From Candidatus Hydrogenedens sp. (GTDB taxonomy: Bacteria; Hydrogenedentota; Hydrogenedentia; Hydrogenedentales; Hydrogenedentaceae): a DNA stretch of 64,000 nucleotides. The position numbers were made by a program, and so were the translations under genes. The stretch is from contig JBMFRC010000002.1 in assembly GCA_049968235.1 (NCBI GenBank), positions 32,001 through 96,000 of the forward strand. Reading direction: 5' to 3'. The notes beneath the pieces are model-generated. The model was given only the letters and a program-made list of their open reading frames with translations. It was not told where the DNA came from and made no database searches. The first letter of the stretch is position 1. Every line of letters starts with the position of its first letter. This document shows, in pieces, positions 1 to 64,000 of this stretch.

Positions 1-1
1 A

Positions 2-256
2 AAGATTTATCGGGAACAGATACAACTTATTATTCTGGATATAAAAATGCCGGGCTTGAATGGAATAGAAACCCTTCGACAAATCCGTAAAATTTTATCT
101 GATGTACCCGTGATTATTTCTACAGGGTATTCAGAAGATAGCATTAATACTTTCGACCCGAAACTAAAAATAAATGATTTTCTTACCAAACCCTTCGGAA
201 CTAAAGATATTCTTCAAAAAATAAAAATCTGTATTTCTAATCCTCACCGTAAGTAA
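2..256 (+). CDS. Response regulator receiver domain protein, 3' portion only; the gene starts upstream of the window
   Basis: The in-frame translation from position 2 reads KIYREQIQLIILDIKMPGLNGIETLRQIRK...KPF, which is the phospho-Asp region (LIILDIKMPGLNG) and the conserved Lys (TKPF) of a CheY-like receiver. There is no start codon inside the window. Confidence 0.6.
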   Translation, partial: KIYREQIQLIILDIKMPGLNGIETLRQIRKILSDVPVIISTGYSEDSINTFDPKLKINDFLTKPFGTKDILQKIKICISNPHRK

Positions 257-275
257 TAACCTTTACAAAATATAT

Positions 276-1232
276 TCATTCCTGCACTAAATTTACAATC
301 ATCTTTTCTCGGGCTTTAATTAAATTTGTTAATAGCCCATTGATAGGACAGTCTATATGTAATTCTTTACCAATTTTTACAATGGCTCCGTTCAGGGCAT
401 CTATTTCTGTCTTCTTCCCTTGCTTTAAATCTTCCCGCATACTTGCATAATGTTCTGCTGTCGGTGGAATTAATTTATAAAACAGTAACTGGATATATTC
501 CTCCGGAGTAGAAATTATCATTGGGACATTTTTCTTTTGAGCCACCGCATATAGTTCATGAATTACATTCTTCATTATTATTTGCGTTTCTTCTGTTTCC
601 ATCAACCTTCCATAAGGGACATCCAGTAAAGCGGATAACGGATTTAATGCAGAGTTATATGCAACTTTCGCCCAAATTAAACCCTCTATATTTTCGGTAT
701 ATATTGTTGGAATACCTGATTTATTCATCGTTTCTGCAATGTTTCGCACAATTGATTCATCCGGACCCTGTTCCAATCTACCTAATGCAGTCGGCTCTGC
801 AATCACAGTTACCTGAACAAATCCAGGTTTTAATATTCGACTGCCAAAAATAACCCGGGCTGGAATTGTTCTTTTCATCCCTAAAAATTCTGCTATCTTT
901 TCAACATTTCCTAATCCGTTTTGATATGAACATACCAATGTATTGTTCGAGATAATAGGAAGAATATCTCGGATTGCTTGTTCTGTATCGTAAGATTTTA
1001 CAGATAAAAGGACTAAATCTATATTTCCTTTCCATTCTTCTTGAACCTTTGTGAATATCGGCAGATTGGGGATATGATGATTGCCCCAGATACCTGAAAT
1101 ATATAACCCCTCCCTCTGTATAGCCTCTACCATTTCAGGTCTTCCCACAAGAAAAACATCATGCCCCGCTTTTTTCATAAATCCACCAACAACACTACCT
1201 AATGCACCTGCTCCAATTATTAAAATCTTCAT
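276..1232 (-). CDS. panE: 2-dehydropantoate 2-reductase (ketopantoate reductase, ApbA/PanE family)
   Basis: N-terminal Rossmann motif MKILIIGAGALGS. The C-terminal motif ASMREDLKQGKKTEIDALNGAIV matches the PanE SMLQD...TEID..NG signature. The length, 318 aa, is typical. Confidence 0.8.
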   Translation of the reverse strand: MKILIIGAGALGSVVGGFMKKAGHDVFLVGRPEMVEAIQREGLYISGIWGNHHIPNLPIFTKVQEEWKGNIDLVLLSVKSYDTEQAIRDILPIISNNTLVCSYQNGLGNVEKIAEFLGMKRTIPARVIFGSRILKPGFVQVTVIAEPTALGRLEQGPDESIVRNIAETMNKSGIPTIYTENIEGLIWAKVAYNSALNPLSALLDVPYGRLMETEETQIIMKNVIHELYAVAQKKNVPMIISTPEEYIQLLFYKLIPPTAEHYASMREDLKQGKKTEIDALNGAIVKIGKELHIDCPINGLLTNLIKAREKMIVNLVQE

Positions 1233-1271
1233 TTACATTACTCCTTGGAGGAAAAATAACAATCTGTTTAT

Positions 1272-4010
1272 TTATTTCCAATTTTTCTTAACTATATCTA
1301 TTATCTCAGTAGGGAAATAGGGTTTGCGAAGTGAAGCTACTACAATATCCCTATGCTTCTGGATAATATCATCTGATATGGGCGGTCCACTACTAAGAAC
1401 AACAGGGATTTTCAGTTCTTTTTGTCTTATCTCATTAAGTAATTCTTCCCATTCTTGAATGTCTATATTTAAAATTAATAGTTTCACATCATAATCTGGA
1501 TCGTTTATTACTTCTATCGCTCTGACTTTATCACTTACTGGTATAGTATCAAACCCCCTAAAAGATAGGATTCTTCTGACCAATTCACTTACTATAGGTT
1601 CTTTATCATAAACAACAACGACCTCTTTACATGTATCCTGTACACTAAACTCTATATCATCGGAATCAGTCTCTACGGAGGCATCGGAAGAAACCCATGG
1701 GATAACCACATACATTTTTGTCCCCACATCTACTTTACTCTCAACCTTCATCCCCCCCTGGTGACTGCGAACAATCCCTAATACATATGACAGACCAAGT
1801 CCCCTGCCTAAAAATTTACTGCTATAAAATGGTTCAAATATTTTATTTATATCTTTGGACTCAATACCACAACCTGTATCCTCAACTACAATTTCTACAT
1901 ACTTCCCTTCTGGCAAATTCTTTCCGTCTAACACAAAGGAAGAAAACATCTCTCTGTTATAGTCAACAACACGGGTGGAAATATTTATGAGTCCGTCTTT
2001 ATTTCCTATTGCTTCCACAGAGTTTGTTACAAGACCTAAAATGATCTGCCGTATTAGTACCTCATCACATAATACACCTGTATCTTCTTTACAAAGATTG
2101 ATATTCAACTTAATCCTTTTTACAGTCGTTTCCAGGACAGATACCATGCCTCGAATAATAGTATTTATTTTATGCATCTTCTTATGAACAGCAAAACCCT
2201 TACCCGCATATATCATCATTTGTTTACATAGTTCTTTTGCTTGAGATATTGCCTTTTCTATCTCTATATGATGTAAGACTACCCCATAAGGTACAATACT
2301 TGTTTCAAAAGGATACTCTGCCTCTTCTAAATCCAAATGTCCCTGCATAACCATTAATAGGTTATTAAAATCATGGGCAATACCTCCCACAATAGCCCCT
2401 AAACTTTCCCATTTCTGTAACTGTCTTATATGTTCTTCCTGCTTTTTCCGTTCTGTAATATCTCGAAGTATTCCCGCAATGCCCTTTACTTTTCCTCGAT
2501 GGCTATAAAGTGGGAAGAATGAACATTCAACAATCCTCTCTTCTTCCTTCTTATCTAATTTCAATTTCCACTCACATAAACCTATATCTTTCTTTTTCTC
2601 CTTTATCTCATTGAGCCGATTTAGGAATCGGCTTTGTTCTTCTGGTTCTACAAACTCAACAAATTTCCGATTTAATAAAGATTTTAATCGTGCTTTTCGT
2701 AATATTTTCAAGAAAGATGGATTGGCAAATTTAATATTTTCTTCCAAATCCATCTCAAAATATCCTTCCCCTAAATTTTCAATTATTCCCCGATAGAATA
2801 ATTCGCTCTTCTTTAATGAATCTTGTGCTATAACTTCTTCGGTAATATCACGAATTAAACTATCATATCCTACGAAATTACCCTCTCTATCGAAAATAAG
2901 TATGGAGGTATTTCGTATCCACCGTATTTGACCATCTTTCCGGATAATTCGATGGACAATAGGTCCCTGAAATTCACCTCTTGTAATAGCATTTGCATAA
3001 TTCAAAACAATTTCTTTATCCTCATCATAAACCATTGAATACCAGAGATACGGATTCGTATAAAATTCTTCCGGTTTATAGCCGGTCACCGCTTCACAAC
3101 CCGGAGAATGAATGGTTTCAATTACCCTTCCATTTTCTATCTTTACATGATAGAAATAGTCCATAATGGCTTCTACCATGCGACGATATCTCTCTTCGCT
3201 TTCTCGTAATTCCCGTTCTATTTTCATGCGTTCACGCATATCTTCCCCAATAGATACGACCCATATACGATTAAACATAGTTAGTTCTATAGGCACATCA
3301 AGCCAGCGAATAGAAACCTCCTGTCCTTCTTTCGTAAATAAAGGATGTTCCCCTAAATAAGGTTTGGGATTTAATCGCATATTTTTCACATACTTCTTCA
3401 CAGCCGATTTCCATGCATCGGGTATTACGAACTCCAGAAAATCCTTACCTATTACTTCTGAAGAGGAATATCCTAATACTTTTTCTCCTTCTTTATTTAT
3501 ACCTAAAATTTTCGTACAATTGTCTTCTGTAATTTCCCAGAAAAAGAATATAAGAGGAATATCTTTAAATATAAAACTTAACGCATCACCAAACATTTTA
3601 AGATAATCGTTATTTGTCCGCTCACATACAAGAGTTATATCTACCCAACACCATCCTGTAAGAATATCATTATCGTTCTCCTGTAATATCCAACCCTCTA
3701 ACATTGCCCATTTAGAAGAACCTTTTTGTGTAATAAAAGGATACTCATTTATACAAATATGTCCAGTTTTCTTGATTTCTAATAACACCTCTGAAAAAGG
3801 ATTTATTAGTTGAATAACCTCACCAATATATTTACCCTCGATAACATCAATATTTTCTTCAAAAGTAGAAACTTCCCAGATAGATAACATTTTTGTATCT
3901 ATAGATAATATCTTTCCTTCCCCATCCAATATTAGAAAACCAATGTTTGCATTTTCCCTAAGAAGGGATAACCATTCTCCCATTTGATTTTTTGACAAGT
4001 TTAATGACAT
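1272..4010 (-). CDS. Hybrid sensor histidine kinase with multiple PAS domains, HisKA, HATPase_c and a C-terminal receiver-like domain whose phospho-acceptor position appears to be Asn
   Basis: H-box AHDFNNLLMVMQGHLDL. ATPase G-boxes DTGCGI and GRGLGLSYV. The C-terminal domain has a receiver-like layout (VVVVYDKE...KLLILNIDI...VVLSSG...LRKPY) but reads LLILN where LLxLD is expected. Confidence 0.8.
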   Translation of the reverse strand: MSLNLSKNQMGEWLSLLRENANIGFLILDGEGKILSIDTKMLSIWEVSTFEENIDVIEGKYIGEVIQLINPFSEVLLEIKKTGHICINEYPFITQKGSSKWAMLEGWILQENDNDILTGWCWVDITLVCERTNNDYLKMFGDALSFIFKDIPLIFFFWEITEDNCTKILGINKEGEKVLGYSSSEVIGKDFLEFVIPDAWKSAVKKYVKNMRLNPKPYLGEHPLFTKEGQEVSIRWLDVPIELTMFNRIWVVSIGEDMRERMKIERELRESEERYRRMVEAIMDYFYHVKIENGRVIETIHSPGCEAVTGYKPEEFYTNPYLWYSMVYDEDKEIVLNYANAITRGEFQGPIVHRIIRKDGQIRWIRNTSILIFDREGNFVGYDSLIRDITEEVIAQDSLKKSELFYRGIIENLGEGYFEMDLEENIKFANPSFLKILRKARLKSLLNRKFVEFVEPEEQSRFLNRLNEIKEKKKDIGLCEWKLKLDKKEEERIVECSFFPLYSHRGKVKGIAGILRDITERKKQEEHIRQLQKWESLGAIVGGIAHDFNNLLMVMQGHLDLEEAEYPFETSIVPYGVVLHHIEIEKAISQAKELCKQMMIYAGKGFAVHKKMHKINTIIRGMVSVLETTVKRIKLNINLCKEDTGVLCDEVLIRQIILGLVTNSVEAIGNKDGLINISTRVVDYNREMFSSFVLDGKNLPEGKYVEIVVEDTGCGIESKDINKIFEPFYSSKFLGRGLGLSYVLGIVRSHQGGMKVESKVDVGTKMYVVIPWVSSDASVETDSDDIEFSVQDTCKEVVVVYDKEPIVSELVRRILSFRGFDTIPVSDKVRAIEVINDPDYDVKLLILNIDIQEWEELLNEIRQKELKIPVVLSSGPPISDDIIQKHRDIVVASLRKPYFPTEIIDIVKKNWK

Positions 4011-4060
4011 CGCGATTTCCTATTTTACCGTATTTTACTAATTTTATGCATATTAACTAT

Positions 4061-4091
4061 TAATTATATTATACTGCTAATTATATTATAC
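4061..4091. repeat. Tandem 14-bp direct repeat TAATTATATTATAC x2 (3-bp spacer) spanning the stop codon of the upstream hybrid kinase, in the short spacer between the two kinase genes
   Basis: Read directly. A second shorter direct repeat TATTTTAC x2 lies at 4021..4038. Confidence 0.4.
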
Positions 4092-7000
4092 CGTGTCCCC
4101 TATTACACTTTTCAATAGTTTTATCAAATCAAATGGACGGTAAGGTTTTTGAATAAATCCCGAAGGTTTTATCCCTTCGAACCTCTGATGAACATCCTGT
4201 TCCGGGAAACCACTACATAAGATAACCGGTATATTCTTGTTAACTTTTTTTATTTCCTGAAAGACTTCTAAACCATCTAATTCGGGCATTGTTAAATCTA
4301 GAACTACCGCTGTTAATTCACTTTTATATTTATTAAAAAGTTCCAATGCTTCTCTTCCATTCCGGGCTAAAATTGTCTTATAACCAAATTGGGTAAGAGA
4401 TTCATTGGCTACCTCCAGTACACTTTCTTCATCATCCACCACTAAAATGGCACTTGAAATTTTTCCTGTTTCGAACATCTCCTTTTCATATTTTTTTTGC
4501 TCTTCCTCCTGCACCATTTCTTCTTTCTTTATTGTTTCGGATACAGGGAAATAGACCTTAAAGCAAGTCCCTTTACCAGGTTCACTATACACATTAATAG
4601 TCCCTTTATGTCCTCGAACAATTCCAAGAACGGAAGCAAGACCTAAACCCCTTCCGGCAAATTTTGTAGAAAAAAATGGGTCAAAAATTCTAGGTATTAC
4701 TTCCTTACTCATCCCACTGCCTGTATCAGATACTTCAAGACAAATGTATTTACCGGGTTCTACTGGTTCAAAATAATACGATTCCTTTATATGTTCTCTG
4801 GTTAAATCAACAACTTTGATTTGAATAACTATCTTACCGGGGGATTCGCCAAGAGATTCTGAAGCATTCGTAATTAGATTCATTAAAACCTGATGCAATT
4901 GAATGGCATCACCATGAATAGAAGGCAAATTATCAGGACAGTCATATTCGACAATTGCCTTTTTTGATACAATTGCTGATAATAAAGGCTTCATCTCTTC
5001 AACCAATCGAGATAAATTCAACGGTCTTGTTGCAATAACTCCTTTACCGGAATACGCTAACATTTGATTGGTCAACTCTGCTGCCCTTTGAGCGGATTCT
5101 TCAATTCTCTTGAGGTAAGTTCGTATGGGAGAATCGTCAGGTAATCGAGCAAGAGCCAATTCTGCATTGCCCAGAATCCCTACTAAAATGTTGTTATAAT
5201 CATGAGCAATTCCTCCGGCAAGGACTCCCAAACTTTCCAATTTTTGGGCATACAAAATTTGCATTTCTAATCTTTTCCGTTCCTCTTCTGCTCTTCTTCG
5301 GTCGGTAATATCACGGGCAATTCCCTGAATACCGACAGGCTTCTCTTTTTCGTAAATAAGTCTTGTGCTAACTTCCAAAGGAATTCTGTGGCCATCTTTA
5401 GCAATAATTTCTACTTCATATTTCGTAGGAGGAGCACCCACTAATTTTTTACGAATTTGTTCTTTGACTTCATTATGATATTCGGGAGCCAGAATATCAA
5501 AGGCATTCATATTTAGTGCCTCTTCCAAACTATAGCCAGTTATATGTATCCCTGCTTTGTTCAGTGAGGTAAATCTACCTGTTAAATCATGGGTATAAAC
5601 AATATCATTGGCATTTTCAAATAATTCTTTATACCGTTCTTCTGCTTTTTGTATCGTTTCAATGGCTTGTTTACGCCAGCGAACATCCCGTAGAAATACC
5701 ATATAAAAGGAGCGACTGGCAAGCAGAAAGTGCCCTACAATAAATTCCGTCGGGATTCTTTCCCCTTTCAAATTCTCTATTTCAATTTCTTGAATATCCG
5801 ATGTCTTAATTTCTTCATTTTGACCTAATTTATTTACCCATTCATACCAATTCGGAATAAATCGTTGAATTTTATTTTTTAGTAGTTCTTCTTCATAGTC
5901 AGCCCCCAATAATCGGATACCCCCTCGATTTATACCTATGATTTCACCCGTTTCATCCACAGAAAGCAATGCATAGGGAAGCATTTGTTCTAACAATTCG
6001 TATTGACGCCCCTGTCTTCTCTGTAATTCTAAGACTTCATACCAGAGGAATAACCACCCTACTTCACAGGAAATCGAATTCAAAAGAGGAATAATTTCTC
6101 CATCAAGCATATCTTTACGGGTTGTTGCCAAAACGACACAACCTACGGGATTTTCACTGGTTCGTATGGGAATTGCAAATATTTTTGCAAAACCCCGCTC
6201 ACGCAAATTTACTGGAAAACTATCTACCATAGAAGAAATTTCTATTACATCATTACTGGAAAATATTGTCTCAATTACCAGATTATTTTTAGACACATGC
6301 TGTAATAATTTTGTAATTTTATCCTCCAGACCCTCCGCTGAAACTAAAGTAATCTCCCTTGGATTTAATTTAAAAATAGCTCCAGCCTCCATAGATGTAA
6401 TTTCTATTGCACTGTGCAAAATTTTAGAGAACGCTTCTTCTTCAGGGATACCGTGAACAAGGTCCCCGCATAACCAATGGAATTGATTTTTTATAACTCG
6501 AATACCTCGCATAAAGAACTTTTCCCGATGGGGTGTGCTTAACTCCTGACCTAATATAAGCATAGATTGCACCCCCTGCCCCTGTTTCACCGGGAAGCAT
6601 GCCCATAACATTAATAGTTTCTTTTTATCCTTTGTTACAATTTCCCCTTCAAATAAAATGTCATTGGTATTCGTTTTTAATCTATTTGCTTGAAAAAATT
6701 GTATGGTTTCTTCGCATATTTCATCTGGCACAAATGTTTCAAACCAATTCTTGCCCAGAACTTCAGAAGGGAGCCATCCTGTTAAATTTTTAATGTATTC
6801 GTTGACATATAAAACTTCTCCGGAAGAATTAATTTGAATTACTAATATAGAGAAATGTTCTAAAATTTTTAAAATATGTGCATCTTCTTCCAAAAGAGTA
6901 TCTAACAGTTTCTCATCTGTAATAGGATAAATAAAAAATAAAATTTTATGTAGGTTACTTTTTTCATCTTTAATATGTATTCCAAAACTACCCCAATTGT

Positions 7001-7280
7001 CAGTAGAACTGCTCCTGTTTTTTTTCTGTATTCTTTTTTTCCAAATCTGCATCCAGTATTGTGATGAAGATGGAATTATATTTTCTCCTCGTGGGTAACA
7101 TACTTCAACAAATTCGTTCAACAAATGTGTCTCCAATTTAATGCCTCGCACAGAACCTATTAGCCGTCTCTTCGTCTCCTTATCACAATATTCAATAGTC
7201 CCATCCGCCGAGCAAATAAGGAAACTTACTGTGGAATTTTTCAATAACTGGATAACATCTCTTATTTTAAGGGTTGACAT
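4086..7280 (-). CDS. Hybrid sensor histidine kinase with GAF and PAS domains, HisKA, HATPase_c and a C-terminal receiver
   Basis: H-box AHDYNNILVGILGNAELA. G-boxes DTGSGM and GRGLGLASV. Canonical receiver with ILVVDDEE, VVLDLTMPELDG, ILCSG and QKPY. Length 1064 aa. Confidence 0.8.
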   Translation of the reverse strand: MSTLKIRDVIQLLKNSTVSFLICSADGTIEYCDKETKRRLIGSVRGIKLETHLLNEFVEVCYPRGENIIPSSSQYWMQIWKKRIQKKNRSSSTDNWGSFGIHIKDEKSNLHKILFFIYPITDEKLLDTLLEEDAHILKILEHFSILVIQINSSGEVLYVNEYIKNLTGWLPSEVLGKNWFETFVPDEICEETIQFFQANRLKTNTNDILFEGEIVTKDKKKLLMLWACFPVKQGQGVQSMLILGQELSTPHREKFFMRGIRVIKNQFHWLCGDLVHGIPEEEAFSKILHSAIEITSMEAGAIFKLNPREITLVSAEGLEDKITKLLQHVSKNNLVIETIFSSNDVIEISSMVDSFPVNLRERGFAKIFAIPIRTSENPVGCVVLATTRKDMLDGEIIPLLNSISCEVGWLFLWYEVLELQRRQGRQYELLEQMLPYALLSVDETGEIIGINRGGIRLLGADYEEELLKNKIQRFIPNWYEWVNKLGQNEEIKTSDIQEIEIENLKGERIPTEFIVGHFLLASRSFYMVFLRDVRWRKQAIETIQKAEERYKELFENANDIVYTHDLTGRFTSLNKAGIHITGYSLEEALNMNAFDILAPEYHNEVKEQIRKKLVGAPPTKYEVEIIAKDGHRIPLEVSTRLIYEKEKPVGIQGIARDITDRRRAEEERKRLEMQILYAQKLESLGVLAGGIAHDYNNILVGILGNAELALARLPDDSPIRTYLKRIEESAQRAAELTNQMLAYSGKGVIATRPLNLSRLVEEMKPLLSAIVSKKAIVEYDCPDNLPSIHGDAIQLHQVLMNLITNASESLGESPGKIVIQIKVVDLTREHIKESYYFEPVEPGKYICLEVSDTGSGMSKEVIPRIFDPFFSTKFAGRGLGLASVLGIVRGHKGTINVYSEPGKGTCFKVYFPVSETIKKEEMVQEEEQKKYEKEMFETGKISSAILVVDDEESVLEVANESLTQFGYKTILARNGREALELFNKYKSELTAVVLDLTMPELDGLEVFQEIKKVNKNIPVILCSGFPEQDVHQRFEGIKPSGFIQKPYRPFDLIKLLKSVIGDTV

Positions 7281-7403
7281 TATTTATTCCAATATAGTTA
7301 GTTAAAGCAAGCCTTTCTATTATTTATTAATACTACCAAATTATCATTTCGTTTTATTTAATATTATATTTTAATCTTTGCCAGATAACTTTGTAAATAT
7401 TTT

Positions 7404-8438
7404 TTACTCATTATTGGGGAAAAGAGGGGGAATATAGGAACCGGGTGGAGTTAAACCGAAATGTTTGTAGGCTAATGGCGTTGCAACTCGTCCCTGAGGT
7501 GTCCTTTTCATAAAGCCGATTTGAATAAGATATGGCTCATGAACTTCCTCTATGGTTTGCCGTTCCTCTCCAATTGCAACCGCAAGTGAATTAAGCCCGA
7601 CAGGTCCCCCAGAAAATTTTTCAATAATTGTTTTTATTAACATCCGGTCCATATCATCCAGACCGAGATCATCTATGCGAAGGAGTTTTAATGCGGAGTT
7701 TGCTATTGACAGTGTGATTGTACCATCTCCTTTAACTTGAGCGTAATCTCGGACCCGTCGTAGTAATCGATTTGCAATACGCGCTGTTCCTCGTGAACGC
7801 CGTGCAATCTCTAAGGATGCTTCATCATCAATCGGGACATTTAAGATATGGGCGGAGCGGAGGACAATTGTTTGTAACTCCTGAGGAGAATAGAAATCAA
7901 GTCGGCATGAGTCTCCAAATCGTGCACGTAACGGCGGTGTTAATAAACCAGCTCGTGTTGTAGCCCCTATAAGGGTAAATGGCTTCAATCCTAACTTTAT
8001 AGAACGGGCAGTAGGTCCTTTCCCCAACATAATATCAATTTCAAAATCTTCCATCGCAGAGTATAAAGTTTCTTCCACTGCTCTATTCAAACGATGTATT
8101 TCATCTATAAATAAGATATCGAACTCATTTAATCCTGTTAAAATGGCAGAAAGGTCTGCCTGCCGTTCTAACACAGGACCGGAAGTTTGATGAATAGCGA
8201 CACGCATTTCATTAGCCAAAATTCGGGCGAGTGTTGTTTTTCCCAATCCTGGAGGACCATAAAGCAAAATATGGTCTAATGGTTCTTTTCTTTGTTTTGC
8301 TGCATGGATGGAAATTAACAATTTTTCTTTTACCGGTTCCTGTCCAGGAAAGTCTTGTAATCGCTGGGGGCGAATTTGTTCGTCAAATACAGATTCATCC
8401 TCTATTGGTTCCGGTGCAAATATATGTTCTGAACTCAT
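7404..8438 (-). CDS. ruvB: Holliday junction branch migration DNA helicase RuvB
   Basis: Walker [22 protein letters not shown] and FIDEIHRL. Full-length AAA+ RuvB layout. Overlaps the ruvA stop by 4 bp. Confidence 0.93.
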
Positions 8439-9043
8439 GAATGAGGTCCTCCTTTCAAATATTGCAACGATGTCCGTATCAAATCTTCAACACTCGCATT
8501 TTCCCCCAATTGTTGTCTTGCAAATGTAACAGCACTTTTAGCCTCATTTACGGAACAACCCATTGACAACATTGCTTGATAGACTTCATCCCTATCAATA
8601 ACTTTATCTTCCGTAGGACTTAATAAGGCAGATAATTCTGTATCTTCACCCATCTTATTGCGGAATTCTAAAATTAATCGCTGGGCTGTCTTTTTACCTA
8701 TTCCTGGCGCTGTGGCAATTAGATTGTAATCGTTACCCATCACAGCCTGTCGGAATTCATTCACAGAAAGGGTAGATAATACTGCCATTGCCATTTTAGG
8801 TCCTATACCACTTATAGAAATAAGTCTTTGGAAAAGTATCTTCTGCTCATCATTTTCAAAAGCATATATATCAACCGAGTCCTCCCGCCATACCGTATGG
8901 ACAGGAAATATGGCTTCCTCATTCAAATGTACTTTATTCAACAGGTTTACAGGCACATTTAATAAATAACCTACCCCGTGAATATCTAATACCAATGTAT
9001 TTATACGAATCTTTGTTATAACTCCACGAAGGTAATCAAACAT
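8435..9043 (-). CDS. ruvA: Holliday junction branch migration complex subunit RuvA
   Basis: N-terminus [12 protein letters not shown]...[14 protein letters not shown] and [12 protein letters not shown] are RuvA signatures. It is translationally coupled to ruvB. Confidence 0.9.
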
Positions 9044-9244
9044 ATATGCTCCTCGTTATAATGTAAATGTTAAATGTTAAATATTATGTATTACCCATGT
9101 ATTATTATAGAACATTTATTATATACTTATTCTTATGACAAGCATCATATAAGAAAAAACAATATATTTTACGAATTTACATTTTTTTGTTTTCATTTTA
9201 TAAAATCTACTCGTTGACAGATATATAAATTAAGGACTTTCGTT

Positions 9245-10111
9245 ATGGAAATAAAATCTTCCCTAATATCTTTTGTTATATTGTTATTTGTTTTTTCTCT
9301 CTGGTGTTTTTCAGAACCTGACAAAGGTAAACCACAACCAACAAATGTAGATATCCAGAATGCTAAGGATGTCCCTTCTTTTCAACAAGTCTCTCCCATC
9401 GAAGTGCAGATAAAAGATAACAAAACTCAGCAGACATCTACTCTGGTAATTAACCCCAATGAACGATTATACCGGGAAATACAGGAAATGAAAATCTCAC
9501 TACAGCAGATACAACAAACTCTGGATTATTTAGTGAATCACGTTATTACAGATCTGGAAGCAGAAAACCAGCAATTAAAAGCAACTTTACAATCTTATGG
9601 ACTAAATCCAATCCCTCAGGATATGATCCGAACCCCATCTTCGAAGTATATTCCCGGAAGCCCTGCCAACGAAGGTATTACAACACCTGTTCCATCTACG
9701 AGTACCAGAACAAAGATAGAAAATAACGATACACCACCTCAAGAATTTTATTTCCGCGTTCTAGAGGAATGGGGAAGAAATCCGGAAGTTGTGAAACAAA
9801 TGAATTCAAATGCACCTACAATAAAAGGAATTATTGGTGTTGTTCCGTATGGGAGTCCGAAAGAAAAATTACAAGAATTAGCACGGGAACTTCGATTGAA
9901 ATACGATGAATATGACAACATCAATATTGAAGTTTTTGATGATGACGTATCGGCAAAAGAATATATAAAAAAAAATATAAAGAGTAAGGAACATAATGTT
10001 TTAAGTATCTCAAAACATAAGGAAAGTGGACGGGATATAATCTCCATTTACGGTATTAATGAATCCTCATTAGTCCTTCCTGAATCAATACCATCTCCAG
10101 AAAATCAATAA
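9245..10111 (+). CDS. Hypothetical secreted protein (signal peptide, central coiled coil, Pro/Ser/Thr-rich segment)
   Basis: Hydrophobic N-terminus LISFVILLFVFSLWCF. The heptad-like stretch EIQEMKISLQQIQQTLDYLV...LEAENQQLKATLQS. No recognisable catalytic motif. Confidence 0.45.
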   Translation: MEIKSSLISFVILLFVFSLWCFSEPDKGKPQPTNVDIQNAKDVPSFQQVSPIEVQIKDNKTQQTSTLVINPNERLYREIQEMKISLQQIQQTLDYLVNHVITDLEAENQQLKATLQSYGLNPIPQDMIRTPSSKYIPGSPANEGITTPVPSTSTRTKIENNDTPPQEFYFRVLEEWGRNPEVVKQMNSNAPTIKGIIGVVPYGSPKEKLQELARELRLKYDEYDNINIEVFDDDVSAKEYIKKNIKSKEHNVLSISKHKESGRDIISIYGINESSLVLPESIPSPENQ

Positions 10112-10322
10112 CACAGTCCCCAAATACCAATAATCCTTTTATTGGGCAGATGTTTTGTTTGTCTTTTCTGTTTCTTCCTATTTCCCATAAGCGTGATTTT
10201 GACAATAATTCTCAAAAACTGAAAAATACAATTTGACATTATATACACAATTATGGTATTACTTTTATATCGATTAGTAATACTAACAAATTAACAATCA
10301 ACAACCCATAGGAGAATTCATC

Positions 10323-11291
10323 GTGAAGAAAATAGGTTTCACACTAATTGAACTCCTTGTCGTCATCGCAATTATTGGTATTTTAGCTGCAATATTGCTT
10401 CCTGCATTAGCAAGAGCACGAGAAGCGGCACGTAGGTCCAGTTGTCAGAATAATCTAAAGCAATTTGGATTATCATTCAAAATGTATGCTAATGAAGCCA
10501 AAGGGGAACGTTTCCCGCCACTTCAACCTTTTACAAATCCTAATGGAGCACCTCTTTTTGCATCACCGGACCCAGAAGGCTTCTTTCCTGAGTATATGAA
10601 TGATTTAAATACTGCAAAATGTCCATCAGATACAGGTGTGGATGCGCAGGGACAATATGTTGCTGCACGCATTCCCGATGGTTCTATTGAAGACCATATA
10701 AAAGTTGCGGAGGAAAATAATGACCGATTAAGTGCTCGATATTTTCGTGCTGCCGCATTAGGTCGTTCTTATTGGTATCACGGTTTTGCTATTACAAATG
10801 TTGAGGAGTTCTACGGTATGTGGAATGCAACGGGAACACTTGGAGAAATAGAAACAATTACTCCGGGAACTATAATTGGCGTAAACCCCGTTACCGCTCC
10901 TGTAAAAAGAAAGAACTTTGATAACGATATTCCTGTTACTACAAAACTCCCATGGACTGCCATTTTAGGTAAGGGCTATGCAACAACCAATAATTGTGCT
11001 CGTTTGCGGGAGGGCATTGAACGCTTTGCTATCACAGATATAAATAATCCCGCCGCTTCAGCACAGGCACAAAGTGAAATTATTATTATGTTCGACACTT
11101 TTGGTAATCCCAATGATTCTGCAAATACCGCGGGAGGAGTTGTTTTCAATCACATGCCCGGCGGTTGTAATGTCCTCTATATGGATGGACATGTTGAATT
11201 TATCCGTTATCCCTCTAAATTCCCTGTTATAGATGACAAGGATAACAATTATGGGATACCCAGACAGGTAGGGCATTTCGGATTACAATAG
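10323..11291 (+). CDS. Prepilin-type N-terminal cleavage/methylation domain protein of the DUF1559 (H-X9-DG) family, a type II secretion pseudopilin-like protein
   Basis: GTG start with an AGGAGA RBS 7 nt upstream. N-terminus [47 protein letters not shown] is the class III prepilin leader plus the DUF1559 core. The C-terminus [11 protein letters not shown] is the H-X9-DG-like motif. Confidence 0.8.
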
Positions 11292-11310
11292 CAATCAGGA
11301 TTTATAGAAC

Positions 11311-12174
11311 ATGAAACATTTTATAATTTTTACTTCCTATAGGCTCCTAATCGTTTTAGCAGTGCTATGCAATATGTGGGGCGGTATTTCATCGCCCCAC
11401 ATATACGCAGACGAACCTGTCGTCGTTGGAACTTCAGCCATTCATTCCGCAGTTAAGGACCTAACAGGCAAAGATACTGAATTAGCAGTTGTAGTGCCTC
11501 CTGATTTATGTCCAGGACATTTTGACCTTAAACCCGGTGACATAGAAAAATTCATCAATGCTAAGTTAGTTATCTTACATACCTGGCAAAAGGATTTACC
11601 CGCAATTAAAAGCCTTATTCGCGGGACAAATCCTCCCCCGGAGAAAGTAGTATATATTCAGGTGGAAGGGAATTGGTTTGTTCCTAAAAATTATATTCTT
11701 GGATTAGAAAAAGTAGGTGCAGAATTAATTAGAGCAGGTCTGCTCACAGAAGATAATTACAAACAGCGAATAGAAAAAAGAAAAAAAGAAATATTTGAAT
11801 TTGAACAACAGATTTTGAGTAATATCAAAAATGTTCAACCCGGAAATATTCCTATAATTACATCTATTTTTCAGAGCGATTTTATAAACTGGTTAGGATT
11901 TAAAACGGTCTTAACTTTTCCACGAGCAGAAGAAATTAGTCTTTCTTCATGGGGAGAACTTTTAAAGAAAGGAAAGGAAGAAAAAGTTCAAATTGTAGTA
12001 GAAAATCTACAAAGTGGTGAAATAGAACTTGTTAAAAGATTGGCATCCGAATTAAATGCTCAATCCGCTATCCTTTCCAGTTTCCCTTATGCTTGTCCAG
12101 ATTGCAATTCATGGGAAACAAGTTTACAAAATAATGTAGACACTCTATTGAAGTCTATTAGCGAAGTCCATTAG
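11311..12174 (+). CDS. Metal (Zn/Mn-type) ABC transporter substrate-binding protein, ZnuA/TroA family
   Basis: VVVPPDLCPGHFDLKPGDIEKFINAKLVIL aligns with the ZnuA PPGxSPHxYExxPxDxxxLxxADLVV block. Signal peptide present. It is followed directly by the ATPase and permease genes. Confidence 0.65.
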   Translation: MKHFIIFTSYRLLIVLAVLCNMWGGISSPHIYADEPVVVGTSAIHSAVKDLTGKDTELAVVVPPDLCPGHFDLKPGDIEKFINAKLVILHTWQKDLPAIKSLIRGTNPPPEKVVYIQVEGNWFVPKNYILGLEKVGAELIRAGLLTEDNYKQRIEKRKKEIFEFEQQILSNIKNVQPGNIPIITSIFQSDFINWLGFKTVLTFPRAEEISLSSWGELLKKGKEEKVQIVVENLQSGEIELVKRLASELNAQSAILSSFPYACPDCNSWETSLQNNVDTLLKSISEVH

Positions 12175-12206
12175 CATTATACATCAAACAAATTTATTAT
12201 TATGTC

Positions 12207-12998
12207 ATGCCTGCTAAAAGTAATTTTGAAAATATTATTGAATTAAAAAGTGTTAGCGTCTTTTACAATAGCCATACTGCACTTGACGATATAACACTTT
12301 CATTTCGTCAGGGTGAATTTGCTGTTATTTTAGGACCTAATGGTTCCGGAAAAACAACTTTATTAAAAGTTTTATGTGGATTATGCCGATTCCAGACCGG
12401 TTCCGTAAAGATTTTAGGACAAATTCCATCCTCTTATAATTTTCTTTTACGAAGGAAAATTGCTCATGTCGCACAAATTGAGTCCATTGACCCAAAACTT
12501 CCCATAACCGTCCGTGAATCTGTATCTACAGGTAGGGCTGGTGTACGTGGATTGGGGATACCTTTAACAAAAGCAGACTGGGAATTGGTTGATTCCGTCA
12601 TAGAACGAGTTGGAATCTCCCACCTTGCTAATAAACCTATTGGTCATCTTTCTGGAGGAGAACGACAAAAAACATCTATTGCACGGGCGTTAGTACAGCA
12701 GGCTCCTATTTTACTGCTTGATGAACCTACCGCTTCTATTGACCCCAATGCACAAAAAGACATTTTAGATTTGTTAGAACATAAAATGGACTTACATCCA
12801 TTTACAACTTTATATGTTACTCATGAAATAGCAATGATACCCAATTGCTGTGACCGTATTATAATGTTGCAACAAGGAAAAGTTTGGGCAGATGGTAAAC
12901 CTGAAGAACTTTTGCTTGAAGAAAAGTTAAAAGAACTCTATGGTGGAAATGGATTTTGTTGTTCCAGCAAATTCGGGTTCCATCATTCACATTATTAG
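12207..12998 (+). CDS. Metal ABC transporter ATP-binding protein (ZnuC-like)
   Basis: Walker A GPNGSGKTTLLK, signature LSGGERQK, Walker B LLLDEPTASID. Confidence 0.85.
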   Translation: MPAKSNFENIIELKSVSVFYNSHTALDDITLSFRQGEFAVILGPNGSGKTTLLKVLCGLCRFQTGSVKILGQIPSSYNFLLRRKIAHVAQIESIDPKLPITVRESVSTGRAGVRGLGIPLTKADWELVDSVIERVGISHLANKPIGHLSGGERQKTSIARALVQQAPILLLDEPTASIDPNAQKDILDLLEHKMDLHPFTTLYVTHEIAMIPNCCDRIIMLQQGKVWADGKPEELLLEEKLKELYGGNGFCCSSKFGFHHSHY

Positions 12999-13010
12999 CA
13001 GAGAATTTCA

Positions 13011-13841
13011 TTGATGCATGAAATATTAGGTATACCTGAATATTTGTTACGCCCGATACTTGCAGGTCTTTTTTCAGGGATAGCATGCAGTATCGTAGGT
13101 GTTTTTATTGTTACCATGCATTTATCCTTCTTAGGTATCTGTATTGCACATTCCGCATTCACCGGAGCATTATTCGGTTTGTGGTTAGGCTGGAATCCTT
13201 TAACAGGTGCTATCCTTTTTAGTCTCGTTGCATCTGCCATTGTCGGACCCTTAGCAGACCGTGGAGAATTAAGCCCAGACACATCAACAGGAATTGTTTT
13301 TTCTACCATGTTAGGACTGGCTTTTCTCTTCTTAGGACTTATACCCGGCTCCAAAGCAAGTGCCTTAAGCCTTTTTTGGGGAAATATTTTGACTGTAACC
13401 CTGACAGATATTTACATTCTGGCTGGGATTGCTACGTTCTTATTACTTTTATTTACTCTCTTTTATAAGGAAATCCATGCGGTTTTATGCCATCGACAAA
13501 TTGCCATGTATGTTGGAATTCCAACTGCTCTTATTTTTTATCTGCTACTAATAACCACAGGGTTGACTATTGCAGTTTCTTTACAAACCGTTGGAGGTCT
13601 ATTAATTTACAGTCTATTGTTAAATCCTTCCGCATCAGCACATCAACTCACTTATCGATTCAAAACTATGCTCATTTTGTCCATTATTTTCGGTGTAACT
13701 TCGTGCTGGGGAGGAATTGCTCTTTCCTATAAATATAATCTCCCCACAGGTGCCACGATTATATTAATCTCCTCTTTTATATTTATCCTATCTGCTATCT
13801 TTTCACCCAAAAGACAGATACAAGGGACAAAAAATGTCTAA
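13011..13841 (+). CDS. Metal ABC transporter permease (ZnuB-like)
   Basis: Multi-pass hydrophobic protein of 276 aa, immediately downstream of the ATPase, with ZnuB-like topology. Confidence 0.75.
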   Translation: MMHEILGIPEYLLRPILAGLFSGIACSIVGVFIVTMHLSFLGICIAHSAFTGALFGLWLGWNPLTGAILFSLVASAIVGPLADRGELSPDTSTGIVFSTMLGLAFLFLGLIPGSKASALSLFWGNILTVTLTDIYILAGIATFLLLLFTLFYKEIHAVLCHRQIAMYVGIPTALIFYLLLITTGLTIAVSLQTVGGLLIYSLLLNPSASAHQLTYRFKTMLILSIIFGVTSCWGGIALSYKYNLPTGATIILISSFIFILSAIFSPKRQIQGTKNV

Positions 13842-14472
13842 CAAACAATCTCTTTACCCTGACCAACACTATTATCATCAAAAAGAAATTAATGCTTTCT
13901 TTGACCATCATGCACCTCAATGGGATTCTTATGCTTCTGAAGATGTCCTGGAAAAAGTAGATAATTTGTTAAAAAATATTGAAATCAAACCTACCAATAC
14001 AGTATTAGATATTGGTTGCGGAACGGGGGTCTTAGTTCCTTACCTATGGAGTCGTCTCAAACAGAACGGCACTTTAATCGAAGTGGATGTCTCGACAGAG
14101 ATGATTCGACATGGTAAAATGAAATTTATGAATATTCCATGTCATTGGCTCATCACAGATGCACATTTTCTTCCTATAAAATCTGAAAGTGCTGATATAA
14201 TTATTTGCTTCTCGATATTCCCTCATTTAATAAACAAAAAACAGGCTATAAAAGAGCACAGTCGAGTGTTGAAAAAGGGCGGCATCTGGGTTGTTTGCCA
14301 TTCACAGTCCAGCAAAACAATTAATGAATTTCATCAAAACGTTGGGGGTGTTGTTGCCCAACATGTAATACCAGAAATAAATGAAATAAAACATCTTTTA
14401 ATAGAGGCTAAATTGAATATGCAATATTTTCAAGACAACACAGAAGGATACCTTCTCATAGCCTCTCGTTAG
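13834..14472 (+). CDS. Class I SAM-dependent methyltransferase
   Basis: Motif I VLDIGCGTGVL and the post-I acidic residue (LIEVDVS). Overlaps the permease stop by 8 bp. Confidence 0.7.
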   Translation: MSNKQSLYPDQHYYHQKEINAFFDHHAPQWDSYASEDVLEKVDNLLKNIEIKPTNTVLDIGCGTGVLVPYLWSRLKQNGTLIEVDVSTEMIRHGKMKFMNIPCHWLITDAHFLPIKSESADIIICFSIFPHLINKKQAIKEHSRVLKKGGIWVVCHSQSSKTINEFHQNVGGVVAQHVIPEINEIKHLLIEAKLNMQYFQDNTEGYLLIASR

Positions 14473-14559
14473 AACCATACCGTTTAACATCATATCTTTT
14501 ATTTTGATATAATTCATCATAATTAACTTATCTTAATCCGAATGAAAAGAGGTTTTTTT

Positions 14560-15393
14560 ATGCATAGTGATATTTCTATTTTTGATTTGACAGGGAAAAC
14601 TGCTGTCGTTACTGGTGGCGCTGGAGTACTTGGAACTTCAATGGTTGAAGGATTGGTCCGTGCTGGTGCATCTGTTGCCATAGCGGATGTTTTATTAGAC
14701 AAAGCAAACGAACTAAAACAAAAAATTGAAAACCAAGGGGGAAAAGCACTTGCCCTTTATATGGATGCTTTTAACAAAGATACCATTGAAGAATCTGCCT
14801 ATACAATAGTCAAAGAATGGGGAAAAATTGATATTTTAGTCAACGGTGTAGGTGGTAATATGAAACAAGCCACAACTTCTCCTGAATTAAGTTTTTTCGA
14901 CATACCTACGGATGCGTTCCAGAAGGTCGTTAACTTAAATTTACTAGGTGGTGCCATTATTCCTTCTCAAGTATTTGGAAAATATATGGTACAAAATGCA
15001 GAGGGAGGCTCTATTATTAATATCGCATCGATGAATGCTATTCGCCCCCTAACACGCATTCCCGGATATAGTGCAGCAAAATCGGCTGTTGCTAACTTTA
15101 CACAGTGGTTAGCGGTCCATTTTGCTCAGGAATATAATCCGAAATTAAGAGTTAATGCGATAGCCCCGGGTTTTTTCCTTAGTGAACAGAATCGCTATTT
15201 GTTAATTGACGAAAAAACAGGTGAACCTACTCCCCGAGGTAAAACGATACTAACCCATACTCCTATGGGTCGCTATGGAGACCCATCAGACCTTATAGGA
15301 ACCCTTATCTGGCTTGCCAGTGATGCATCAAAATTCGTTACAGGCATCATTGTCCCTGTCGATGGTGGATTTTCAGCATTTTCCGGCGTATAG
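14560..15393 (+). CDS. SDR family NAD(P)-dependent oxidoreductase
   Basis: TGKTAVVTGGAGVLG cofactor motif, NGVGGN, catalytic YSAAKSAV. The ATG at 14560 has an AAGAGG RBS 7 nt upstream. The ORF track's 14542 start would add 6 residues. Confidence 0.8.
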   Translation: MHSDISIFDLTGKTAVVTGGAGVLGTSMVEGLVRAGASVAIADVLLDKANELKQKIENQGGKALALYMDAFNKDTIEESAYTIVKEWGKIDILVNGVGGNMKQATTSPELSFFDIPTDAFQKVVNLNLLGGAIIPSQVFGKYMVQNAEGGSIINIASMNAIRPLTRIPGYSAAKSAVANFTQWLAVHFAQEYNPKLRVNAIAPGFFLSEQNRYLLIDEKTGEPTPRGKTILTHTPMGRYGDPSDLIGTLIWLASDASKFVTGIIVPVDGGFSAFSGV

Positions 15394-15428
15394 CCAATAA
15401 AAATATAAAAGAAATAAGGAATCAAAAA

Positions 15429-16322
15429 ATGAAAGAAGATATTCAAAAATTATTAGACCACAAACCGACATCCTCATTTTTAATTGCCATTGATTCTGAT
15501 GGTTGTGCCTTCGACACAATGGAATTAAAACAAAAGGAATGTTTTACACCAAATACAATTAAATATTGGAATCTTCAGGCAATCTCTAAATATGCTCGTG
15601 AGGCATGTGAGTTTGTAAATCTCTATTCAAAATGGCGTGGTGCCAACCGTTTCCCTGCCCTTATTAAAGTTTTTGACCTTTTAATGGATTGGGATAAAGT
15701 AAAAGCAAGAAAAGTTCAAATCCCTCCCACGCCGAATTTACGAAAATGGATTGAAACAGAAACAAAATTAGGAAACCCTGCATTGGAAGCATATTGCAAA
15801 GAACATCCGGAACAAGAAGATATGCAGATAACACTCCAATGGAGTAAAGCAGTTAATAAAACGGTAGAAGATATTGTCAAAGGGGGTTTACCTCCTTTTC
15901 CATTTGTTGAAGAATGTCTTCAAAAATGTCAGGGAAAATCTGATATTATGGTTTGTTCTCAAACGCCAACCGAAGCATTAATCCGTGAATGGCAAGAACA
16001 AGACCTCGCAAAGTATGTTTTTGTTATATGCGGACAGGAAATAGGAACAAAGGCTGAACATATTAAGTTCGCTTCTGAAAACCGATACGAAAGGAGTCAT
16101 ATCTTGATGATTGGTGATGCCTACGGAGACCTTAAAGCGGCTCGAGCCAATAACGCATTATTCTTCCCCATTAACCCCGGTCATGAAGAAGAGTCATGGC
16201 AACGACTTTTCGAAGAAGGATTAGACCGTTTCTTCAACGGCACTTATGAAGGGGATTATGAAACTACTCTCATTAAAGAATTTGACAAATATCTCCCCGA
16301 AACCCCACCATGGAAAAGATAA
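15429..16322 (+). CDS. HAD-superfamily hydrolase-like protein
   Basis: Motif I-like IAIDSDGCAF, motif II-like MVCSQTP, motif IV-like MIGDAYGDLKAA. AAGGA RBS present. The family assignment is tentative. Confidence 0.5.
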   Translation: MKEDIQKLLDHKPTSSFLIAIDSDGCAFDTMELKQKECFTPNTIKYWNLQAISKYAREACEFVNLYSKWRGANRFPALIKVFDLLMDWDKVKARKVQIPPTPNLRKWIETETKLGNPALEAYCKEHPEQEDMQITLQWSKAVNKTVEDIVKGGLPPFPFVEECLQKCQGKSDIMVCSQTPTEALIREWQEQDLAKYVFVICGQEIGTKAEHIKFASENRYERSHILMIGDAYGDLKAARANNALFFPINPGHEEESWQRLFEEGLDRFFNGTYEGDYETTLIKEFDKYLPETPPWKR

Positions 16323-16352
16323 TCTTTTGCAGATAAAAAATTATTAAAAAAT

Positions 16353-17504
16353 ATGTTAATTGTTGCAGATGAAAATATCCCGTATGTGAAAGAAGGTTTT
16401 AATCAATTTGGAGAAGTAATTACTGTCCATGGTAGAAAAATTACAAAGGACATTATAAAAAATGCAGATGTTCTTCTGGTTCGCTCTATCACCAAAGTAA
16501 ATGCAGACCTTCTTGAAGGCACTTCTATTCGTTTTGTTGGCACTGCCACAATTGGTTATGACCACATTGACCTCGATTATTTAAACTTAAAAAGTATTGC
16601 CTTTTCCAGTGCGCCGGGTTCTAATGCTAACAGTGTAGCGGAGTATGTAGTTTCAGGATTGCTTCATCTGGAACAAAATTATAAATATATATTACAGGGC
16701 AAAAAAATAGGGATTGTAGGCGTAGGAAATGTAGGCTCCCGTGTTGCTAAAAAGGTCCCTGCATTAGGTCTATTTCCTGTACTCTATGACCCGCCTCTTG
16801 CGGAAAAAATGAATAATTACCCATTATTTGAACCCTTTGAAAACATATTGAACTGCGATATTATTACCTTTCATGTCCCATTAGAAAAAACAGGTCCCTA
16901 TCCAACTTACCACATGGCAAATAAAAATTTCTTCCCAAAACTACGTAAAGGTACTGTAATTATTAATACATCACGCGGTTCCGTTGTTGAAACAGAATCG
17001 CTACTAAATGCAATTGAACAGGGGATTATTTCTCACTCTATTATTGATGTGTGGGAGAATGAACCAAATATAGATATTGACCTACTTCAAAAAGTAACTA
17101 TAGGAACTCCGCACATTGCTGGCTATTCCTTTGATGGCAAGGTCAATGGGACATATCAGTTGTATGTATCACTATGCCGTTTTCTAAATCAAACTCCAAC
17201 ATGGGACTACCGAAAGAATCTACCCGACCCACCTATTAAAGAATTAGAATTAGCAAACGATAATCTATGGCTACTCCATAACACAGTCCATAAGATATAT
17301 GACATAACTGTTGATGATAAAGCACTACGAGAAATACAAAGTAAAAATGAAAATGAACGCGGTTCCTTTTTCGACCTTTTACGAAAAAATTATCCCATTC
17401 GGCGGGAATTTCAAAATACAACTATTCGTTTTATTCAAGATAATCCCATATTAGTAAACCAATTGGAAAGATTAGGTTTCAATGTAATAAGGGACAAGAA
17501 ATGA
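16353..17504 (+). CDS. pdxB: 4-phosphoerythronate dehydrogenase
   Basis: Similar to E. coli PdxB along the whole length: the N-terminus MLIVADENIPY matches MKILVDENMPY, VGTATIGYDHIDLDYL matches GTATAGTDHVD, the GxGxxG NAD site is IGIVGVGNVGSRV, and the C-terminal dimerisation domain LRKNYPIRREF...LGFNV matches LRKNYLERREW...LGFNAV. Confidence 0.85.
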   Translation: MLIVADENIPYVKEGFNQFGEVITVHGRKITKDIIKNADVLLVRSITKVNADLLEGTSIRFVGTATIGYDHIDLDYLNLKSIAFSSAPGSNANSVAEYVVSGLLHLEQNYKYILQGKKIGIVGVGNVGSRVAKKVPALGLFPVLYDPPLAEKMNNYPLFEPFENILNCDIITFHVPLEKTGPYPTYHMANKNFFPKLRKGTVIINTSRGSVVETESLLNAIEQGIISHSIIDVWENEPNIDIDLLQKVTIGTPHIAGYSFDGKVNGTYQLYVSLCRFLNQTPTWDYRKNLPDPPIKELELANDNLWLLHNTVHKIYDITVDDKALREIQSKNENERGSFFDLLRKNYPIRREFQNTTIRFIQDNPILVNQLERLGFNVIRDKK

Positions 17505-18754
17505 TTCAACAACGCATCGCAGAAGAAGGTTTTTTAACGCCTGAAGAAATTTCTCAATTTGTTCATCAAGTTTGTTCCGATTTAGAAGTTCAGGGGAAAA
17601 AAGCCCTGGTAATTATTCCTGACCAGACTCGTAGTATGCCCATGCCACTAATGTTTCGTGCTTTAACATCTGTATTATCAGGTAAGGCTCACAAATTAGA
17701 TTTTATCATAGCATTAGGTACACATCCCCCTTTATCAGAAAGTATGATTTATAAACTATTAGGCATCACACCTGAAGAAAAATTGACATTATATAAAAAC
17801 ATTAATATCTTTAATCACGCATGGCAGGACCCAAATGTTTTACACCTTTTAGGAGTTATATCTCGGGAAAAGGTTCATGAATTTTCCAATGGCTTACTGA
17901 ATCAGGAAGTCCCTGTTCAGATTAATCGTATTATTCTTGATTACGATGTTCTCCTTATTGTAGGACCTGTATTTCCTCATGAAGTTGTTGGCTTTAGTGG
18001 TGGAAATAAATATTTCTTCCCCGGTATTTCCGGGCCTGACTTCTTAAATGTATTCCATTGGTTAGGGGCACTCATCACCAATATTGAGATTAATGGCGTT
18101 AAAAATACCCCTGTCCGACAGTTAATTGATTATGCGAGTTCCATGATTCAAAAAGAAAAATATTGCTTTGCTCTGAATGTTGAACATGATAAAACACGAG
18201 CTATTTTCTTTGGTACACCGGAAGAAGCCTGGGATATAGCATCCGATTTATCCGCTCAAACACACATAATTTACAAACCTCGCACTTACCATTCGGTTCT
18301 GGCAGAATCGCCCCTTATGTATGATGAAATATGGACTGCCGGGAAGTGTATGTATAAATTAGAACCTGTTGTCTCGGATGATGGAGAACTTATCATTTAC
18401 GGACCTCATATCAAAGAAATTAGCGTTACACATGGACATTTAATTCGTAAAATCGGTTATCATACCCGTGATTATTTTCTTGCACAGATGGATAAATTCC
18501 GAGACATCCCCGGTGGTGTTTTAGCTCATTCTACACATGTTCGCGGAATAGGAACTTATGTCAATGGTATCGAAAAACCACGAGTAAAAGTAACTTTAGC
18601 TACATCCATTCCTAAAACAATATGTGAAGAAATTAATCTGGGCTATCGAGACCCATGTTCGATAAACATAGAGGACTGGAAAAATCGAGAAGATGATGGG
18701 ATTCTTTTTGTACCACAGGCGGGGGAAGTTCTTTATCGTGTGAGAAAGATATAA
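17501..18754 (+). CDS. LarA-family (nickel-pincer lactate racemase-like, DUF2088) protein
   Basis: N-terminus ALVIIPDQTRSMP matches the DUF2088 D.TR motif. HEVVGFSGGNKYFFPGI matches the LarA Lys-containing cofactor-attachment region. The ATG overlaps the pdxB TGA (ATGA). Confidence 0.65.
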   Translation: MIQQRIAEEGFLTPEEISQFVHQVCSDLEVQGKKALVIIPDQTRSMPMPLMFRALTSVLSGKAHKLDFIIALGTHPPLSESMIYKLLGITPEEKLTLYKNINIFNHAWQDPNVLHLLGVISREKVHEFSNGLLNQEVPVQINRIILDYDVLLIVGPVFPHEVVGFSGGNKYFFPGISGPDFLNVFHWLGALITNIEINGVKNTPVRQLIDYASSMIQKEKYCFALNVEHDKTRAIFFGTPEEAWDIASDLSAQTHIIYKPRTYHSVLAESPLMYDEIWTAGKCMYKLEPVVSDDGELIIYGPHIKEISVTHGHLIRKIGYHTRDYFLAQMDKFRDIPGGVLAHSTHVRGIGTYVNGIEKPRVKVTLATSIPKTICEEINLGYRDPCSINIEDWKNREDDGILFVPQAGEVLYRVRKI

Positions 18755-18820
18755 TAGGTTACTTCCACATAGGAAATTCAATCATTTAAAATATTAATTT
18801 ATCCAATCAAACTTTGGAAA

Positions 18821-18826
18821 GGAGAA
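18821..18826 (+). promoter_or_regulatory. Ribosome-binding site (GGAGAA) for the PFK-family gene
   Basis: GGAAAGGAGAAGAAAATG gives a purine-rich Shine-Dalgarno 5 nt before the ATG. Similar AGGAG-type sites precede gnd (20164..20169), the HAD gene and the DUF1559 GTG start. Confidence 0.6.
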
Positions 18827-18830
18827 GAAA

Positions 18831-20117
18831 ATGCCTAAAAATGTTATCGTTGCTCAGTCCGGTGGACCCAGCCCTGTAATAAATAATTCACTTCGTGGTG
18901 TAATTGAAACTTGCGAAATGTTTCCTGAAACATTCGGTACAGTTTATGCTGGCTGGCATGGAATTGAAGGCGTTATTAAGGAAGAACTTCTAAATTTATC
19001 AGAACAAAGCCCAGAGGAAATTGCTTTGCTACGCCATACACCAGCAGCAGGTTCCATCGGCACATGTCGTTATAAGTTAAAAAAAGGACAGGATGAGGAT
19101 TATCGACGGATTATTGATGTAATGAAAGCCCACGATATTGGTTACTTTTTTTACATCGGTGGAAACGACTCGATGGATACTGCAAACAAAGTAAGCAAAT
19201 TAGCCTTAGAACAAGGTCTTGACTTAGTAGCAGTGGGTATTCCCAAAACAATAGATAATGATGTAGGAGATTCTGAATTCAAACTTATTGACCATACCCC
19301 GGGTTATGGAAGTGTTGCCCGTTACTGGATGTGTATGGTCCAGAATGCAGAAGAGGAAAATCGCGGCTCCTGTCCAGCAGACCCTGTTCTGGTTTTACAA
19401 GCCATGGGCAGAAAAATCGGTTTCATTCCTGCATCTGCACGGTTAGCAGACCCAGAGCGACAGATACCTCTTCAAATATACATGACCGAATCAAAAGTTA
19501 CTCCCGAACAAATGTGCGACCTTGTAAACGACCAACTTAAACGCGACGGGCGTTGCATTATCGTTGTAAGTGAAGGCTTTGAAGTTGGTGAAATCGGTGA
19601 ACTTAAAGACAGTTTCGGGCATACTCAGTTCGGTTCTGCAAAGTTAACTGCAAGTCAGAAAATTGTAAATCTGCTCAATGAAAAAGGATTGGCAGTTCGT
19701 GGTTCTGCCCGTGGACAGGTTATGGGAACTGACCAGCGTTCATCTGCCATTTATGCTTCCACCGTAGACTTGGACGAAGCATATAATGTGGCACAAAAGG
19801 CAGTTCTTATCGCTTTAGAAGGGGAAAATGGCTGGATGGCTACGATATTAAGGACACCCGGGACTATTTACCATGTCTATTATGATAAAGTCCCGTTAGA
19901 AAAGGTAGCAAATTCGGAGCGGACATTTCCAGAAGCATGGATAGCCCCCAATAGAATTGATGTGACAGACGATTTTATTAAATATGCCATGCCCCTGGTT
20001 GGTGAAGAATGGGCAAGTGTTCCATTAGTAAATGGGAGACAACGGTTTACTCAATTTAAACCGATTTTTGCTGAAAAGAAATTATCTGACTATGTTCCTC
20101 AGGGGTATCGAAAATAA
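18831..20117 (+). CDS. Phosphofructokinase family protein with a GGNDS active-site variant, possibly the PPi-dependent type
   Basis: QSGGPSPVINNSLRG, IGGNDSMDTA in the position of GGDGS/GGDDS, MGRKIGF, and a strong GGAGA RBS. Confidence 0.75.
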   Translation: MPKNVIVAQSGGPSPVINNSLRGVIETCEMFPETFGTVYAGWHGIEGVIKEELLNLSEQSPEEIALLRHTPAAGSIGTCRYKLKKGQDEDYRRIIDVMKAHDIGYFFYIGGNDSMDTANKVSKLALEQGLDLVAVGIPKTIDNDVGDSEFKLIDHTPGYGSVARYWMCMVQNAEEENRGSCPADPVLVLQAMGRKIGFIPASARLADPERQIPLQIYMTESKVTPEQMCDLVNDQLKRDGRCIIVVSEGFEVGEIGELKDSFGHTQFGSAKLTASQKIVNLLNEKGLAVRGSARGQVMGTDQRSSAIYASTVDLDEAYNVAQKAVLIALEGENGWMATILRTPGTIYHVYYDKVPLEKVANSERTFPEAWIAPNRIDVTDDFIKYAMPLVGEEWASVPLVNGRQRFTQFKPIFAEKKLSDYVPQGYRK

Positions 20118-20174
20118 CATTTACGATATAATTCTTTTAAAATTAAACGAATATAAATATAAAAGGAGAATCAT

Positions 20175-21629
20175 ATGAACGAACTTAAAGACATTGGATT
20201 AGTGGGTTTAGCGGTAATGGGTGAAAACCTGGTATTAAACATGGAAAGCAAGGGATTTAGTGTCGCTGTGTTTAATCGCACTGTATCCAAAGTAGATGAT
20301 TTTATTAACGGACGTGCAAAAGGGAAGAATATAAAAGGTTGCCATTCTTTACAAGAACTTGTAAATAGTCTAAAAAAACCCCGCAAAATTATGCTCATGG
20401 TAAAAGCAGGCCAGGCGGTAGATGATTTTATTGAACAACTTATCCCATTAGTAGATCCGGGAGATATTATTATTGATGGAGGAAACAGCCATTTCCCTGA
20501 TACAACTCGAAGAACGAAATATTTAGAAAGTAAAGGTCTTCTATATATAGGCACAGGTGTATCCGGTGGAGAAGAAGGGGCTTTGAAAGGTCCGTCCATG
20601 ATGCCCGGTGGCTCTCCTCAAGCATGGGAACATGTTAAAAACATTTTTCAATCCATCTGTGCAAAAACTCCTGAAGGGGAACCTTGTTGTGATTGGGTAG
20701 GTGAAAATGGAGCCGGTCATTTCGTAAAAATGGTGCACAATGGTATTGAATATGGCGATATGCAAATGATTTGCGAGACATATCACCTGATGAAGCATGG
20801 ACTTGAAATGACAAATGAAGAAATGCATCAAGTCTTTTCAGAATGGTATGAAGGTGAGTTAAATTCCTATTTAATTGAAATCACACGAGATATCCTTGCT
20901 TATAAAAATGAAGAAGGACATTATGTTGTAGACCTCATTTTAGATACTGCTGGACAGAAAGGCACAGGGAAATGGACGGTCATTTCTGCTTTGGATGAAG
21001 GACAGCCTTTAACCGCTATTGCAGAAGCAGTATTTGCTCGTTGTTTATCTGCTATCAAAGCAGAGCGTGTAAAAGCCAGTCAAACATTACAGGGTAAAGT
21101 AACTACTTTTACAGGCGATAAAAAGCAATTTATTAACGACCTCCGCAAGGCCCTCTATGCATCTAAAATTGTAAGTTATGCTCAGGGTTACCAATTGATG
21201 CGTTCCGCTGCAAAAACTTATAATTGGAACTTAAATTATGGTGGTATTGCGTTAATGTGGCGGGGAGGTTGTATTATCCGTTCTGTGTTCTTAGGCAAAA
21301 TAAAAGAAGCCTTTGACAGAAATCCCAATCTGGAAAATCTATTGTTAGACCCATTTTTTGCAGGTATAGTTAATGATACACAAGATAGCTGGCGTCGGGT
21401 TGTTTCTACTGCAGTCCAATTAGGAATTCCTGTCCCTGCTATCAGTTCTGCATTATGTTATTTTGATGGTTATCGTAGTGCCTGGCTTCCAGCAAATTTA
21501 CTTCAAGCACAACGCGATTATTTCGGTGCTCATACCTATGAACGAGTAGACAAACCCAGAGGTGAATTTTTCCATACCAACTGGACCGGGCGTGGTGGTT
21601 CAACTTCTGCTTCAACTTATACTGTATAA
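20175..21629 (+). CDS. gnd: 6-phosphogluconate dehydrogenase (decarboxylating)
   Basis: IGLVGLAVMGENLVLNMESKGF, GTGVSGGEEGA and WRGGCIIRS are the classical Gnd motifs. AGGAG RBS. Confidence 0.92.
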   Translation: MNELKDIGLVGLAVMGENLVLNMESKGFSVAVFNRTVSKVDDFINGRAKGKNIKGCHSLQELVNSLKKPRKIMLMVKAGQAVDDFIEQLIPLVDPGDIIIDGGNSHFPDTTRRTKYLESKGLLYIGTGVSGGEEGALKGPSMMPGGSPQAWEHVKNIFQSICAKTPEGEPCCDWVGENGAGHFVKMVHNGIEYGDMQMICETYHLMKHGLEMTNEEMHQVFSEWYEGELNSYLIEITRDILAYKNEEGHYVVDLILDTAGQKGTGKWTVISALDEGQPLTAIAEAVFARCLSAIKAERVKASQTLQGKVTTFTGDKKQFINDLRKALYASKIVSYAQGYQLMRSAAKTYNWNLNYGGIALMWRGGCIIRSVFLGKIKEAFDRNPNLENLLLDPFFAGIVNDTQDSWRRVVSTAVQLGIPVPAISSALCYFDGYRSAWLPANLLQAQRDYFGAHTYERVDKPRGEFFHTNWTGRGGSTSASTYTV

Positions 21630-21634
21630 GAATT

Positions 21635-22435
21635 ATGAGTGGATTACATCCGGCGATACTTGCTTTAATCGCAACACTATTTACATGGTTCATGACATTG
21701 TTAGGGGCTTTGCCTGCTTTGTGGTCAAAGCCCATACCTCAAAGAATCCTTGATGGAACATTAGGAATGGCAGCAGGAGTCATGATTGCAGCATCCTTCT
21801 GGTCATTATTGGAACCTGCAATCGAGATGAGTAAAGAAATGGATATACCTTCATGGTTACCTGCTGTTATTGGCTTTTTATTAGGAGGTATTGCCCTATG
21901 GGCTATGGACAAGATACTCCCCCATTTACATCAAGGATTATCTATTGAAAATGCGGAAGGTATTCATACGAACTGGAAAAGAAGCACCCTTCTGGTAATG
22001 GCTATTACCCTACATAATATCCCCGAGGGATTAGCAGTTGGTGTTGCTTTCGGAGCCACAGCATACGGTATTCCGGGCGCATCCTTAACCGGGGCTATTG
22101 TTCTGGCTATCGGTATCGGTTTGCAAAATCTACCTGAAGGCACTGCCGTAGCATTACCCCTTCGTCGTGAAGGATTTTCCCCATGGAAAAGTTTCTTTGT
22201 GGGACAACTTTCCGGTATTGTTGAACCAATTGCTGGAGTAATAGGTGCTCTTGCTGTTTTAGTGGCAAGACCTATTTTACCATTTGCTTTAGCCTTTGCT
22301 GCAGGGGCTATGATTTTTGTCGTAGCAGAAGAATTAATTCCTGAATCACAAAAAGAAGGCGATACTGATTTGCCCACTGTAGGGGTTATGTTTGGTTTTG
22401 CCCTCATGATGTTTTTGGATGTAGCGTTGGGATAA
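21635..22435 (+). CDS. ZIP family metal cation transporter (ZupT-like)
   Basis: ITLHNIPEGLAVG and GIGLQNLPEG are the ZIP signature HNxPEG motifs. Eight predicted TM segments. Confidence 0.85.
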   Translation: MSGLHPAILALIATLFTWFMTLLGALPALWSKPIPQRILDGTLGMAAGVMIAASFWSLLEPAIEMSKEMDIPSWLPAVIGFLLGGIALWAMDKILPHLHQGLSIENAEGIHTNWKRSTLLVMAITLHNIPEGLAVGVAFGATAYGIPGASLTGAIVLAIGIGLQNLPEGTAVALPLRREGFSPWKSFFVGQLSGIVEPIAGVIGALAVLVARPILPFALAFAAGAMIFVVAEELIPESQKEGDTDLPTVGVMFGFALMMFLDVALG

Positions 22436-22441
22436 CAATAT

Positions 22442-23428
22442 ATGAGCGAGAACACATTTAAAATTTTCGTTACACGCAATCTCCCCGAAAGAGGTTTAAT
22501 TTTACTCTATCAGAACTTCGGTGAAGAAAACATACAAATATATCCTGGTGAAACACCCATTCCTTATGAAGAATTATTGGCAAAGGTTAAAGGAATAGAT
22601 GCCCTTTTGTGTTTGCTCACAGATAAAATAGATGTGAGAATTATGGAACAGGCAGGACCCCAGTTAAAAATAATTGCAAATTATGCAGTTGGATATGATA
22701 ACATAGACATAGGTGAAGCAACGAAAAGGAAAATTGTCGTGACCAACACTCCCGGGGTTTTAACAGAAACAACAGCCGATTTAGCATGGGCACTTTTAAT
22801 GGCATCTGCACGCCGATTGGGAGAAGGGGAGCGATTGGTTCGTGCATCACAATGGGCAGGTTGGAACCCGACATTACTTTTAGGTATGGATATTCACGGG
22901 AAAACATTGGGTATCTTTGGTATGGGGAGAATCGGTCAGGCAGTAGCAAGAAGGGCTACAGGTTTCAATATGCGTGTTATTTATTACGATGTAACCGAAC
23001 CAAAACTACCTGAAGATATTAAAGCGACTCCTGTAGATAAAGAAACTCTATTAAAAGAATCTGATTTTATATCTATCCATTGTCCTCTGACGCGAAGCAC
23101 TTACCATGCTTTCGGAATCGATGAATTTAAGAAAATGAAACGGACCGCATGTATAATAAATACATCCCGGGGTCCTGTTATTGACGAAGAAGCATTGGCT
23201 CAGGCTCTTAAAGAAGGCTTCATATTCTCTGCGGGATTAGATGTCTTTGAAAAAGAACCCGAAATTCATCCCGATTTACTAAATTGTCCCAATGCTATTT
23301 TAATACCTCATTTAGGAAGTGCGTCGGTTGAAACCCGCTCCCGTATGGCGGAGATTGCTGCACAAAATATTATTGCTCGTCTTAACGGGGAAAAACCACC
23401 CAACCCAGTAAATCCTGAAGTTCTTTAA
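22442..23428 (+). CDS. D-isomer-specific 2-hydroxyacid dehydrogenase (glyoxylate/hydroxypyruvate reductase-like)
   Basis: GKTLGIFGMGRIGQAVARRA NAD motif and the catalytic triad region NTSRGPVID...IPHLGSA. Confidence 0.85.
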   Translation: MSENTFKIFVTRNLPERGLILLYQNFGEENIQIYPGETPIPYEELLAKVKGIDALLCLLTDKIDVRIMEQAGPQLKIIANYAVGYDNIDIGEATKRKIVVTNTPGVLTETTADLAWALLMASARRLGEGERLVRASQWAGWNPTLLLGMDIHGKTLGIFGMGRIGQAVARRATGFNMRVIYYDVTEPKLPEDIKATPVDKETLLKESDFISIHCPLTRSTYHAFGIDEFKKMKRTACIINTSRGPVIDEEALAQALKEGFIFSAGLDVFEKEPEIHPDLLNCPNAILIPHLGSASVETRSRMAEIAAQNIIARLNGEKPPNPVNPEVL

Positions 23429-23452
23429 TCACTCTTATGAGCGGGAAATTAA

Positions 23453-24373
23453 TTACATCTCTCGATATCGGAAAAATACCCACAGAACCCCTACCGCAGA
23501 GATAACACACAAAACAACAATTAAGTAGAATATATGAGGATGATGTTGCGCTGGAATGGGGACATTCATTGAAAACAAACTTACAATAAATGTTGGGACC
23601 ATCAATGCTATCGTAATAATGTTCAACAATTTCATCAATACATTTAAATTATTACTTACGATAGAAGCCCGTGCATCCATCAAGTTTGATAATACTGTGG
23701 AATGGATATCTGCCACACGAAAACATTGGTCATTCTCAATAATTAAATCATCCAAAAATTCCTTTCCTTCCTCACTTAAACCTATCTTATCCGCGCCTGC
23801 ACGGAGTTTTGCGAGAATAAGTCCATTTCCGTGAATAGCATTTAAGTAATAAACCAAACTTTTTTCTAACGCAAATAGATTGATGAGGAATTTATTTTCC
23901 AGTGAACGATTTATCCGATATTCAACCTCTTCTGCAACCATATTTATAACTTTAAGGTGTTCAATGAAATGGGAGATACAATTATATACAACACGAAGTA
24001 TTATATCGGGTGCTGACGATAACCCTGCTTGTAGTTTATTAGAAAATAATGGTGTATCCTCACTGGAAATAATAATAACTCTGTCCTTAAATAAAAATAA
24101 ACCTATAGAAATGACTTTAAAATGATATTCATCTTCAGCGGAATAATTTTTAGGTTTTTTCACAATAAATGCTACATGGTCTTGTTCATATTCAACACGG
24201 GCAAGTTCGTCAGGGTCCAATGCGGAGTTTAGGGTGTGCTCGTCAATCTGGAGTTTATCTATAAGTATTTTTTTCTCGTCTATACTCGGCTTAATATATA
24301 CTTCAATTACAGCCCCTTTTTCTTCAGGGACTTCTACAATCTTACCTTGATGAATTTTGTAAAATCTCCGCAT
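23453..24373 (-). CDS. corA: Magnesium/cobalt transporter CorA family
   Basis: Two C-terminal TM helices with LFSMNVPIP in the position of the YGMNF motif. CorA-like length of 306 aa. Confidence 0.7.
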   Translation of the reverse strand: MRRFYKIHQGKIVEVPEEKGAVIEVYIKPSIDEKKILIDKLQIDEHTLNSALDPDELARVEYEQDHVAFIVKKPKNYSAEDEYHFKVISIGLFLFKDRVIIISSEDTPLFSNKLQAGLSSAPDIILRVVYNCISHFIEHLKVINMVAEEVEYRINRSLENKFLINLFALEKSLVYYLNAIHGNGLILAKLRAGADKIGLSEEGKEFLDDLIIENDQCFRVADIHSTVLSNLMDARASIVSNNLNVLMKLLNIITIALMVPTFIVSLFSMNVPIPAQHHPHIFYLIVVLCVISAVGVLWVFFRYREM

Positions 24374-24526
24374 GACTTCTCCCTTCTACTGATATTTCAT
24401 GAACAAACTTAGTCCATGGGTGGAAGTTCCTTCTGTTATTATTTCGTTTTTTTTGAGATTTCCCCTACCCTGCAAGATATTTCTCAGAAATATTATAACT
24501 CTTTTAATTCGTTTTCTTCAAAAAAC

Positions 24527-25483
24527 TTATTTCTTTCCAAATCCTTTTTTGATTTTATCAAATAAATCCCTACAACTATTTACGAATGTTTTCAAGATAT
24601 AAAGCGGATTAAATTTTGATGTTTTTTCTTCAACTGCCAGTTCCTGTCTTTCTTTCCATAATTTATATAGATTCAATAATGCATCTCTAAATTCTTTTGC
24701 AGACTGAAATCTTTCATCAGGATTACTTGCTGTGGCTTTATCTAAAAATTCATCACATTCCCGGGGCAAATCTGGTTTTAATTTAGAAAGTTTATCACCA
24801 GGTTGAGGTCTTCTCCCTACCAGCATTTCAAAGAACATAATTCCCAATGGATAAATGTCTGCCCTTTTATCTACTCCCGCTGCATTCTTTCTTTGTTCAG
24901 GTGCAGAATATTGAATCTTCCCTAAATTAGCTCCGACCATTGTTAAAGGAGTCTGGTCATCATTCAATTTTGCCAGTCCAAAATCCATTAAACGAACAGA
25001 ACCGTCCCTACAAACCATTATGTTATCCGGAGAAATATCCCTGTGAATCGTAATTTTATGAGCATGTTCCAGAGCATCTGCAATTAACGCTAAAATACGA
25101 ACTGTATTACCAAACGATAAAGGTCCTTTCTTCATAATCCAGTCACGAACACTCCGCCCATCCACATATTCCATCGTATAAAATAATTGTTCCCCTTCAA
25201 TCTGTGCATCGAATATCTTCACAATACAGGGATGATTTAATTGGCGAACTGCTTCCACTTCACGAAGAAATCGTGCAATTGCCCTCTGATTATGCTGATA
25301 CTGGGCTCGCATTAATTTCAGAGCTAATTTCTGATGTGTTTGCCTATCCTGAACCAGAAATACCTTACCCATTCCACCTCTTCCTAATGGCTTTAGAACT
25401 TCATACCTATCCGCAATTATATATGTCTCATGTTCATTGTTTGATTCTATATCTTTTGTCTCCAATGAAAGTTTCCTTCTCAT
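24527..25483 (-). CDS. Serine/threonine protein kinase
   Basis: GRGGMGKVFL glycine loop, ALKLM Lys, HRDISPDNIM catalytic loop, DFGLAK and SAPE. Confidence 0.85.
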   Translation of the reverse strand: MRRKLSLETKDIESNNEHETYIIADRYEVLKPLGRGGMGKVFLVQDRQTHQKLALKLMRAQYQHNQRAIARFLREVEAVRQLNHPCIVKIFDAQIEGEQLFYTMEYVDGRSVRDWIMKKGPLSFGNTVRILALIADALEHAHKITIHRDISPDNIMVCRDGSVRLMDFGLAKLNDDQTPLTMVGANLGKIQYSAPEQRKNAAGVDKRADIYPLGIMFFEMLVGRRPQPGDKLSKLKPDLPRECDEFLDKATASNPDERFQSAKEFRDALLNLYKLWKERQELAVEEKTSKFNPLYILKTFVNSCRDLFDKIKKGFGKK

Positions 25484-25557
25484 ATGATTTTTCGGATAAC
25501 CTTCTTGTTATTATAATACTATTACTATCATATAAAATACTCAATTTTTATATATTT

Positions 25558-26211
25558 ATGGATTATTCTTCTGCTCGAAAATCAATGGTTGAATATCAGT
25601 TAAAATCACGAGGTATTCAGTCTCCGGATGTGCTTCGTATTATGGAAAAGGTCCCCCGTCATTTATTTGTCCCTGAAGAACTCCAAGAATACGCATACGA
25701 GGACCACCCTTTAAGCATTGGTTGTGGACAGACAATATCCCAACCTTATATGGTAGCCATTATGACTGAACTATTAAAATTAAAATCATCTGATAAAGTC
25801 TTAGAAGTAGGAACAGGCTCTGGCTATCAAACTGCTGTTATAGCCGAACTTGCTCATTATGTAATAAGTATAGAACGAATACCGGAACTTGCAGAAGGAG
25901 CGGAACAACGATTGACAAATTTAGGGTATACAAATGTAAAAATTATATGTGGAGATGGTTCTATAGGCTACCCTCCAGAATCACCCTATGATGCTATTAT
26001 TGTTACTGCTGGAAGTCCTGAAGTCCCCGAATCATTAAAGAAACAATTAAATGAAGGTGGGAGGCTTATTATTCCCGTAGGGGGAAGTAATTTACAGGTT
26101 TTATTAAAAATTGTTAAACAAGGGAATGATTACTTGATAGAAAAACACACTTCCTGCATTTTTGTTCCTTTGATTGGTAATGAAGGCTGGAAAAGGTCTG
26201 GAGAAAATTAA
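25558..26211 (+). CDS. pcm: Protein-L-isoaspartate O-methyltransferase
   Basis: GCGQTISQPYMVAIMTELL, VLEVGTGSGYQTAV and the C-terminal GGRLIIPVG are Pcm signatures. The ORF track extends it to 25204, but that extension is antisense to the kinase gene and unlikely to be real. Confidence 0.82.
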   Translation: MDYSSARKSMVEYQLKSRGIQSPDVLRIMEKVPRHLFVPEELQEYAYEDHPLSIGCGQTISQPYMVAIMTELLKLKSSDKVLEVGTGSGYQTAVIAELAHYVISIERIPELAEGAEQRLTNLGYTNVKIICGDGSIGYPPESPYDAIIVTAGSPEVPESLKKQLNEGGRLIIPVGGSNLQVLLKIVKQGNDYLIEKHTSCIFVPLIGNEGWKRSGEN

Positions 26212-26323
26212 AGTATGCAGAAATACCTGAATATAAGTTAAAATATATATATTTCTTCTCTTTCCTATAAATAGTGTAAAAGAATAACCCATACGGGGAA
26301 TCTGAAAGAATCAAAAAACACGC

Positions 26324-28132
26324 ATGAATCAGGAATATATAAGAAATTTTTGTATTATTGCTCATGTAGACCACGGTAAATCTACATTAGCAGACCGTCT
26401 TCTTGAGTTTACAAAAACAGTTAGTGAACGGGAACTCCGAGAACAAACACTGGATACACTGGATATTGAACGCGAACGCGGGATTACAATCAAAGCAGTC
26501 TGTGTTCAGATGCAATATATACGAGATAACGGAGAACAATATACCCTTCATTTAATTGATACGCCCGGTCATGCAGATTTTTCCTATGAAGTTTCCCGTG
26601 CACTTGCTGCCTGTGAAGGGGCATTACTCCTCGTAGATGCTACACAGGGAGTTCAGGCTCAAACCCTTGCTCACGCATACAAAGCAGTAGCACAAGGTTT
26701 AGAAATCATACCGGTTATTAATAAAATTGATTTGCCCAGTGCCGATTGCGAAGATACGCGTCGTCAGATTGAAGAAGTATTAGGATTGGATGCTTCTGAC
26801 GCTATCTTAGCCAGTGCAAAAACTGGCACCGGGACAAAAGAAATTTTGGAAAGTATTGTTCAAAAAGTTCCTCATCCTAAGGGAAACCCCGATAGTCCTT
26901 TACGAGCCTTAATTTTTGATGCTAAATACGATACTTACCGTGGGGTTGTCGTCTATTTAAGAATTGTTGATGGCTCTTTACAAAAAGGACAAAAAATTCT
27001 TTTCATGTCCACCGGTGTAAAATATGAGGTAGATGAAGTTGGTATTTTTACCCCCAGCATGCGTCCCCAAAATACTTTATCAACGGGGGAAGTGGGATAC
27101 ATGATTTGCAATATAAAAAACATCAAAGATACAAAAATTGGAGATACTGTTACCGATGCCATTCATCCCGCCGAACAACCATTACCGGGGTATGAACATG
27201 TTAAACCTGTGGTATTCTGTGGTATGTATCCCGCTGTTTCACAGGATTATGATGAATTAAGAGATGCACTCGATAAGTTAGCACTTAACGATGCTTCTTT
27301 TGAATATAAACCTGATAGTTCTGATGCTCTGGGATTAGGTTTTCGTTTAGGCTTTCTGGGGCTTTTGCACATGGAGATTATTCAGGAACGGTTAGAGCGT
27401 GAGTTCGGGTTAAATCTTGTAATGACCATGCCGAATGTTGCCTATAAAGTGTTAAAAACAGATGGAGAGGAAATCATTGTTCAAAAAGCATCACAAATGC
27501 CACAACCCAGTGAAATTGAAGTCATTGAAGAACCCTATATTCAAGCAGATATTATTTGTCCTGTGGAATACCTGAGCGCAGTAATAGATTTATGCAAAAA
27601 GAAACGAGGCATTCATGTTAAAGTGGACTATCTGGACGCTAAACGTTGCCTTGCGGTATACCAATTACCTCTTGCAGAAATTGTAGTGGATTTCTACGAT
27701 AAACTTAAGACCTGTACACGTGGTTACGGCTCATTGGACTATACTATTATAGGGTACCGTCCCGGCGATTTGGTCAAATTAGATATACTTATTAATAACG
27801 ATATAATAGATGCTCTATCTGTAATTGTACACAAAGACCATGCTATATACATGGGAAGAGCATTAGCCAGTAAGTTAAGAAAACTCATACCTCGCCAACA
27901 ATTTGAAGTTGTTATTCAAGCGGCTATTGCAAGAAGAATTATCGTCAGGGAAACAATTAAACCCATTCGTAAAGATGTTCTGGCAAAATGTTACGGTGGA
28001 GATATAACGAGAAAGAGAAAACTTCTTGAAAAACAAAAAGAAGGCAAAAAGCGGATGAAACAAATAGGAGTCGTTGAAGTTCCTCAGGAAGCCTTTATGG
28101 CTCTATTAAAGGTAAATGAAGAAGCCGAATAG
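26324..28132 (+). CDS. lepA: Translation elongation factor 4 (LepA)
   Basis: [23 protein letters not shown]1 box, DTPGHADF and NKIDL. Full-length at 602 aa. Confidence 0.95.
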
Positions 28133-28144
28133 GAATATTGTAAA

Positions 28145-29041
28145 GTGGTAAAAACCAATCAAAGTTTTAATGATAATTCTCCTTTATCTCCAGAAGAAAA
28201 TTACACTCCCCGTATCAAGAAAAATAACTTATTTAAGAATATTGTGCAAGCCATAACAGGACCCTGGACAAAGCGGAATCTTATAGAATGGATTGTTATT
28301 ATCGGAAGTATACTTTTTATAAAAGGCTGTCTTATCGACCAATACATCATCCCCAGTGGTTCTATGGAACCTACATTACACGGTGGAAATTTATTCACAG
28401 GAGACCGTGTCCTTGTAAATAAATTTATTTACGGTTTGCGAATACCCTTTACAACCATCCGTATCCTCACATGGAGCAAGCCCAAACGATGGGATATCGT
28501 TGTTTTTAAGTGTGTCAGTAAAGAATCCGAACATTCAACATTAATCAAACGGGTTGTTGGATTACCCGGAGAAAAAATACGCATTCGGAATGGGAGAATC
28601 TTAGTAAATGGAGAGGTAATTCCTTTTCCTCCTTCAATGCCTCCAAATATTTATTATTTGAATGATGAAGATTTATTGTATCAATACAGAACCAATCCTG
28701 ACCCAAGAGCCAAAAAGATTATTGAAGAAATGTGGAAGAAATATCCTTATCGATATGGATGTCTGGATGAGGAATCCTTTTCAGTAATTCCAGAAGGGCA
28801 TTATTTCTTTCTTGGAGATAATAGTATCAATAGTGTAGATAGTCGAATTTATGGCTGGGTCCCTGAAAATCATATTATAGGTAGGGCATTTGCTATCTGG
28901 TGGCCCCCCAATCGCTGGAGAGATTTCACAGGCTTTTCTTCAACACTGTGGGGGAAAATACTTCTTTATATAATCCCTACTCTTCTAACTTTTTTTCTGA
29001 TTGTATACATATTTACAAACAAAAAGCGTTCAATTACTTAA
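28145..29041 (+). CDS. lepB: Signal peptidase I
   Basis: Box B IPSGSMEPTLHGG with the catalytic Ser. Box D KRVVGLPGEKI with the catalytic Lys. Box E LGDNSINSVDSRIYGWVP. GTG start. The conserved lepA-lepB arrangement. Confidence 0.85.
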   Translation: MVKTNQSFNDNSPLSPEENYTPRIKKNNLFKNIVQAITGPWTKRNLIEWIVIIGSILFIKGCLIDQYIIPSGSMEPTLHGGNLFTGDRVLVNKFIYGLRIPFTTIRILTWSKPKRWDIVVFKCVSKESEHSTLIKRVVGLPGEKIRIRNGRILVNGEVIPFPPSMPPNIYYLNDEDLLYQYRTNPDPRAKKIIEEMWKKYPYRYGCLDEESFSVIPEGHYFFLGDNSINSVDSRIYGWVPENHIIGRAFAIWWPPNRWRDFTGFSSTLWGKILLYIIPTLLTFFLIVYIFTNKKRSIT

Positions 29042-29050
29042 ATTAGCAAT

Positions 29051-30490
29051 TTGATAGGAAATAAAGGAACAATTAAAATGGCAAAACAACAAAACAAACA
29101 GGATAAAGGAACCCTAAGTGTGATAAGTCAGATTGTCCGTTTCACAGGTATTATTACTATCCTTATAGGTATTTATGTTATCTATCGCAGTAATCAAACC
29201 CAACCCGAGCCATCAGAACCTTTATGGTGGTTTGGATTAGGTGTATTTGTTGTGGGTTTACATCTGTTCTTTTTCAGTAATATGCCGAAACAACAAATAT
29301 ATGAATGGCTTAAAAGTGAAAGCATTGCACTCGGATTAGCTTTACTAATTCGCTGGCCTATTGCAGAGCCATATAGAATCCCATCCAGTTCAATGGAACC
29401 TACATTACATGGCGATTTCCGCTTTGGTAAAGGCGACCGTGTATTTGTAAACAAGTGGGTATATGGTGTGCGTTTTCCTTTTTTTAATAAAAGGATATGG
29501 TATGGAAAAAAACCGCAACGTTGGGAAATTGTTGTATTCAAAACGGTAGAGAATGATGCAAAACATAAAACTTTAGTAAAAAGAGTTGTAGGACTACCGG
29601 GTGAGCGTGTTCATATTAAAGATGGGAAGATATTTATTAATGGGAAACCTTTAGAATTACCCCCAGATATGCCAGATATTTATTATACATCCGGACCGGT
29701 GGGGATTGGAGGGATGGAATATGGGATACGAACTGAAGATAAGTATTCACTAATACCCGAAAATTGTTATTTTGTATTAGGAGATAACAGTGCATATAGC
29801 AGGGATGGTCGTTTTTTTGGTTGGGTTCCTAATGAACATATCGTTGGTAGAGTAAGTTGTATCTGGTGGCCTCCGTCTCGATGGAGAGATTTCACAGGAT
29901 TTAGCAAAACATGGTGGTGGAAAACACTTTGCTTACTTACTTCCATTTTTGTAATTGTCCGGTTGCTTTTTGCAAGGTCTGTTGTATGGTATACATGGAA
30001 TACAGACAAGTTATATCATTATATAGTAAACCAATTATCTTACGGTTTGAGATTACCTTTTACGAAGATATGGCTTCACACATGGAAAAAACCTGAGAGA
30101 GGGGATATTGTCGCATATATAACACCCGCGGGGGTTAAAAATATCTCTTCTGAACTTGTCCTTTGTGGAATGGTTGTTGGTATTGAAGGGGATAAAATTT
30201 CAATTCAAAATAACACGCTTTTAATTAATGGCAAAGAATTAACTGATACCCCATTTCCATTGAATAACATAGAATCCTCTTTCTCAAATCAAGAAGCACC
30301 CTATGGATTATTAAAGGACAAAGAGCATAGTATTGTACCTGCGGGTAATGTATTTATTATCTGGAATTTTCCGAAAAAGGATATGGAAATTGCTATCGAT
30401 AGTAGAATAACAGGTTGGATACCTGAAAGTAACATTCTCGGTAAACTTATTTTTATCTGGTGGCCTCCCACACATTGGAAGAAACTTTAA
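29051..30490 (+). CDS. Signal peptidase I paralog with an additional C-terminal degenerate SPase-like domain
   Basis: The first half has IPSSSMEPTLHGD, KRVVGLPGERV and LGDNSAYSRDGRFFGWVP. The second half repeats the box C/E layout (YGLRLPF...GDIVAY...DSRITGWIP...IWWPP) but lacks the SMxPT Ser box and the catalytic Lys. Confidence 0.78.
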   Translation: MIGNKGTIKMAKQQNKQDKGTLSVISQIVRFTGIITILIGIYVIYRSNQTQPEPSEPLWWFGLGVFVVGLHLFFFSNMPKQQIYEWLKSESIALGLALLIRWPIAEPYRIPSSSMEPTLHGDFRFGKGDRVFVNKWVYGVRFPFFNKRIWYGKKPQRWEIVVFKTVENDAKHKTLVKRVVGLPGERVHIKDGKIFINGKPLELPPDMPDIYYTSGPVGIGGMEYGIRTEDKYSLIPENCYFVLGDNSAYSRDGRFFGWVPNEHIVGRVSCIWWPPSRWRDFTGFSKTWWWKTLCLLTSIFVIVRLLFARSVVWYTWNTDKLYHYIVNQLSYGLRLPFTKIWLHTWKKPERGDIVAYITPAGVKNISSELVLCGMVVGIEGDKISIQNNTLLINGKELTDTPFPLNNIESSFSNQEAPYGLLKDKEHSIVPAGNVFIIWNFPKKDMEIAIDSRITGWIPESNILGKLIFIWWPPTHWKKL

Positions 30491-31999
30491 TTACCAATTG
30501 ATTTTATAAATCTCTCCGTATTTATGCTTTAAATAGGTTATGTATGGTTGATGAGAAATATCAGAGCCCGTAATATTTTTAACGATATCCCTCGCACATA
30601 GTCTTCTACCCACTTTATATACATGCTCTTTTAACCAATCACGAATAGGAATAAAATCCCCTTGTTTAATTAACTTCGATATATCTAATTCACTTTTCAT
30701 TTTATCTGTAATTTGTGCGGAAAATAAATTTCCGAGTGCGTAACTTGGGAAATAACCGAAACTACCATGTGACCAGTGAATATCCTGTAAACAGCCCTGA
30801 GCATCATTAGAAGGATAATAACCCAATAAGGATTTGAACCGCTCGTTCCAACATTCAGGAATATCCGATATAGATAATTTTCCCTCTATTAAATCCTTTT
30901 CAATCTTATATCGAAGAACAATATGCAAATTATAGGAACATTCATCTGCCTCAACACGAATACAATTTGGAGAAACACGATTCACTTCCTTATATATAAT
31001 TTCCGGAGTTATATCTTTCAATTCTGAAGGAAAATACTTCTTTAATATAGGAAGAAGAAACATGGAAAAAGGATAACTCCGCCCGATAATATTCTCCCAG
31101 AATCTTGACTGAGACTCATGAATACCTAAGGAAGGTGCTTGTGCCAGCCATGTCCCACGGTCCTCTTTATAAAAACCCTGTTCATAGAGAGCATGCCCTC
31201 CTTCGTGAAGGGAACTAAAAATCCCGGAGAATAAATGCTCCTCATTTAACCTTGTCGTAATTCGAACATCATATACATCAAAGTTGGTCGTAAATGGATG
31301 GACAGAACGGTCCTGTCTTCCTGAATTAAAATCAAAGCCTATCGCAGTCAATAAATGAATCGTTATTTCCCATTGTTTTTCAGTATCCCAATTTTTCCCT
31401 TCAAAAACGGACTTTCCCACATCTTGTTGAAGGATTGTCTGGTATATGTGCGATTGCTCCGATTCTAATTTATGAAAAATTGTATCTAATAGTTTTGTAT
31501 CTATACCTCGTTCAAAATCTTCTAACAAAGCATCATAGGGTGAATCTATATATCCCAATAACTCTGCTCTTTCCCTGCACAGATTTATAATCGCTTCTAA
31601 AGATGATTGGAATAAAGAGAAAACCGATTTGTTTCTCGCTTCTACCCATGCATGGTAGGCTCTACTTCGTGCCTGTGCAAATTTACCTACCCATTGTTCT
31701 GGAATTTTTACAGAACGCTGATAATCATACATTGCTTCCCTGACCATCACTTGCTCATCAATGTCTAAATTATCCTGATTTTCTGTAAAATATGCCAAAT
31801 CATCACCTAATAAAGGATTCGTTTCTAATTTGTGTATCATCTCTGCTATTAATTTTAGTTGTTGCCCCCTACTTTCTGCTCCTCCTTGTGGCATATTTAC
31901 TTCTTCATCCCATTGTAATAAAGCGAAAACAGCACGAAGATTTATGATTTCTGATAATCGCTGTTTTAATTCTAAAAATCGTTCTTCCTGATTTTTCAT
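30491..31999 (-). CDS. M32 family carboxypeptidase (carboxypeptidase Taq-like)
   Basis: HEGGHALYEQG matches the HESGHALYE zinc motif of the M32 family. Length is about 500 aa. Confidence 0.85.
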   Translation of the reverse strand: MKNQEERFLELKQRLSEIINLRAVFALLQWDEEVNMPQGGAESRGQQLKLIAEMIHKLETNPLLGDDLAYFTENQDNLDIDEQVMVREAMYDYQRSVKIPEQWVGKFAQARSRAYHAWVEARNKSVFSLFQSSLEAIINLCRERAELLGYIDSPYDALLEDFERGIDTKLLDTIFHKLESEQSHIYQTILQQDVGKSVFEGKNWDTEKQWEITIHLLTAIGFDFNSGRQDRSVHPFTTNFDVYDVRITTRLNEEHLFSGIFSSLHEGGHALYEQGFYKEDRGTWLAQAPSLGIHESQSRFWENIIGRSYPFSMFLLPILKKYFPSELKDITPEIIYKEVNRVSPNCIRVEADECSYNLHIVLRYKIEKDLIEGKLSISDIPECWNERFKSLLGYYPSNDAQGCLQDIHWSHGSFGYFPSYALGNLFSAQITDKMKSELDISKLIKQGDFIPIRDWLKEHVYKVGRRLCARDIVKNITGSDISHQPYITYLKHKYGEIYKINW

Positions 32000-32029
32000 A
32001 ACGGACCCCTCTTCTTCAATCTCTAAAAT

Positions 32030-33772
32030 TTATCGTGTAGATATGGGCTTGGATGTGTCGTTTATCTGTTTATTGTATTTCTCTATTTTCCGCTTTACTT
32101 CTTCATTCTTAGGGTCAAGAATAATTGCTCGTTCCCATTCTGCAATTGCCCGTTTCAAATTCCCCTTTAATAAATAAGCATCTCCTAAGTGGTCACGAAG
32201 CACTGCATCATCAGTATTCATCTTATAAATTGCCTTCCGTATATATTCAATCGCCTTTTCTGCATCCCCCCGACGGTAATATATCCAGCCTAAACTATCC
32301 AGATAAAAAGGATTTTCCGGGTCAATCTTCAAAGCCCGTCGAATTAAATTTTCCGCTTCGGTTAGATTTACATTTTTATCTGCATATAAATATCCTAAGA
32401 AATTAAGTAATTCTGCGTTTTCTGGGTCCAATTCAATACATACTTTTAAATATTTTTCGGTATTCTCAAATTGTTTTAATTTGTCATAACAAATAGAAAG
32501 ATAGTAGTGAACCCATAAATTCTTATCATGTTCTTTTAATAAGGGAGTTAATATTTCAATGGCTTTTTCTTCCCGTTCTGCAACCATCAAAACTCGAGAC
32601 CATATTAAGCATAACGCTAACGAATTTCCTTCTTTCACCAATGTTTCAATTTGGCTTTCAAACCAGCCCGAAACAATCCCTGTTCCGAAATTACTCCAGA
32701 TTGCATTTATAAAATCATTACATTCGCTATCTATTGTTTCCGAAAAATCGTCTATTGTCTCTAAAATTCTTTGAAAATCATTATTTCCTGAAAGTTTTAA
32801 GGTCAATACATATAGCAACTTACTCATCAAAGGATATTCATTTACAGGAAGCAATGACATTGCACGGGAATAATCAGCATTCCGTAAAAAGAAAAAAGAG
32901 AGCAACATTTTCTGAAGAGGGGTTGTCTCTGTAGAAAGCATCATTTTTTGAGCAATCTCCCCTGCCTTTACCATTTCTCCTATACGGGCGTAGGCTCCTA
33001 ATAAAACTTCCCATGCTTTTATATCCTCAGGCTTTTTTTGCACATATTGTTCCAAAAACTGAATTGCATTTGACAATTGATTTTCATCAATATAGAGCAA
33101 TGCGAGTATATAATGAGCCCGTATCATACGCGGGTCTAATTTCAAAGATTTTTCTAATTCTGTTATGGCTAATGGATTATTTTTTATACGGGCATAGGTT
33201 AAACCTAACTGGTAATGCAATAACGCACTATTCGGTCTCTTTTCTATCATTTTCCGATAAATATCAATTGCTGCAACTAAATCATTGGTATCTTCTTGTA
33301 ATTCAAGCAAAGCACTATAACCAAGGACATCCTCAGGATTTAATTCGATGGCTTTTTGAAAAGATTCTACGGCATCATCAATTCTCCCTAAACGATGACA
33401 CAACTCACCCCGGATTAGATAAAGGGAAGGTAAATTTTTATCTTTTTGAATTACTTTATCCACACTAACCAGTGCCTGTTCATATTTTTCTGCCATAAGA
33501 TAAAGCCGGATAAGACGAACCCAAGGTGTCGTTGCTTCAGGGTCATATTTTAATGTCTCTTCCAATTCCTGTATTGCTCTTTCTGTATCTCCCTGTCGGT
33601 GATAGACCATAGCGGAAAGATAATGAGAAAGAGATTTCCCTTTGAGTTGTGTCGTTGGTTTATTAAACGTAGTTTTTATATCCATACCTAAATAAGAAGG
33701 AGATATCTGGCAATTTGCAATAAGAAATAAAAATGGTAATAAAAAAAATTTTTCTTTCTTAAAAAACTTCAT
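32030..33772 (-). CDS. Tetratricopeptide (TPR) repeat lipoprotein
   Basis: Lipobox LIANC after a signal peptide. More than 12 recognisable 34-residue TPR units (W-LG-Y...A...P patterns) run throughout. Confidence 0.75.
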   Translation of the reverse strand: MKFFKKEKFFLLPFLFLIANCQISPSYLGMDIKTTFNKPTTQLKGKSLSHYLSAMVYHRQGDTERAIQELEETLKYDPEATTPWVRLIRLYLMAEKYEQALVSVDKVIQKDKNLPSLYLIRGELCHRLGRIDDAVESFQKAIELNPEDVLGYSALLELQEDTNDLVAAIDIYRKMIEKRPNSALLHYQLGLTYARIKNNPLAITELEKSLKLDPRMIRAHYILALLYIDENQLSNAIQFLEQYVQKKPEDIKAWEVLLGAYARIGEMVKAGEIAQKMMLSTETTPLQKMLLSFFFLRNADYSRAMSLLPVNEYPLMSKLLYVLTLKLSGNNDFQRILETIDDFSETIDSECNDFINAIWSNFGTGIVSGWFESQIETLVKEGNSLALCLIWSRVLMVAEREEKAIEILTPLLKEHDKNLWVHYYLSICYDKLKQFENTEKYLKVCIELDPENAELLNFLGYLYADKNVNLTEAENLIRRALKIDPENPFYLDSLGWIYYRRGDAEKAIEYIRKAIYKMNTDDAVLRDHLGDAYLLKGNLKRAIAEWERAIILDPKNEEVKRKIEKYNKQINDTSKPISTR

Positions 33773-33793
33773 AATTACTTCATTCCCATGTAT

Positions 33794-34435
33794 CTATTTT
33801 AATTCCGGAAATAAGGACGCTGTCATCGAATTTAAGGGAGCAAAACTTAATCGATGAATGGGAGATGGTCCGAATTTCTCAATAGCCTGAAGATGTTCTT
33901 TCGTTCCATAACCTTTATGCCTTGCAAATCCATATTCCGGATATTCTTTGTCAAATTCTTTCATAATTCTATCGCGTGTTACTTTCGCAACAATACTCGC
34001 TGCACCAATTGATATGGAGCGTTGGTCTCCCTTAATTATTTTCCATGCAGGACATGGAAAACCTTTTATCTCATAACCATCAATTAAAAGTAAATCGGGT
34101 TTGTTTTTTAAACGAGACACCGCTTCTGTCATTGCACAAATATTTGCCGATTGAATTCCTATTTCATCTATTATTTTGTTACTGATTATAGAGATACCAA
34201 TATCGTGTTCTCCGGACATTAGTATATCAAATAATTCTTCTCTTTTTCTTTCTGTCAATCTTTTTGAATCATCAATTCCATAGACAACGGAATATAGAAC
34301 CACTGCCGATGAAACAATAGGACCCGCCAGTGGTCCTCTACCTGCTTCATCCACCCCTGCTATATAAATAAAACCTTGTTCTTTCCCTTTATTTTCGAAA
34401 AACCACTTATCGGTGATACTCATTTCTTTACTCAT
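33794..34435 (-). CDS. rnhB: Ribonuclease HII
   Basis: IAGVDEAGRGPLAGPIV active-site motif. Length 213 aa. Confidence 0.9.
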   Translation of the reverse strand: MSKEMSITDKWFFENKGKEQGFIYIAGVDEAGRGPLAGPIVSSAVVLYSVVYGIDDSKRLTERKREELFDILMSGEHDIGISIISNKIIDEIGIQSANICAMTEAVSRLKNKPDLLLIDGYEIKGFPCPAWKIIKGDQRSISIGAASIVAKVTRDRIMKEFDKEYPEYGFARHKGYGTKEHLQAIEKFGPSPIHRLSFAPLNSMTASLFPELK

Positions 34436-34497
34436 CTATAAATATATCCTTTAGAAATACATTCTAACTCAAACCAATTAACCCTTTAAAACAGTCA

Positions 34498-34528
34498 GGG
34501 CGAGCATGTCCTCCGGACATTCTCGCCC
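34498..34528 (-). terminator. Rho-independent terminator candidate downstream of the 34557..35132 gene
   Basis: GGGCGAGCATGTCC, a TCC loop, then GGACATTCTCGCCC: a 14-bp GC-rich stem with one mismatch. On the - strand it is followed within a few nt by TTTT. It lies between that gene's stop and the rnhB start. Confidence 0.55.
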
Positions 34529-34556
34529 CAAATTAAAACTGATTAAATTTCAAATA

Positions 34557-35132
34557 TTATATTCCTGGTGGCAATAAATGACCATAAGATAATGTCGTTC
34601 TGGAACCATCAGGATTAAATACTGTAATGAAGTTCACATTGGCACCCTGAACATCATTCGGTCCACCAATCCATTCGATAGTGCAGGAACCGTTTTTCTT
34701 GGTGTCAACGATACCGACACCCGGAATCGGTGTGCTGTCGTCAGGACTGATAGGTCTGTCAGGAACCAATACACCCTGTCCACCTTCTTGACCTCTTGGG
34801 GATCCACCTGGAACTGTGGAATCTGGGTCATAAACACATGGACGGAATGCTAATGCAGACTTCGGTGCAATGGTGAAACTGTTATTGGGTGGGAAAGGAC
34901 CCAAGCAAACACCATCTGCATTGTAATAGGTAATGTAGCATGTCAATGTAGTATCTACATTACTCTTCAGATAAATCAGGTTCATAGCGCCTGATTTCCC
35001 GACCGAAGGATTCACAGGTACACCTACATCTGCAGGAAGGTTGTCTGAGAACCATGGTACTGCCAATGAACTGGCGAATGCCACTCCGGTTCCTACTAAC
35101 ACTAACAATGCGGCGAAACTAAGTTTTCTCAT
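34557..35132 (-). CDS. Hypothetical small secreted protein with Gly/Pro-rich segments; locally GC-elevated gene
   Basis: Signal peptide MRKLSFAALLVLVGTGVAFASSLA. No known motif. By eye the GC content is roughly 50% against roughly 38% in the surrounding genes. It is flanked by a 9-bp palindrome upstream and a strong hairpin downstream. Confidence 0.5.
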   Translation of the reverse strand: MRKLSFAALLVLVGTGVAFASSLAVPWFSDNLPADVGVPVNPSVGKSGAMNLIYLKSNVDTTLTCYITYYNADGVCLGPFPPNNSFTIAPKSALAFRPCVYDPDSTVPGGSPRGQEGGQGVLVPDRPISPDDSTPIPGVGIVDTKKNGSCTIEWIGGPNDVQGANVNFITVFNPDGSRTTLSYGHLLPPGI

Positions 35133-35171
35133 CTTTTCACCTCCTCTCGTGGGGGTTTACCTAAACTTTTT

Positions 35172-35193
35172 GTCATGTTCACTGGAACATGAC
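35172..35193. promoter_or_regulatory. Perfect 9-bp inverted repeat GTCATGTTC-ACTG-GAACATGAC in the divergent intergenic region between the GC-rich secreted-protein gene and the sulfatase gene; candidate operator or 5'-UTR hairpin
   Basis: Read directly. It starts 40 bp upstream of the start codon of the minus-strand gene 34557..35132 and is followed on the + strand by a T8 run at 35203..35210. Confidence 0.4.
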
Positions 35194-35417
35194 CTCGTTT
35201 AGTTTTTTTTATTCAATTTTCACTATATAGTTTATACCACAAACCAGTTTGAGATGTCAAGTCAAATTTTCAAAATTTTAAAAAAATTTTATTCCCAAAA
35301 TATAACTGAAATTATTTTCACTATTCCACTACTTTTCATATATTACAAAAATAGAATACTCAACCATAACATTGAAAATAGTATAATAAAATACTACTAA
35401 ACATAGATTGGGATTCA

Positions 35418-36530
35418 TTGATGAAAAAATTATCAAGGAGAAATTTTCTTCTAAGTAGCACATTACCTCTGTTCCCATACATATATAAATCTACAAACAA
35501 GCAAAGCAATATAAATATTCTTCTTATCATTTCTGATGATTTGAACAATTACACTTCTTACTTAAATTGTGAACCTGAACTATTAACCCCGAACATTCAT
35601 TCACTGCAAAAACATTCTATTACCTTTGAAAATGCATATTGTCAGTATCCTCTTTGCCATCCATCAAGAACAAGTATGCTTACAGGACTTCATCCCTTCT
35701 CTACGGGCGTATACATGTCCGAACAGATTAATTCTGCAGAGTTGCCTATATTACCTCAGTATTTAAAGGAAACACATTACCTTACTGCTGGAATTGGAAA
35801 AGTATTTCATCCCAAATACAATATTGAAAATGTATGGGATTTTAACTTCGAAATATACGACAACCTTTACAATTTTATATACAAAAAAGATGACCCTTTA
35901 TCTGCACAAAATTTCTGTTATGGTCCTGTTGATATTTCCCTTGAAGATACTAATGACTACAAAATAGCCCAACAAGCAGTGGATTTTATTAAATCGAATA
36001 AAAATAATCCCTGGTTTCTTGCTATTGGTTTCCACACTCCTCATACCCCTCTTTTTGCACCCCGGGAGTTTTTCAAGAAAATCCCAAAAAATATTGTAAA
36101 AAAGCCTATCGTTCCCGACGATGATTTAAACGATATTCCAGAAGCAGGTATAAAATTAATAACGAAATACGATAAGGCAAACATACACCAACTTGTATTA
36201 GAAAGGAATATATGGGAAGAACTTATTTATGCCTATTTAGTTCGAATTGCATTCTTAGATGAACTTATTGGAAGCATATTAAAAAATCTTGAAGAAAGTA
36301 AGATATTTAACAATACTTGTATTCTTCTTTGCGGTGATAATGGATGGCATTTAGGGGAAAAGAAACGATGGCAGAAATTTACTCTATGGCAAGAAGCCAA
36401 TAAAGTCCCACTTATTCTGCATCTCCCTGATGGATATAAAGGAGGCTTAACCCTAAAAGAACCTGCTGGGCTTGTTGATATTTTCCCCACAATAACAGAC
36501 CTTCTCTCTTTAAATAAACCTGAAAATTAG
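35418..36530 (+). CDS. Cys-type sulfatase with a Tat signal; catalytic N-terminal domain intact, reading frame broken at the 3' end
   Basis: Twin-arginine motif SRRNFLL. FGly signature CHPSRTSMLTGL. TPNIHSLQKHSITFENAY and CGDNGWHLGE are sulfatase blocks. Confidence 0.8.
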   Translation: MMKKLSRRNFLLSSTLPLFPYIYKSTNKQSNINILLIISDDLNNYTSYLNCEPELLTPNIHSLQKHSITFENAYCQYPLCHPSRTSMLTGLHPFSTGVYMSEQINSAELPILPQYLKETHYLTAGIGKVFHPKYNIENVWDFNFEIYDNLYNFIYKKDDPLSAQNFCYGPVDISLEDTNDYKIAQQAVDFIKSNKNNPWFLAIGFHTPHTPLFAPREFFKKIPKNIVKKPIVPDDDLNDIPEAGIKLITKYDKANIHQLVLERNIWEELIYAYLVRIAFLDELIGSILKNLEESKIFNNTCILLCGDNGWHLGEKKRWQKFTLWQEANKVPLILHLPDGYKGGLTLKEPAGLVDIFPTITDLLSLNKPEN

Positions 36531-36823
36531 AAGGTAAAAGTTTATTGCCTTCGATAAAAAAAGAAGTAATAGAAAATCCATATGTGGTAATTTCTCAGAT
36601 ATAAAATAACAATTTTGCCTTCCGTACGACACGATATTCGTATATTATTTATTATGATGGAAGCGAAGAACTATATGATTACCAATCAGACCCAGGAGAA
36701 TATCATAACATTGCTATGTTAGAAGAGAGTCAAGAAATAAAAAGGAATATCATTTCATTAATTCCCGATAATCAGCGGAAAAAGTTAGCCTCTATTATTA
36801 AAAAAGATATTTTCCAACCATAA
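36530..36823 (+). pseudogene. Displaced C-terminal segment of the upstream sulfatase, in the -1 frame and interrupted by an in-frame TAA at 36602
   Basis: The frame starting at 36530 reads EGKSLLPSIKKEVIENPYVVISQI-TAA-NNNFAFRTTRYSYIIYYDGSEELYDYQSDPGEYHNIA...FQP-stop. These are the conserved sulfatase C-terminal GKSLLP and ELYDLxxDPxExxN blocks. Confidence 0.55.
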
Positions 36824-36824
36824 A

Positions 36825-39482
36825 TCAATTCAAATAACCCAGATTTCTCAAAGTCTCCCTTGTTTCATCAGAGATATCCACTACCTTTCTTCCATCCTCT
36901 GTTCCTTTTGAATAGTACTCAACCCAGAAGAAAAATTCTTTTTTATCATTAGAATTGCCTGACTTCTGAACCTTCATATCTTCACTTGAGAAATAGAAAA
37001 ACTTTTCACCTTTTGACTGTAACAGATGATAACTAGAAGGATAACTTATTGCCCAACAATTTTGGATATGAATTTTCAACTCGCTTTTATCTTCTACCGG
37101 CATAATCTGAATTATTGCAGGTATAGAACTTTTTGGAAGAAATACATCTGCCTTCAAATCCATAGGTGTTGTTCTTTCATTTTTTGTCCGTAATACCCCT
37201 CCTTGAATTTTAGAAAATAGAATAGGCACAGAACATTGTATATTTACGGAACCTGTCCAGAAGGATACAGGATTCGAGAAACATAACCACCAACCTTCTT
37301 TTTTTAGTCCAAATTTTTGCATCAATAATATGGACATATCTTTAAATAATTCCGGTTGTTCTAAACTTACATCATAGTATTCTGCCATATTTTTTTGTAA
37401 ATCAAATAAAGATTTAACACCCTTAGGAATATCCTCCAAAAGTTTATACTGCTTTTTTACTAATGCCCTCATATCTCCTCTTAGACTTGATGAGAAAATA
37501 AGTCTTTCAGTCATTTTTTCTTTTGAAATAATATCTAACAAAGATACACCATCTAATGACACATCCTCTTTCTGATTTAATATTTCTAATATAGTAGGCA
37601 TTAAATCTTCCAGTATTACTCTATCTTTCACATGAAGTCCTGCATATTTGTTATTCGGGAATTTGATAATAGTTACATTCCTCATACTCTCCTCATACAC
37701 ATTATCATGTCCGTATAATCCATGTTCCCCTAAAGATTCCCCATGGTCAGAAACAACCGCTATAAAAGCAGAGTCATACAATCCAATGTCTTTTAAAAAA
37801 GCAAAAAAATCTCCTAAAGCATAATCTACTTTATAAACACAGTCATCATAAAGAGCATGAATATATGCAATCTCTTCCTCTGTTGGGTAAACATCCCCGG
37901 TTGCAAGATACTGAAGCAATAGCCCTAACGATGGGATATCTTCACAACCAATATAACCGTTTTCAGGTCTTACCATTCCTCGAGAAAACATTTTAAAATG
38001 TTCCTCACCCGCATCATAAATCAAATTTCCATACGCTTTTGAATGGACATCATAATTATGCATAAAGACAAATATTCGTTGATTTTGTTGATGGGCTATC
38101 CAATCTTTAGTTTCATTACAAACTTCCAATACAGTCCTCCGATTTCCTTCTCTTCCTTCTTCCGGTACAGAAAACAAATCCATTCCTCGTGCAAATCCAC
38201 GAGATGGAATAAACCACCATAAAAACCCCGCAAAACCTGCTGTTGTATATCCATAATCTCTCATCAGTTCAGGCAAGGTTCCCACATAAGGGTAAACATC
38301 TGTATTACGAGTTAAACCATGTCCTTCCGGAAATCGTCCTGTAAGCATGCTCATATGAGCCACAGGGGTAAATGTCTGGGTAGTATATGCATTTTCAAAA
38401 ACAACAGCATCCTTTGCAAAATTATCCAGATTTGGACTTGTAGGCAAATAATATCCATATGGTAGTAAATGGTCGGGTCTTAATGTATCGCAAGAAATAA
38501 TAAAAAAAGGGGGTCCCTTTTGGTTATTTTCAATTGTTGTATTTACAAGCATTGGATTTCCCCATACGCCGAAATCTCCAATGGAATTATTAATTGGGTT
38601 CATCTCAAAAATAAACTCTACCTCCTTACTTTCATATTTATCAAGACTTAATACACCTCTTTTCCATTTCCTATCTTCCTCTGTTACCTGTGGTCGCATT
38701 TCCGCATGATATATCGCATCTGTACTACCATCTGATACTATATGGATTGAAAAGGCTATTCCATCAGTCTGCCAATCTTGGCTTTCAGAAGTTTTCTTAT
38801 AAGCACCCAAAATAGGATTGTATATTCCAATATAAAAAATTAGTTTCATTCCCTGTTCAATTTTCCGAGTAAATATTACCTTTTCGTTCCATAAAACATC
38901 CATACACACACTACCTATTGTTAACTGTCGTGGATGTTTTTTTTCATAAGGCACAAAGTTTACTTTCTCTAAGTTTACTTCCTTCTCATCTGATATTCCT
39001 TGTATTTCTACCCATACCTTATCTACTGTATCAAATATAGGATTCTCTTTATCCGAAAATCTCAAAGCAAAGGAATATGTATGTATCTTCCCATCGTTAA
39101 TCAATCTCATCCCTTCGGAAGGGAAATAAATGTTATCATCCCATTTTTTACTTGACCAACCCCACCTTATTTCAGAACCCTTCTTACTGGATAAATATAT
39201 ATGAACAAATTGATACATTCCCATATCCATAGCGGATGACAGAGAAAATAACAGAATCTTTACATTTGGGTCCAAAGATTTTTTCCATTCTTTTCCCTCT
39301 AATATTAACTCTGGAAACTTTTCTCTTTTTTCCCAATATTCCTTCGAGAAACGGAATATGTCATCACCCCATGAGACACAACATATTGGTATAACAAACA
39401 TAAAAATAAAAACAATAAGAAGGGGAGTTTTCCTGTGAAAAAAAGAAACTATAGGTTTTTCTTTATATATATACTTATTCAT
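36825..39482 (-). CDS. Large secreted sulfatase-fold (alkaline phosphatase superfamily) protein without the C-x-P-x-R FGly motif, carrying an unknown ~300-aa N-terminal domain
   Basis: N-terminal TM/signal. FFIISCDTLRPDHL metal-binding block. SPNLDNFAKDAVVFENAYTTQTFTPVAHMSMLTG has Thr where the Cys/Ser nucleophile normally sits. The N-domain has the conserved RWGWSS motif. Paralog of the next gene. Confidence 0.7.
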   Translation of the reverse strand: MNKYIYKEKPIVSFFHRKTPLLIVFIFMFVIPICCVSWGDDIFRFSKEYWEKREKFPELILEGKEWKKSLDPNVKILLFSLSSAMDMGMYQFVHIYLSSKKGSEIRWGWSSKKWDDNIYFPSEGMRLINDGKIHTYSFALRFSDKENPIFDTVDKVWVEIQGISDEKEVNLEKVNFVPYEKKHPRQLTIGSVCMDVLWNEKVIFTRKIEQGMKLIFYIGIYNPILGAYKKTSESQDWQTDGIAFSIHIVSDGSTDAIYHAEMRPQVTEEDRKWKRGVLSLDKYESKEVEFIFEMNPINNSIGDFGVWGNPMLVNTTIENNQKGPPFFIISCDTLRPDHLLPYGYYLPTSPNLDNFAKDAVVFENAYTTQTFTPVAHMSMLTGRFPEGHGLTRNTDVYPYVGTLPELMRDYGYTTAGFAGFLWWFIPSRGFARGMDLFSVPEEGREGNRRTVLEVCNETKDWIAHQQNQRIFVFMHNYDVHSKAYGNLIYDAGEEHFKMFSRGMVRPENGYIGCEDIPSLGLLLQYLATGDVYPTEEEIAYIHALYDDCVYKVDYALGDFFAFLKDIGLYDSAFIAVVSDHGESLGEHGLYGHDNVYEESMRNVTIIKFPNNKYAGLHVKDRVILEDLMPTILEILNQKEDVSLDGVSLLDIISKEKMTERLIFSSSLRGDMRALVKKQYKLLEDIPKGVKSLFDLQKNMAEYYDVSLEQPELFKDMSILLMQKFGLKKEGWWLCFSNPVSFWTGSVNIQCSVPILFSKIQGGVLRTKNERTTPMDLKADVFLPKSSIPAIIQIMPVEDKSELKIHIQNCWAISYPSSYHLLQSKGEKFFYFSSEDMKVQKSGNSNDKKEFFFWVEYYSKGTEDGRKVVDISDETRETLRNLGYLN

Positions 39483-39488
39483 ATCTGG

Positions 39489-42083
39489 CTATAAATATCC
39501 TGCATTCTTTATATTAGATATAGCATCTTCGGGTAGTTCAATTTCCTTCCGTTCATTTTCATTCGTTAATGGTTTTTGACGAATGAATATATATGTATTA
39601 CCATCGTTGAGAATATCAGGTATATTTTCCCAATACAAATTTTCTCCAGGTAATATAAATTCATACTCACTTACTAGTTCACTAATTCTATCTCGAGAAA
39701 CTACTTTAAATTTCTCCGGACTTCTAAAACCTATTCTTAATTCCTGTTTCATATCTTTCGGATATACATATAGGGAATAAGTATCTGCAATTTGTGGATA
39801 ACTTATGGTTCCATATAAACAATCCATTTTCTCCGCTTTCTTATACCAGAACATTATATTATCGGGTATCACCGAAATCAGATTGGGTCCGGGACATATA
39901 AATACCTCATCAGGAATATTTGTTTTTTTCCCTTTCATCTCGATAACCCAACCTTCTCCACTAAAAAATCTATAGGAACTCATTTCCGCTAAAAATTGTT
40001 TTACAAGGATATTTTCCTTTTCAAAAAGATTGACACATTCTGCCGGGTCCTGTAATAAATCAAAAAAACTCACCTTTGATTCTCTAAAAGAACAAATAAC
40101 CTTATGTTTATCCGATATGAGGGCTTCTTCATTCTGATATTGATTCTGAACGAAAATTTTCCTTGGAGTATTATATTCTCCTTCTATAATCTTAGACAGG
40201 GATACGCCATCCAGATTTTCATAGCTTATATTTAAATTATCCAGTATCGTAGGGACAATATCTTCTAAACAAACCAGATTTTCTATTCGTCTCCCGGCAT
40301 ATATAGCATTGGGGAACTTTATCATCATAGGAACTCGTGCAGTATGTTCATATACATCTACATGCTCATAACGACCATGTTCCCCTAATGCTTCTCCGTA
40401 GTCAGCAATCACTACAATAACAGATTTATCATACAAACCCTGTTCTTCCAAAAAATTAAACAGGTCACCTAACGCGTAATCTACTTTTGCAACGCAATCA
40501 TCATATAACGCATTGATATATAAATTTTCGTAAAAACCTAATTTCCCTAATGTTGCCTGTATGTGGTTAAAAAAACTTCTTGGATTAGGCATACATTCCG
40601 CTGTTAATAATTCAGGAACTTCGAGTATATCGCTGAAGAAAAAAAATCGAGCGTCTTCAGAACTATATATTGTCGCAGGGGGAAACATTCGGGTATGCAC
40701 ATCATAATTGTGTAAAAACACGAAAAGATTGTTATATTTCATCTTTTTTATTTCGTTCTTTAATATTTCTTGTGTAGAAAAAACATCGCGTAGATATTCT
40801 GGTGGATAAAAGAAACTATCCATCCCTCGCATATACCCTCTGGAAGGCAAAAACCATGTCGTTGCTCCTACCAATCCTATGGAATAGTACCCTAATTCTT
40901 TTAAATATTCTCCCAATAACTTAACATTATCATAAGCAGGAAGTTCTGCATTAACTCCATGGTTCTTCGGGAATAGCCCCGTTAAAAGACTCATATGAGC
41001 CACTGGAGTAAAGGTGCGTGTTGTATATGCTCGTTCAAATAATACTGCCTCCTTTGCAAATCTATCCAGATTTGGACTTGTTGGCAATGAATAACCATAT
41101 GGTAACAAATGGTCTGCTCGCATTGTATCGCAAGAAATAATAAATACGGGCGGATATTGCTTTGTTGTATCATCGTCATTTCGAATAATGATAGGATTAC
41201 CCCATAACCCATATTCTTCAGGAATATTTATCGCTGTTTTTTTGGTAAAAACAATTTGTACTTCTTTCCCTGCAAATTTTGATAGGTCTAATTCTGTAAA
41301 TCGCCATCCCTGGTCATCCTCTTTTTCCATCGGATTCATCTGATGTTCATATATATGTTCTTTTCTCTCATCACACGATACATCAATGGAAAAAGTATAT
41401 TTTTGTTTACTCCATTCTTGAACATACTTCTTCTGAGATAATGCTCCTACCTTTAGGTTATATATACCTGTATACAGTAGTAATCTATCCCCTGTTTGTA
41501 TTTTTGTAGTAAATGTCCAGATATCCTCAGGAATACAATTCATACATAATCCATTAAGCATAAATTGTCCCAATTCTGAAGGCAAATATCTAACTAATTC
41601 AACATTTTTCAATTGCAACCCATTATTAATCTTTTCTAAATTTGCAACTTCAATAATAAATTTATTGGCACTATCAACTATAGGGTTGATTTTATCAGGA
41701 TATTTAATTTCAAAAGTATATTGATGTAATTTGCCATCTGCAATCAGAGGAAGCTTATCTTCAGAAAAAGAATTCGGTCCTTCTTTATTTGCAGAACTCC
41801 ATCCCCATCGGATAAAAGCATTTTTGTCTGAAACCATCTCTATTTTTATTAGTTTGTATAAACTTAAATCTAAATGTATTTCATATTCAAAAAGAATCTT
41901 TCCTACCTCGCTTTGCTTCATCTGCCATTGTTCTCCGGAAATAGTTAAGTCAGTTCTCGGAAACTTATCATTCCAATATTTATCCGTTAGTCGAATGACC
42001 AATCCATAAGATTCCGACCACAAAAATACACTTATAAAGAGAACTTTTATTCCTATCTTGATATTTACATATCTGTTAAACAT
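39489..42083 (-). CDS. Paralogous large secreted sulfatase-fold protein lacking the FGly motif, with the same unknown N-terminal domain
   Basis: VFIISCDTMRADHL, SPNLDRFAKEAVLFERAYTTRTFTPVAHMSLLTG, RWGWSS in the N-domain. Same architecture and collinear similarity to the 36825..39482 product. Confidence 0.7.
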   Translation of the reverse strand: MFNRYVNIKIGIKVLFISVFLWSESYGLVIRLTDKYWNDKFPRTDLTISGEQWQMKQSEVGKILFEYEIHLDLSLYKLIKIEMVSDKNAFIRWGWSSANKEGPNSFSEDKLPLIADGKLHQYTFEIKYPDKINPIVDSANKFIIEVANLEKINNGLQLKNVELVRYLPSELGQFMLNGLCMNCIPEDIWTFTTKIQTGDRLLLYTGIYNLKVGALSQKKYVQEWSKQKYTFSIDVSCDERKEHIYEHQMNPMEKEDDQGWRFTELDLSKFAGKEVQIVFTKKTAINIPEEYGLWGNPIIIRNDDDTTKQYPPVFIISCDTMRADHLLPYGYSLPTSPNLDRFAKEAVLFERAYTTRTFTPVAHMSLLTGLFPKNHGVNAELPAYDNVKLLGEYLKELGYYSIGLVGATTWFLPSRGYMRGMDSFFYPPEYLRDVFSTQEILKNEIKKMKYNNLFVFLHNYDVHTRMFPPATIYSSEDARFFFFSDILEVPELLTAECMPNPRSFFNHIQATLGKLGFYENLYINALYDDCVAKVDYALGDLFNFLEEQGLYDKSVIVVIADYGEALGEHGRYEHVDVYEHTARVPMMIKFPNAIYAGRRIENLVCLEDIVPTILDNLNISYENLDGVSLSKIIEGEYNTPRKIFVQNQYQNEEALISDKHKVICSFRESKVSFFDLLQDPAECVNLFEKENILVKQFLAEMSSYRFFSGEGWVIEMKGKKTNIPDEVFICPGPNLISVIPDNIMFWYKKAEKMDCLYGTISYPQIADTYSLYVYPKDMKQELRIGFRSPEKFKVVSRDRISELVSEYEFILPGENLYWENIPDILNDGNTYIFIRQKPLTNENERKEIELPEDAISNIKNAGYL

Positions 42084-42211
42084 TGTATAACTTCTATTTT
42101 TACTTCATGTATATTTCGTTATTTACATATATTATGATATAAAATTATATCCCAACATAGAAAAAACCGTTTTATACCCTGAAAGATATTCGTATAATAA
42201 TACTTCTTCTT

Positions 42212-43339
42212 TTGGTTGACGATGAAAAAGTAGATTATCCAATGTCCCCAATAAATAAAAAAACTATCATAAAAACAATTATTATAAACATCTCCGTTTT
42301 ATTGATTATATGTCTTTTTATTTGTTTCTTATTTTTACCTTTTGAAATATTCCTTCGCTTTAAGTATAAAGGAAATGAAAGAGTCATGTTAACCTCTCCC
42401 CCCATTATCGTCTGCTCTGAACAGGGGAGGGAAATCGCTAAGGGAGTTAAAGGAGAAGGCACAATAACTGTTAGAGACAATCCTCATATTTTTTATTTTG
42501 AAACCGACACAAAAGGAAGAAGAGTTACTCCTCAACCGAGCATTGATAATAAAGAATTTAATTGTTTATTTTTTGGCTGTTCTTTTACCTTCGGAACAGG
42601 TGTGAATAATGACCAGACCTTGCCTTATTATTTTGGGCAACTACATCCCGAAATAGAAGTATACAATTATGGAATTCCTGGAGGTTCTCCACAAGAAATA
42701 TATCTTCAATCTACTCATTCTGAAATTTTTGCAGATATCCCCACCAAACCCACAATTGTGATATATACTTTCATCTCTGACCATTTACGAAGATTGAAAG
42801 GCACAATAAATTTAATATTCAGAGCCCCTAAATGGGTTGGCTGTTTACCAGAATTGGAGATTGTTAATACCAAAGTGATTAATAAAGGCAAATTCGAGAA
42901 AACACATCCTTATTTGTTTTCTTTTGCCAATATAATAAGCAACTCTCTTGTAATAAAACAGATGATAAATTACACTCAGATGGATTATCCATCACCTTTT
43001 ACAAACGAAAATTATGACTTTTTATGTAACTTGCTAAATGAAACGAGAAATCAATTATCTATTCAGTTTCCTAATTTATATTTTGTGATATTTATCTATC
43101 CCGAACATTGTTTTACCCCTAACACCTGCCCTAATTTAGATTATTTCATAAATATCCTTAATATGAGAAAAGAGTTAATGTTAATTTCCTGCGAAGAAAA
43201 GAAAATGATAGAAAATTATTCCCAACTCAAATCCTCCGGAAAACATATAATTTTAGATGGACATCCCAGTCCGGAATGTTACAAATTATTTGCGGAATGG
43301 ATAAGTAATGGACTGAAAAATAAGGGAATTATTCCATAA
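42212..43339 (+). CDS. Hypothetical membrane-anchored protein; possibly an SGNH/GDSL-like hydrolase fold
   Basis: N-terminal TM helix. The FFGCSFTFGTGVNND block resembles SGNH block I. No firm family assignment. Confidence 0.4.
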   Translation: MVDDEKVDYPMSPINKKTIIKTIIINISVLLIICLFICFLFLPFEIFLRFKYKGNERVMLTSPPIIVCSEQGREIAKGVKGEGTITVRDNPHIFYFETDTKGRRVTPQPSIDNKEFNCLFFGCSFTFGTGVNNDQTLPYYFGQLHPEIEVYNYGIPGGSPQEIYLQSTHSEIFADIPTKPTIVIYTFISDHLRRLKGTINLIFRAPKWVGCLPELEIVNTKVINKGKFEKTHPYLFSFANIISNSLVIKQMINYTQMDYPSPFTNENYDFLCNLLNETRNQLSIQFPNLYFVIFIYPEHCFTPNTCPNLDYFINILNMRKELMLISCEEKKMIENYSQLKSSGKHIILDGHPSPECYKLFAEWISNGLKNKGIIP

Positions 43340-45760
43340 CTATTTTGATAAAACCTGCTGAATAATTTCCTTCAGATTTTCAAAACGATAGGGTTTTTGA
43401 ATATACCCTGAGAATAAATCTATTTTTACTTTATTGATAATTTGTTCGTGAGGGTAGCCACTGGTCAAAATAACCGGGATTTCTTCTCTCATTTTCTTCA
43501 TTTCCATACATGCTTCAACACCATCTGCATGAGGCATTGTTAAATCTAAAAAGACACACTTAATATCCTCTTTATGCTTTTTAAATAATTGAATTGCTTC
43601 TTTCCCATCAATAGCAGATAATACTTCAAAGCCTAAGTATTCCAACATCCGCTGAGTAATGGCTCGAACAGTATCTTCATCTTCAGCCAACAGGAGTTTC
43701 CCTTCATACCGAAACTCTTTTGCTTCTTCTGTAAAGATGGTCTCTTTCTCTTCCATCCATTCAATAGCTGGTAAAAATATCTTAAAAGCGGTTCCTCTCC
43801 CTTTCTCTGAATAAACCTTTATCCCGCCATGATGACTTTTTATTGTACCTAAAACAGAAACCAATCCAAGTCCACGACCTGTGAATTTCGTTGAATAAAA
43901 AGGTTCAAAAATACGTTTCCGAGTTTCTTCATCCATTCCACATCCGGTATCTACAACTTCCACAACCACATACAGACCTTCTTTCAATTCTCCGGGCAAA
44001 AAGAGGGTATCTAAATACTTACTATCACAAAAGGAAGCCGATGTCCGAACAATTATCATACCGCTTCTATTTCCAATCGCTTCATTGGAATTAATAACAA
44101 GATTCATGATAACCTGTGATAGTTGTGTAGCATCCCCTTCTACCATAGGTATCTGTTCCGCTAAATCCAATTTCAATACTACCTTTTTAGAAATAGAAGA
44201 TTTGATAATTTGTAGCATCTCTTCTATCATCTTATTTAAATTCACACGTTTCGTTAATAGTTTTCTTCTGCCCGCATAAGAAAGCATCTGTTGAGCAAGT
44301 TCAGACCCTTTTTTCCCTGCAATAATAATGCTATTCAAATATTCTCTTGCAGTAGAAATTTCTGGAAGTTCGTGAAGAGCAAGTTCTGCGCTACCTATCA
44401 TTGCCATTAATATATTATTAAAATCATGAGCCACTCCCCCTGCCAATGTCTCTAAACTCTGAATTTTCTGCACCTGGTGCATTCGTTCTTGCATTTGTTT
44501 TCGCTGTTGTTCTAATTTTTTCTGTTCACGAATATCAATAATTCCCCCAATAATCCCATCTTCCGGGCATTGTGGGTTTCTCAACGCTGCATTAATACGA
44601 ATGTCGATAAATTCCCCATTCTTATCTTTCCATCGAGTATCAACCCAATTCATATTATTATCCGTTAATCCTTCATATAACTCTTTCTCCACACGATTAA
44701 ATTCTTCGTCCGTCTCATAATATTTCCTTGTTGAACTACCTATCATCTCTTCCTTTGAATATCCTAGAATTTGACACATCCGGTCATTACACCACTCTAT
44801 TACCCGATTCCTGACAAAAACTACACCAAAAGGTGTTGTTTGCATCATACTATTTAATAATTGTTCATCCCTTTCTATTATCTCCTGGGCTCTTTTTATT
44901 TCCGTTATATCACCATAAGTCCCCAATATACCAATAATATTATTATCCCTATCTCGTAAAGGTACCTTACTTACATATAACCATCTCACTTCTCCAGAAG
45001 CACGTGTATGTTTTTCCTCAAAATTTAATAGGGGTTCCCCACTTTCCATAATTCTACGGTCTATTTCACGGAAGCCATCTGATTCTTCCTTTGTCCATGG
45101 CAGGTCATAATCCGTTTTACCGATTACCTCCTCGGGTGAGGAACAATTTGCATCCTTAGCAAATTGTAGATTACAACCTAAAAACACTCCATTTTTATCC
45201 TTCCAGAAAACTGCTTGAGGAATATTTTCAATAATTGTTTTTGTCAGCGAGACCTGAGTATCTCTATCTTTTTGAATATTGACAAGTCGGTCTATATTAA
45301 TGGCAATCTCAATTCTTGCCATCTTTCCATTTTCCCACGGAATTGCAAAATCAACACATTGGAAAAAAGAACCCGTTCGTGTATTCTGGAATAACCAAAC
45401 ATAGGGAGCATTCGGTTCTCCTTTCTCATTAAGTAACCGGTCGTTCGTACAAAAACTACACGGTGCTATTTGCCCCTTTTGTAATATTTCGTAACATTTT
45501 TTCCCTACGATTCCTTCTCCAAACGTTTTTTCTAAATACTCATTTACAGCCAATATTTCATAAGTATCCATATCCGATACATATACTGCTGTATCTATAG
45601 CACTCATACTTTGAAATAATGGCTTTAAATCTGACCGGGTATAAAAATTTTTTTCTTGACCCATTAAGATATTTTTTATCTCTTCCGCCTGTGATTTCCA
45701 ATGAAGTATTTCTTTTATCAGTTCTTCTTTTGTTTTTTTAAAAAACTCTTCTATTTCCAT
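43340..45760 (-). CDS. Hybrid sensor histidine kinase with multiple PAS domains and a C-terminal receiver
   Basis: H-box AHDFNNILMAMIGSAELA. DTGCGM and GRGLGLVSV. Receiver with LLLAEDED, VFLDLTMPHADG, ILTSG and QKPY. Confidence 0.8.
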   Translation of the reverse strand: MEIEEFFKKTKEELIKEILHWKSQAEEIKNILMGQEKNFYTRSDLKPLFQSMSAIDTAVYVSDMDTYEILAVNEYLEKTFGEGIVGKKCYEILQKGQIAPCSFCTNDRLLNEKGEPNAPYVWLFQNTRTGSFFQCVDFAIPWENGKMARIEIAINIDRLVNIQKDRDTQVSLTKTIIENIPQAVFWKDKNGVFLGCNLQFAKDANCSSPEEVIGKTDYDLPWTKEESDGFREIDRRIMESGEPLLNFEEKHTRASGEVRWLYVSKVPLRDRDNNIIGILGTYGDITEIKRAQEIIERDEQLLNSMMQTTPFGVVFVRNRVIEWCNDRMCQILGYSKEEMIGSSTRKYYETDEEFNRVEKELYEGLTDNNMNWVDTRWKDKNGEFIDIRINAALRNPQCPEDGIIGGIIDIREQKKLEQQRKQMQERMHQVQKIQSLETLAGGVAHDFNNILMAMIGSAELALHELPEISTAREYLNSIIIAGKKGSELAQQMLSYAGRRKLLTKRVNLNKMIEEMLQIIKSSISKKVVLKLDLAEQIPMVEGDATQLSQVIMNLVINSNEAIGNRSGMIIVRTSASFCDSKYLDTLFLPGELKEGLYVVVEVVDTGCGMDEETRKRIFEPFYSTKFTGRGLGLVSVLGTIKSHHGGIKVYSEKGRGTAFKIFLPAIEWMEEKETIFTEEAKEFRYEGKLLLAEDEDTVRAITQRMLEYLGFEVLSAIDGKEAIQLFKKHKEDIKCVFLDLTMPHADGVEACMEMKKMREEIPVILTSGYPHEQIINKVKIDLFSGYIQKPYRFENLKEIIQQVLSK

Positions 45761-45852
45761 TCACATCCCTTTACTTTTTGTTTACCAAATCTCTACTAAT
45801 TATAGTTATTATATATGTAATCTATCGAAATAACAACCCGACATAAATACAA

Positions 45853-47985
45853 ATGCTTGTAAATATTTTATTACTATTAAACACACTTATTCATGGTACT
45901 AATATCTGGATAGAACCGTCGTGGGTATCTACCAACCTTCCCCAACCATCTCCCAATTCTCATTATGAAGCACAAATTTTTTCTGCAAAAGGCGAAGCAG
46001 AATCTATTCATGTCCATATCGTTGCCGATAAAGACGACCTGAATAATTTATCCTGTGTTTTTGATAAAATGCCTGAAAATTTCCCCAATCCATTGTTATA
46101 CCAGGTATTACCTATACAGGGAGTTCCTCTTCCACAGGGGGGTATGGACCGAAGTCTTATATTTTTAGATATTCTAAAACCTTTCCAACCATTTAATCTC
46201 CTAAAAGGGCAAAAAGCAGTCTTCTGGATAACATTTCAAACCCCACGAACCATAAAAACAGGAATATATAAGACAGAATTGCAAATTAATGTGGAAGAAA
46301 AGAAACTGAAACGTATTCCTATTACCATTGAGGTTTTTGATTTTGAAATTCCGCGAACACCTTCTCTACCTGCTATTAGTTTTTTGGATTGGCAAATATT
46401 ACTACGAACAAATCCTCAATCTAAGTTATCCGATGATTTCTGGAAAAATCTTTTTAATTTTGTATATGACAAACGGCTTCAACTTTCATTAGGATCCTAT
46501 CTACAAAATCTCAACACGGATACTTTCACTATTCCTGAAAATTTGTGGAGAAACTATGTTAATTATATAAAAGAATACCATTCGCAGAATATCATAGACA
46601 TAACACCTCTACTATTACCTCCGGGTCCTCTGGAAACCGTTCGCACACTTTCAAAAAATGAAGAAAATATGATAAATGACATAAGGGGTATAAATAATGT
46701 CGCTATGGGAGCCCTTTTTTTTATGCCAAAAGATACCGGAGAAAATGACGCTTTACGACGATATTTAAGTTCCCTTTCCGAACAACTTCCTCTTGTCACA
46801 AGGATTTTTTGTGGTATTCCCTTACCCCAGTTTAATTTTTTTACAGACATCTGGGCTTTGCCTTTTTCTTCATTTGCCCCGGGATTAATGGAACGATTCG
46901 CAAAAGGTCTATCTATTGCAGATGAAATTACGTTTCCTATTAAGTCTATTTCTTCTTCCACTACCGGATTCATTCCCGGTTCTTATCCTCCTATTTTAAG
47001 TTCTCCATGGCAAGCCATAGATGCATGTATCTATACGGGATGGCTATCCTACCCGGCAGAAAAAGAGGGCAAAAAGGAATGGATAGAGATACAATTGAAA
47101 GAAAAAGTAATTGGTAATAAAATAGCCATTATTTGGGGTCCTGCCCAAATTCCCCAATCTATCGATATTCTAACTTCAAGAGATGGTATTCACTTTCTAA
47201 CATCCTCCGTAAATTGGAAACATATATCAGGGACTCTTTTTGACCCTGCTATATCATACGGAACTTTTAAATACAATCCCGACTTTTCTGCTATCCGTTT
47301 TGAATTTTCCCGAATTAAGAAAGGTGAATTTGTATATATTAAAGAGATACGGCTAAACCCAGATGAACAGAGTAAAGAACCTCGCACGGCTCCTGTAATT
47401 ACCCCGTGGTTATGGATTAATCCAGAGCAATATCCCTCACTTCGCTATGATTCCGCATCCATAGAACCCCGTATTATTCCATGGATATGCTGGAATTATG
47501 GCTTTAGAGGTATTATTCTCACTCCTCTGATTTCATGGGGCAATATTGTTACAAGACCCCAAAACATGGAAACTTTCCTATTTCAACCTCAAGACACATT
47601 ACAAATGTCTACTTTGCTTTATCCTGCAAAAGATACCTATCTACACTCTATTCGTTTAGAACGGCTCCGTGATGGATTGGAAGATTTTGAATATCTATTA
47701 CTTCTCGCTCAAAAAGCACAATCCCAAAAAATAATTAATAAAGAATGCTACAATTATCTAACTATGCAACTTGAAAAATTTGTTCCATGGAATGTTGTTC
47801 AGGAGGATTTTGCAAAAGAATTGATGATGAAAAGACTTTCTATTGGATATGAATTAAGCAACAGAGAATCCCCTTATAAACACGAAAAAAAAGAATTCTC
47901 ACCTAAAAAAGACAACGGAGAAATGGTTCGCATTTCCCCAAAAGTACAAAAAAACTTTTCTATCCGTCAAAAAACCACAGAATAA
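45853..47985 (+). CDS. Hypothetical secreted protein with an F5/8 type C (discoidin)-like domain; possibly DUF4091 glycoside-hydrolase-like
   Basis: Signal peptide. The segment WQAIDACIYTGWLSYPAEKEGKKEWIEIQLKEKVIGNKIAIIWG...SRDGIHF fits a discoidin beta-sandwich. N-terminal YEAQIFSAKGEAESIHVHIV resembles DUF4091 starts. Function unknown. Confidence 0.45.
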   Translation: MLVNILLLLNTLIHGTNIWIEPSWVSTNLPQPSPNSHYEAQIFSAKGEAESIHVHIVADKDDLNNLSCVFDKMPENFPNPLLYQVLPIQGVPLPQGGMDRSLIFLDILKPFQPFNLLKGQKAVFWITFQTPRTIKTGIYKTELQINVEEKKLKRIPITIEVFDFEIPRTPSLPAISFLDWQILLRTNPQSKLSDDFWKNLFNFVYDKRLQLSLGSYLQNLNTDTFTIPENLWRNYVNYIKEYHSQNIIDITPLLLPPGPLETVRTLSKNEENMINDIRGINNVAMGALFFMPKDTGENDALRRYLSSLSEQLPLVTRIFCGIPLPQFNFFTDIWALPFSSFAPGLMERFAKGLSIADEITFPIKSISSSTTGFIPGSYPPILSSPWQAIDACIYTGWLSYPAEKEGKKEWIEIQLKEKVIGNKIAIIWGPAQIPQSIDILTSRDGIHFLTSSVNWKHISGTLFDPAISYGTFKYNPDFSAIRFEFSRIKKGEFVYIKEIRLNPDEQSKEPRTAPVITPWLWINPEQYPSLRYDSASIEPRIIPWICWNYGFRGIILTPLISWGNIVTRPQNMETFLFQPQDTLQMSTLLYPAKDTYLHSIRLERLRDGLEDFEYLLLLAQKAQSQKIINKECYNYLTMQLEKFVPWNVVQEDFAKELMMKRLSIGYELSNRESPYKHEKKEFSPKKDNGEMVRISPKVQKNFSIRQKTTE

Positions 47986-47999
47986 CGAACACGGTAAAA

Positions 48000-49112
48000 T
48001 TATTCCAAATTCATTTCCAACTGTAAATTTGTCCCTGTCTTTACCCAGGCATTTGTTACGATGACTTTTGTATTTCCCTCTCCTCTTGTCCGAACCAGCA
48101 ACGAAGAACGAGGTTCCAATCGGTATGTTCCTCCTGCCACAGGACCTATTAGTTTCAATGACCATGGGATATCCGATACATTTTCTATTTGCATTTGTCC
48201 TTCTTTCTTTTTGGGATTGGTTATCCGTATTTTTCCGAAATGGACACAGGAAAGAAATAACTTTGAAACCCATTCTTCCCTGCCATTAATCAAATCCGCT
48301 ATCCATACAACAGTCCGTTTATTGTCTAAGGCTTCACGAATTCCCTGCTCTGTTTTTTCCTTAGCAAACACTAAAGTCATGGGTCTTTGAAATTTATCCA
48401 ATTGAAATTCTCCCATAATTAACCCATGCAAGTCACTGTTACCCATCATTGTAAGGTTATTTTCCAAAGCCCAATCTATTACATGCGGATACCAATCCGA
48501 ACCATTGGATATTTCCACTCCGTGCAGGTACCCTTTTTCTAACAATTTCTTCTGAAATTTAAATTGATTCCTGGTTGCAGAATTCCAATCCGGATGATTC
48601 CATTGAATAAAAGCGCCCTGTTTAACTGCATTCTCAATTGCTGTAAATGGGTCTTCATTATCAACAAGGTTTACATCTTTCAGAAATAAAGCATTATAAT
48701 GTCCATAAGGTTCGTCGCGTGTGATTTCCCCACCTTTGATTAAAATAATTCCATACCATTCTCCCGCACTTTGTGCTACTTCATACGATGAATTATCATC
48801 TCCCGTTAAAAATGGTCTGGACCTACCGTTTTCTATATGGTCTGTAATAGCAATCGCATCTAAACCTGTTGCCCACGCTTCTATAACCCGTAAATCGGGC
48901 CAAACACGACCATCAGAAAAAACGGTATGCATATGGAAATCACATTTTAATGTTATAAATTCCTCTACATTAGGAACCATCACCTCGTGTCGAATTATAG
49001 GTCGTTCCAACTGTGTAATAGTGATAGGAGAGATATTGGCCGCAAAAATCATTAACGACATCGTTACAAGAAAAATTACCAAAATAGCTATTTGCTTTAC
49101 CTGTTTAATCAT
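48000..49112 (-). CDS. PHP domain-containing metal-dependent phosphoesterase with an N-terminal TM/signal
   Basis: CDFHMHTVFSDGRVWPDLRVIEAWATGLDAIAITDHIE is the PHP His-cluster motif. Confidence 0.65.
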   Translation of the reverse strand: MIKQVKQIAILVIFLVTMSLMIFAANISPITITQLERPIIRHEVMVPNVEEFITLKCDFHMHTVFSDGRVWPDLRVIEAWATGLDAIAITDHIENGRSRPFLTGDDNSSYEVAQSAGEWYGIILIKGGEITRDEPYGHYNALFLKDVNLVDNEDPFTAIENAVKQGAFIQWNHPDWNSATRNQFKFQKKLLEKGYLHGVEISNGSDWYPHVIDWALENNLTMMGNSDLHGLIMGEFQLDKFQRPMTLVFAKEKTEQGIREALDNKRTVVWIADLINGREEWVSKLFLSCVHFGKIRITNPKKKEGQMQIENVSDIPWSLKLIGPVAGGTYRLEPRSSLLVRTRGEGNTKVIVTNAWVKTGTNLQLEMNLE

Positions 49113-49321
49113 TCGTTGTCTCCTTATGGTAAAGAATTTAAAAATACTCCTGTGATTAGACTGTAAAAAAATTTTTATGTTTCAAATAAGAAATAATAGC
49201 ACATACAAAAATAAAAAAAAATTTACTTATTTATCCCAGCTATCTTATCCGCTTTACCACCCGTCAGATGGGCATCCATCTATTCTATTCCTTTATCAGA
49301 AACAACTCTAATTTCGATTTT

Positions 49322-51058
49322 TCAATTCTTCGTATACCTTAAAAGACTACCTGCACTTAATCCTTTCTGAAAAACTCCTTCTCTGACAACCCGTTTTCCA
49401 TTAATAATTACCTCATCCACCCCGGATGGCGATTCTTTCGGCGACTTAAAACATGCTTTTGAATCTATCTTATCCATATCAATTACAAGCACATCTGCGT
49501 AATATCCCTCTTTAAGCAGTCCACGCTGCTTTAAGTTAAAATGTTCTGCCGACAATGATGTGCATTTACGAACAGCCGTTTCTATGTCCACCAGTTTTAA
49601 TTCTTTACAATACCGGCGCAAATATCGTGGATAGCAACCGTAAAACAAAGGCGACGGCATACCGAAGCCCATCAATATTGCATCTGTGGAAATCATTACC
49701 TTTGGATGTGCCATTGAAGGGAAAGTTGTGCGTTCTGTAAATAAATCATCTGGTTCCGTAATACTTTCAAACACGAGCACATGCCCTTCCTCTTCAAGCA
49801 GTAAATCGCAGGCAGTATCAAATGGATGCTGTTTCCGTTCTCTTGCAATTTCTATAAGATTCATACCTTCATATCGTTTGTTCTTTTTAGATTGAACTGC
49901 CATTATGTGTGCACATTCCCAACCCATAAGACAGAATAAGTTCAATGTCCACGAATCGGGACCTGTATGTGGCCACTCCATTTTACCGTGTTCGATACTA
50001 TTTAACATTTTCTTTCTCAAATCATGGTCTTTTAACCGATTCAGAACCTGTGTCCTATCTCCTTCTAAAGCCCATGGCGGGAAAAACGCTAAAAGATGGG
50101 TAAAACCAGTTGTCGTTGGCATAACATCCACACTTATATCAATTCCTTTCTCTTGATTCCCCACAATCCTTTCGATGGCTTGTTCAATAGGTTTCCCTAA
50201 TGGAACAGGAATAGGCATCCATTGGGCTAAACTTGCCATCATACGAATTAATGACCGAACAAAGGGACCCATAAACCCCATATCCGGCACCCAGAATAAA
50301 TGAGAAACCTGAGCCCTTATCTGATTTTCACACGCAACAGTTGCTACCTCATCTATCGCTTTATCCAAAGTATTACTATAACTCCGCAAATGACTTGTGA
50401 AAATCCCTTCATACTTCTTCAGAACTTTTCCAAGTTCCACCAATTCTCGCGTATCACTTTGACTACCCGGATAATATTGCAGTCCTGTGGACATACCTAT
50501 GCCACCTGCATCCATAGATGCTTCTAAGGCTCCTGCCATTTTCTGTATCTCTTCATCTGTAGCATATCGGTTTTCGGTACCAACCCCATGTAGTCTTAGT
50601 AACCCATGAGGTATTAAAATAGCTGTATTCAGTGGAATACCTTTATGCTCTAAAAAATCAAAATACTCACTCGTGGTTCGCCATTGGAATTCCTTTTCCG
50701 GGTCAAAACTGGAAAAAACCTCAATATATGTAAATATAGCTTCCTTCCCAGACTCCAATACAGGAGAAAGACCCATTCCACAATTTCCACCGACAAAAGT
50801 AGTAATCCCTTGTTTAATTAATGGCATTAGCAATTCTTCTGCGTTCTCTTTGTGCAAACTTATATCTGCATGAGAATGAGGGTCTATAAAGCCAGGACAG
50901 ACCATCCTTCCCTTAGCATCAATTTCCTCCTTCGCCTCTGCTTCTTTCAAGTTACCGATAGCAACGATTTTACCTTGTTCAATTGCAAGGTCGCCGGCAT
51001 ATGCCTTTTCTCCACTACCATCTACAATTTTCCCATTCCGAATAAGAACATCAAACAT
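49322..51058 (-). CDS. N-acyl-D-amino-acid deacylase (D-aminoacylase), amidohydrolase family
   Basis: MFDVLIRNGKIVDGSG...GFIDPHSHAD metal-binding start and the amidohydrolase_3 layout. Length 578 aa. Confidence 0.78.
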   Translation of the reverse strand: MFDVLIRNGKIVDGSGEKAYAGDLAIEQGKIVAIGNLKEAEAKEEIDAKGRMVCPGFIDPHSHADISLHKENAEELLMPLIKQGITTFVGGNCGMGLSPVLESGKEAIFTYIEVFSSFDPEKEFQWRTTSEYFDFLEHKGIPLNTAILIPHGLLRLHGVGTENRYATDEEIQKMAGALEASMDAGGIGMSTGLQYYPGSQSDTRELVELGKVLKKYEGIFTSHLRSYSNTLDKAIDEVATVACENQIRAQVSHLFWVPDMGFMGPFVRSLIRMMASLAQWMPIPVPLGKPIEQAIERIVGNQEKGIDISVDVMPTTTGFTHLLAFFPPWALEGDRTQVLNRLKDHDLRKKMLNSIEHGKMEWPHTGPDSWTLNLFCLMGWECAHIMAVQSKKNKRYEGMNLIEIARERKQHPFDTACDLLLEEEGHVLVFESITEPDDLFTERTTFPSMAHPKVMISTDAILMGFGMPSPLFYGCYPRYLRRYCKELKLVDIETAVRKCTSLSAEHFNLKQRGLLKEGYYADVLVIDMDKIDSKACFKSPKESPSGVDEVIINGKRVVREGVFQKGLSAGSLLRYTKN

Positions 51059-51139
51059 AACTTCTTCCTTCTCTCTTCACTAAAATAAACGGGGAAAGAT
51101 TCCTTTCCCCGCACTGTGTTGAATATTGTCTTGATATTT

Positions 51140-54100
51140 TTAATTTGCCGGACCTACACCAAAGCCATCTTCTCCAACAGAATCGATATGATAACCGCCA
51201 GCATTAAAGAATTGAATTAATCGCAATAATTCAGTAAAGTCTATTTTCCAATTCTTAGGATTATAATCGGATGTGTGATAATTACAACTATGATTTACCC
51301 CATCACCAACATCATATCCATCTTCTGTAGATGTCGATACATCCGCACAGTGATATCCGAATGAATTAAAGAACTGAATTACACGCAATAACTCACGGAG
51401 TTCTATCTTCCAATTCCCGTTTACATCCGCACTATGTCGGGAAGGAGGTTCTCCTTCAGATACACCTTCTACAGTTCCTTCTCCCTCAGGCACACCTTCA
51501 GGACTTCCTTCTTCATTCGAAATCACAGTTGCAACCACAGGATAGACGAGCATATTGGGTCCACCTGTAAACGATACAATAGCAAGGTATTCCCCTGAAG
51601 AAAGGTCATTTGCACAGAATCTCACAACTATGGACTGGCTTTCTCCCGGAGCAAGATTATAATTATAATCAGAGGTAATTTGGAACACATCTGCTGATAA
51701 CTCTGGAGCACTTATTATCGCATTTCCTATCAAAGCAGATGTACTCAATTCAGAATTCATTATAGCAAATGTCCCTTCCACGCACTCACCCGCATTTACC
51801 TCACCTAGATCCAATACATAAGGATTAATAACTGGAACAACAATACTTTGTTCCCCCTCAGTTACTCCTTCGGGTTCGATAGGAAGAAACATTGCTTTTA
51901 GAACTGTATTTTGACTAATACTGAATGTTACAGGATTAGCTGTCCCAGCAAACTGCCCATTAATCGTCCAGCCCTGCCAGATATCTTTCGACGAATTATA
52001 AGTAGCCTGTGCGGTTACTGTGGTTCCAAAATAATAATACCCGGGCTGTAAACCTTCACTACTTTCAGGTGATACCTGAACTGAAACAGGAGCGGTATTC
52101 CCCTCTGTTACCACAGATAATTGATACATCGGTAAAATCTCACCTTCATTTGTCTCACTAAAGCATGGAGCACCACAGCCACCTCCATTACTCTTTGCCG
52201 TTGGGTCAACTGCAGAAACTACAAAGGTGATAATACTTTCTCCACTTTCATTGAAGGTAGCATTATATTCCGCTAAATTACAAACCCTATCTCCATCCGC
52301 ATCACCAAACGCACCTAAATACTGACTTGCAGAAGTATCCACCTGGTTTACTATGAAAGATATCCCTACCTGTCCTGCTATTTGAGAAAGCATTGATAAT
52401 GAAATACCTTCTCCCAATGTGGCTATTCCTGTAAATAATGCCTTCAACTGATTTACATCCACTTTTGATAAAATATTTTGAGGGATTACTCCCTGTGATA
52501 CCGCAGTATCAATTATATTCGTAAACAAGGCATAATTGCTTTGCCATGCAGACAATACACAACAACGGTTCTGAACACCCGGGTTCGCCAATATAATATC
52601 CAGAAGTTGCAATTGAGCAGACTCCACCATTTGATTACCATCGAAATCTGTTGTAATCGAATTAATACTCATCATTGAACAATATGCTTCCCACGCATTC
52701 CGGGCATTCCCTTGAACTCCAATATTACCACATGAGGTAATAGCACACGGTACTGGACAACCTTCAGGAATTTCTCCTTCACCCTCTACAATACCTTCAG
52801 TAGATCCTTCAGCGGAACCTTCTCCTTCAAAATTACCTTCGGGGAGCCCTTCAACAGTTCCCTCAGGTTCAATACACGGAGCATAACGGGACAGGTCACT
52901 TTCCTTATATTCAGAAGGAACTCCCTTTCCTGCTGAAATACCTGCTAATCCATCATACGCTTCTATATTTAACCACGTTATCGCAATCCGACCATCAAAG
53001 AACATCTCTATCTGGAAACTGGCTGTATCATTTGTAAAGTTACCATCAACCTTAACCTCATGATAGGTCACAACGAAACGGTCATCCAACTGCTTCCACC
53101 AGATTTGTCCGCCATCATTCGGTTTCAGATTATCAAACAGACCTGAAACACGCGGTATACGGAAATGATTTTCCGGTGATTCCTTATTCTCGGTATCCCC
53201 TTCTGTAAACGTTAAATAACCATTACTACCTATAAATACACGGTCATAAGCCACTCCATAAAGAATAACCTGTTTCCCGTCTGCCAGAGGTACCTCGACA
53301 TAGGCATCATCACCTAAACTGACCGGTGTTGAAAGTATCGAATCTACCGGGTAATCTGTAATCCCCGTAATAGTGCATGCAAAATAACCGTTAGCATTAT
53401 TCGCCGGAGTTAAAAGTAACCGTTTATTATCCAAGTCATTGTCAACAACAAAGTCTTCTGTAAACCAATCCGTTGCAGGTTGAGAGGGTGGACCGGAGGT
53501 AAAATTCACCTCACAAGGACGGAATTCTAAATCTAAGGGTCCGTTAAACGGGGACCAGGGTATCGTCATAATGGGTAAATCCCACCGACCTCCAAAAATA
53601 CTAATAAATACATTCGGATAAAACTTAACCGTTAAAATAAGGTTACAAATTTCATTATAGTTCATCACAGAGCGATAGCCATCTTCACCTACTTGTACGG
53701 GTACGGATTGTCCCTCCTCCCAGAATAATAAACCTTCCTGTAAACTTATAGTATCACATTCCAGGGAACCATTTGCATCCGCTGAAACATCAATACCTGC
53801 CCCTGATGAAAAAGGAATCCACTTTAACCAGTCCGGTAAAGTAACACCTACTAAGTTCAATATTACTTTTACAAGGTCCACATCAAACAAATGCGTTTTA
53901 GGTGTATTATCTTGAATCGTAGAGGCAGTATCTAACAAAAAACTATTAAAATAATCATATGCAGTTGTACGAAATTCCACATCAGGAATGTAAGGAACAT
54001 CTACTGTAAACGGAGGAATAATTCCTATATCAAACCCCGCTTTCATGAGCAATTCCGCTCCGAAATCATACCCCCAGAAGCCACTGGCATTACCTGCTGT

Positions 54101-54943
54101 TAACCATGGCGGATTTAAATGGAAAAAGCCCTGCACATCCGCCTGGTAATTAGCAACTGCTGCAGCGCGAATACGCACCTGAACTGGAAATCCTCCCGGA
54201 TTTTCCTCAAATCCACCCTCTCCTTTACCATTAGGCCACCAGCCTGAATCAAAACTTAGGTTTAACCCTTTCATTGGTGCGGTAAACTGGACAGGTTGCG
54301 TTTCTACTGCTTTACCTAAGTCTCCCTTTACATCAACCTTAACTATCTCTTCAACACCACCTGTAACAGTATATTCTGTATTAATTGATTTCATACCCGA
54401 ACAGGGTTCTAACACTTGTACAATAACTCCAGACTTCCCATCCTGTTGATAATCCCAGCGAATTAAAACGGGACGAACCCCATTTTCCGAATAAATCTCT
54501 TTCCTCTGCTCTACATATAAAAGTTTATCTTTCAAAAAACATTTCGTCTCACTTACACCTTCATTCCCTTTCGTTTGAACAATAGACCATTCTAAAGAAA
54601 TGTTTTCTAATTGCAATCGAAAATTCTTGCTACCATCGTTTGACATTATCTTTTCCGTCTTATCAAAATATTTCTCTAATAATGCACGATTCATTGAAGT
54701 AAAGCCAGGAAAGCCAACTCCTTGTTTACCGAATTGCATTATACTTCGACGAACAACGCCATCTTCGCTGAATTCCACATATTCCAGAGAACCCTCTTCT
54801 CTTGCTAACAACTGAAGTTTTGCATCAGGAGGAATATTATCTCCTTCCCAGCGTGCTGAATATACCCAGTATGATTCTGTAAAACCAACAGCAGAAATAC
54901 ATACAATAAGAATTAATGCAAACATTAACTTCTTGTATTCCAT
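51140..54943 (-). CDS. Giant secreted multidomain protein (1267 aa) with Glu/Gly-rich linkers and two C-terminal dockerin-like repeats
   Basis: Signal peptide. EG-rich linkers EGTVEGLPEGNFEGEGSAEGSTEGIVEGEGEIPEG and EGSPEGVPEGEGTVEGVSEGEP. C-terminal repeats DVNGNWKIELRELLRVIQFFNSFGYH and NPKNWKIDFTELLRLIQFFNAGGYH. An internal D-x-D-G-D site, GDADGDRVCNLAEY. Confidence 0.6.
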   Translation of the reverse strand: MEYKKLMFALILIVCISAVGFTESYWVYSARWEGDNIPPDAKLQLLAREEGSLEYVEFSEDGVVRRSIMQFGKQGVGFPGFTSMNRALLEKYFDKTEKIMSNDGSKNFRLQLENISLEWSIVQTKGNEGVSETKCFLKDKLLYVEQRKEIYSENGVRPVLIRWDYQQDGKSGVIVQVLEPCSGMKSINTEYTVTGGVEEIVKVDVKGDLGKAVETQPVQFTAPMKGLNLSFDSGWWPNGKGEGGFEENPGGFPVQVRIRAAAVANYQADVQGFFHLNPPWLTAGNASGFWGYDFGAELLMKAGFDIGIIPPFTVDVPYIPDVEFRTTAYDYFNSFLLDTASTIQDNTPKTHLFDVDLVKVILNLVGVTLPDWLKWIPFSSGAGIDVSADANGSLECDTISLQEGLLFWEEGQSVPVQVGEDGYRSVMNYNEICNLILTVKFYPNVFISIFGGRWDLPIMTIPWSPFNGPLDLEFRPCEVNFTSGPPSQPATDWFTEDFVVDNDLDNKRLLLTPANNANGYFACTITGITDYPVDSILSTPVSLGDDAYVEVPLADGKQVILYGVAYDRVFIGSNGYLTFTEGDTENKESPENHFRIPRVSGLFDNLKPNDGGQIWWKQLDDRFVVTYHEVKVDGNFTNDTASFQIEMFFDGRIAITWLNIEAYDGLAGISAGKGVPSEYKESDLSRYAPCIEPEGTVEGLPEGNFEGEGSAEGSTEGIVEGEGEIPEGCPVPCAITSCGNIGVQGNARNAWEAYCSMMSINSITTDFDGNQMVESAQLQLLDIILANPGVQNRCCVLSAWQSNYALFTNIIDTAVSQGVIPQNILSKVDVNQLKALFTGIATLGEGISLSMLSQIAGQVGISFIVNQVDTSASQYLGAFGDADGDRVCNLAEYNATFNESGESIITFVVSAVDPTAKSNGGGCGAPCFSETNEGEILPMYQLSVVTEGNTAPVSVQVSPESSEGLQPGYYYFGTTVTAQATYNSSKDIWQGWTINGQFAGTANPVTFSISQNTVLKAMFLPIEPEGVTEGEQSIVVPVINPYVLDLGEVNAGECVEGTFAIMNSELSTSALIGNAIISAPELSADVFQITSDYNYNLAPGESQSIVVRFCANDLSSGEYLAIVSFTGGPNMLVYPVVATVISNEEGSPEGVPEGEGTVEGVSEGEPPSRHSADVNGNWKIELRELLRVIQFFNSFGYHCADVSTSTEDGYDVGDGVNHSCNYHTSDYNPKNWKIDFTELLRLIQFFNAGGYHIDSVGEDGFGVGPAN

Positions 54944-55165
54944 TGCAACTCTCCTTTATATTTTTTATTGATTTGTATTAAATTTCTTAATCCCTCAAAC
55001 ATAATTCTAAAACCACAAAACCATAAATACCATAAAAATTGACCTTTTATATAATCTTACCATTATTTTATACAAATTTCAATTTTTTTATGACAAATTT
55101 TTATTTTGATAAAAGAATAAAATAAGGTGTATGATAAATTAAACAGAAAAAGAAGGAGTACTGCA

Positions 55166-55498
55166 ATGATTAAAGATAGAATTGTTCGTATAAAGATGAA
55201 AAAGAATTTCAAGGAACAAAAGCCCTTTTCTTTCGTTGGGAAAATAACCCTCTGGTCTGAAAATTGGATAGCCTTAGAAGGAAAAGGAATTATGTTAACC
55301 CGTCAGCAGTCCAGTGGGGTACAAATAGATGAAGGAATTAAAGTTCTTTTAATCCCTCGTGAAAGCATTGACCATATACAGGTATTGCCAGATAATTTTG
55401 ATATAACCCAATTAAAAGTTACCACTGAAGGACAACAATTAGTTTTAGTAATTGATGGGAAACGCGATTCTATCCTTGGAGAAATGGGAGAAGGATAA
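55166..55498 (+). CDS. Hypothetical small protein (111 aa from the ATG with an AAGGAG RBS; the ORF track starts at a GTG at 55127)
   Basis: AAGGAG lies 7 nt upstream of the ATG at 55166. No recognisable motif. Divergent from the large secreted gene. Confidence 0.4.
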   Translation: MIKDRIVRIKMKKNFKEQKPFSFVGKITLWSENWIALEGKGIMLTRQQSSGVQIDEGIKVLLIPRESIDHIQVLPDNFDITQLKVTTEGQQLVLVIDGKRDSILGEMGEG

Positions 55499-55518
55499 CG
55501 CACTTTTCTGTAATAATA

Positions 55519-56085
55519 TTAACCAGTAGACACACGCTCGATATACTTACCTGTTCGAGTATCTATTTTTATAACATCACCTTCTTTAATAAAGAGGGGA
55601 ACCTGTATTTTTGCACCACTTTCCAGAGTACAGAATTTTAATACATTTGTAGCGGTATCTCCACGCACAGCAGGTTCCGCAGAAACAACTTTTAATTCAA
55701 CAAACGGTGCCATTTCCGCAATAATAGGTTTATCTTCCAGAAAGTAAATAGAGCATAAATCGGACTCTTTCAAAAATTTCTTCTGCTCACCTAACATTTC
55801 TTCAGGAATAAAGGTCTGTTCATAAGTTTCTAAGTCCATAAAATAAAGGAGACCTTCCGACTCATAAAGATATTGCATCTTCCGCTCCAGCAACATTACT
55901 TCCTCCACTTCATCGGACATGCGAAAAGTTACATCCATTGTCCTTCCTGTTTTTACATTCTTTAATTTCGTTTTTAACATGGCTCGCCAATTACCGGGAG
56001 TAATATGTTGGAACTCCACAACTACCCAGATATCTCCTTCATAACGAATTGCCATTCCTCTGCGAAAACCAGAAACAGAAATCAT
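55519..56085 (-). CDS. efp: Elongation factor P family protein (EF-P/EfpL-like) with an atypical beta3-beta4 loop
   Basis: Fits EF-P over its 188 aa, for example the GDTATN...LESGAKIQVPLFIKEGDVIKIDTRTGKYIERV C-terminal block. The loop reads FQHITPGNWRAMLKTKLKN in place of KPGKG or SGRN. Confidence 0.78.
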   Translation of the reverse strand: MISVSGFRRGMAIRYEGDIWVVVEFQHITPGNWRAMLKTKLKNVKTGRTMDVTFRMSDEVEEVMLLERKMQYLYESEGLLYFMDLETYEQTFIPEEMLGEQKKFLKESDLCSIYFLEDKPIIAEMAPFVELKVVSAEPAVRGDTATNVLKFCTLESGAKIQVPLFIKEGDVIKIDTRTGKYIERVSTG

Positions 56086-56209
56086 CCTTTCATTCCTTTC
56101 TTTGGGTTTCAGTTGAATCTTTTTTGCCTCTATTCATACTATATTATAAATTATTATAAATAGTTTATAATCCCTTTGTAAAAAAAACTTTTTAATATAA
56201 GGTAGACTT

Positions 56210-59047
56210 ATGAATTTTATAGTCTTCATTCCGTTGCTACTTCATCTCCTTCATTTCCCACAAATAAACAATCCTTTTGAAAATGCACATTTAATCATAG
56301 ACCCACGTATGAAAGATGTTATCCCTAATAACAATTTCATGACGAACACAAAAAATGACTGGATAAAAGACAGTCCCCACCAGATACATACACTATTCAG
56401 AAAAATTTTTGTTGTTGAAAAATTTCCTAAATTGGCAGAGATATATATTACTGCAGATGACTATTTTAAACTCTATATAAATGGTGAACATATTTTAGAA
56501 GGTCCAACAAACGGTTATCCTTTTGCCTACCCTTATTTTAAGTTTAACCTGACCCCATTCATTAGGACAGGGACAAATATACTGGCTATTCACACATATT
56601 ACAGAGGGTTAATAAATCGTGTTTGTGTCAGTGGTGATAATCGTTCCGGGCTTATCTTGAAACTTATACTTACCGATATGGAGGGACGAAAAACAGAGAT
56701 TGTATCTGATACAACATGGAAATGCTTCCCTCTGGATGCATTTATTACGACTGACACTATAGGTTATAAAACACAATTCATTGAGAATATAGATATGCTA
56801 AAATACCCAAAAGACTGGCAATCCCTTGATTTCGATGATAGCCACTGGATAAACCCCGAATTAGGAAAAAGTGACTACACTTTTGTTGACTTACCTGCAA
56901 AACCATTAGAAATAAAAAATGTTTTCCCCAAAGAAAAGAAAAAAATTAATTCAGGACATTTCATTTTTGATTTCGGTCGCGAAGTCGTTGGATACACGAG
57001 AATAAAAACTAGGGGTGAAAGAGGACAAAAAATGATAGTTTATCATGGGGAAGAACTGGATGAAAACGGATATGTCCGCTGGCAAATGCGAGCATACTGT
57101 GATTACAAAGAAGAAATCATTTTATCCGGTGAAGAAGATATTTCTCCTTTCTATGAATACCGTGCCTTTCGATATATTGAATTGGATAATGCTCCCGAAG
57201 AAACCTCCGTATGGGTTGAAGAACGCCATTACCCATTTGACACCACAAAAGTTCTCTTTTATTCTTCAGATAAGGATTTAACAAATATATGGGATATTTG
57301 TCAATTGGGAGTTCGACTTTGCTCGCAAGAAGGCTTTTTGGATTGTCCTTCCCGTGAAAAAGGACAATATTTAGGAGATGCAGTTATTACATCTCGTTCC
57401 TTTATGTGGCTTACAGGAGATACTTCATTAACAAAAAAATCATTAATAGATTTTTCTCTTTCAACAAAAATAGATCCTGGTCTAACAGCGGTTGCACCTT
57501 CCGGGTTTATTCAAGAACTTGCCGAATACTCCCTTCAATATCCATTAATGCTATGGGAATACTATCGTCATTCCGGTGACAAAGATTTTCTAAAAGCAAT
57601 GGCAACAGAATGTTTACCATCACTCCTATACTATTTTGCACAGTTTGAAAATGAATCCGGCTTATTAAACTCTACCGGGAAAAAACCTATTTTGATTGAT
57701 TGGCCCAAAAACCTTCGTGATAATTTCGATTATGATTATGCCCAGAACAAACCTAATGCGGTCGTTAATGCTTTTTATTACGGAGCCGTTACAACAACAC
57801 TGGAAATACAAAAGACGCTCGGCATAGAAGACACTGCACTCAAAGAAAAAGCAGAAAAAATATGGAATGGCTATCAAAAAATCTTTCTGGACTCTGAAAA
57901 GAAACTTTATAAAGATGCTCCAAACTCGAAACATTATGCTCTGCATAGCAATGCTCTACCTCTCTACTTTGGATTGGTAAAAGATGAAAAAGTAAAAGAA
58001 AATATTTTCTCTTTAATTGAACAAAAAGGACTTTACTGTGGTGTTTATATCGCATCTTACATCATTGAAGCATGCTTCAAAGAAGGAAATCCCGAATTAG
58101 GATGGAAACTATTAACAAACAACACAGAATATTCATGGAAGGAAATGCTTCGCAATGGGGCTACTTCCTGCCTTGAAGTGTGGAAACCCGAAATGAAATC
58201 AAATATGAGTTGGTGTCATGCATGGAGTAGTTGCCCTATTTATCTCTTATCGGAATATGTATTAGGTCTAAAAATCGGCAAACCCGGCTGGGAAGAAATC
58301 CACTTCTCCCCAGCAAAAATAAACGATTTACCCGATATGTTTCTCATTAAACCCTTACCTGATGGAGGTTATTGCTCTGTGAATATAAAAAACAATAACT
58401 ATAACCTGACCGTTCCTGAGAATATTCATGTAATAACAGATGGTGTGCAGTGTGGAAATATTTCTGTTCATACTGTTTTATCTCACCAAAGTCCGACAGA
58501 ACTATCCGAAGAAGAAAAGACACTACTGAAAAATTATCAGTGGGACATAAAGACAGAAAACACTCGAGGAATTTGGGTTTCTATCAAAAAACAAAAATTA
58601 TATGTAATTGAAAAAAACAAAGTAGTATGGCAAACTCTTTGTTCCACTGGGATAAAAGGAATAGGTGAAAAATTAGGTTCCGAACAAACCCCCAGAGGGT
58701 GGCATCAAATTGTTGAAAAAATTGGTGACAATGCCCCATGGGGACAAATCTTTCGCAATCGTCAACCCGTAGGGATATGGGATAAAAGTCAGATTACAGA
58801 TGAATCCCTTGTCCTAACTCGAATACTGCGTCTTGATGGCTTGGAAGAAACAAAGAATAAAGGTATTAATAACGAAGGAGAAATTGTAGATTCGTATCAA
58901 CGATTCATTTACATTCATGGCACCAATAAAGAAGAACTTATAGGCACTCCTTTTACACGTGGTTGTATCGGTCTAACTAATAATGATGTGATTATGCTCT
59001 ACAACATTGTTCCCCTCAACACGAAAGTTCTTATTACAGAAGAATAA
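56210..59047 (+). CDS. Fusion protein: GH78-like alpha-L-rhamnosidase (six-hairpin glycosidase) region plus a C-terminal L,D-transpeptidase (YkuD) domain
   Basis: N-domain AEIYITADDYFKLYINGEHI matches the rhamnosidase N-terminal beta-sandwich. DCPSREKGQYLGDA matches the GH78 DCPxRE...GD block. The C-terminus from about 58550 carries the YkuD motif TPRGWH...IYIHGTNKEELIGTPFTRGCIGLTNNDVIMLYNIVPLNTKVLI. Confidence 0.65.
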   Translation: MNFIVFIPLLLHLLHFPQINNPFENAHLIIDPRMKDVIPNNNFMTNTKNDWIKDSPHQIHTLFRKIFVVEKFPKLAEIYITADDYFKLYINGEHILEGPTNGYPFAYPYFKFNLTPFIRTGTNILAIHTYYRGLINRVCVSGDNRSGLILKLILTDMEGRKTEIVSDTTWKCFPLDAFITTDTIGYKTQFIENIDMLKYPKDWQSLDFDDSHWINPELGKSDYTFVDLPAKPLEIKNVFPKEKKKINSGHFIFDFGREVVGYTRIKTRGERGQKMIVYHGEELDENGYVRWQMRAYCDYKEEIILSGEEDISPFYEYRAFRYIELDNAPEETSVWVEERHYPFDTTKVLFYSSDKDLTNIWDICQLGVRLCSQEGFLDCPSREKGQYLGDAVITSRSFMWLTGDTSLTKKSLIDFSLSTKIDPGLTAVAPSGFIQELAEYSLQYPLMLWEYYRHSGDKDFLKAMATECLPSLLYYFAQFENESGLLNSTGKKPILIDWPKNLRDNFDYDYAQNKPNAVVNAFYYGAVTTTLEIQKTLGIEDTALKEKAEKIWNGYQKIFLDSEKKLYKDAPNSKHYALHSNALPLYFGLVKDEKVKENIFSLIEQKGLYCGVYIASYIIEACFKEGNPELGWKLLTNNTEYSWKEMLRNGATSCLEVWKPEMKSNMSWCHAWSSCPIYLLSEYVLGLKIGKPGWEEIHFSPAKINDLPDMFLIKPLPDGGYCSVNIKNNNYNLTVPENIHVITDGVQCGNISVHTVLSHQSPTELSEEEKTLLKNYQWDIKTENTRGIWVSIKKQKLYVIEKNKVVWQTLCSTGIKGIGEKLGSEQTPRGWHQIVEKIGDNAPWGQIFRNRQPVGIWDKSQITDESLVLTRILRLDGLEETKNKGINNEGEIVDSYQRFIYIHGTNKEELIGTPFTRGCIGLTNNDVIMLYNIVPLNTKVLITEE

Positions 59048-59276
59048 AAATAGAATAGGTAGCCATTTTACGAAAATAATTCATCAAATTTAATCACTAC
59101 TCATTGTTAAATACCCTTTTATACTTATCAGGATGCTTTGCTAAAGTTTTTTAGTTAATTGACGATAATAAGAACAGACAGTTGAATATAGTGATGTAAA
59201 TCCTCCATGAGTTATGAGTGTTCGTCCCAACTCTCATAAATTTATTTGAGTTCCATAGTTATATACTTCCTTGAGT

Positions 59277-59316
59277 GACGCCATAAAAGACCCAATATTA
59301 TGGCGTCCTTCTTTTT
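59277..59316 (+). terminator. Rho-independent terminator candidate in the long intergenic region after the GH78-LDT gene
   Basis: GACGCCATAA, an 11-nt loop, then TTATGGCGTC: a perfect 10-bp stem. It is followed by CTTCTTTTTAT. Confidence 0.55.
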
Positions 59317-59379
59317 ATGCCTTTCAATTCATATATCCTTTATAATTTCAATATTATCTAAATACAGACCATTTAAACT

Positions 59380-59892
59380 ATGATAAGAACAAAATATTTC
59401 CTTTATTTCTTGATATTAATACTCCTGTTCAGTTCGTGTGCTCGACAAAGGCACAGAGTTACCTTTCAGTCTCCTTTTCAAGGTAGAGAACAGGAAACCT
59501 GGGGTTATCCCCTACCCGAAACATCTTTACAGATTACCTCTCCTTTTGGAGAAATTCGTAAAAAAAGAAACTTATCTTACTGGCATCAAGGAATTGACAT
59601 AAAAGCCAGGAAAGGAACTCCTGTGCTGGCAGTACAAAAAGGTATTGTAACTTTTGCCGGAAAGTCAAAAAACTATGGGTTATTGGTTTGTATAGAACAT
59701 TCAGGACTATGGGAATCCAGATATGCGCATCTCAACACTATTGAAGTGAAAAAAAATAAAAAAGTGAAGAAAGGAGAGGTCATCGGAAGAGTTGGAGAGA
59801 CCGGAAATGCAACGGGTCCCCACCTTCATTTTGAACTAAGGAAAAATGGAGTACCTGTTAATCCTGCTTCCTTGCTTCCAATAAAATACTGA
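59380..59892 (+). CDS. M23 family metallopeptidase (LytM domain) lipoprotein
   Basis: Lipobox LFSSC. HQGIDIKARKGTPV, YAHLNTIEV and GETGNATGPHLHFELR are the M23 His/Asp zinc motifs. Confidence 0.85.
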   Translation: MIRTKYFLYFLILILLFSSCARQRHRVTFQSPFQGREQETWGYPLPETSLQITSPFGEIRKKRNLSYWHQGIDIKARKGTPVLAVQKGIVTFAGKSKNYGLLVCIEHSGLWESRYAHLNTIEVKKNKKVKKGEVIGRVGETGNATGPHLHFELRKNGVPVNPASLLPIKY

Positions 59893-59893
59893 A

Positions 59894-62380
59894 TTATAAA
59901 AAGTCTCCATATAGTTCTTTTGCACATTGCGGACAAATTCCATGGCTAAATTCTGCTTCTGTATGCTGGCGAATATATACCTCCACCTCATGCCAGTAAC
60001 CTGTATCATCACGAATTCTCTTACAGCGTGCACATATCGGTAACAAACCATGAAGTTTTTTGACAGTATTCAATGCCTCCTGTAATTTTTCTACAGTCTC
60101 TTCTAACTCTTTTGTCTTTTGTAAGTTCTTTTTTTCCAATCGGATGCGTTCCAGAGCCTGAGCATACACAGAAGTTATCCACTCAATAGATTCCCAATGC
60201 GACGGGGTATAATTATCCTCTGAATTTACTGCTATGACGAAAACTAATTCATGAGAAGGGGTATAAGAAGGATAACATAATAATCTATTTACAGGAACTT
60301 TCCCAAAAAGTAAATGTTCTTTATCCTGAACATCATTTATAAGCAAAGGTATACCTGCCTCAATAAAACGGCGCAAAATTTTTTCTTTTTTAACCAATTC
60401 CTTCATATTGAAAGAGATTTCAAATTTATTTATTTTCTTTTTGTCTATACCATAAAAGAAATACATAGCCCTGTCAGAGTCAAAATATCCAGTAAAGCAA
60501 AATGCACTATTGAGTATATCTACACCTGTTTGACATACCATTTGCGTTAGTTCTCCTTCGTCTCGCAAATTCAAAAGCGAACGAGCAAACCCTGCATATA
60601 AAGAACTGATAACAACCTCATTTGCTAATTGTTTCTCTAATCTCTTTTTATCTGTAATGTCTATATGTGTTCCGGAAAAACGGATAGGATTCCCTTTTGA
60701 ATCTCTTGCCGAAACTCTTCCATAAGTATGTATCCATTGTTTATACATACCTCTATAGTAAATCTGATATTGGACATTAAAGACGCCGTCTTCTTTTGCA
60801 AGTGCTTCTCCCAATTCTTTTCGAATTAATTCTCTATGCACAGGAACAATACAATTGAACCAATCTTCTAATGTATAAAACTTCTTTGGGCTTATTCGAA
60901 ACATATCTAAAGCAGACTGATTCATTGTATATTCATTCTTCAAAATATCCCATGACCATAAACCGATACTTCCCAATTCTGAAGCAACACGGAGGTTTTC
61001 TTTTACATTTTTTAATTTCTCTTCCGATTCCATAAAAGCGGTTATATCCATTCCAATACCTACAAGTTTTTGGGCATATTTCCCCTGTCGCGAGATACAT
61101 TCCCCAATAGTGCGCACCCAAACCAATCTATCTCCGGGTAAAAGCAACCGATGGTCAACAGCAAAACTATTTGTTGCCCCATGAATACAAGGCTTGACTG
61201 CATGCCAAAAATTTACACGGTCTAAGGGATGTATATATTTCCACCACTCTGTTAATTCATCCGGAACCCTTAAATACGGGAATAAGGTTTGTAAACCAGA
61301 TGATATTATCTTTCGCGTATCTACTTCATATTCCCAAACACCAATATGCCCCGTCTTTAAGGAAATTTGATGAAGATTTAATAATGCCTTTTCTTGCCAG
61401 TATTGTTCCAAATAAGAAATGGTCCCTGTTAAAAAAGGTATTTTCTCTTCCAGATAACGGCAAATCTCTTCTGTATCTTTATTATCATTCCTATCTGCAA
61501 AAAGAAATAGCCATTTCCGCTGTCCCGCAGTATTTAATGGAAGGAAAATTAACGAACGATACCCCAATAAATGACACAGTCCACAATATTCTGTATCTTT
61601 AAAACAATGAACAAGTATCCGTGCTTTTTCCGGTGTTGCATTAAACCGCAAAAAGTCTTTATACCTAAGTTCGGATGGAATATAAATAGCACGACCTTCA
61701 AGAAAATCTTCACATACCCTTGTAATATTTTTATCGGAACAAAGTAATGAACAAAAATCTACTTCTTTATCATTCTTGAACACCTGTATATGATTTTTAC
61801 CTTCCTTCATCAATGCACATACTACTTTAAAATCAAATAGATTACTTAAACCAGATAACAACCGTGACATGCCTTCTTCCAACCGATATACACTATTATT
61901 AATCGTTAAACCTATTATAAATTCATCAAACAACTTATCAAATAAGTTTCGTAAATATCGACGATTTCTTAAAATATGATTCCGAATAATTCTCAAAGAA
62001 CAATTTAAGTGGCGGGTATTTTTTGACCCTAATGGCACACAATACACATTGTCTCTTGCTAATTGAGGCTCTATAATCTCCGGAATTTTAGAACTGACTG
62101 TAAAAAGAATAATGTTGTCATAATTATCTAAAATCCTCTTATAAGAACCCCACTTTGGTATATTTTCTATATAATCAAAAACCATCAATTCATAATTAAT
62201 TTCACCGTTTAATAAACGAGTTAAACTTTGAGTAGTAGCACAGTAATGCATCTTTACTTTCTGATCCCAAAATCTTTCATTTAAAAGAATCTTATCTCTC
62301 TCTTCTTGGGGTTGTCCTACCACTAATATATTCAGACAGGAAAAGGAAGGAAACTTATTTATTTTCTTTTCAGATAACAT
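59894..62380 (-). CDS. Multi-sensor signalling protein: Asp-less receiver-like N-domain, GAF and two PAS domains, coiled coil, and a C-terminal Cys/His-rich putative zinc-binding module
   Basis: The PAS-like segments are GVWEYEVDTRKIISS... and GLWSWDILKNEYTMNQ.... The C-terminus reads LPICARCKRIRDDTGYWHEVEVYIRQHTEAEFSHGICPQCAKELYGD, with the spacing CxxC...H...HGxCPxC. There are no HisKA, GGDEF or EAL motifs. Confidence 0.6.
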   Translation of the reverse strand: MLSEKKINKFPSFSCLNILVVGQPQEERDKILLNERFWDQKVKMHYCATTQSLTRLLNGEINYELMVFDYIENIPKWGSYKRILDNYDNIILFTVSSKIPEIIEPQLARDNVYCVPLGSKNTRHLNCSLRIIRNHILRNRRYLRNLFDKLFDEFIIGLTINNSVYRLEEGMSRLLSGLSNLFDFKVVCALMKEGKNHIQVFKNDKEVDFCSLLCSDKNITRVCEDFLEGRAIYIPSELRYKDFLRFNATPEKARILVHCFKDTEYCGLCHLLGYRSLIFLPLNTAGQRKWLFLFADRNDNKDTEEICRYLEEKIPFLTGTISYLEQYWQEKALLNLHQISLKTGHIGVWEYEVDTRKIISSGLQTLFPYLRVPDELTEWWKYIHPLDRVNFWHAVKPCIHGATNSFAVDHRLLLPGDRLVWVRTIGECISRQGKYAQKLVGIGMDITAFMESEEKLKNVKENLRVASELGSIGLWSWDILKNEYTMNQSALDMFRISPKKFYTLEDWFNCIVPVHRELIRKELGEALAKEDGVFNVQYQIYYRGMYKQWIHTYGRVSARDSKGNPIRFSGTHIDITDKKRLEKQLANEVVISSLYAGFARSLLNLRDEGELTQMVCQTGVDILNSAFCFTGYFDSDRAMYFFYGIDKKKINKFEISFNMKELVKKEKILRRFIEAGIPLLINDVQDKEHLLFGKVPVNRLLCYPSYTPSHELVFVIAVNSEDNYTPSHWESIEWITSVYAQALERIRLEKKNLQKTKELEETVEKLQEALNTVKKLHGLLPICARCKRIRDDTGYWHEVEVYIRQHTEAEFSHGICPQCAKELYGDFL

Positions 62381-62580
62381 TATTTTTTACCCATGTCCGA
62401 ACATACCTGATAATTCCCGAAAATTTCAATTATATATATTATCTACACTTATAGTACAATACAAAATAAAATAAAATCAAAAAAAAATAATAATTATATC
62501 TCGTATTATTATAATAAAAATTAATACAAAACAACCCCTTTAATTATTTTTAAATATTATATTTTTTATTATATCGAAAA

Positions 62581-63660
62581 CTAACTGTATTTTACACCTA
62601 ATAGGTTGCAAAGTATATATCGGTCTAACTCTTCATAATCCCGTTCTGCAATAAATTTTGAAACTAATTTTGCATCCATGGCTCTTACTTTTTCAACTAA
62701 TAACTTAAAAGTAGCTAGACTGTTTCTTAAGTGTTTTGTATTCACTGCTTGTTTTTGAGTTCTCATCGTTTTTACATCAAGACCTATCCATTCCCCATTC
62801 CTACCATAGCCATATTCTTCAAGGACCCGGACCTGATTAAACGCTCTTCGGATATTATAAGAGCCAAAGGATTTATCCTGGTCAAACTTTAACCCCCCCT
62901 GGTCATTTAGATGGACACTTTTCAGTTTATTATGAGCCAGTGCATATGCCATATCATCAGCAGGGTCTAAACCCGCGAGAACAGAATGTGCCGTTTCCAC
63001 GAGACAACAAACACGAGCAGGGTCATCTGTGATATAGGACAAGCCAATGGCATGCCCTATCGTAGGTATAATGGCACTATCTACAGGCTCATTGGGTTTC
63101 GGTTCGATAAGAACGATAACTTCTTTATCATAGGCTAACATTTCATTTATAGCATCACGAATCTGAAGTACCGCCAACCGGACATTCTTGCTCTCGCGAA
63201 TGTAAGTCCCTTCTCTTGCTAACCATAAAACCATATTGTGCGTGCCTAAAATATTCATAATATCTATCGCCTTTTTTGTCCTTTCAATAGCATATTTACG
63301 GCACGCTGGGTCATTACTGGTGTATGCACCATCTATCGTTTTTGGGGAAAACCACAAACGCGGGGCAACAAATTCAGCCACCAGTCCTTCATTATCTAAC
63401 ATTTTCTTTACTTTTTTGGCTTCTTTCTCTATCTCTGCACTTGATTTTTCATCCAAATCAGGGACCGCATCATCATCATGAAATTGCATTCCATCAAATC
63501 CCAATTGTTTTGCTACTTTCATTTTCTTCGCTAACGGTTCCGGTTTACGAACCGTAGGTCCAAAAGGGTCTGCTCCTTCATCAATATTCCACGGACCGAA
63601 AGAAAAACGATACACTGCTTTAGGTTTGTTGCTGTCTGAACTATTTTTCTTTGTAGCCAT
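62581..63660 (-). CDS. xylA: Xylose isomerase, class I (actinobacterial short type)
   Basis: FSFGPWNIDEGADPFG, FHDDDAVP, NDPACRKYAIERT, WLAREG, IEPKPNEP, PTIGHA and HLNDQGGLKFDQDKSFG each align with the Streptomyces XylA blocks FTFGLWTVGWQGRDPFG, FHDDDLIPF, IEPKPNEP, PTVGHA and HIDLNGQNGIKYDQDLRFG. Confidence 0.82.
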   Translation of the reverse strand: MATKKNSSDSNKPKAVYRFSFGPWNIDEGADPFGPTVRKPEPLAKKMKVAKQLGFDGMQFHDDDAVPDLDEKSSAEIEKEAKKVKKMLDNEGLVAEFVAPRLWFSPKTIDGAYTSNDPACRKYAIERTKKAIDIMNILGTHNMVLWLAREGTYIRESKNVRLAVLQIRDAINEMLAYDKEVIVLIEPKPNEPVDSAIIPTIGHAIGLSYITDDPARVCCLVETAHSVLAGLDPADDMAYALAHNKLKSVHLNDQGGLKFDQDKSFGSYNIRRAFNQVRVLEEYGYGRNGEWIGLDVKTMRTQKQAVNTKHLRNSLATFKLLVEKVRAMDAKLVSKFIAERDYEELDRYILCNLLGVKYS

Positions 63661-63744
63661 ATCCTTATCTCCTTATTATATTTTTGTATAATTAAAAGGC
63701 TTATTTTTTGTAGAATATATCTTTTAAATAACAAAAGACAAACG

Positions 63745-64000
63745 ATGATGACACAAGAAGAACCTGATTACAAATCATTATTATCTTCCTTTTCTTTTTT
63801 CCAGTCAGCCTATATACTGGCTCCACATACCTATTACAAAATAGGAGGCCCTGCCGATTTTGCCCTTATCCCCCAAAATGAAACGGAATTAAAACAATCC
63901 TACCAAATACTCCAACAAATCTCACTCCCTTATTTCATTTTAGGTGGAGGAACTAATGTTTTAATTTCAGATAAAGGCTTTCGGGGAGTCGTTCTTATTA
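63745..64000 (+). CDS. murB: UDP-N-acetylenolpyruvoylglucosamine reductase, 5' portion only; continues beyond the window
   Basis: YYKIGGPADFALIPQNETELKQ...ILGGGTNVLISDKGFRGVVLI is the MurB FAD-binding N-terminus (GGPA...LG.GSN.L..D.G..G.VI). Confidence 0.8.
   Translation, partial: MMTQEEPDYKSLLSSFSFFQSAYILAPHTYYKIGGPADFALIPQNETELKQSYQILQQISLPYFILGGGTNVLISDKGFRGVVLI

What the first reader, a model, noticed from the sequence alone, without database searches (positions are those of the whole stretch)
14560..20117. pdxB translationally coupled to a LarA-family gene inside an SDR-HAD-PFK-gnd string
pdxB is itself a 2-hydroxyacid dehydrogenase acting on 4-phosphoerythronate. It ends in an ATGA overlap with a LarA/DUF2088 family gene (HEVVGFSGGNK region), which belongs to the nickel-pincer racemase/epimerase family. 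Immediately upstream are an SDR oxidoreductase and a HAD-like phosphatase. Downstream are a PFK-family kinase with a GGNDS variant and gnd. The coupling suggests the LarA homolog epimerises or racemises a phosphorylated 2-hydroxy acid related to the PdxB substrate or product, possibly erythronate/threonate-type, as part of a sugar-acid route feeding the pentose-phosphate pathway. No larB, larC or larE cofactor-synthesis genes are in the window.
Basis: inference. Interest (0 to 1): 0.55.

Follow-up and report, generated by a model that had tools for sequence, protein, structure and literature searches.

The report
Sugar-acid epimerase gene beside pdxB
The LarA-like gene is a nickel-cofactor sugar-acid epimerase of the known gluconate/mannonate type sitting in a uronic-acid-to-pentose-phosphate gene cluster, and its tight pairing with the vitamin-B6 gene pdxB is a quirk of one candidate phylum, not evidence that the two enzymes share a substrate.

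Summary
On the + strand lie an SDR, a HAD-like gene, pdxB, a LarA homolog (ATGA overlap at 17501-17504), a PPi-PFK and gnd, in a Candidatus Hydrogenedens genome.

The LarA homolog keeps every NPN-binding and catalytic residue. It belongs to the published GntE clade (Desguin group 19): 42% identical to C. glutamicum GntE1, and its best solved relative is T. maritima GntE2 (4NAR).

In 71 non-Hydrogenedentota genomes pdxB is never within 10 kb. The recurrent partner there is a D-mannonate-oxidoreductase-type SDR. UxaC, UxaE, FGGY kinase, gnd and, in one locus, larE-larB-larC occur nearby in some.

The best reading is a hexuronate, mannonate, gluconate, pentose-phosphate route of the Thermotoga type.

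The pdxB-LarA adjacency is nevertheless fixed across Hydrogenedentota (11/11 relatives; overlapping or nearly abutting in two of them). pdxB shows all PdxB hallmarks, and in Planctomycetota it sits in a different context.

Two things stay open. One is whether the epimerase acts on free or 6-phosphorylated mannonate. The other is why pdxB and a conserved, uncharacterised HAD phosphatase ride in the operon.

No larBCE genes are in the window; the rest of the genome could not be searched.

The parts
14484..14513 (+). Best sigma-70-like promoter match in the region (TTAACA, 18 nt spacer, TG, TATAAT). It lies in the 70-nt gap before the SDR gene and is a possible operon start.
   Evidence: 11 of 12 matches, the top hit in 9000-24600. 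Promoter-like hits overall are not enriched over shuffles, so this is only suggestive. No intergenic terminator-like site lies between 14473 and 23428.
14542..15393 (+). SDR oxidoreductase of the D-mannonate oxidoreductase (fructuronate reductase) type. The likely start is 14560.
   Evidence: PRK08277 at 357.6 bits (cut-off 281); second-best PDB hit is 1VL8, which I recall (not checked here) to be T. maritima TM0441 (UxaD); it sits directly upstream of the LarA homolog in Verrucomicrobiota, Chloroflexota, Acidobacteriota and Armatimonadota.
15429..16322 (+). HAD-superfamily (C1-cap, subfamily IA-like) phosphatase or phosphomutase of unknown substrate, highly conserved.
   Evidence: weak HAD_2 match; no NCBIfam hit and no PDB sequence hit; 67-97% identical homologs; the DSDG, S/T, K and GDxxxD motifs are invariant. 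AF2 model with pLDDT 92.6; Foldseek finds only generic HAD sugar-phosphatase, beta-PGM and PGP folds (TM about 0.45-0.53).
16353..17504 (+). PdxB, 4-phosphoerythronate dehydrogenase.
   Evidence: full-length hits to the PdxB structures 3OET, 5DT9 and 2O4C (E 1e-83 to 1e-72). DUF3410 dimerisation domain. Arg44-Ser45, the DPP loop, His-x3-Tyr (HIAGY) and the RRE motif are read from the sequence against PMC6303947; a 100% identical protein is named PdxB of Candidatus Hydrogenedens sp.
17501..17504 (+). ATGA stop/start overlap between pdxB and the LarA homolog.
   Evidence: The same 4-nt overlap occurs in L005. L001 has a 2-nt spacer. Most other relatives show roughly 65-430 nt by crude ORF calls; L010 is unresolved.
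17501..18754 (+). LarA-superfamily, NPN-type 2-hydroxyacid C2-epimerase of the GntE clade (Desguin group 19-like).
   Evidence: best PDB hit is 4NAR (TM0442, GntE2), E 2.5e-59, or 3.7e-80 with a profile; 48% identical to Trad_0660, 42% to GntE1, 34% to GntE2. D41/R44, H75, H160, K170 and H186 are invariant and align with LarA D72/R75, H108, H174, K184 and H200; the signature matches group 19.
18831..20117 (+). Pyrophosphate-dependent phosphofructokinase, PRK14072 group.
   Evidence: 374.6 bits (cut-off 273); best PDB hits are the PPi-PFKs 3K2Q and 3HNO. 3K2Q reads GGGDS where this protein reads GGNDS. The PKTIDND motif has Lys at the PPi-type position (residue rule from my own knowledge).
20175..21629 (+). 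Decarboxylating 6-phosphogluconate dehydrogenase (gnd).
   Evidence: TIGR00873 at 779.6 bits; clustered with the LarA homolog also in KSB1 (L012) and in L079.
21635..22435 (+). ZIP-family (ZupT-like) metal transporter, 5 nt after gnd.
   Evidence: At this position only in the window and its closest relative L001.
22442..23428 (+). GhrB/glyoxylate-reductase-like D-2-hydroxyacid dehydrogenase, the last gene of the co-directional string.
   Evidence: PRK13243 at 397 bits (cut-off 455); GhrB model at 266 bits. It recurs downstream of gnd in L001, L004 and L010.

Best explanation
The LarA homolog is a nickel-pincer-nucleotide (NPN) dependent C2-epimerase of the GntE clade. It interconverts D-mannonate and D-gluconate, or their 6-phosphates.

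With the upstream SDR (fructuronate to mannonate) and the downstream gnd, it forms a Thermotoga-type branch of hexuronate catabolism. This branch sends uronic-acid carbon into the pentose-phosphate pathway instead of through mannonate dehydratase and KDG. The PPi-PFK handles the hexose phosphates that result.

pdxB is an ordinary 4-phosphoerythronate dehydrogenase for PLP synthesis. It became fixed inside this operon in the Hydrogenedentota ancestor and is co-translated with the epimerase without sharing its substrate.

Shown here: the family memberships, the residue conservation and the cross-phylum gene contexts.

Inferred: the direction of flux, the phosphorylation state of the substrate, the passenger status of pdxB and the role of the HAD protein.
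For: **Identity of the LarA homolog**
- Full-length match to the GntE2 structure 4NAR.
- 42% identity to characterised GntE1.
- Group-19 specificity signature.
- NPN and catalytic residues invariant.

**Gene context across phyla**
- Locus L036 encodes an FGGY kinase, the LarA homolog, UxaC, the PRK08277-type SDR, LarE, LarB and LarC.
- UxaE lies next to the homolog in L079 and within about 1.3 kb in L021. The same ORF cluster (not Pfam-checked) is close by in L038 and about 1.5 kb away in L070.
- FGGY kinases lie near it in L014, L036 and L062.
- The SDR is adjacent on the same strand in 16 Verrucomicrobiota loci, 2 of 2 Chloroflexota, 1 of 2 Acidobacteriota and 1 of 3 Armatimonadota.
- KSB1 locus L012 keeps SDR-gnd-LarA homolog-PFK-HAD in a different order and without pdxB.

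**Published parallels**
- Desguin's groups 18-20 have the same contexts: SDR, 6PGDH, UxaC, LarBCE.
- GntE2 is proposed to let mannonate enter the pentose-phosphate pathway (PMC7583248).

**pdxB as a canonical enzyme in a lineage-specific position**
- pdxB has all the PdxB hallmarks.
- It sits in an unrelated context in Planctomycetota, where it overlaps a pterin-binding gene in two of the three loci.
- Only six clade-specific substitutions separate Hydrogenedentota LarA homologs from the rest.
Against: - No sugar-acid kinase, UxaC or UxaE lies in the window, so the route is incomplete locally.
- The pdxB-LarA pair is fixed in 11 of 11 Hydrogenedentota-type relatives. This includes L002 and L003, where the SDR and HAD genes are gone. 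Such persistence is more than a random passenger would usually show.
- The characterised group-19 enzyme GntE1 has a KM of 120 mM for mannonate, so its authors doubt that mannonate is the native substrate.
- The conserved HAD phosphatase has no role in the simple model.
- NPN synthesis genes could not be looked for in the rest of this genome.
Confidence: 0.55

Rival explanations
1. Phosphorylated-hexonate variant. As in Lactobacillus suebicus, mannonate is first phosphorylated. The LarA homolog is then the still-unidentified 6-phosphomannonate 2-epimerase, producing 6-phosphogluconate directly for Gnd. The HAD phosphatase and PdxB, both enzymes for phosphorylated acids, belong to the same phospho-sugar-acid module.
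For: - PMC6978723: cell extracts convert mannonate to 6-phosphomannonate and then to 6-phosphogluconate. The genes are unknown, and a TM0442 homolog is expressed on galacturonate.
- KM values for free mannonate in this clade are high: 9.4, 17 and 120 mM.
- The LarA homolog sits next to gnd, a phosphatase and a phospho-acid dehydrogenase.
- W338 is replaced by G in the Hydrogenedentota, KSB1, L019 and L077 proteins, and S268 by A in Hydrogenedentota. Both may enlarge the pocket.
Against: - No kinase is in the cluster.
- No clade-specific basic residues that could bind a phosphate.
- GntE2, GntE1 and LarAH15 do turn over free mannonate in vitro.
- Phosphorylated substrates appear not to have been tested on a LarA homolog in the two papers read here.
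Confidence: 0.2
2. The LarA homolog epimerises a phosphorylated four-carbon 2-hydroxy acid (4-phospho-D-erythronate to or from 4-phospho-D-threonate, or the free tetronates). It thereby supplies or drains the PdxB substrate.
For: - The pdxB-LarA pairing is conserved, and in two lineages overlapping, across Hydrogenedentota.
- Erythronate and threonate are C2 epimers.
- Some LarA homologs epimerise 4-deoxy-threonate/erythronate (PMC11770544).
Against: - The specificity signature is the hexonate GntE type and is shared with orthologs that have no pdxB nearby.
- 0 of 71 loci outside the phylum have pdxB.
- pdxB orthologs elsewhere lack a LarA neighbour.
- LarAH15, the GntE-branch enzyme screened in PMC11770544, showed no activity on the small 2-hydroxy acids listed, 4-deoxy-tetronates included.
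Confidence: 0.07
3. Damage-control model. PdxB, and perhaps the HAD phosphatase, are kept in the operon to remove 4-phosphoerythronate. This side product of erythrose-4-phosphate oxidation poisons 6-phosphogluconate dehydrogenase, the enzyme through which this route must flow.
For: - 4PE inhibits 6PGDH and is cleared by phosphatases (HAD-type Pho13 in yeast; CpgA in B. subtilis), per PMC6449344.
- gnd, PdxB and a HAD phosphatase are co-directional here.
- E. coli PdxB has a very low KM (2.9 uM) for its best substrate (PMC6303947).
Against: - gnd is less constant in the cluster than the pdxB-LarA pair: it is absent within 10 kb in L081, L082 and L002.
- The HAD protein is not detectably related to the PGP/Pho13 subfamily beyond the shared fold.
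- There is no experimental evidence.
Confidence: 0.08
4. By-product recycling model. PdxB needs 2-keto acids as co-substrates and releases D-2-hydroxy acids such as D-2-hydroxyglutarate. The neighbouring LarA homolog racemises that by-product.
For: - PdxB uses 2-ketoglutarate, oxaloacetate and pyruvate as co-substrates (PMC6303947).
- The LarA superfamily contains 2-hydroxyglutarate, malate and lactate racemases.
- In Planctomycetota, pdxB lies near a large FAD-oxidase/Fer4/CCG dehydrogenase that resembles, from my memory, the E. coli D-2-hydroxyglutarate dehydrogenase YdiJ.
Against: The LarA homolog has the GntE signature (E, V ... A, H / W-T-G-K), not the HGR, MAR or LAR signatures. Orthologs without pdxB are the rule.
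Confidence: 0.03

Closest known systems
GntE1 (LarAH19) of Corynebacterium glutamicum and 'group 19' LarA homologs (Desguin et al. 2020, PMC7583248)
   Same: 42% identity to GntE1 and 48% to group-19 member Trad_0660. The catalytic, NPN and specificity signature is the same except for one position, G instead of A at the LarA V297 equivalent. The uronate-related context with UxaC, SDR and LarBCE in relatives matches.
   Different: It comes from Hydrogenedentota. W338 is replaced by G next to the alpha-14 specificity region. It is flanked by pdxB, a HAD phosphatase, a PPi-PFK and gnd, and lacks the neighbours tabulated for group 19, such as LacI, UxaC, COG0246 dehydrogenase and LarBCE.
T. maritima hexuronate-to-pentose-phosphate branch, gntE lying between the fructuronate-reductase and gluconate-kinase genes (Rodionova 2012, as cited in PMC7583248, PMC6978723 and PMC5673643); TM locus numbers other than TM0442 are from memory
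   Same: An SDR mannonate oxidoreductase, a LarA-type epimerase and 6-phosphogluconate dehydrogenase are clustered. The proposed logic is mannonate to gluconate to 6-phosphogluconate to ribulose-5-phosphate.
   Different: No gluconate kinase, UxaC or UxaE lies in the window. pdxB, the HAD gene and the PPi-PFK are extra. The epimerase is 34% identical and belongs to group 19, not group 20.
L. suebicus mannonate kinase / 6-phosphomannonate 2-epimerase route (Valk et al. 2020, PMC6978723)
   Same: It also links mannonate to 6-phosphogluconate and Gnd. A GntE homolog is the candidate epimerase.
   Different: The activities were shown only in cell extracts and the genes are unassigned. Nothing here shows that the Hydrogenedens enzyme uses the phosphorylated form.
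PdxB of gamma-proteobacteria (E. coli; structures 3OET, 5DT9, 2O4C)
   Same: Full-length similarity, the DUF3410 dimerisation domain, the phosphate anchors Arg44, Tyr258 and Arg346, and the DPP loop.
   Different: The phylum lies outside the gamma-proteobacteria and Bacteroidetes range given in the 2018 classification. The gene is embedded in a sugar-acid operon, and its stop overlaps a LarA homolog's start.

Membership tests
LarA superfamily (NPN-dependent 2-hydroxyacid racemases/epimerases) | Full-length homology to LarA-fold proteins (Lar_N plus the C-terminal domain) | tested here: met
   Pfam Lar_N, E 4.4e-20. PDB hits: 4NAR over residues 11-415; 2YJG, 5HUQ and 6D6Z with the profile.
LarA superfamily (NPN-dependent 2-hydroxyacid racemases/epimerases) | NPN-binding residues equivalent to LarA R75, K184 and H200 | tested here: met
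   R44, K170 and H186 align with them and are invariant in 18 diverse homologs and in all 80 genome loci.
LarA superfamily (NPN-dependent 2-hydroxyacid racemases/epimerases) | Catalytic histidines equivalent to H108 and H174 | tested here: met
   H75 and H160 are aligned and invariant.
LarA superfamily (NPN-dependent 2-hydroxyacid racemases/epimerases) | LarB, LarC and LarE encoded in the same genome | not testable with these tools
   None in the 64-kb window, nor in about 12 kb of short contigs from another assembly that carry the window's two edge genes. The whole genome could not be scanned. The ortholog locus L036 carries larE-larB-larC 2.6 kb downstream.
LarA superfamily (NPN-dependent 2-hydroxyacid racemases/epimerases) | Nickel/NPN-dependent isomerase activity | not testable with these tools
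   Needs biochemistry.
GntE clade (D-gluconate/D-mannonate 2-epimerases; Desguin groups 18-20) | Specificity signature: E-V/S after the catalytic His, W in alpha-11, and the A-H / S-T-H-R region in alpha-14 | tested here: met
   The window reads DRHH-EV-K-H...W-T-G-K-G-L-A-S-T-H-R. Group 19 reads ...W-T-A-K-G-L/I-A-S-T-H-R. The 'E, V, A, H' rule comes from PMC11770544.
GntE clade (D-gluconate/D-mannonate 2-epimerases; Desguin groups 18-20) | Close sequence relationship to a characterised GntE | tested here: met
   42% to GntE1 and 34% to GntE2 over nearly the full length.
GntE clade (D-gluconate/D-mannonate 2-epimerases; Desguin groups 18-20) | Passing NCBIfam NF052594 (group-18 'putative hexonate epimerase') | tested here: not met
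   171.4 bits against a cut-off of 500. It is therefore not a group-18 equivalog. No NCBIfam model for group 19 matched.
GntE clade (D-gluconate/D-mannonate 2-epimerases; Desguin groups 18-20) | Hexuronate/hexonate gene context | tested here: met
   Window: PRK08277-type SDR and gnd. Relatives: UxaC, UxaE, FGGY kinase, gnd.
GntE clade (D-gluconate/D-mannonate 2-epimerases; Desguin groups 18-20) | Epimerisation of D-mannonate to D-gluconate at physiological KM | not testable with these tools
   Even characterised GntE1 has a KM of 120 mM.
PdxB (4-phosphoerythronate dehydrogenase) | 2HADH catalytic and NAD domains plus the PdxB-specific C-terminal dimerisation domain | tested here: met
   PF00389, PF02826 and PF11890. 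Aligned end to end with 3OET.
PdxB (4-phosphoerythronate dehydrogenase) | Phosphate anchors Arg44 (Arg-Ser motif), Tyr258 and Arg346; Asp-Pro-Pro loop; catalytic Arg/Glu/His | tested here: met
   R44-S45, YDPP, TSRG, WENEP, PHIAGY and NYPIRRE are read in the sequence and lie in blocks aligned with the Salmonella and Vibrio PdxB structures. Feature list from PMC6303947.
PdxB (4-phosphoerythronate dehydrogenase) | NCBIfam equivalog cut-off | tested here: inconclusive
   NF001309 scores 431.3 bits against a cut-off of 434, i.e. 3 bits short. NCBI names the identical protein PdxB.
PdxB (4-phosphoerythronate dehydrogenase) | Rest of the DXP-dependent PLP pathway (epd, serC, pdxA, pdxJ) in the genome | not testable with these tools
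   None in the window or the fetched loci. The genome is not searchable here.
Thermotoga-type hexuronate-to-PPP operon | Uronate isomerase or UxaE, mannonate oxidoreductase, GntE, gluconate kinase and Gnd together | tested here: not met
   The window has only the SDR, the GntE-like gene and gnd. No UxaC, UxaE or sugar-acid kinase lies in the 64 kb. The fuller set is seen in L036.
PPi-dependent PFK (PRK14072 group) | Subfamily model above cut-off; Asp and Lys at the PPi-type positions | tested here: met
   374.6 bits against 273. GGNDS and PKTIDND; best PDB relatives are the PPi-PFKs 3K2Q and 3HNO. The residue rule is from my own knowledge.
HAD superfamily phosphatase | Rossmannoid core with the DxD nucleophile motif, S/T, K and DD motifs | tested here: met
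   D22-S-D24, S177/T179, K208 and D230/D234 are invariant. The AF2 model (pLDDT 92.6) matches HAD folds. No subfamily or substrate could be assigned.

The most novel reading that the evidence does not exclude
In Hydrogenedentota the GntE1-type LarA homolog may work on a phosphorylated aldonate: 6-phosphomannonate/6-phosphogluconate, or less likely 4-phosphoerythronate/4-phosphothreonate. Together with PdxB and the uncharacterised HAD phosphatase it would form a phospho-sugar-acid module next to Gnd. That would give the first gene for the orphan 6-phosphomannonate 2-epimerase activity and the first nickel-pincer enzyme acting on a phosphorylated substrate. It would also explain the very high KM of group-19 enzymes for free mannonate.
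Probability: 0.15. Interest if true: 0.7.

Novelty: new variant of a known kind. Interest (0 to 1): 0.35.

Why it matters
The epimerase is a new member of an already described clade, and the route it implies is known from Thermotoga. On that count the finding is largely ordinary.

What is new is the operon architecture. An SDR-HAD-pdxB-LarA homolog core is fixed across a whole candidate phylum. The cluster contains no sugar-acid kinase but does contain a highly conserved orphan HAD phosphatase.

Two questions are open in the literature: the native substrate of group-19 'GntE1' enzymes, and the gene for 6-phosphomannonate 2-epimerase. These loci give concrete proteins to test for both. The cluster also extends bona fide PdxB beyond gamma-proteobacteria and Bacteroidetes.

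Tried and rejected
1. **larB, larC and larE.** I looked with family scans of 29 window ORFs, by reading the remaining ORFs and with six-frame motif scans of the window and 80 loci. Only L036 had them. Look-ups of the window's two edge genes landed on short contigs of another assembly and added nothing.
2. **pdxA, pdxJ, pdxS, pdxT.** Motif scans of the window and all 80 genome loci found none, so the 'orphan PdxB' test could not be made.
3. **The HAD protein.** There was no PDB sequence hit and no NCBIfam hit. The fold search gave only generic HAD-IA matches, so no substrate could be assigned.
4. **Rodionova 2012 (PMC4505799).** The paper is not held. Its content is cited second-hand from PMC7583248, PMC6978723 and PMC5673643.
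5. **Regulatory RNA.** Rfam and tRNA scans of the window found nothing.
6. **Group-18 membership.** Considered and rejected, because NF052594 scores far below its cut-off.
7. **The PFK homolog as the missing sugar-acid kinase.** Considered and set aside. It has canonical PPi-PFK motifs and there is no supporting evidence.
8. **ORF calling in high-GC loci.** My crude method produced antisense artefacts (clusters 2, 11 and 21). Adjacency counts therefore rest on tblastn.

Full report
**Observation**

The region holds, on the + strand, a run of closely spaced genes:
- SDR, 14542/14560-15393
- HAD-like, 15429-16322
- PdxB-like, 16353-17504
- LarA-like, 17501-18754
- PFK-family, 18831-20117
- gnd, 20175-21629
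- ZupT-like transporter, 21635-22435
- GhrB-like 2-hydroxyacid dehydrogenase, 22442-23428

The pdxB stop and the LarA-like start overlap as ATGA at 17501-17504. Pfam and NCBIfam confirm each family.

The best promoter-like match of the region lies just upstream of the SDR gene. No intergenic terminator-like site interrupts the string. An operon starting near 14500 is therefore plausible but not shown.

A protein 100% identical to the PdxB is recorded from a Candidatus Hydrogenedens sp. MAG. The closest LarA-like homologs are also Hydrogenedentes.

Overlaps of 4-8 nt occur in 3 of about 30 co-directional gene pairs in the window. One pair, a permease and a methyltransferase, is functionally unrelated. 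The ATGA by itself therefore says little.

**What the LarA homolog is**

Its best solved relative is 4NAR, at E 2.5e-59 over residues 11-415, or 3.7e-80 with a profile. The 4NAR sequence is that of T. maritima TM0442, shown by Desguin et al. 2020 to be the D-gluconate/D-mannonate 2-epimerase GntE2.

Aligned to L. plantarum LarA, the residues match as follows:

| Window residue | LarA equivalent | Role |
|---|---|---|
| D41, R44 | D72, R75 | NPN binding |
| H75 | H108 | catalysis |
| H160 | H174 | catalysis |
| K170 | K184 | NPN tether |
| H186 | H200 | nickel ligand |

All are invariant in 18 diverse homologs and in 80 genome loci.

The published specificity signature places the protein in Desguin's group 19, the GntE1 group. 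It is 48% identical to Trad_0660, 44% to a Frankia member, 42% to characterised C. glutamicum GntE1 and 34% to GntE2. It does not reach the NCBIfam model for group 18 (171 bits against 500).

GntE1 epimerises mannonate, but with a KM of 120 mM. Its authors suspect a related native substrate.

**Neighbourhoods**

A scan of one genome per species found at least 596 genomes encoding a relative. The best 80 loci were kept. They come from Hydrogenedentota, Planctomycetota, Verrucomicrobiota, Acidobacteriota, Armatimonadota, Chloroflexota, KSB1 and Abditibacteriota.

tblastn with the window's proteins gave these results:
- pdxB is adjacent on the same strand in 9 of 9 Hydrogenedentota-type loci. Two of these bins are labelled Nitrospiraceae, and two carry no phylum label.
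- pdxB is within 10 kb in 0 of 71 other loci.
- Two further Hydrogenedentota contigs show SDR-HAD-PdxB-(glyoxalase)-LarA homolog.
- In L002 and L003 the SDR and HAD genes are missing but PdxB-LarA homolog-PFK remains.
- The 4-nt overlap recurs in L005, and L001 has a 2-nt spacer. Most other relatives have roughly 65-430 nt by crude ORF calls; L010 is unresolved.

Outside the phylum the recurrent partner is the PRK08277-type SDR directly upstream. This holds in 16 Verrucomicrobiota loci, 2 of 2 Chloroflexota, and members of Acidobacteriota and Armatimonadota.

- UxaE lies next to the LarA homolog in L079 and about 1.3 kb away in L021 (Pfam). The same ORF cluster, not checked with Pfam, is close by in L038 and about 1.5 kb away in L070.
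- FGGY kinases lie near it in L014, L036 and L062.

The most informative locus is L036 (Capsulimonadaceae). It encodes an FGGY kinase, the LarA homolog, UxaC, the mannonate-oxidoreductase SDR, LarE, LarB and LarC.

The KSB1 locus L012 keeps SDR-gnd-LarA homolog-PFK-HAD in a different order and without pdxB. pdxB is therefore the one gene of the window's string that is not shared. In 12 Planctomycetaceae loci the downstream neighbour is histidinol-phosphatase HisN.

These contexts match those tabulated for Desguin's groups 18-20.

**pdxB**

The protein aligns end to end with the three PdxB crystal structures. It has the PdxB-only dimerisation domain. It also carries the features listed in the 2HADH classification:
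- Arg44-Ser45
- the Asp-Pro-Pro loop
- the catalytic Arg, Glu and His
- Tyr four residues after the catalytic His
- the Arg of the dimerisation domain

It is 3 bits under the NCBIfam equivalog cut-off.

PdxB orthologs of similar divergence (51-54% identity) occur in Phycisphaerae, Sedimentisphaerales and other Planctomycetota. There they sit in a different, conserved context: a large FAD-oxidase/Fer4/CCG protein, a radical-SAM gene, an NMO gene, pdxB and a pterin-binding gene. In two of the three loci pdxB overlaps the pterin-binding gene.

So pdxB is a canonical enzyme whose operon partners differ by lineage. This fits the long-known habit of pdx genes to sit in mixed-function operons (my own knowledge).

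**Is the Hydrogenedentota epimerase different?**

I compared 10 Hydrogenedentota proteins with 71 others. Only six positions are clade-specific: S45, M46, I103, T254, A268 and G338. None introduces a basic residue.

G338 replaces a Trp that is present in most other clades and in GntE1. It lies next to the alpha-14 specificity segment. The same Gly occurs in KSB1, L019 and L077, where no pdxB lies within 10 kb. There is thus no sign of a change of substrate class tied to pdxB.

**Other members**

- **SDR.** It passes the D-mannonate oxidoreductase model. Its second-best PDB hit is 1VL8, which I recall (not checked here) to be TM0441. T. maritima UxaD is reported as a mannonate oxidoreductase (PMC5673643).
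- **PFK.** It is a PPi-type enzyme of the PRK14072 group. The 'GGNDS variant' is group-typical variation, since 3K2Q reads GGGDS.
- **HAD protein.** It is strikingly conserved: 67-73% identity in most listed homologs, the named ones all from Hydrogenedentota. It has intact catalytic motifs and a confident HAD-IA model, but no assignable substrate.

**Mechanism proposed**

Fructuronate, made from glucuronate or galacturonate by UxaC or UxaE encoded elsewhere, is reduced by the SDR to D-mannonate. The NPN-dependent epimerase inverts C2 to give D-gluconate. After phosphorylation, Gnd yields ribulose-5-phosphate.

This is the route proposed for T. maritima, and its epimerase step was demonstrated by Desguin et al..

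Whether epimerisation comes before or after phosphorylation is open. L. suebicus extracts phosphorylate mannonate first and then epimerise 6-phosphomannonate. The genes are unidentified, and a GntE homolog is the candidate. No later paper in the library mentions 6-phosphomannonate.

**Rivals**

Four rival readings are listed with their evidence:
1. A phosphorylated-hexonate substrate.
3. 4-phosphoerythronate damage control for Gnd. 4PE inhibits 6PGDH (PMC6449344).
4. Recycling of PdxB's 2-hydroxy-acid by-product.

None is excluded. Each has less support than the hexonate reading.

**Limits**

- The rest of the genome could not be searched, so the presence of larBCE, pdxA/J, uxaC and a sugar-acid kinase is unknown.
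- No coordinates of predicted structures were available to place residue 338.
- All functional statements are inferences from sequence and context.

**Verdict**

The epimerase is a new member of the known GntE clade, in a new operon variant. The lineage-fixed pdxB and HAD companions remain unexplained. Interest is moderate to low.

Noticed in passing
L036:8244-16798: A Capsulimonadaceae (Armatimonadota) MAG has an almost complete operon: FGGY kinase, GntE-type LarA homolog, UxaC, D-mannonate oxidoreductase SDR, LarE, LarB and LarC. It joins hexuronate catabolism with nickel-pincer cofactor synthesis and is a good source for heterologous expression.
   Followed up: partly
window 15429-16322: An orphan HAD-IA family (297 aa, enlarged helical cap). 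Most listed homologs are 67-73% identical, and the named ones are all from Hydrogenedentota. It is also clustered with the LarA homolog in KSB1 (L012), L019 and L079. It has no NCBIfam model, no PDB sequence relative and no assigned substrate.
   Followed up: partly
window 18512-18514 (LarA homolog residue 338): A Trp conserved in most clades and in GntE1 ('HPWGxxAHS') is Gly in Hydrogenedentota, KSB1, L019 and L077 ('IPGGVLAHS') and Arg in a group of Planctomycetota loci, many of which have HisN downstream. The position adjoins the alpha-14 specificity segment.
   Followed up: partly
L083:1-9972, L084:2751-10818, L085:1306-9408: In Phycisphaerae, Sedimentisphaerales and other Planctomycetota, pdxB lies in a conserved block with a large FAD-oxidase/Fer4/CCG dehydrogenase, a radical-SAM gene, an NMO-family gene and a pterin-binding gene. 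From memory, the dehydrogenase resembles the E. coli D-2-hydroxyglutarate dehydrogenase YdiJ. pdxB overlaps the pterin-binding gene in L083 and L085. This possibly links PdxB with disposal of its 2-hydroxyglutarate by-product.
   Followed up: no
window 11311-13841, 21635-22435, 23453-24373: Metal-transport genes bracket the operon that encodes a nickel-cofactor enzyme. A putative substrate-binding protein (no family hit), an ABC ATPase and a permease lie upstream. A ZupT-like ZIP transporter sits 5 nt after gnd. A CorA-like channel lies just downstream on the other strand. The metal specificity is unknown.
   Followed up: no
window 36825-42083: Two tandem paralogous genes (885 and 864 aa) encode proteins that, judged by eye, have a shared N-terminal domain and a sulfatase-like domain. 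A possible third sulfatase-like gene lies at 35418-36530. None was scanned against a family library. With what looks like an alpha-L-rhamnosidase-like gene (56210-59047, also by eye), they suggest degradation of sulfated polysaccharides.
   Followed up: no
window 28145-30490: Two consecutive signal-peptidase-I-like genes, judged by eye. The second (479 aa) appears to contain a duplicated peptidase domain.
   Followed up: no
L004, L005: Two bins labelled 'uncultured Nitrospiraceae' carry the Hydrogenedentota-type pdxB-LarA homolog cluster (with SDR and HAD upstream; L004 also has PFK and gnd). Their LarA homologs are 61-63% identical to the window's, and L004's PFK and gnd about 80%. The taxonomic label may be wrong.
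   Followed up: no

Follow-up and report, generated by a model that had tools for sequence, protein, structure and literature searches.

A tandem pair of sulfatase-like proteins with a Thr-type active site in Candidatus Hydrogenedens: putative phosphoryl-transfer enzymes on an S1-sulfatase scaffold

We analyzed a 64-kb stretch of the genome of Candidatus Hydrogenedens sp. (Hydrogenedentota; assembly GCA_049968235.1, contig JBMFRC010000002.1, positions 32,001-96,000 of the forward strand), referred to below as the window. It contains two adjacent large open reading frames (ORFs) on the minus strand, A and B, as an earlier sequence-only reading of this DNA had reported (Table 1). The two genes are separated by six bases, and their products align over the full length by BLASTP with 34% identity across 862 residues (E 4e-164), confirming that they are tandem paralogs. 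An HMM search found no third family copy within the window. A scan of positions 35100..46000 returned 44 promoter-like sites, compared to 51.8 in shuffled sequences, and no convincing terminators.

Table 1. Features of the A/B locus (nucleotide positions within the window; residues in the numbering of the respective protein)
Feature	Position	Strand	Residues	Basis and remarks
Disrupted Cys-type (C-H-P-S-R) S1 sulfatase with Tat signal	35418..36822	+		Motifs SRRNFL, LCHPSR
Paralog A	36825..39482	-	1-885	Multi-domain Thr-type sulfatase-like protein; ORF, PF00884, AlphaFold model
A, terminal helix and L-x-x-L-G-Y-L tail	36828..36869	-	872-885	G882 and Y883 invariant
A, C-terminal beta-sandwich	36912..37295	-	730-857	Model secondary structure; no meaningful Pfam match
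A, catalytic alkaline-phosphatase/S1-sulfatase-like domain including SGSH_C subdomain	37308..38507	-	326-725
A, Thr372 codon	38367-38369	-	372	Putative nucleophile
A, second beta-sandwich (Nd2)	38541..38927	-	186-314	Terminates in invariant W-G-N-P motif
A, first beta-sandwich (Nd1)	38949..39359	-	42-178	Models, local HMM match; carries RWGWSS and DGK.H.Y.F
A, hydrophobic segment	39378..39428	-	19-35	Model helix; sole hydropathy peak
Paralog B	39489..42083	-	1-864	Architecture as in A; Nd1 about 26-166, Nd2 about 171-304, catalytic domain about 308-695
B, Tyr562 codon (TAC)	40398-40400	-	562	Replaces putative metal-ligand His
Membrane-anchored, probable SGNH/GDSL-type protein	42212..43339	+		GCSFTFG block; transcribed divergently from B-A
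Hybrid PAS histidine kinase with receiver domain	43340..45760	-		Pfam; cytoplasmic, no transmembrane segment

Pfam assigned the central part of both proteins to PF00884 (Sulfatase; 111 bits for A and 110 bits for B, residues about 313-635) and to SGSH_C, in agreement with the alkaline phosphatase superfamily sulfatase fold proposed previously. At E<=10, no Pfam match was obtained in the first ~310 and the last ~170 residues of either protein. The AlphaFold model of A (pLDDT 87.2, pTM 0.88) resolves an architecture that B shares: an N-terminal hydrophobic segment, two beta-sandwiches, the S1-sulfatase-like catalytic domain, a third beta-sandwich and an L-x-x-L-G-Y tail. Thus, the novel N-terminal domain of ~300 residues described earlier indeed lacks a Pfam match, but consists of two separate beta-sandwiches in the model; the C-terminal sandwich and the invariant G-Y tail are additional to that description. 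The conserved blocks that had been quoted (RWGWSS, DGK.H.Y.F, ISCDT(L/M)R(P/A)DHL and FTPVAHMS) are all present. Within Nd1, W109 and Y136 (A numbering) are nearly invariant in the family alignment. In a wider Thr-type clade, 97 of 121 ORFs have the L-G-Y motif at the end of the catalytic module. The hydrophobic segment of A is either a signal anchor or an export signal; that of B is also single and resembles a cleavable signal. Having one N-terminal hydrophobic segment each, A and B carry an extracytoplasmic catalytic domain.

The N-terminal sandwiches adopt a beta-jelly-roll fold resembling that of carbohydrate-binding modules (CBMs). They share this galactose-binding-domain-like fold with CBM51, CBM6, CBM35 and CBM36, but at only 6-13% identity and with no Pfam match, and so do not belong to a CBM family by sequence. 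Note that MAM and reelin domains match the sandwiches almost as well as CBMs; the occurrence of such folds in non-glycan binders weakens the case for glycan targeting. A word-indexed homolog search with the N-terminal domain alone gave no matches despite the existence of full-length orthologs, which we took as a limit of the search, and an exhaustive profile search was used in its place. Nd2 is common to GT-C glycosyltransferases (PMT_2, YfhO).

We next consider the active site. The key residues of A are D332, T372, H376, H475, D478, H480, D579, H580, E582 and H592; those of B include D319, T359 and H363. In phmmer alignments to solved sulfatases, T372 coincides with formylglycine and H376 with the Arg of C-x-P-x-R. 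Both proteins carry T-P-V-A-H where the consensus is expected, as the sequence-only reading had recognized. D332, T372 and H376 are invariant in the 48-sequence family alignment, as are D478, H480 and H592, which are candidate residues of a second metal site. Of the two blocks thought to bind metal, ISCDT(L/M)R(P/A)DHL contains the invariant D332, whereas the SPNLD...FAK block is conserved but not metal-binding. Across 105 homologs the residue sets co-vary strictly: Thr-type proteins combine D-T, T-x-x-x-H, H-N-Y-D-x-H, D-H and a distal His, and Cys-type proteins combine D-D/Q, C-x-P-x-R, D-H/N and a distal Lys. This pattern also holds for ORFs of other phyla (128 of 135). No cryptic C/S-x-P-x-R occurs in A or B. 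Cys331 (S-C-D-T) was considered as a cryptic nucleophile and rejected: although almost invariant within the subfamily, it is I, L or V in the wider clade and lacks a P-x-R context. Judged by these residues, proteins of the A/B type are predicted to be unable to make formylglycine.

In overall fold and sequence, A and B are closest to the formylglycine sulfatases (hhalign of the family profile against true sulfatases, E 2.7e-27). With S1 sulfatases and phosphonate monoester hydrolases (PMHs), such as BT1918 S1_46 (7oz8), PsS1_NC (6pt6) and Agrobacterium PMH (4uph), they share the two-subdomain fold of an alpha/beta core plus SGSH_C, the first metal Asp, the S-D-H-G block and the C-terminal LFDL..DP.E..N motif. 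They differ in having Thr for the formylglycine precursor, His for Arg, His for the distal Lys and Thr for the second metal Asp (D-D becomes D-T), and in the added tandem N-terminal sandwiches, C-terminal sandwich and L-G-Y tail. Of the features expected of a formylglycine-dependent S1 sulfatase (SulfAtlas S1), the fold and C-terminal subdomain are thus present, and (C/S)-x-P-x-R, the sulfate-binding Lys (His592 instead) and the Asp-Asp metal pair are absent.

This proximity raises the question of whether A and B might be genuine sulfatases, or sulfo- or phosphonate-ester hydrolases, that use Thr instead of formylglycine. Besides the nearest sequences and folds, the adjoining Cys-type sulfatase gene and the known catalytic promiscuity of alkaline phosphatase superfamily members speak for such an activity. 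However, the distinguishing sulfate-binding residues of S1 are all replaced in concert, and we know of no Thr-nucleophile sulfatase. The SulfAtlas authors explicitly leave Thr-bearing PF00884 sequences out of the sulfatases, as not established to be such (PMC5066984). We therefore regard this explanation as very improbable.

The residue pattern instead resembles that of Thr-type enzymes acting on phosphate esters, as had been suggested for phosphoethanolamine and phosphoglycerol transferases and nucleotide pyrophosphatases/phosphodiesterases (NPPs); the co-variation and a profile alignment to E. coli EptA both agree with this. The hhalign match to EptA (probability 97.6%, E 4e-12) places D332 on the metal Glu and T372 on the second Thr of G-T-A-T-A, which we take to be the catalytic Thr. 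H475 and H480 fall on H-x4-H, and D579-H580-G-E582...H592 falls on S-D-H-G-E...H with identical spacing. The catalytic roles of these residues in EptA and MCR-1 are established. Common to the A/B family and EptA, EptC and MCR-1 are therefore the Thr nucleophile, the acidic and D-H metal ligands, H-x4-H, S-D-H-G-E-S-L-G-E and the equally spaced distal His. In contrast to the transferases with their five-helix membrane domain, A and B contain just a single hydrophobic segment, and their scaffold carries the S1 C-terminal subdomain and CBM-like modules.

The NPP model PF01663 scored 49.9 bits against a cut-off of 23, with the best stretch confined to the ~70 residues 328-398. NPPs are soluble or tethered phosphodiester hydrolases, and their motif T-F-P-N-H-Y-S-I-V-T-G-L-Y-P-E-S-H-G resembles T-x-x-x-H-x-S-x-x-T-G-x-[FY]-P-x-x-H-G of the A/B family; their second-metal motif D-x-x-x-H is absent as such, the family having H-N-Y-D-x-H. 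LtaS, LtaP and VP1736 (3lxq) are Thr-type PF00884 members as well. LtaS, however, has five transmembrane helices and phosphatidylglycerol as substrate, and A and B lack both the polytopic domain and the family-level match that would place them with LtaS, OpgB or GacH. All NCBIfam matches of A and B were far below cut-off (15-35 bits against 500-1250 for phosphoethanolamine transferase-type models, 19 bits against 970 for LtaS). A and B are thus not claimed by any specific annotated family.

Together, the invariance of T372 and H376, the strict co-variation, the EptA alignment of the catalytic residues and the PF01663 match at the nucleophile segment argue that the pair are not formylglycine sulfatases but metal-dependent phosphoryl-transfer enzymes, exported or tethered to the membrane, with an S1 scaffold and with Thr372 (A) and Thr359 (B) as nucleophiles. 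We place the probability of this reading, taken together with the glycan-directed hydrolysis proposed below, at roughly 0.55; the closer sequence match to true sulfatases than to EptA counts against it. Mechanistically, D332, T372, D579 and H580 would coordinate a divalent metal that activates the Thr hydroxyl for attack on a phosphate ester, giving phospho-Thr as a covalent intermediate. Phosphoryl oxygens and leaving group may be bound in the His-rich pocket (H376, H475/H480 and H592, with E582), and water would then free the phosphate group.

Most likely, A and B are glycan-targeted phosphodiesterases, to judge from the CBM-like sandwiches, the extracytoplasmic location and the hydrolase-type neighbors. 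The two N-terminal sandwiches, and perhaps the C-terminal one, would anchor the enzyme to a glycan polymer. In vivo, it would most likely hydrolyze phosphodiester linkages of substituents or within backbones of extracellular or envelope glycopolymers, for example in teichoic-acid-type, phosphocholine-decorated, phosphoethanolamine-decorated or phosphoglycan material. The anionic envelope or glycan substrate suggested in the earlier reading is a plausible candidate.

An enzyme with the same chemistry could also act in biosynthesis, modifying envelope or exopolysaccharide in the manner of EptA, BcsG, OpgB, LtaS or GacH. A membrane phospholipid would then donate a phospho-alcohol (phosphoethanolamine or phosphoglycerol) to Thr372, from where the group would be transferred onto a glycan of the same cell, with an adjacent AlgX/SGNH-like protein of the O-acyl-transferase type as partner. 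The position-for-position equivalence to the phosphoethanolamine transferases fits this role, as do tethering at the membrane surface by a single helix and the sharing of Nd2 with GT-C glycosyltransferases that build envelope glycans. To our knowledge, however, all characterized lipid-donor transferases of the superfamily have a polytopic (3-5 helix) lipid-presenting membrane domain, whereas each of our two proteins has a single hydrophobic segment, that of B resembling a cleavable signal. Moreover, the SGSH_C subdomain and LFDL..DP.E..N belong to a soluble-hydrolase type of scaffold, the transferase models score far below cut-off, and tandem multi-copy arrays are more typical of catabolic expansions.

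Genomic context bears on both roles. The Thr-type catalytic domain is widespread in Acidobacteriota, Planctomycetota and other phyla, often in tandem arrays. Among 139 neighbors at 80 loci of the wider clade, no family was found more than five times. GT4-type (five) and GT2 (four) matches, counts that may overlap in their members, make glycosyltransferases the commonest catalytic families, alongside non-catalytic TPR repeats. GT2, NTP-transferase and alginate-export genes lie close to some members, and SGNH/AlgX-like neighbors occur in two distant subclades. This context leans slightly to glycosyltransferases and does not separate a catabolic from a biosynthetic role; that it fits the latter equally well counts against the former. 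On balance, we consider a biosynthetic phosphotransferase unlikely, though more probable than the other alternatives to the glycan-targeted phosphodiesterase that we favor.

Turning to the flanking genes, the Tat-signal Cys-type sulfatase reported next to A is real, but it is a pseudogene in this genome and lies tail-to-tail with A rather than upstream. Its true start is likely the ATG at 35421, and it is 87% identical to an intact 466-residue ortholog up to residue 368; beyond that, the reading frame shifts near 36525, and an in-frame TAA follows at 36602-36604. These lesions weaken the notion of a sulfatase cluster here, but intact orthologs of 445-477 residues adjoin relatives of A and B in other genomes (loci L001, L005, L006 and L091). 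The protein previously described as a membrane protein with a GCSFTFG block has one transmembrane segment and is probably an SGNH/GDSL-type protein, with a likely start at the ATG at 42242 and D-G-H near the C-terminus. Pfam gave no match; GCSFTFG aligned with GDSFTFG of the GDSL protein 4rsh (E 0.004), and the NCBIfam LA_2486 GDSL family matched with E 2.4e-7, but at 30 bits against a cut-off of 300. Orthologs occupy the same position at relative loci L001-L006. Pfam also confirmed the hybrid sensor kinase, which lies on the same strand as B-A and adjoins family members in distant relatives (L001-L003, L007 and L091). It is this conserved adjacency that suggests regulation of A and B by the kinase, as in the earlier proposal of a possibly regulated module. 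In related genomes, the neighbors are of extracytoplasmic hydrolase types (intact Tat Cys-sulfatase, GH123-like, PHP phosphoesterase-like and SGNH-like proteins), and three of them, the SGNH esterase-like, Cys-sulfatase and GH123-like proteins, may act there together with the A/B-type enzymes.

Two features point to possible decay of the local module: a putative metal-ligand His is missing from B, and the partner sulfatase gene is disrupted. Specifically, B has Tyr562 in place of the His of S-D-H-G-E, a single C-to-T change found in none of the more than 100 relatives examined, and the Cys-sulfatase carries two independent lesions. B could thus be dead or binding-only, with the locus nearing loss. 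However, B is otherwise intact over 864 codons with all remaining invariant residues present, A is fully intact, and Tyr is still able to ligate some metals. Consensus errors in the metagenome-assembled genome could also yield all three changes. We consider decay of the module improbable.

No solved structure comes from the Thr-type clade, and a literature search on Thr-type sulfatase-like enzymes and Hydrogenedentes sulfatases found no characterization of it. A and B, together with hundreds of relatives, are named 'sulfatase' owing to their PF00884 match, and clade members already carry the labels 'sulfatase' or 'sulfatase-like hydrolase/transferase'. Thus, a large, widespread Thr-type family is probably mis-annotated as sulfatases. 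Sulfatase counts behind claims of sulfated-polysaccharide degradation in Hydrogenedentota and other phyla (e.g. PMC9723792) are probably inflated by this clade.

Tentatively, and with less confidence than the phosphoryl-transfer reading itself, A and B may represent a large uncharacterized branch of the alkaline phosphatase superfamily, in which the formylglycine/Ca2+ chemistry of S1 sulfatases would have been exchanged entirely for Thr/His-rich phosphoryl-transfer chemistry, the scaffold kept and a glycan-targeting module shared with GT-C proteins fused. If so, glycopolymer phosphodiesterases of this kind (or single-helix phosphotransferases) would form a new class, and part of the 'sulfatase' inventory of Hydrogenedentota, Planctomycetota and Acidobacteriota would be phosphate-ester enzymes. 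The combination of an S1-sulfatase scaffold with a phosphoethanolamine-transferase-like active site offers a test case for nucleophile and metal swaps in the superfamily. Finally, Nd2 is an unnamed widespread domain that connects A/B-type enzymes to GT-C glycosyltransferase/TPR proteins, hinting at a common envelope or extracellular polymer.

The neighbouring sulfatase-like genes A and B were found at the coordinates and on the strand that the sequence-only reading had assigned to them. Because only six bases separate the B stop from the A start, the two are almost certainly co-transcribed. A and B share 34% identity over 862 residues (BLASTP, E 4e-164) and fall into sister clades of a neighbour-joining tree, each with orthologs in several genomes; they are paralogs from an old duplication, not a recent one. 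The window derives from a Candidatus Hydrogenedens MAG, and the NCBI protein "MAG: sulfatase [Candidatus Hydrogenedens sp.]" is 100% identical to B. In Pfam, PF00884 matched the two proteins with 111 and 110 bits; SGSH_C also matched both, and a PF01663 match spanned about 70 residues. The N-terminal ~310 and C-terminal ~170 residues had no meaningful Pfam match, even at E<=10. NCBIfam matches were sub-threshold only, with 123-148 bits for arylsulfatase (cut-off 481) and 15-35 bits for the EptA, MCR and LtaS models (cut-offs 500-1250).

AlphaFold, with an input alignment of 48 sequences, produced a confident model of A (pLDDT 87.2, pTM 0.88), including two N-terminal beta-sandwiches, Nd1 and Nd2. 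A hydropathy scan detected one hydrophobic segment in A (the N-terminal helix), one in B and no more, so most of each protein probably lies outside the cytoplasm.

Features of the A/B locus (window positions; residues in A numbering unless stated)
Feature	Position	Strand	Residues or length	Basis or remark
A	36825..39482	-	885 aa	ORF
A, single N-terminal helix			19-35	AlphaFold model
A, first beta-sandwich (Nd1)			42-178	AlphaFold model
A, second beta-sandwich (Nd2)	38541..38927	-	186-314	AlphaFold model
A, alpha/beta catalytic domain and C-terminal subdomain			326 to about 725	AlphaFold model
A, third beta-sandwich			730-857	AlphaFold model
A, terminal helix, then invariant G-Y			872-880 (helix)	AlphaFold model
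A, L-G-Y tail motif	36828..36869	-
B	39489..42083	-	864 aa	ORF
B, Tyr codon (TAC)	40398..40400	-	562 (B numbering)
SGNH/GDSL-type protein	42212..43339	+		one helix
Tat-signal Cys-type S1 sulfatase	35418..36822	+		pseudogene in this assembly
Secreted protein	34557..35132	-	191 aa	no family match
GH123-like protein	45853..47985	+	710 aa	sub-threshold matches: GH123 catalytic, GH123 N-terminal, F5/8 type C
Protein with N-terminal hydrophobic segment	48000..49112	-	370 aa	weak matches: PHP phosphoesterase, Ig-like DUF5001

Residues D332, T372, H376, H388, H475, D478, H480, D579, E582 and H592 are invariant in the family alignment, and H580 is nearly so. In phmmer alignments with solved sulfatases, T372 is matched to the formylglycine residue and H376 to the C-x-P-x-R Arg. 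Helix 372-381 of the model begins at T372, and such a helix start is the place of the nucleophile in this superfamily. Across 105 homologs the residue pattern was all-or-none: either a Thr-type set (D-T, T-x-x-x-H, H-N-Y-D-x-H, D-H and a distal His) or a Cys-type set (D-D/Q, C-x-P-x-R, D-H/N and a distal Lys). These features rule out A and B as formylglycine sulfatases and support a putative Thr-nucleophile, metal-dependent phosphoryl-transfer mechanism. That they are sulfatases using Thr is very unlikely.

The family profile matched E. coli EptA in a profile-to-sequence comparison (hhalign; probability 97.6%, E 4e-12). The metal-binding Glu of EptA aligned with D332, the second Thr of its G-T-A-T-A with T372, its H-x4-H pair with H475 and H480, and its S-D-H-G-E-S-L-G-E...H with S-D579-H580-G-E582-S-L-G-E...H592 at identical spacing. 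In EptA and MCR-1, the residues aligned here serve as the nucleophile, as zinc ligands and as the histidines that bind phosphate. The family profile matched an ortholog of the neighbouring Cys-sulfatase far better (E 2.7e-27 over 344 columns), in an alignment that included the S1 sulfatase C-terminal motif LFDL..DP.E..N. All of the best PDB sequence matches were formylglycine enzymes, and this search found no solved structure for any Thr-type clade member. The scaffold of the family is thus sulfatase-like. The EptA-like residues and the membrane tether of A and B support a biosynthetic phosphotransferase, which we consider the main rival to hydrolysis and a possible, though doubtful, role.

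Catalytic-domain relatives with 25-32% identity were found in many groups when one genome per species was scanned, including Acidobacteriota, Aminicenantes, Planctomycetota, Myxococcota, Chloroflexota, Thermodesulfobacteriota and Nitrospinota, as well as in two cultured Bacillus species. Thr occupies the nucleophile position in 128 of 135 wider-clade ORFs, with the same co-varying residues, and the genes frequently stand three to five in a tandem array. At loci L013, L054, L056 and L081 (Acidobacteriota, Thermoanaerobaculia), three to five Thr-type genes adjoin, some of them TPR-fused. The motif [LIMV]-x-x-[LM]-G-Y is present in 97 of 121 wider-clade Thr-type ORFs from many phyla, usually right at the C-terminal end of the protein or, where TPR repeats follow, closing the catalytic module; docking, oligomerisation and sorting are possible roles. 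Peculiar to the window's proteins are the two N-terminal sandwiches and the extra C-terminal one, an architecture that in homolog searches almost always came from Hydrogenedentota where the source organism was named.

When 1.84 billion representatives were searched exhaustively with an N-terminal domain profile, 3811 proteins passed E<=1e-3; of these, 874 also passed E<=1e-10 and 77 passed E<=1e-30. About 75 of the best 150 matches had the full architecture of Nd1, Nd2 and Thr-type catalytic domain. Most others carried a C-terminal tandem pair of Nd2, the sandwich whose last motif is W-G-N-P, in proteins of roughly 650-1300 aa (e.g. P0165-P0241); the pair also occurred in shorter proteins and fragments and, in two of the 150, ahead of another catalytic domain of the Thr-type kind. 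Pfam searches of six tandem-Nd2 proteins returned PMT_2 with TPR (one), YfhO (one), TPR only (two), the Thr-type catalytic domain (one) and nothing (one). By these counts and this breakdown, the N-terminal domain earlier proposed as novel is common, though it indeed lacks a Pfam match. Nd2 taken alone is likewise widespread and without a Pfam match. Its partners are predicted to be extracytoplasmic enzymes acting on envelope glycans. The presence of one module in both A/B and GT-C glycosyltransferases is a further point for a phosphotransferase.

Related Hydrogenedens genomes keep the order GH123-like, hybrid kinase (or third paralog), SGNH-like, B, A, Cys-sulfatase, 191-aa secreted protein and RNase HII. 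At L004-L006 (about 5754..8381, - strand), a third paralog of P0022 type (C-T-P-V-A-H) stands where the window has the hybrid histidine kinase. The GH123-like protein is kept beside the kinase in related genomes, and every related locus inspected has the 191-aa protein between the sulfatase gene and that for RNase HII. The 370-aa protein has two partners in conserved synteny: one is an Amidohydro_3 protein, the other a ~1270-aa protein without Pfam match. In a deeper relative, a lone family member directly follows kinase and receiver genes, without SGNH-like gene or sulfatase; another relative has the order kinase, family member, intact Cys-sulfatase. In a distant subclade, a 577-aa membrane-anchored SGNH protein (Lipase_GDSL_2 and ALGX matches, CBM4_9-like insert) lies immediately upstream of the family member on the same strand; the two such loci are 73% identical orthologs and were therefore counted once. 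In an alignment of the window's SGNH-like ORF with 4rsh, GCSFTFG lies opposite GDSFTFG; the match to NCBIfam LA_2486 had E 2.4e-7 but was sub-threshold. AlgX-like neighbours likewise support a phosphotransferase. The mechanically listed TTG starts at 35418 and 42212 are probably wrong; ortholog starts correspond to ATG at 35421 and about 42242, the latter giving SGNH-like proteins of 365-366 aa in orthologs.

Compared with an intact 466-aa ortholog (87% identical), the window's Cys-sulfatase is disrupted twice: its frame shifts near 36525, and an in-frame TAA stands at 36602-36604. Elsewhere, the orthologs that adjoin family members are intact, with lengths of 445-477 aa. Tyr562 of B replaces the near-invariant metal-ligand His of S-D-H-G-E, which is His in all orthologs and >100 relatives; this Tyr reflects either a genuine inactivating substitution or a fault in the assembly. 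A local module in decay in this genome, affecting B and the Cys-sulfatase, is possible though unlikely, and would be compatible with the other readings.

That PF00884 includes Thr-bearing non-sulfatases has already been noted (PMC5066984), and the general point is therefore known. The Thr-type clade (S1 scaffold, phosphoethanolamine-transferase-like site, L-G-Y tail), its Hydrogenedentota architecture in A and B, and the unnamed Nd2 module appear to be new, since we found neither a description in the literature searched nor a solved structure of any of them.

In conclusion, we favour, at a probability of about 0.55, that A and B hydrolyse phosphodiester-linked groups on glycopolymers, because they have no polytopic membrane domain, their scaffold is of the soluble-hydrolase type, their modules are CBM-like and their conserved neighbours are of hydrolase types.

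What the first reader, a model, noticed from the sequence alone, without database searches (positions are those of the whole stretch)
51140..54943. 1267-aa secreted giant with EG-repeat linkers and tandem dockerin-like C-terminal repeats
The C-terminal ~90 residues contain two copies of D/N-x-N-x-N-W-K-I-(E/D)-x-x-E-L-L-R-x-I-Q-F-F-N-x-x-G-Y-H. A Ca-loop followed by a helix matches dockerin/EF-hand layout, although the loop ligands are degenerate (Asn for Asp). A separate GDADGDRVCNLAEY site lies mid-protein. The linkers are highly acidic E-G-x repeats. The central region (...YDRVFIGSNGYLTFTEGD...IWWKQ...VVTYHEV...ASFQIEMFFDGRIAITW) looks like an extracellular beta-rich adhesion-type domain. 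The gene reads into a divergent promoter shared with a small unknown ORF. This could be a cell-surface scaffold or adhesin docking onto a partner module.
Basis: partly seen in the sequence, partly recalled or inferred. Interest (0 to 1): 0.55.

Follow-up and report, generated by a model that had tools for sequence, protein, structure and literature searches.

The report
Undescribed dockerin-like calcium tag on secreted protein
A large secreted protein of an uncultured Hydrogenedens bacterium ends in a 100-residue double calcium-loop module that folds like a dockerin, has no entry in Pfam or NCBIfam, and tags thousands of other secreted proteins, so it probably docks them onto an unknown partner.

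Summary
The ORF at 51140-54943 (-) encodes 1267 aa with a signal peptide, three acidic E/G linkers, a conserved mid-protein EF-hand loop and a duplicated C-terminal unit (z = 22.6 against shuffles).

The C-terminal ~100 aa is a discrete module.
- AlphaFold2 models it at pLDDT 95.8.
- Loop 1 is a canonical 12-residue EF-hand loop; loop 2 has a one-residue insertion.
- Two cysteine pairs covary as disulfides, and this protein keeps only the first.

The module has no Pfam or NCBIfam model, and I found no literature on it. It matches 3022 clusters among 1.84 billion representative proteins. It occurs many times per Hydrogenedentota genome and also in Kiritimatiellia and in archaeal membrane proteins. 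It lies at the extreme C-terminus in 90-94% of cases, behind very diverse surface-type domains.

Other domains:
- aa 485-690 is NIDO-like.
- aa 1033-1140 is a PapD/ASH-type Ig fold.
- aa 24-482 is unassigned.

My best reading is a calcium-dependent docking module that displays secreted proteins on an unidentified envelope partner. No cohesin or other partner was found, and docking is inferred rather than shown. I class it as a new variant of a known kind, of moderate interest.

The parts
51140..54943 (-). Whole gene, 1267 aa plus stop codon
   Evidence: Twelve full-length homologs at 49-88% identity. Synteny is conserved in GCA_036769585.1.
54878..54943 (-). Signal-peptide-like N-terminus (aa 1-22)
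   Evidence: K-rich n-region followed by a 16-residue hydrophobic stretch. Maximum 12-aa hydropathy 3.13.
54344..54874 (-). N-terminal alpha/beta domain (aa ~24-200), unassigned
   Evidence: AF2 pLDDT about 70-86 for aa 24-180. No Pfam, NCBIfam or PDB match. Shared with P0015.
53498..54298 (-). Beta-rich domain (aa 216-482), seen here only in the Hydrogenedentes-type homolog set. It holds most of the invariant columns (FTAP..FDSGWWP..).
   Evidence: Invariant columns in A2 and A4. Found only in P0013-15 and P0240-242. AF2 gives four ~24-residue strands at pLDDT 55-75. No family hit.
52874..53491 (-). NIDO-like extracellular domain (aa 485-690)
   Evidence: 38-51% identity over ~200 aa to P0243, P0244, P0246, P0252, P0274, P0278 and P0016. 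Of these, P0243, P0244, P0246 and P0252 were scanned and pass the Pfam NIDO threshold at 40-48 bits.
52763..52873 (-). Acidic E/G linker 1 (aa 691-727)
   Evidence: Weak 12-nt DNA tandem repeat at 52793-52822.
52163..52759 (-). Cys-rich, mainly helical domain (aa 729-927), unassigned
   Evidence: AF2 helices at aa ~747-876, pLDDT about 70-85. No family hit.
52265..52303 (-). Mid-protein EF-hand-type loop DADGDRVCNLAEY (aa 881-893)
   Evidence: Pattern match with 0.006 hits expected per shuffle. The ligand pattern is kept in all 12 full-length orthologs. The AF2 model is low-confidence here.
51884..52132 (-). Small beta domain (aa ~938-1020), unassigned
   Evidence: AF2 pLDDT about 75-87. By eye it resembles an InlB B-repeat, a domain common among other module-bearing proteins, but no HMM hit supports this.
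51848..51883 (-). Short E/G linker 2 (aa 1021-1032)
51524..51847 (-). PapD/ASH/HYDIN-type Ig-like domain (aa 1033-1140)
51443..51517 (-). Acidic E/G linker 3 (aa 1143-1167)
   Evidence: 30-nt DNA tandem repeat at 51449-51512.
51143..51442 (-). C-terminal double EF-hand, dockerin-like module (aa 1168-1267)
51299..51436 (-). Module repeat 1 (aa 1170-1215). Loop D1173-N1175-N1177-(K1179)-E1181-E1184, the helix ELLRVIQFFN, and a GYHC...TEDGY hairpin. Cys1199 pairs with Cys1220.
51149..51277 (-). Module repeat 2 (aa 1223-1265). A 13-residue loop variant D1226-Y-N-P-K-N1231-W1232-K-I-D1235-F-T-E1238, followed by a helix and a hairpin. The second Cys pair is replaced by D1254/G1262.
51089..51112 (-). 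Terminator-like hairpin just after the stop codon
   Evidence: 10-bp stem with 6 G-C pairs and a T-rich tail. This is a consensus match only.
55054..55082 (-). Candidate sigma-70-like promoter in the 183-bp divergent intergenic region
   Evidence: TTGAAA-17-TAAGAT preceded by TG. The number of such sites in the region does not exceed the shuffle expectation, so this is weak.

Best explanation
The gene encodes a Sec-exported, multi-domain surface or extracellular protein of a Candidatus Hydrogenedens bacterium.

Its body is a string of non-catalytic, binding-type domains: two orphan N-terminal domains, a NIDO-like domain, a Cys-rich helical domain with an EF-hand loop, a small beta domain and a PapD/ASH Ig domain. 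Flexible acidic E/G linkers join them.

Its last ~100 residues form a disulfide-braced double loop-helix module with a dockerin-like fold. The module belongs to a very large family that has no Pfam or NCBIfam model.

Most likely mechanism: once outside the cytoplasm, the module binds Ca2+ in one or both loops and acts as a docking handle. It tethers the protein, and dozens of other secreted proteins in the same genome, to a still unidentified receptor on the cell envelope. This would be analogous to a dockerin plugging into a cohesin.

Shown: the export signal, the module's fold class, conservation of the Ca ligands, covariation of the disulfide cysteines, and the module's promiscuous, mostly C-terminal distribution.

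Inferred: Ca2+ binding, docking, and the existence of a partner.
For: - Family-model matches. Of 77 members, 41 match EF-hand_6 (best E 4e-8) and 12 match Dockerin_1 (best E 4.4e-6). The family profile picks the fourth EF-hand of calmodulin and centrin as its best PDB matches, below threshold.
- Ca ligands, over 235 unique modules. Loop 1 has D1 100%, N/D3 94%, D/N5 98%, I/V8 99% and E12 100%. Loop 2 has D 100%, W 98% and E 100%.
- Disulfides. The first Cys pair is present in 230 of 235 modules. The second pair is both present in 193, both absent in 40, and single in 2. This implies disulfides and therefore an extracytoplasmic location.
- Spread. The family has 3022 clusters at E<=1e-3 and 1707 at E<=1e-30 among 1.84 billion representatives. 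At least 583 confirmed genomic copies were found. The best 80 loci come from 20 assemblies, with up to 16 from a single assembly.
- Position. The module lies within 10 aa of the C-terminus in 137 of 145 representatives and in 73 of 81 genomic ORFs.
- Linker. 83 of 145 representatives have an E/G-rich linker upstream of the module.
- Cargo. The attached domains are diverse surface-type domains and peptidases. 73 of 100 complete-looking cargo proteins have a signal-like N-terminus.
- Exceptions to the C-terminal position. N-terminal, internal and tandem copies exist. Archaeal type-I membrane proteins carry 2-3 copies in the ectodomain. This fits a binding module better than an export tag.
Against: - No partner, cohesin-like or otherwise, was identified. 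No conserved neighbouring gene appears in the 80 loci.
- hhalign against a Pfam-valid dockerin aligns only one loop-helix: 28 columns, probability 20%.
- This protein's module falls below the Pfam thresholds: EF-hand_6 15.6 against 25 bits, and Dockerin_1 12.7 against 22.9 bits.
- Position 6 of loop 1 is Trp rather than Gly, and loop 2 is non-canonical.
- Ca2+ binding is not tested.
- Roughly 460 residues of the body (aa 24-482) have no assignable fold, so the protein's own activity is unknown.
Confidence: 0.5

Rival explanations
1. The module is a folded C-terminal export or sorting domain. A lineage-specific outer-membrane secretion or attachment machinery would recognise it and possibly remove it. 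This would be functionally analogous to the type IX secretion C-terminal domain, rather than a permanent docking handle.
For: - The module is at the extreme C-terminus in 90-94% of occurrences.
- It sits on diverse cargo proteins, most of which have a signal-like N-terminus.
- It is strongly expanded in particular phyla.
- The Ig-like domain just upstream weakly resembles a 'choice-of-anchor' domain. By my own knowledge, that class of domain typically precedes sorting signals.
Against: - 6-10% of copies are N-terminal, internal or tandem.
- It occurs in the ectodomains of archaeal type-I membrane proteins, which have their own C-terminal transmembrane anchor and no outer membrane.
- There is no hit to any NCBIfam sorting-signal model.
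- There is no hydrophobic or basic tail.
- No secretion or sortase-like gene is linked in the window or in the syntenic locus.
Confidence: 0.2
2. The module binds a non-protein envelope or substrate ligand, such as a polysaccharide, lipopolysaccharide or S-layer glycan, in a Ca2+-dependent, lectin-like way. It would thereby anchor proteins to the cell wall or to polymeric substrates.
For: - Nearly invariant aromatic and His residues flank the loops: H1170, H1223, Y1227, W1232 (98%) and Y1251.
- The genome neighbourhood is rich in glycan-degrading genes: rhamnosidase, GH123-like, GH42 and sulfatase.
- No protein partner was found.
Against: - There is no structural or sequence similarity to any carbohydrate-binding module. 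The top structural hits are protein-binding dockerins.
- The cargo is mostly non-glycosidase.
Confidence: 0.15
3. The module is a homotypic association or purely structural Ca2+-stabilised cap. Modules would bind each other, so that multi-module proteins act as scaffolds, or they would simply stabilise the C-terminus against proteolysis. No dedicated receptor would exist.
For: - Proteins made of 2-4 tandem modules exist, some of them membrane-anchored: P0099, P0100, P0103, P0175, P0190 and P0095.
- The module has pseudo-twofold internal symmetry.
Against: - There is no direct evidence for self-association.
- Most carriers have a single copy (126 of 145; 82 of 83).
- A mere stabiliser would not be expected to hold the extreme C-terminus behind a long flexible linker so consistently.
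Confidence: 0.1

Closest known systems
Type I dockerin modules of cellulosomes (Pfam PF00404), including the non-cellulosomal dockerin-like modules reported across the three domains of life (Peer et al. 2009, cited from my own knowledge; that paper is not in the searchable library)
   Same: - A duplicated Ca-loop-plus-helix ('F-hand') unit with pseudo-twofold symmetry.
- Usually at the C-terminus behind a flexible linker.
- Attached to many different secreted proteins in one genome.
- Occasionally N-terminal, internal or repeated.
- Some family members reach Dockerin_1 at E 4e-6.
   Different: - About 95 aa instead of 60-70.
- Each repeat is extended by a GGYHC...TEDGYxPG beta-hairpin braced by a disulfide.
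- Loop position 12 is an invariant Glu.
- Loop 2 has a one-residue insertion with an invariant Trp.
- The linkers are acidic and E/G-rich rather than Pro/Thr-rich.
- This protein is below the Pfam threshold.
- No cohesin is known, and the hosts are Hydrogenedentota, Kiritimatiellia and archaea rather than cellulolytic Firmicutes.
EF-hand pair (calmodulin/centrin type; Pfam PF13405, PF00036, PF13499)
   Same: - The loop-1 consensus D-x-[ND]-x-[DN]-x-x-[IV]-[SND]-L-x-E is a canonical 12-residue EF-hand loop with a bidentate Glu at position 12.
- Two loops are paired in one small domain.
- The best sequence-profile matches in the PDB are the fourth EF-hands of calmodulin and centrin.
   Different: - No entering helix precedes loop 1 in the model.
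- Gly6 is not conserved, and this protein has Trp there.
- Loop 2 is non-canonical.
- The module is extracytoplasmic and disulfide-bonded.
- All matches are below the curated thresholds for this protein.
Type IX secretion C-terminal domain, and C-terminal sorting signals such as PEP-CTERM and LPXTG (functional analogues only)
   Same: - A lineage-enriched tag found at the C-terminus of dozens of otherwise unrelated secreted proteins per genome.
   Different: - A different fold: alpha/beta EF-hand pair rather than a beta-sandwich or a transmembrane helix.
- No hydrophobic tail.
- Not strictly C-terminal.
- Present in archaeal ectodomains.
- No NCBIfam sorting-signal model matches.
NIDO (nidogen-like) extracellular domain, Pfam PF06119 (for aa 485-690)
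   Same: - Clear homology (38-51% identity over ~200 aa) to bacterial domains. Four of these (P0243, P0244, P0246, P0252) were scanned and pass the NIDO gathering score.
- The motifs NGY(L/I)TF and FQ(I/V)E(M/L)F(F/Y)DG are shared.
   Different: - This copy itself does not reach the Pfam model.
- The function of NIDO is unknown even in animals.
- The bacterial homologs are mostly fused to peptidases (S8, C1, M4, C25, C11, S1), whereas no catalytic domain is detectable here.
PapD/ASH/MSP-type Ig-like domains (HYDIN_VesB_CFA65-like_Ig PF22544; NCBIfam choice-of-anchor D)
   Different: - Sequence scores are below the cut-offs: 15.4 against 25.5 bits, and 20.5 against 45 bits.

Membership tests
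Dockerin type I (PF00404) | Tandem duplication of a Ca-binding loop followed by a helix | tested here: met
   The two units align with z = 22.6. AF2 places loop then helix twice: H17-28 and H71-83.
Dockerin type I (PF00404) | Score at or above the Pfam gathering threshold (22.9 bits) | tested here: not met
   12.7 bits, E 0.15, covering one repeat only. 12 of 77 family members match at E<=1, best 4.4e-6.
Dockerin type I (PF00404) | Fold superposes on solved dockerins | tested here: inconclusive
Dockerin type I (PF00404) | Loop position 12 typically Asp (own knowledge of dockerin consensus) | tested here: not met
   Glu in 100% of 235 modules, in both loops.
Dockerin type I (PF00404) | A cohesin partner encoded in the same genome | not testable with these tools
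   Whole Hydrogenedentota genomes cannot be scanned for PF00963 here. No cohesin was seen in the window or in the 80 loci.
EF-hand (PF13405 / PF00036) | Canonical 12-residue loop with ligands at positions 1, 3, 5, 9 and 12 and a hydrophobic residue at 8 | tested here: met
   Loop 1 is D1173-V-N-G-N-W-K-I-E-L-R-E1184. It passes the pattern when position 6 is relaxed. Loop 2 does not fit because of its one-residue insertion.
EF-hand (PF13405 / PF00036) | Helix-loop-helix with an entering helix | tested here: not met
   The AF2 model has coil for residues 1-16 before loop 1.
EF-hand (PF13405 / PF00036) | Pfam gathering threshold (25 bits) | tested here: not met
   15.6 bits, E 0.013. 41 of 77 members match at E<=1, best 4e-8.
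EF-hand (PF13405 / PF00036) | Binds Ca2+ | not testable with these tools
   Needs biochemistry.
Known C-terminal sorting signals (PEP-CTERM, LPXTG, GlyGly-CTERM, T9SS CTD) | Match to a curated NCBIfam sorting-signal model | tested here: not met
   No hit for the module even at E<=10 or for the whole protein.
Known C-terminal sorting signals (PEP-CTERM, LPXTG, GlyGly-CTERM, T9SS CTD) | C-terminal hydrophobic helix plus basic tail (for the exosortase and sortase types) | tested here: not met
   The last 40 aa have a maximum hydropathy of 0.92, and the protein ends ...GEDGFGVGPAN.
Known C-terminal sorting signals (PEP-CTERM, LPXTG, GlyGly-CTERM, T9SS CTD) | Strictly C-terminal position | tested here: not met
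   8 of 145 representatives and 8 of 81 genomic ORFs carry it elsewhere. 19 of 145 representatives are multi-copy.
NIDO (PF06119), aa 485-690 | Pfam gathering threshold on this protein | tested here: not met
   No NIDO hit at E<=10 for aa 489-690.
NIDO (PF06119), aa 485-690 | Homology to proteins that pass the NIDO threshold, over the same segment | tested here: met
   P0243, P0244, P0246 and P0252 score 40-48 bits against a cut-off of 25. They align to aa 468-703 at 34-44% identity, with E from 1e-32 to 1e-47.
PapD/ASH Ig-like (PF22544), aa 1033-1140 | Fold match to solved ASH/PapD-like domains | tested here: met
PapD/ASH Ig-like (PF22544), aa 1033-1140 | Pfam gathering threshold (25.5 bits) | tested here: not met
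   15.4 bits. 3 of 16 homologs match at E<=0.05, best 3.3e-5.

The most novel reading that the evidence does not exclude
The ~95-aa double-EF-hand module defines a previously undescribed, cohesin-independent protein-display system. In Hydrogenedentota, and also in Kiritimatiellia and some archaea, dozens of secreted proteins per cell would be docked in a Ca2+-dependent way. The receptor would be either a novel envelope protein or membrane-anchored proteins built from tandem copies of the same module acting as scaffolds. This would be a cellulosome-like organising principle in uncultured phyla, serving general surface display rather than cellulose degradation.
Probability: 0.3. Interest if true: 0.75.

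Novelty: new variant of a known kind. Interest (0 to 1): 0.5.

Why it matters
Hydrogenedentota are uncultured and common in anaerobic digesters and sediments, and how they organise their cell surface is unknown.

A single module with no Pfam or NCBIfam model tags thousands of secreted proteins. It is so repetitive within genomes that many copies lie at contig ends.
- It is a strong candidate for the main surface-attachment device of this phylum.
- Recognising it would immediately mark thousands of 'hypothetical proteins' as secreted or surface-displayed.
- It explains some recurrent MAG fragmentation points.
- It offers a small, confidently modelled, disulfide-stabilised Ca-dependent binding module that can be expressed and used as bait to find its partner.
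- It bears on the long-open question of what non-cellulosomal dockerin-like modules do.

Tried and rejected
- Pfam and NCBIfam on the whole protein, on six separate segments and on all 16 homologs gave nothing above threshold.
- PDB sequence-profile searches gave only sub-threshold EF-hand hits for the module and nothing for the body.
- The afdb50 fold library was not available, so I could not get the taxonomic breadth or UniProt naming of the module.
- hhalign of the module profile against a Pfam-valid dockerin segment was weak: probability 20%, 28 columns.
- A search for a conserved neighbouring gene around 80 module-bearing loci found none. The largest 'cluster' was an artefact of off-frame translations of E/G linker DNA.
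- Literature searches for Hydrogenedentes or Kiritimatiellae with dockerin, for the motif strings (LLRVIQF, IQFFN and others) and for secretion-related terms returned nothing relevant.
- I considered an inverse-autotransporter or pore-forming reading of the long beta-strands at aa 253-457.
- I considered a lipoprotein. Cys15 is not conserved among orthologs and the lipobox is poor.
- The InlB B-repeat assignment for aa 938-1020 rests on my visual reading only and has no HMM support.

Full report
**1. The observation**

The minus-strand ORF at 51140-54943 encodes 1267 aa. An AAGGAG ribosome-binding site lies 7 nt upstream of the ATG. A terminator-like hairpin follows the stop codon directly, at 51112-51089. 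Together these make it a probable monocistronic unit. It is separated by 183 bp from a small divergent ORF.

The N-terminus (MEYKK followed by 16 hydrophobic residues) looks like a Sec signal peptide. The C-terminus has no hydrophobic stretch.

- Three acidic E/G linkers at aa 692-724, 1023-1034 and 1144-1167. They have no basic residues. Two of them show weak DNA-level tandem repeats.
- A mid-protein loop DADGDRVCNLAEY at aa 881-893. It fits the PROSITE-type EF-hand pattern, which I recalled from memory. The expectation is 0.006 matches per shuffled protein. The ligand pattern is kept in all 12 full-length orthologs.
- Two C-terminal copies of a loop + ELLRxIQFFN + GYH unit. Their local alignment score is 117 against 21 +/- 4 for shuffles, z = 22.6.

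**2. Source and relatives**

Two partial NCBI proteins from 'Candidatus Hydrogenedens sp.' are 100% identical to parts of this protein (P0241 and P0343). The best genomic match to the C-terminus is Ca. Hydrogenedens terephthalaticus at 91% (L003). The window therefore comes from a Hydrogenedens-type bacterium of the phylum Hydrogenedentota.

Twelve full-length homologs share 49-88% identity. In GCA_036769585.1 the gene order is conserved. It runs: rhamnosidase-YkuD fusion, EF-P, small ORF, this gene, amidohydrolase, a PHP-like protein, a GH123-like protein, a PAS histidine kinase. GH42 and sulfatase genes lie nearby. No secretion-system, sortase or cohesin-like gene is linked.

**3. The C-terminal module**

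*A large family.*
- Searching the last 102 aa alone recovered 78 proteins at E down to 1e-42. The named ones are mostly Hydrogenedentes, and two are labelled Kiritimatiellae/Kiritimatiellia. Many are short 'partial' fragments.
- A profile of these (alignment A1) was scored against 1.84 billion representative proteins. It found 3022 clusters at E<=1e-3 and 1707 at E<=1e-30.
The best 80 loci come from 20 assemblies, with 16, 13, 7, 7 and 7 loci from single assemblies.
- Many copies sit at contig ends. This is consistent with a repeat that breaks short-read assemblies.

*No existing model or description.* Neither Pfam nor NCBIfam has a model for the module. Text searches for the motif strings and for relevant keyword combinations found nothing.

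*Sequence-level similarity.*
- 41 of 77 members touch EF-hand_6 (best E 4e-8), 31 touch EF-hand_1 and 12 touch Dockerin_1 (best E 4.4e-6).
- The family profile's best PDB matches are the fourth EF-hands of calmodulin and centrin, at E about 0.05-0.1.
- hhalign against a Pfam-valid dockerin aligns just one loop-helix.

*Conservation over 235 unique modules.* The residue labels printed in that output are two too low. True numbers are used here.
- Loop 1 is D1173 (100%), x, N/D (94%), x, D/N (98%), x, x, I/V (99%), S/N/D, L, x, E1184 (100%). That is a canonical EF-hand loop with Glu at position 12. The unusual feature is a variable position 6, which is Trp in this protein.
- Loop 2 is D1226-Y-N-P-Q/K-D/N-W1232-x-I-x-L-S/T-E1238. 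It has a one-residue insertion and invariant D, W and E.
- Four cysteines behave as two disulfides. The first pair (C1199/C1220 here) is present in 230 of 235 modules. The second pair is both present in 193, both absent in 40 and single in only 2. This protein's clade has lost the second pair (D1254/G1262).
- Disulfides argue for an extracytoplasmic location.

**4. How the module is used**

*Position.* Among the 145 best representative carriers, 137 have the module within 10 residues of the C-terminus, 2 have it N-terminal and 6 internal, and 19 are multi-copy with up to four copies. Among genomic ORFs, 73 of 81 are C-terminal. Three of the rest carry it near the start of the reading frame.

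*Linker and export signal.* 83 of 145 carriers have an E/G-rich linker upstream. 73 of 100 complete-looking carriers have a signal-like N-terminus.

*Cargo.* The attached domains are very diverse and of the surface type: InlB-B-repeat-like, Ig-like, PASTA, LRR, CHRD, beta-helix/PMP, BACON, P-domain, and peptidases M14, C1 and M6. An FGE-sulfatase domain also occurs.

*Archaeal carriers.* Some carriers are type-I membrane proteins with 2-3 module copies in the ectodomain and their own C-terminal transmembrane helix (P0103, P0175, P0190). Two of them, P0175 and P0190, lie on contigs with archaeal markers, in the order TFIIE-alpha, rhomboid, SpoIIM.

*What this pattern implies.* Mostly C-terminal with regular exceptions, and present where there is no outer membrane, is how dockerins behave. 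Exosortase, sortase and T9SS signals do not behave this way.

**5. The rest of the protein**

- **aa 485-690: NIDO-like.** This segment is 34-51% identical over about 200 aa to a domain that is often tandemly repeated in Planctomycetota and other bacteria. Homologs in the same search carry it alongside many peptidase families. Four such homologs that I scanned pass the Pfam NIDO threshold at 40-48 bits. The window copy itself does not reach the model.
- **aa 24-200, 216-482, 729-927 and 938-1020: unassigned.** These are the N-terminal alpha/beta domain, the most conserved beta-rich domain (found only in the Hydrogenedentes-type homolog set), the Cys-rich helical domain holding the EF-hand loop, and a small beta domain. 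None has a detectable family.
- **Limits of the model.** The 1142-residue model is only moderately confident: mean pLDDT 59.7. Fold searches with it reported only the Ig domain. No catalytic domain is detectable.

**6. Interpretation**

The protein is best read as a secreted, non-enzymatic, binding-type surface protein. Its C-terminal module is a new, extended relative of the dockerin/EF-hand 'F-hand pair'.

The most likely mechanism has three steps:
1. Sec-dependent export.
2. Oxidative folding and Ca2+ loading of the module.
3. Docking onto an envelope receptor through the module, with the acidic linker acting as a flexible tether.

The first step rests on the signal-peptide-like N-terminus. 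The second and third are inferred from the fold, from conservation of the Ca ligands and the disulfide cysteines, and from how the module is distributed. Ca2+ binding, docking and the identity of the partner are not shown.

The rivals are a folded export or sorting domain, a Ca-dependent glycan-binding anchor, and a homotypic or purely stabilising module. The exceptions to the C-terminal position and the archaeal ectodomain copies weigh against the sorting-signal reading.

**7. Novelty and verdict**

The kind is known. Dockerin-like and EF-hand-like modules on secreted proteins occur outside cellulosomes too (own knowledge: Peer et al. 2009).

This family is structurally distinct:
- It is about 95 aa.
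- It has beta-hairpin and disulfide extensions.
- It has Glu at loop position 12.
- It has an inserted second loop with an invariant Trp.

It has no model in Pfam or NCBIfam and did not appear in the searchable literature. It is also very large and lineage-expanded. I rate it a new variant of a known kind, of moderate interest (0.5).

Noticed in passing
window 55166-55498 (+); listed by the ORF tool from GTG 55127: A small divergent ORF of 110 aa, counted from an ATG with an AAGGAG 8 nt upstream. It has no Pfam hit. It is conserved in the same position and orientation in GCA_036769585.1 (L001 9339-9671), between the large gene and efp.
   Followed up: partly
window 56210-59047 (+): An alpha-L-rhamnosidase (three rhamnosidase domains) is fused at its C-terminus to a YkuD L,D-transpeptidase domain (aa 787-942). 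This is an unusual combination, and it is conserved in the syntenic genome (L001 5782-8622).
   Followed up: no
L083 8001-9974 and L084 8001-10142: Archaeal-looking contigs (TFIIE-alpha, rhomboid, SpoIIM neighbours) encode type-I membrane proteins with 2-3 copies of the same module in the ectodomain. Cys-rich spacers separate the copies, and the proteins end in a transmembrane helix with a Lys-rich tail. L084 also has a 354-aa Dockerin_1 protein at 12852-13916.
   Followed up: partly
L003-L082 (many matches at locus or contig ends); P0241 and P0343: Module copies very often lie at contig ends. This gene itself is split into two 'partial' proteins in an NCBI Hydrogenedens MAG. The repeated module and linker DNA seem to break short-read assemblies.
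   Followed up: partly
L055 and 33 other loci: Off-frame or antisense translation of E/G-linker DNA gives long spurious 'LALAFTFALA...' ORFs. These cluster across loci and could be mistaken for a conserved membrane protein.
   Followed up: yes
window 45853-47985 (+): This 710-aa ORF has no Pfam hit at E<=1e-4 here. The 712-aa protein in the corresponding position of the syntenic locus L001 carries a precomputed GH123_N hit. The ORF is therefore probably a divergent GH123-like glycosidase.
   Followed up: no
window 48000-49112 (-): A 370-aa protein with a signal-like N-terminus and a PHP domain just below the Pfam threshold (25.1 against 26.4 bits). It lies downstream of the amidohydrolase and is conserved in synteny.
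   Followed up: no
window 50001-54000: GC content is 0.405-0.409 over the large gene. Most of the window is at 0.33-0.38, although 18001-24000 reaches 0.39-0.41. I guess, without testing it, that Gly/Glu/Ala-rich coding explains the gene's value.
   Followed up: no
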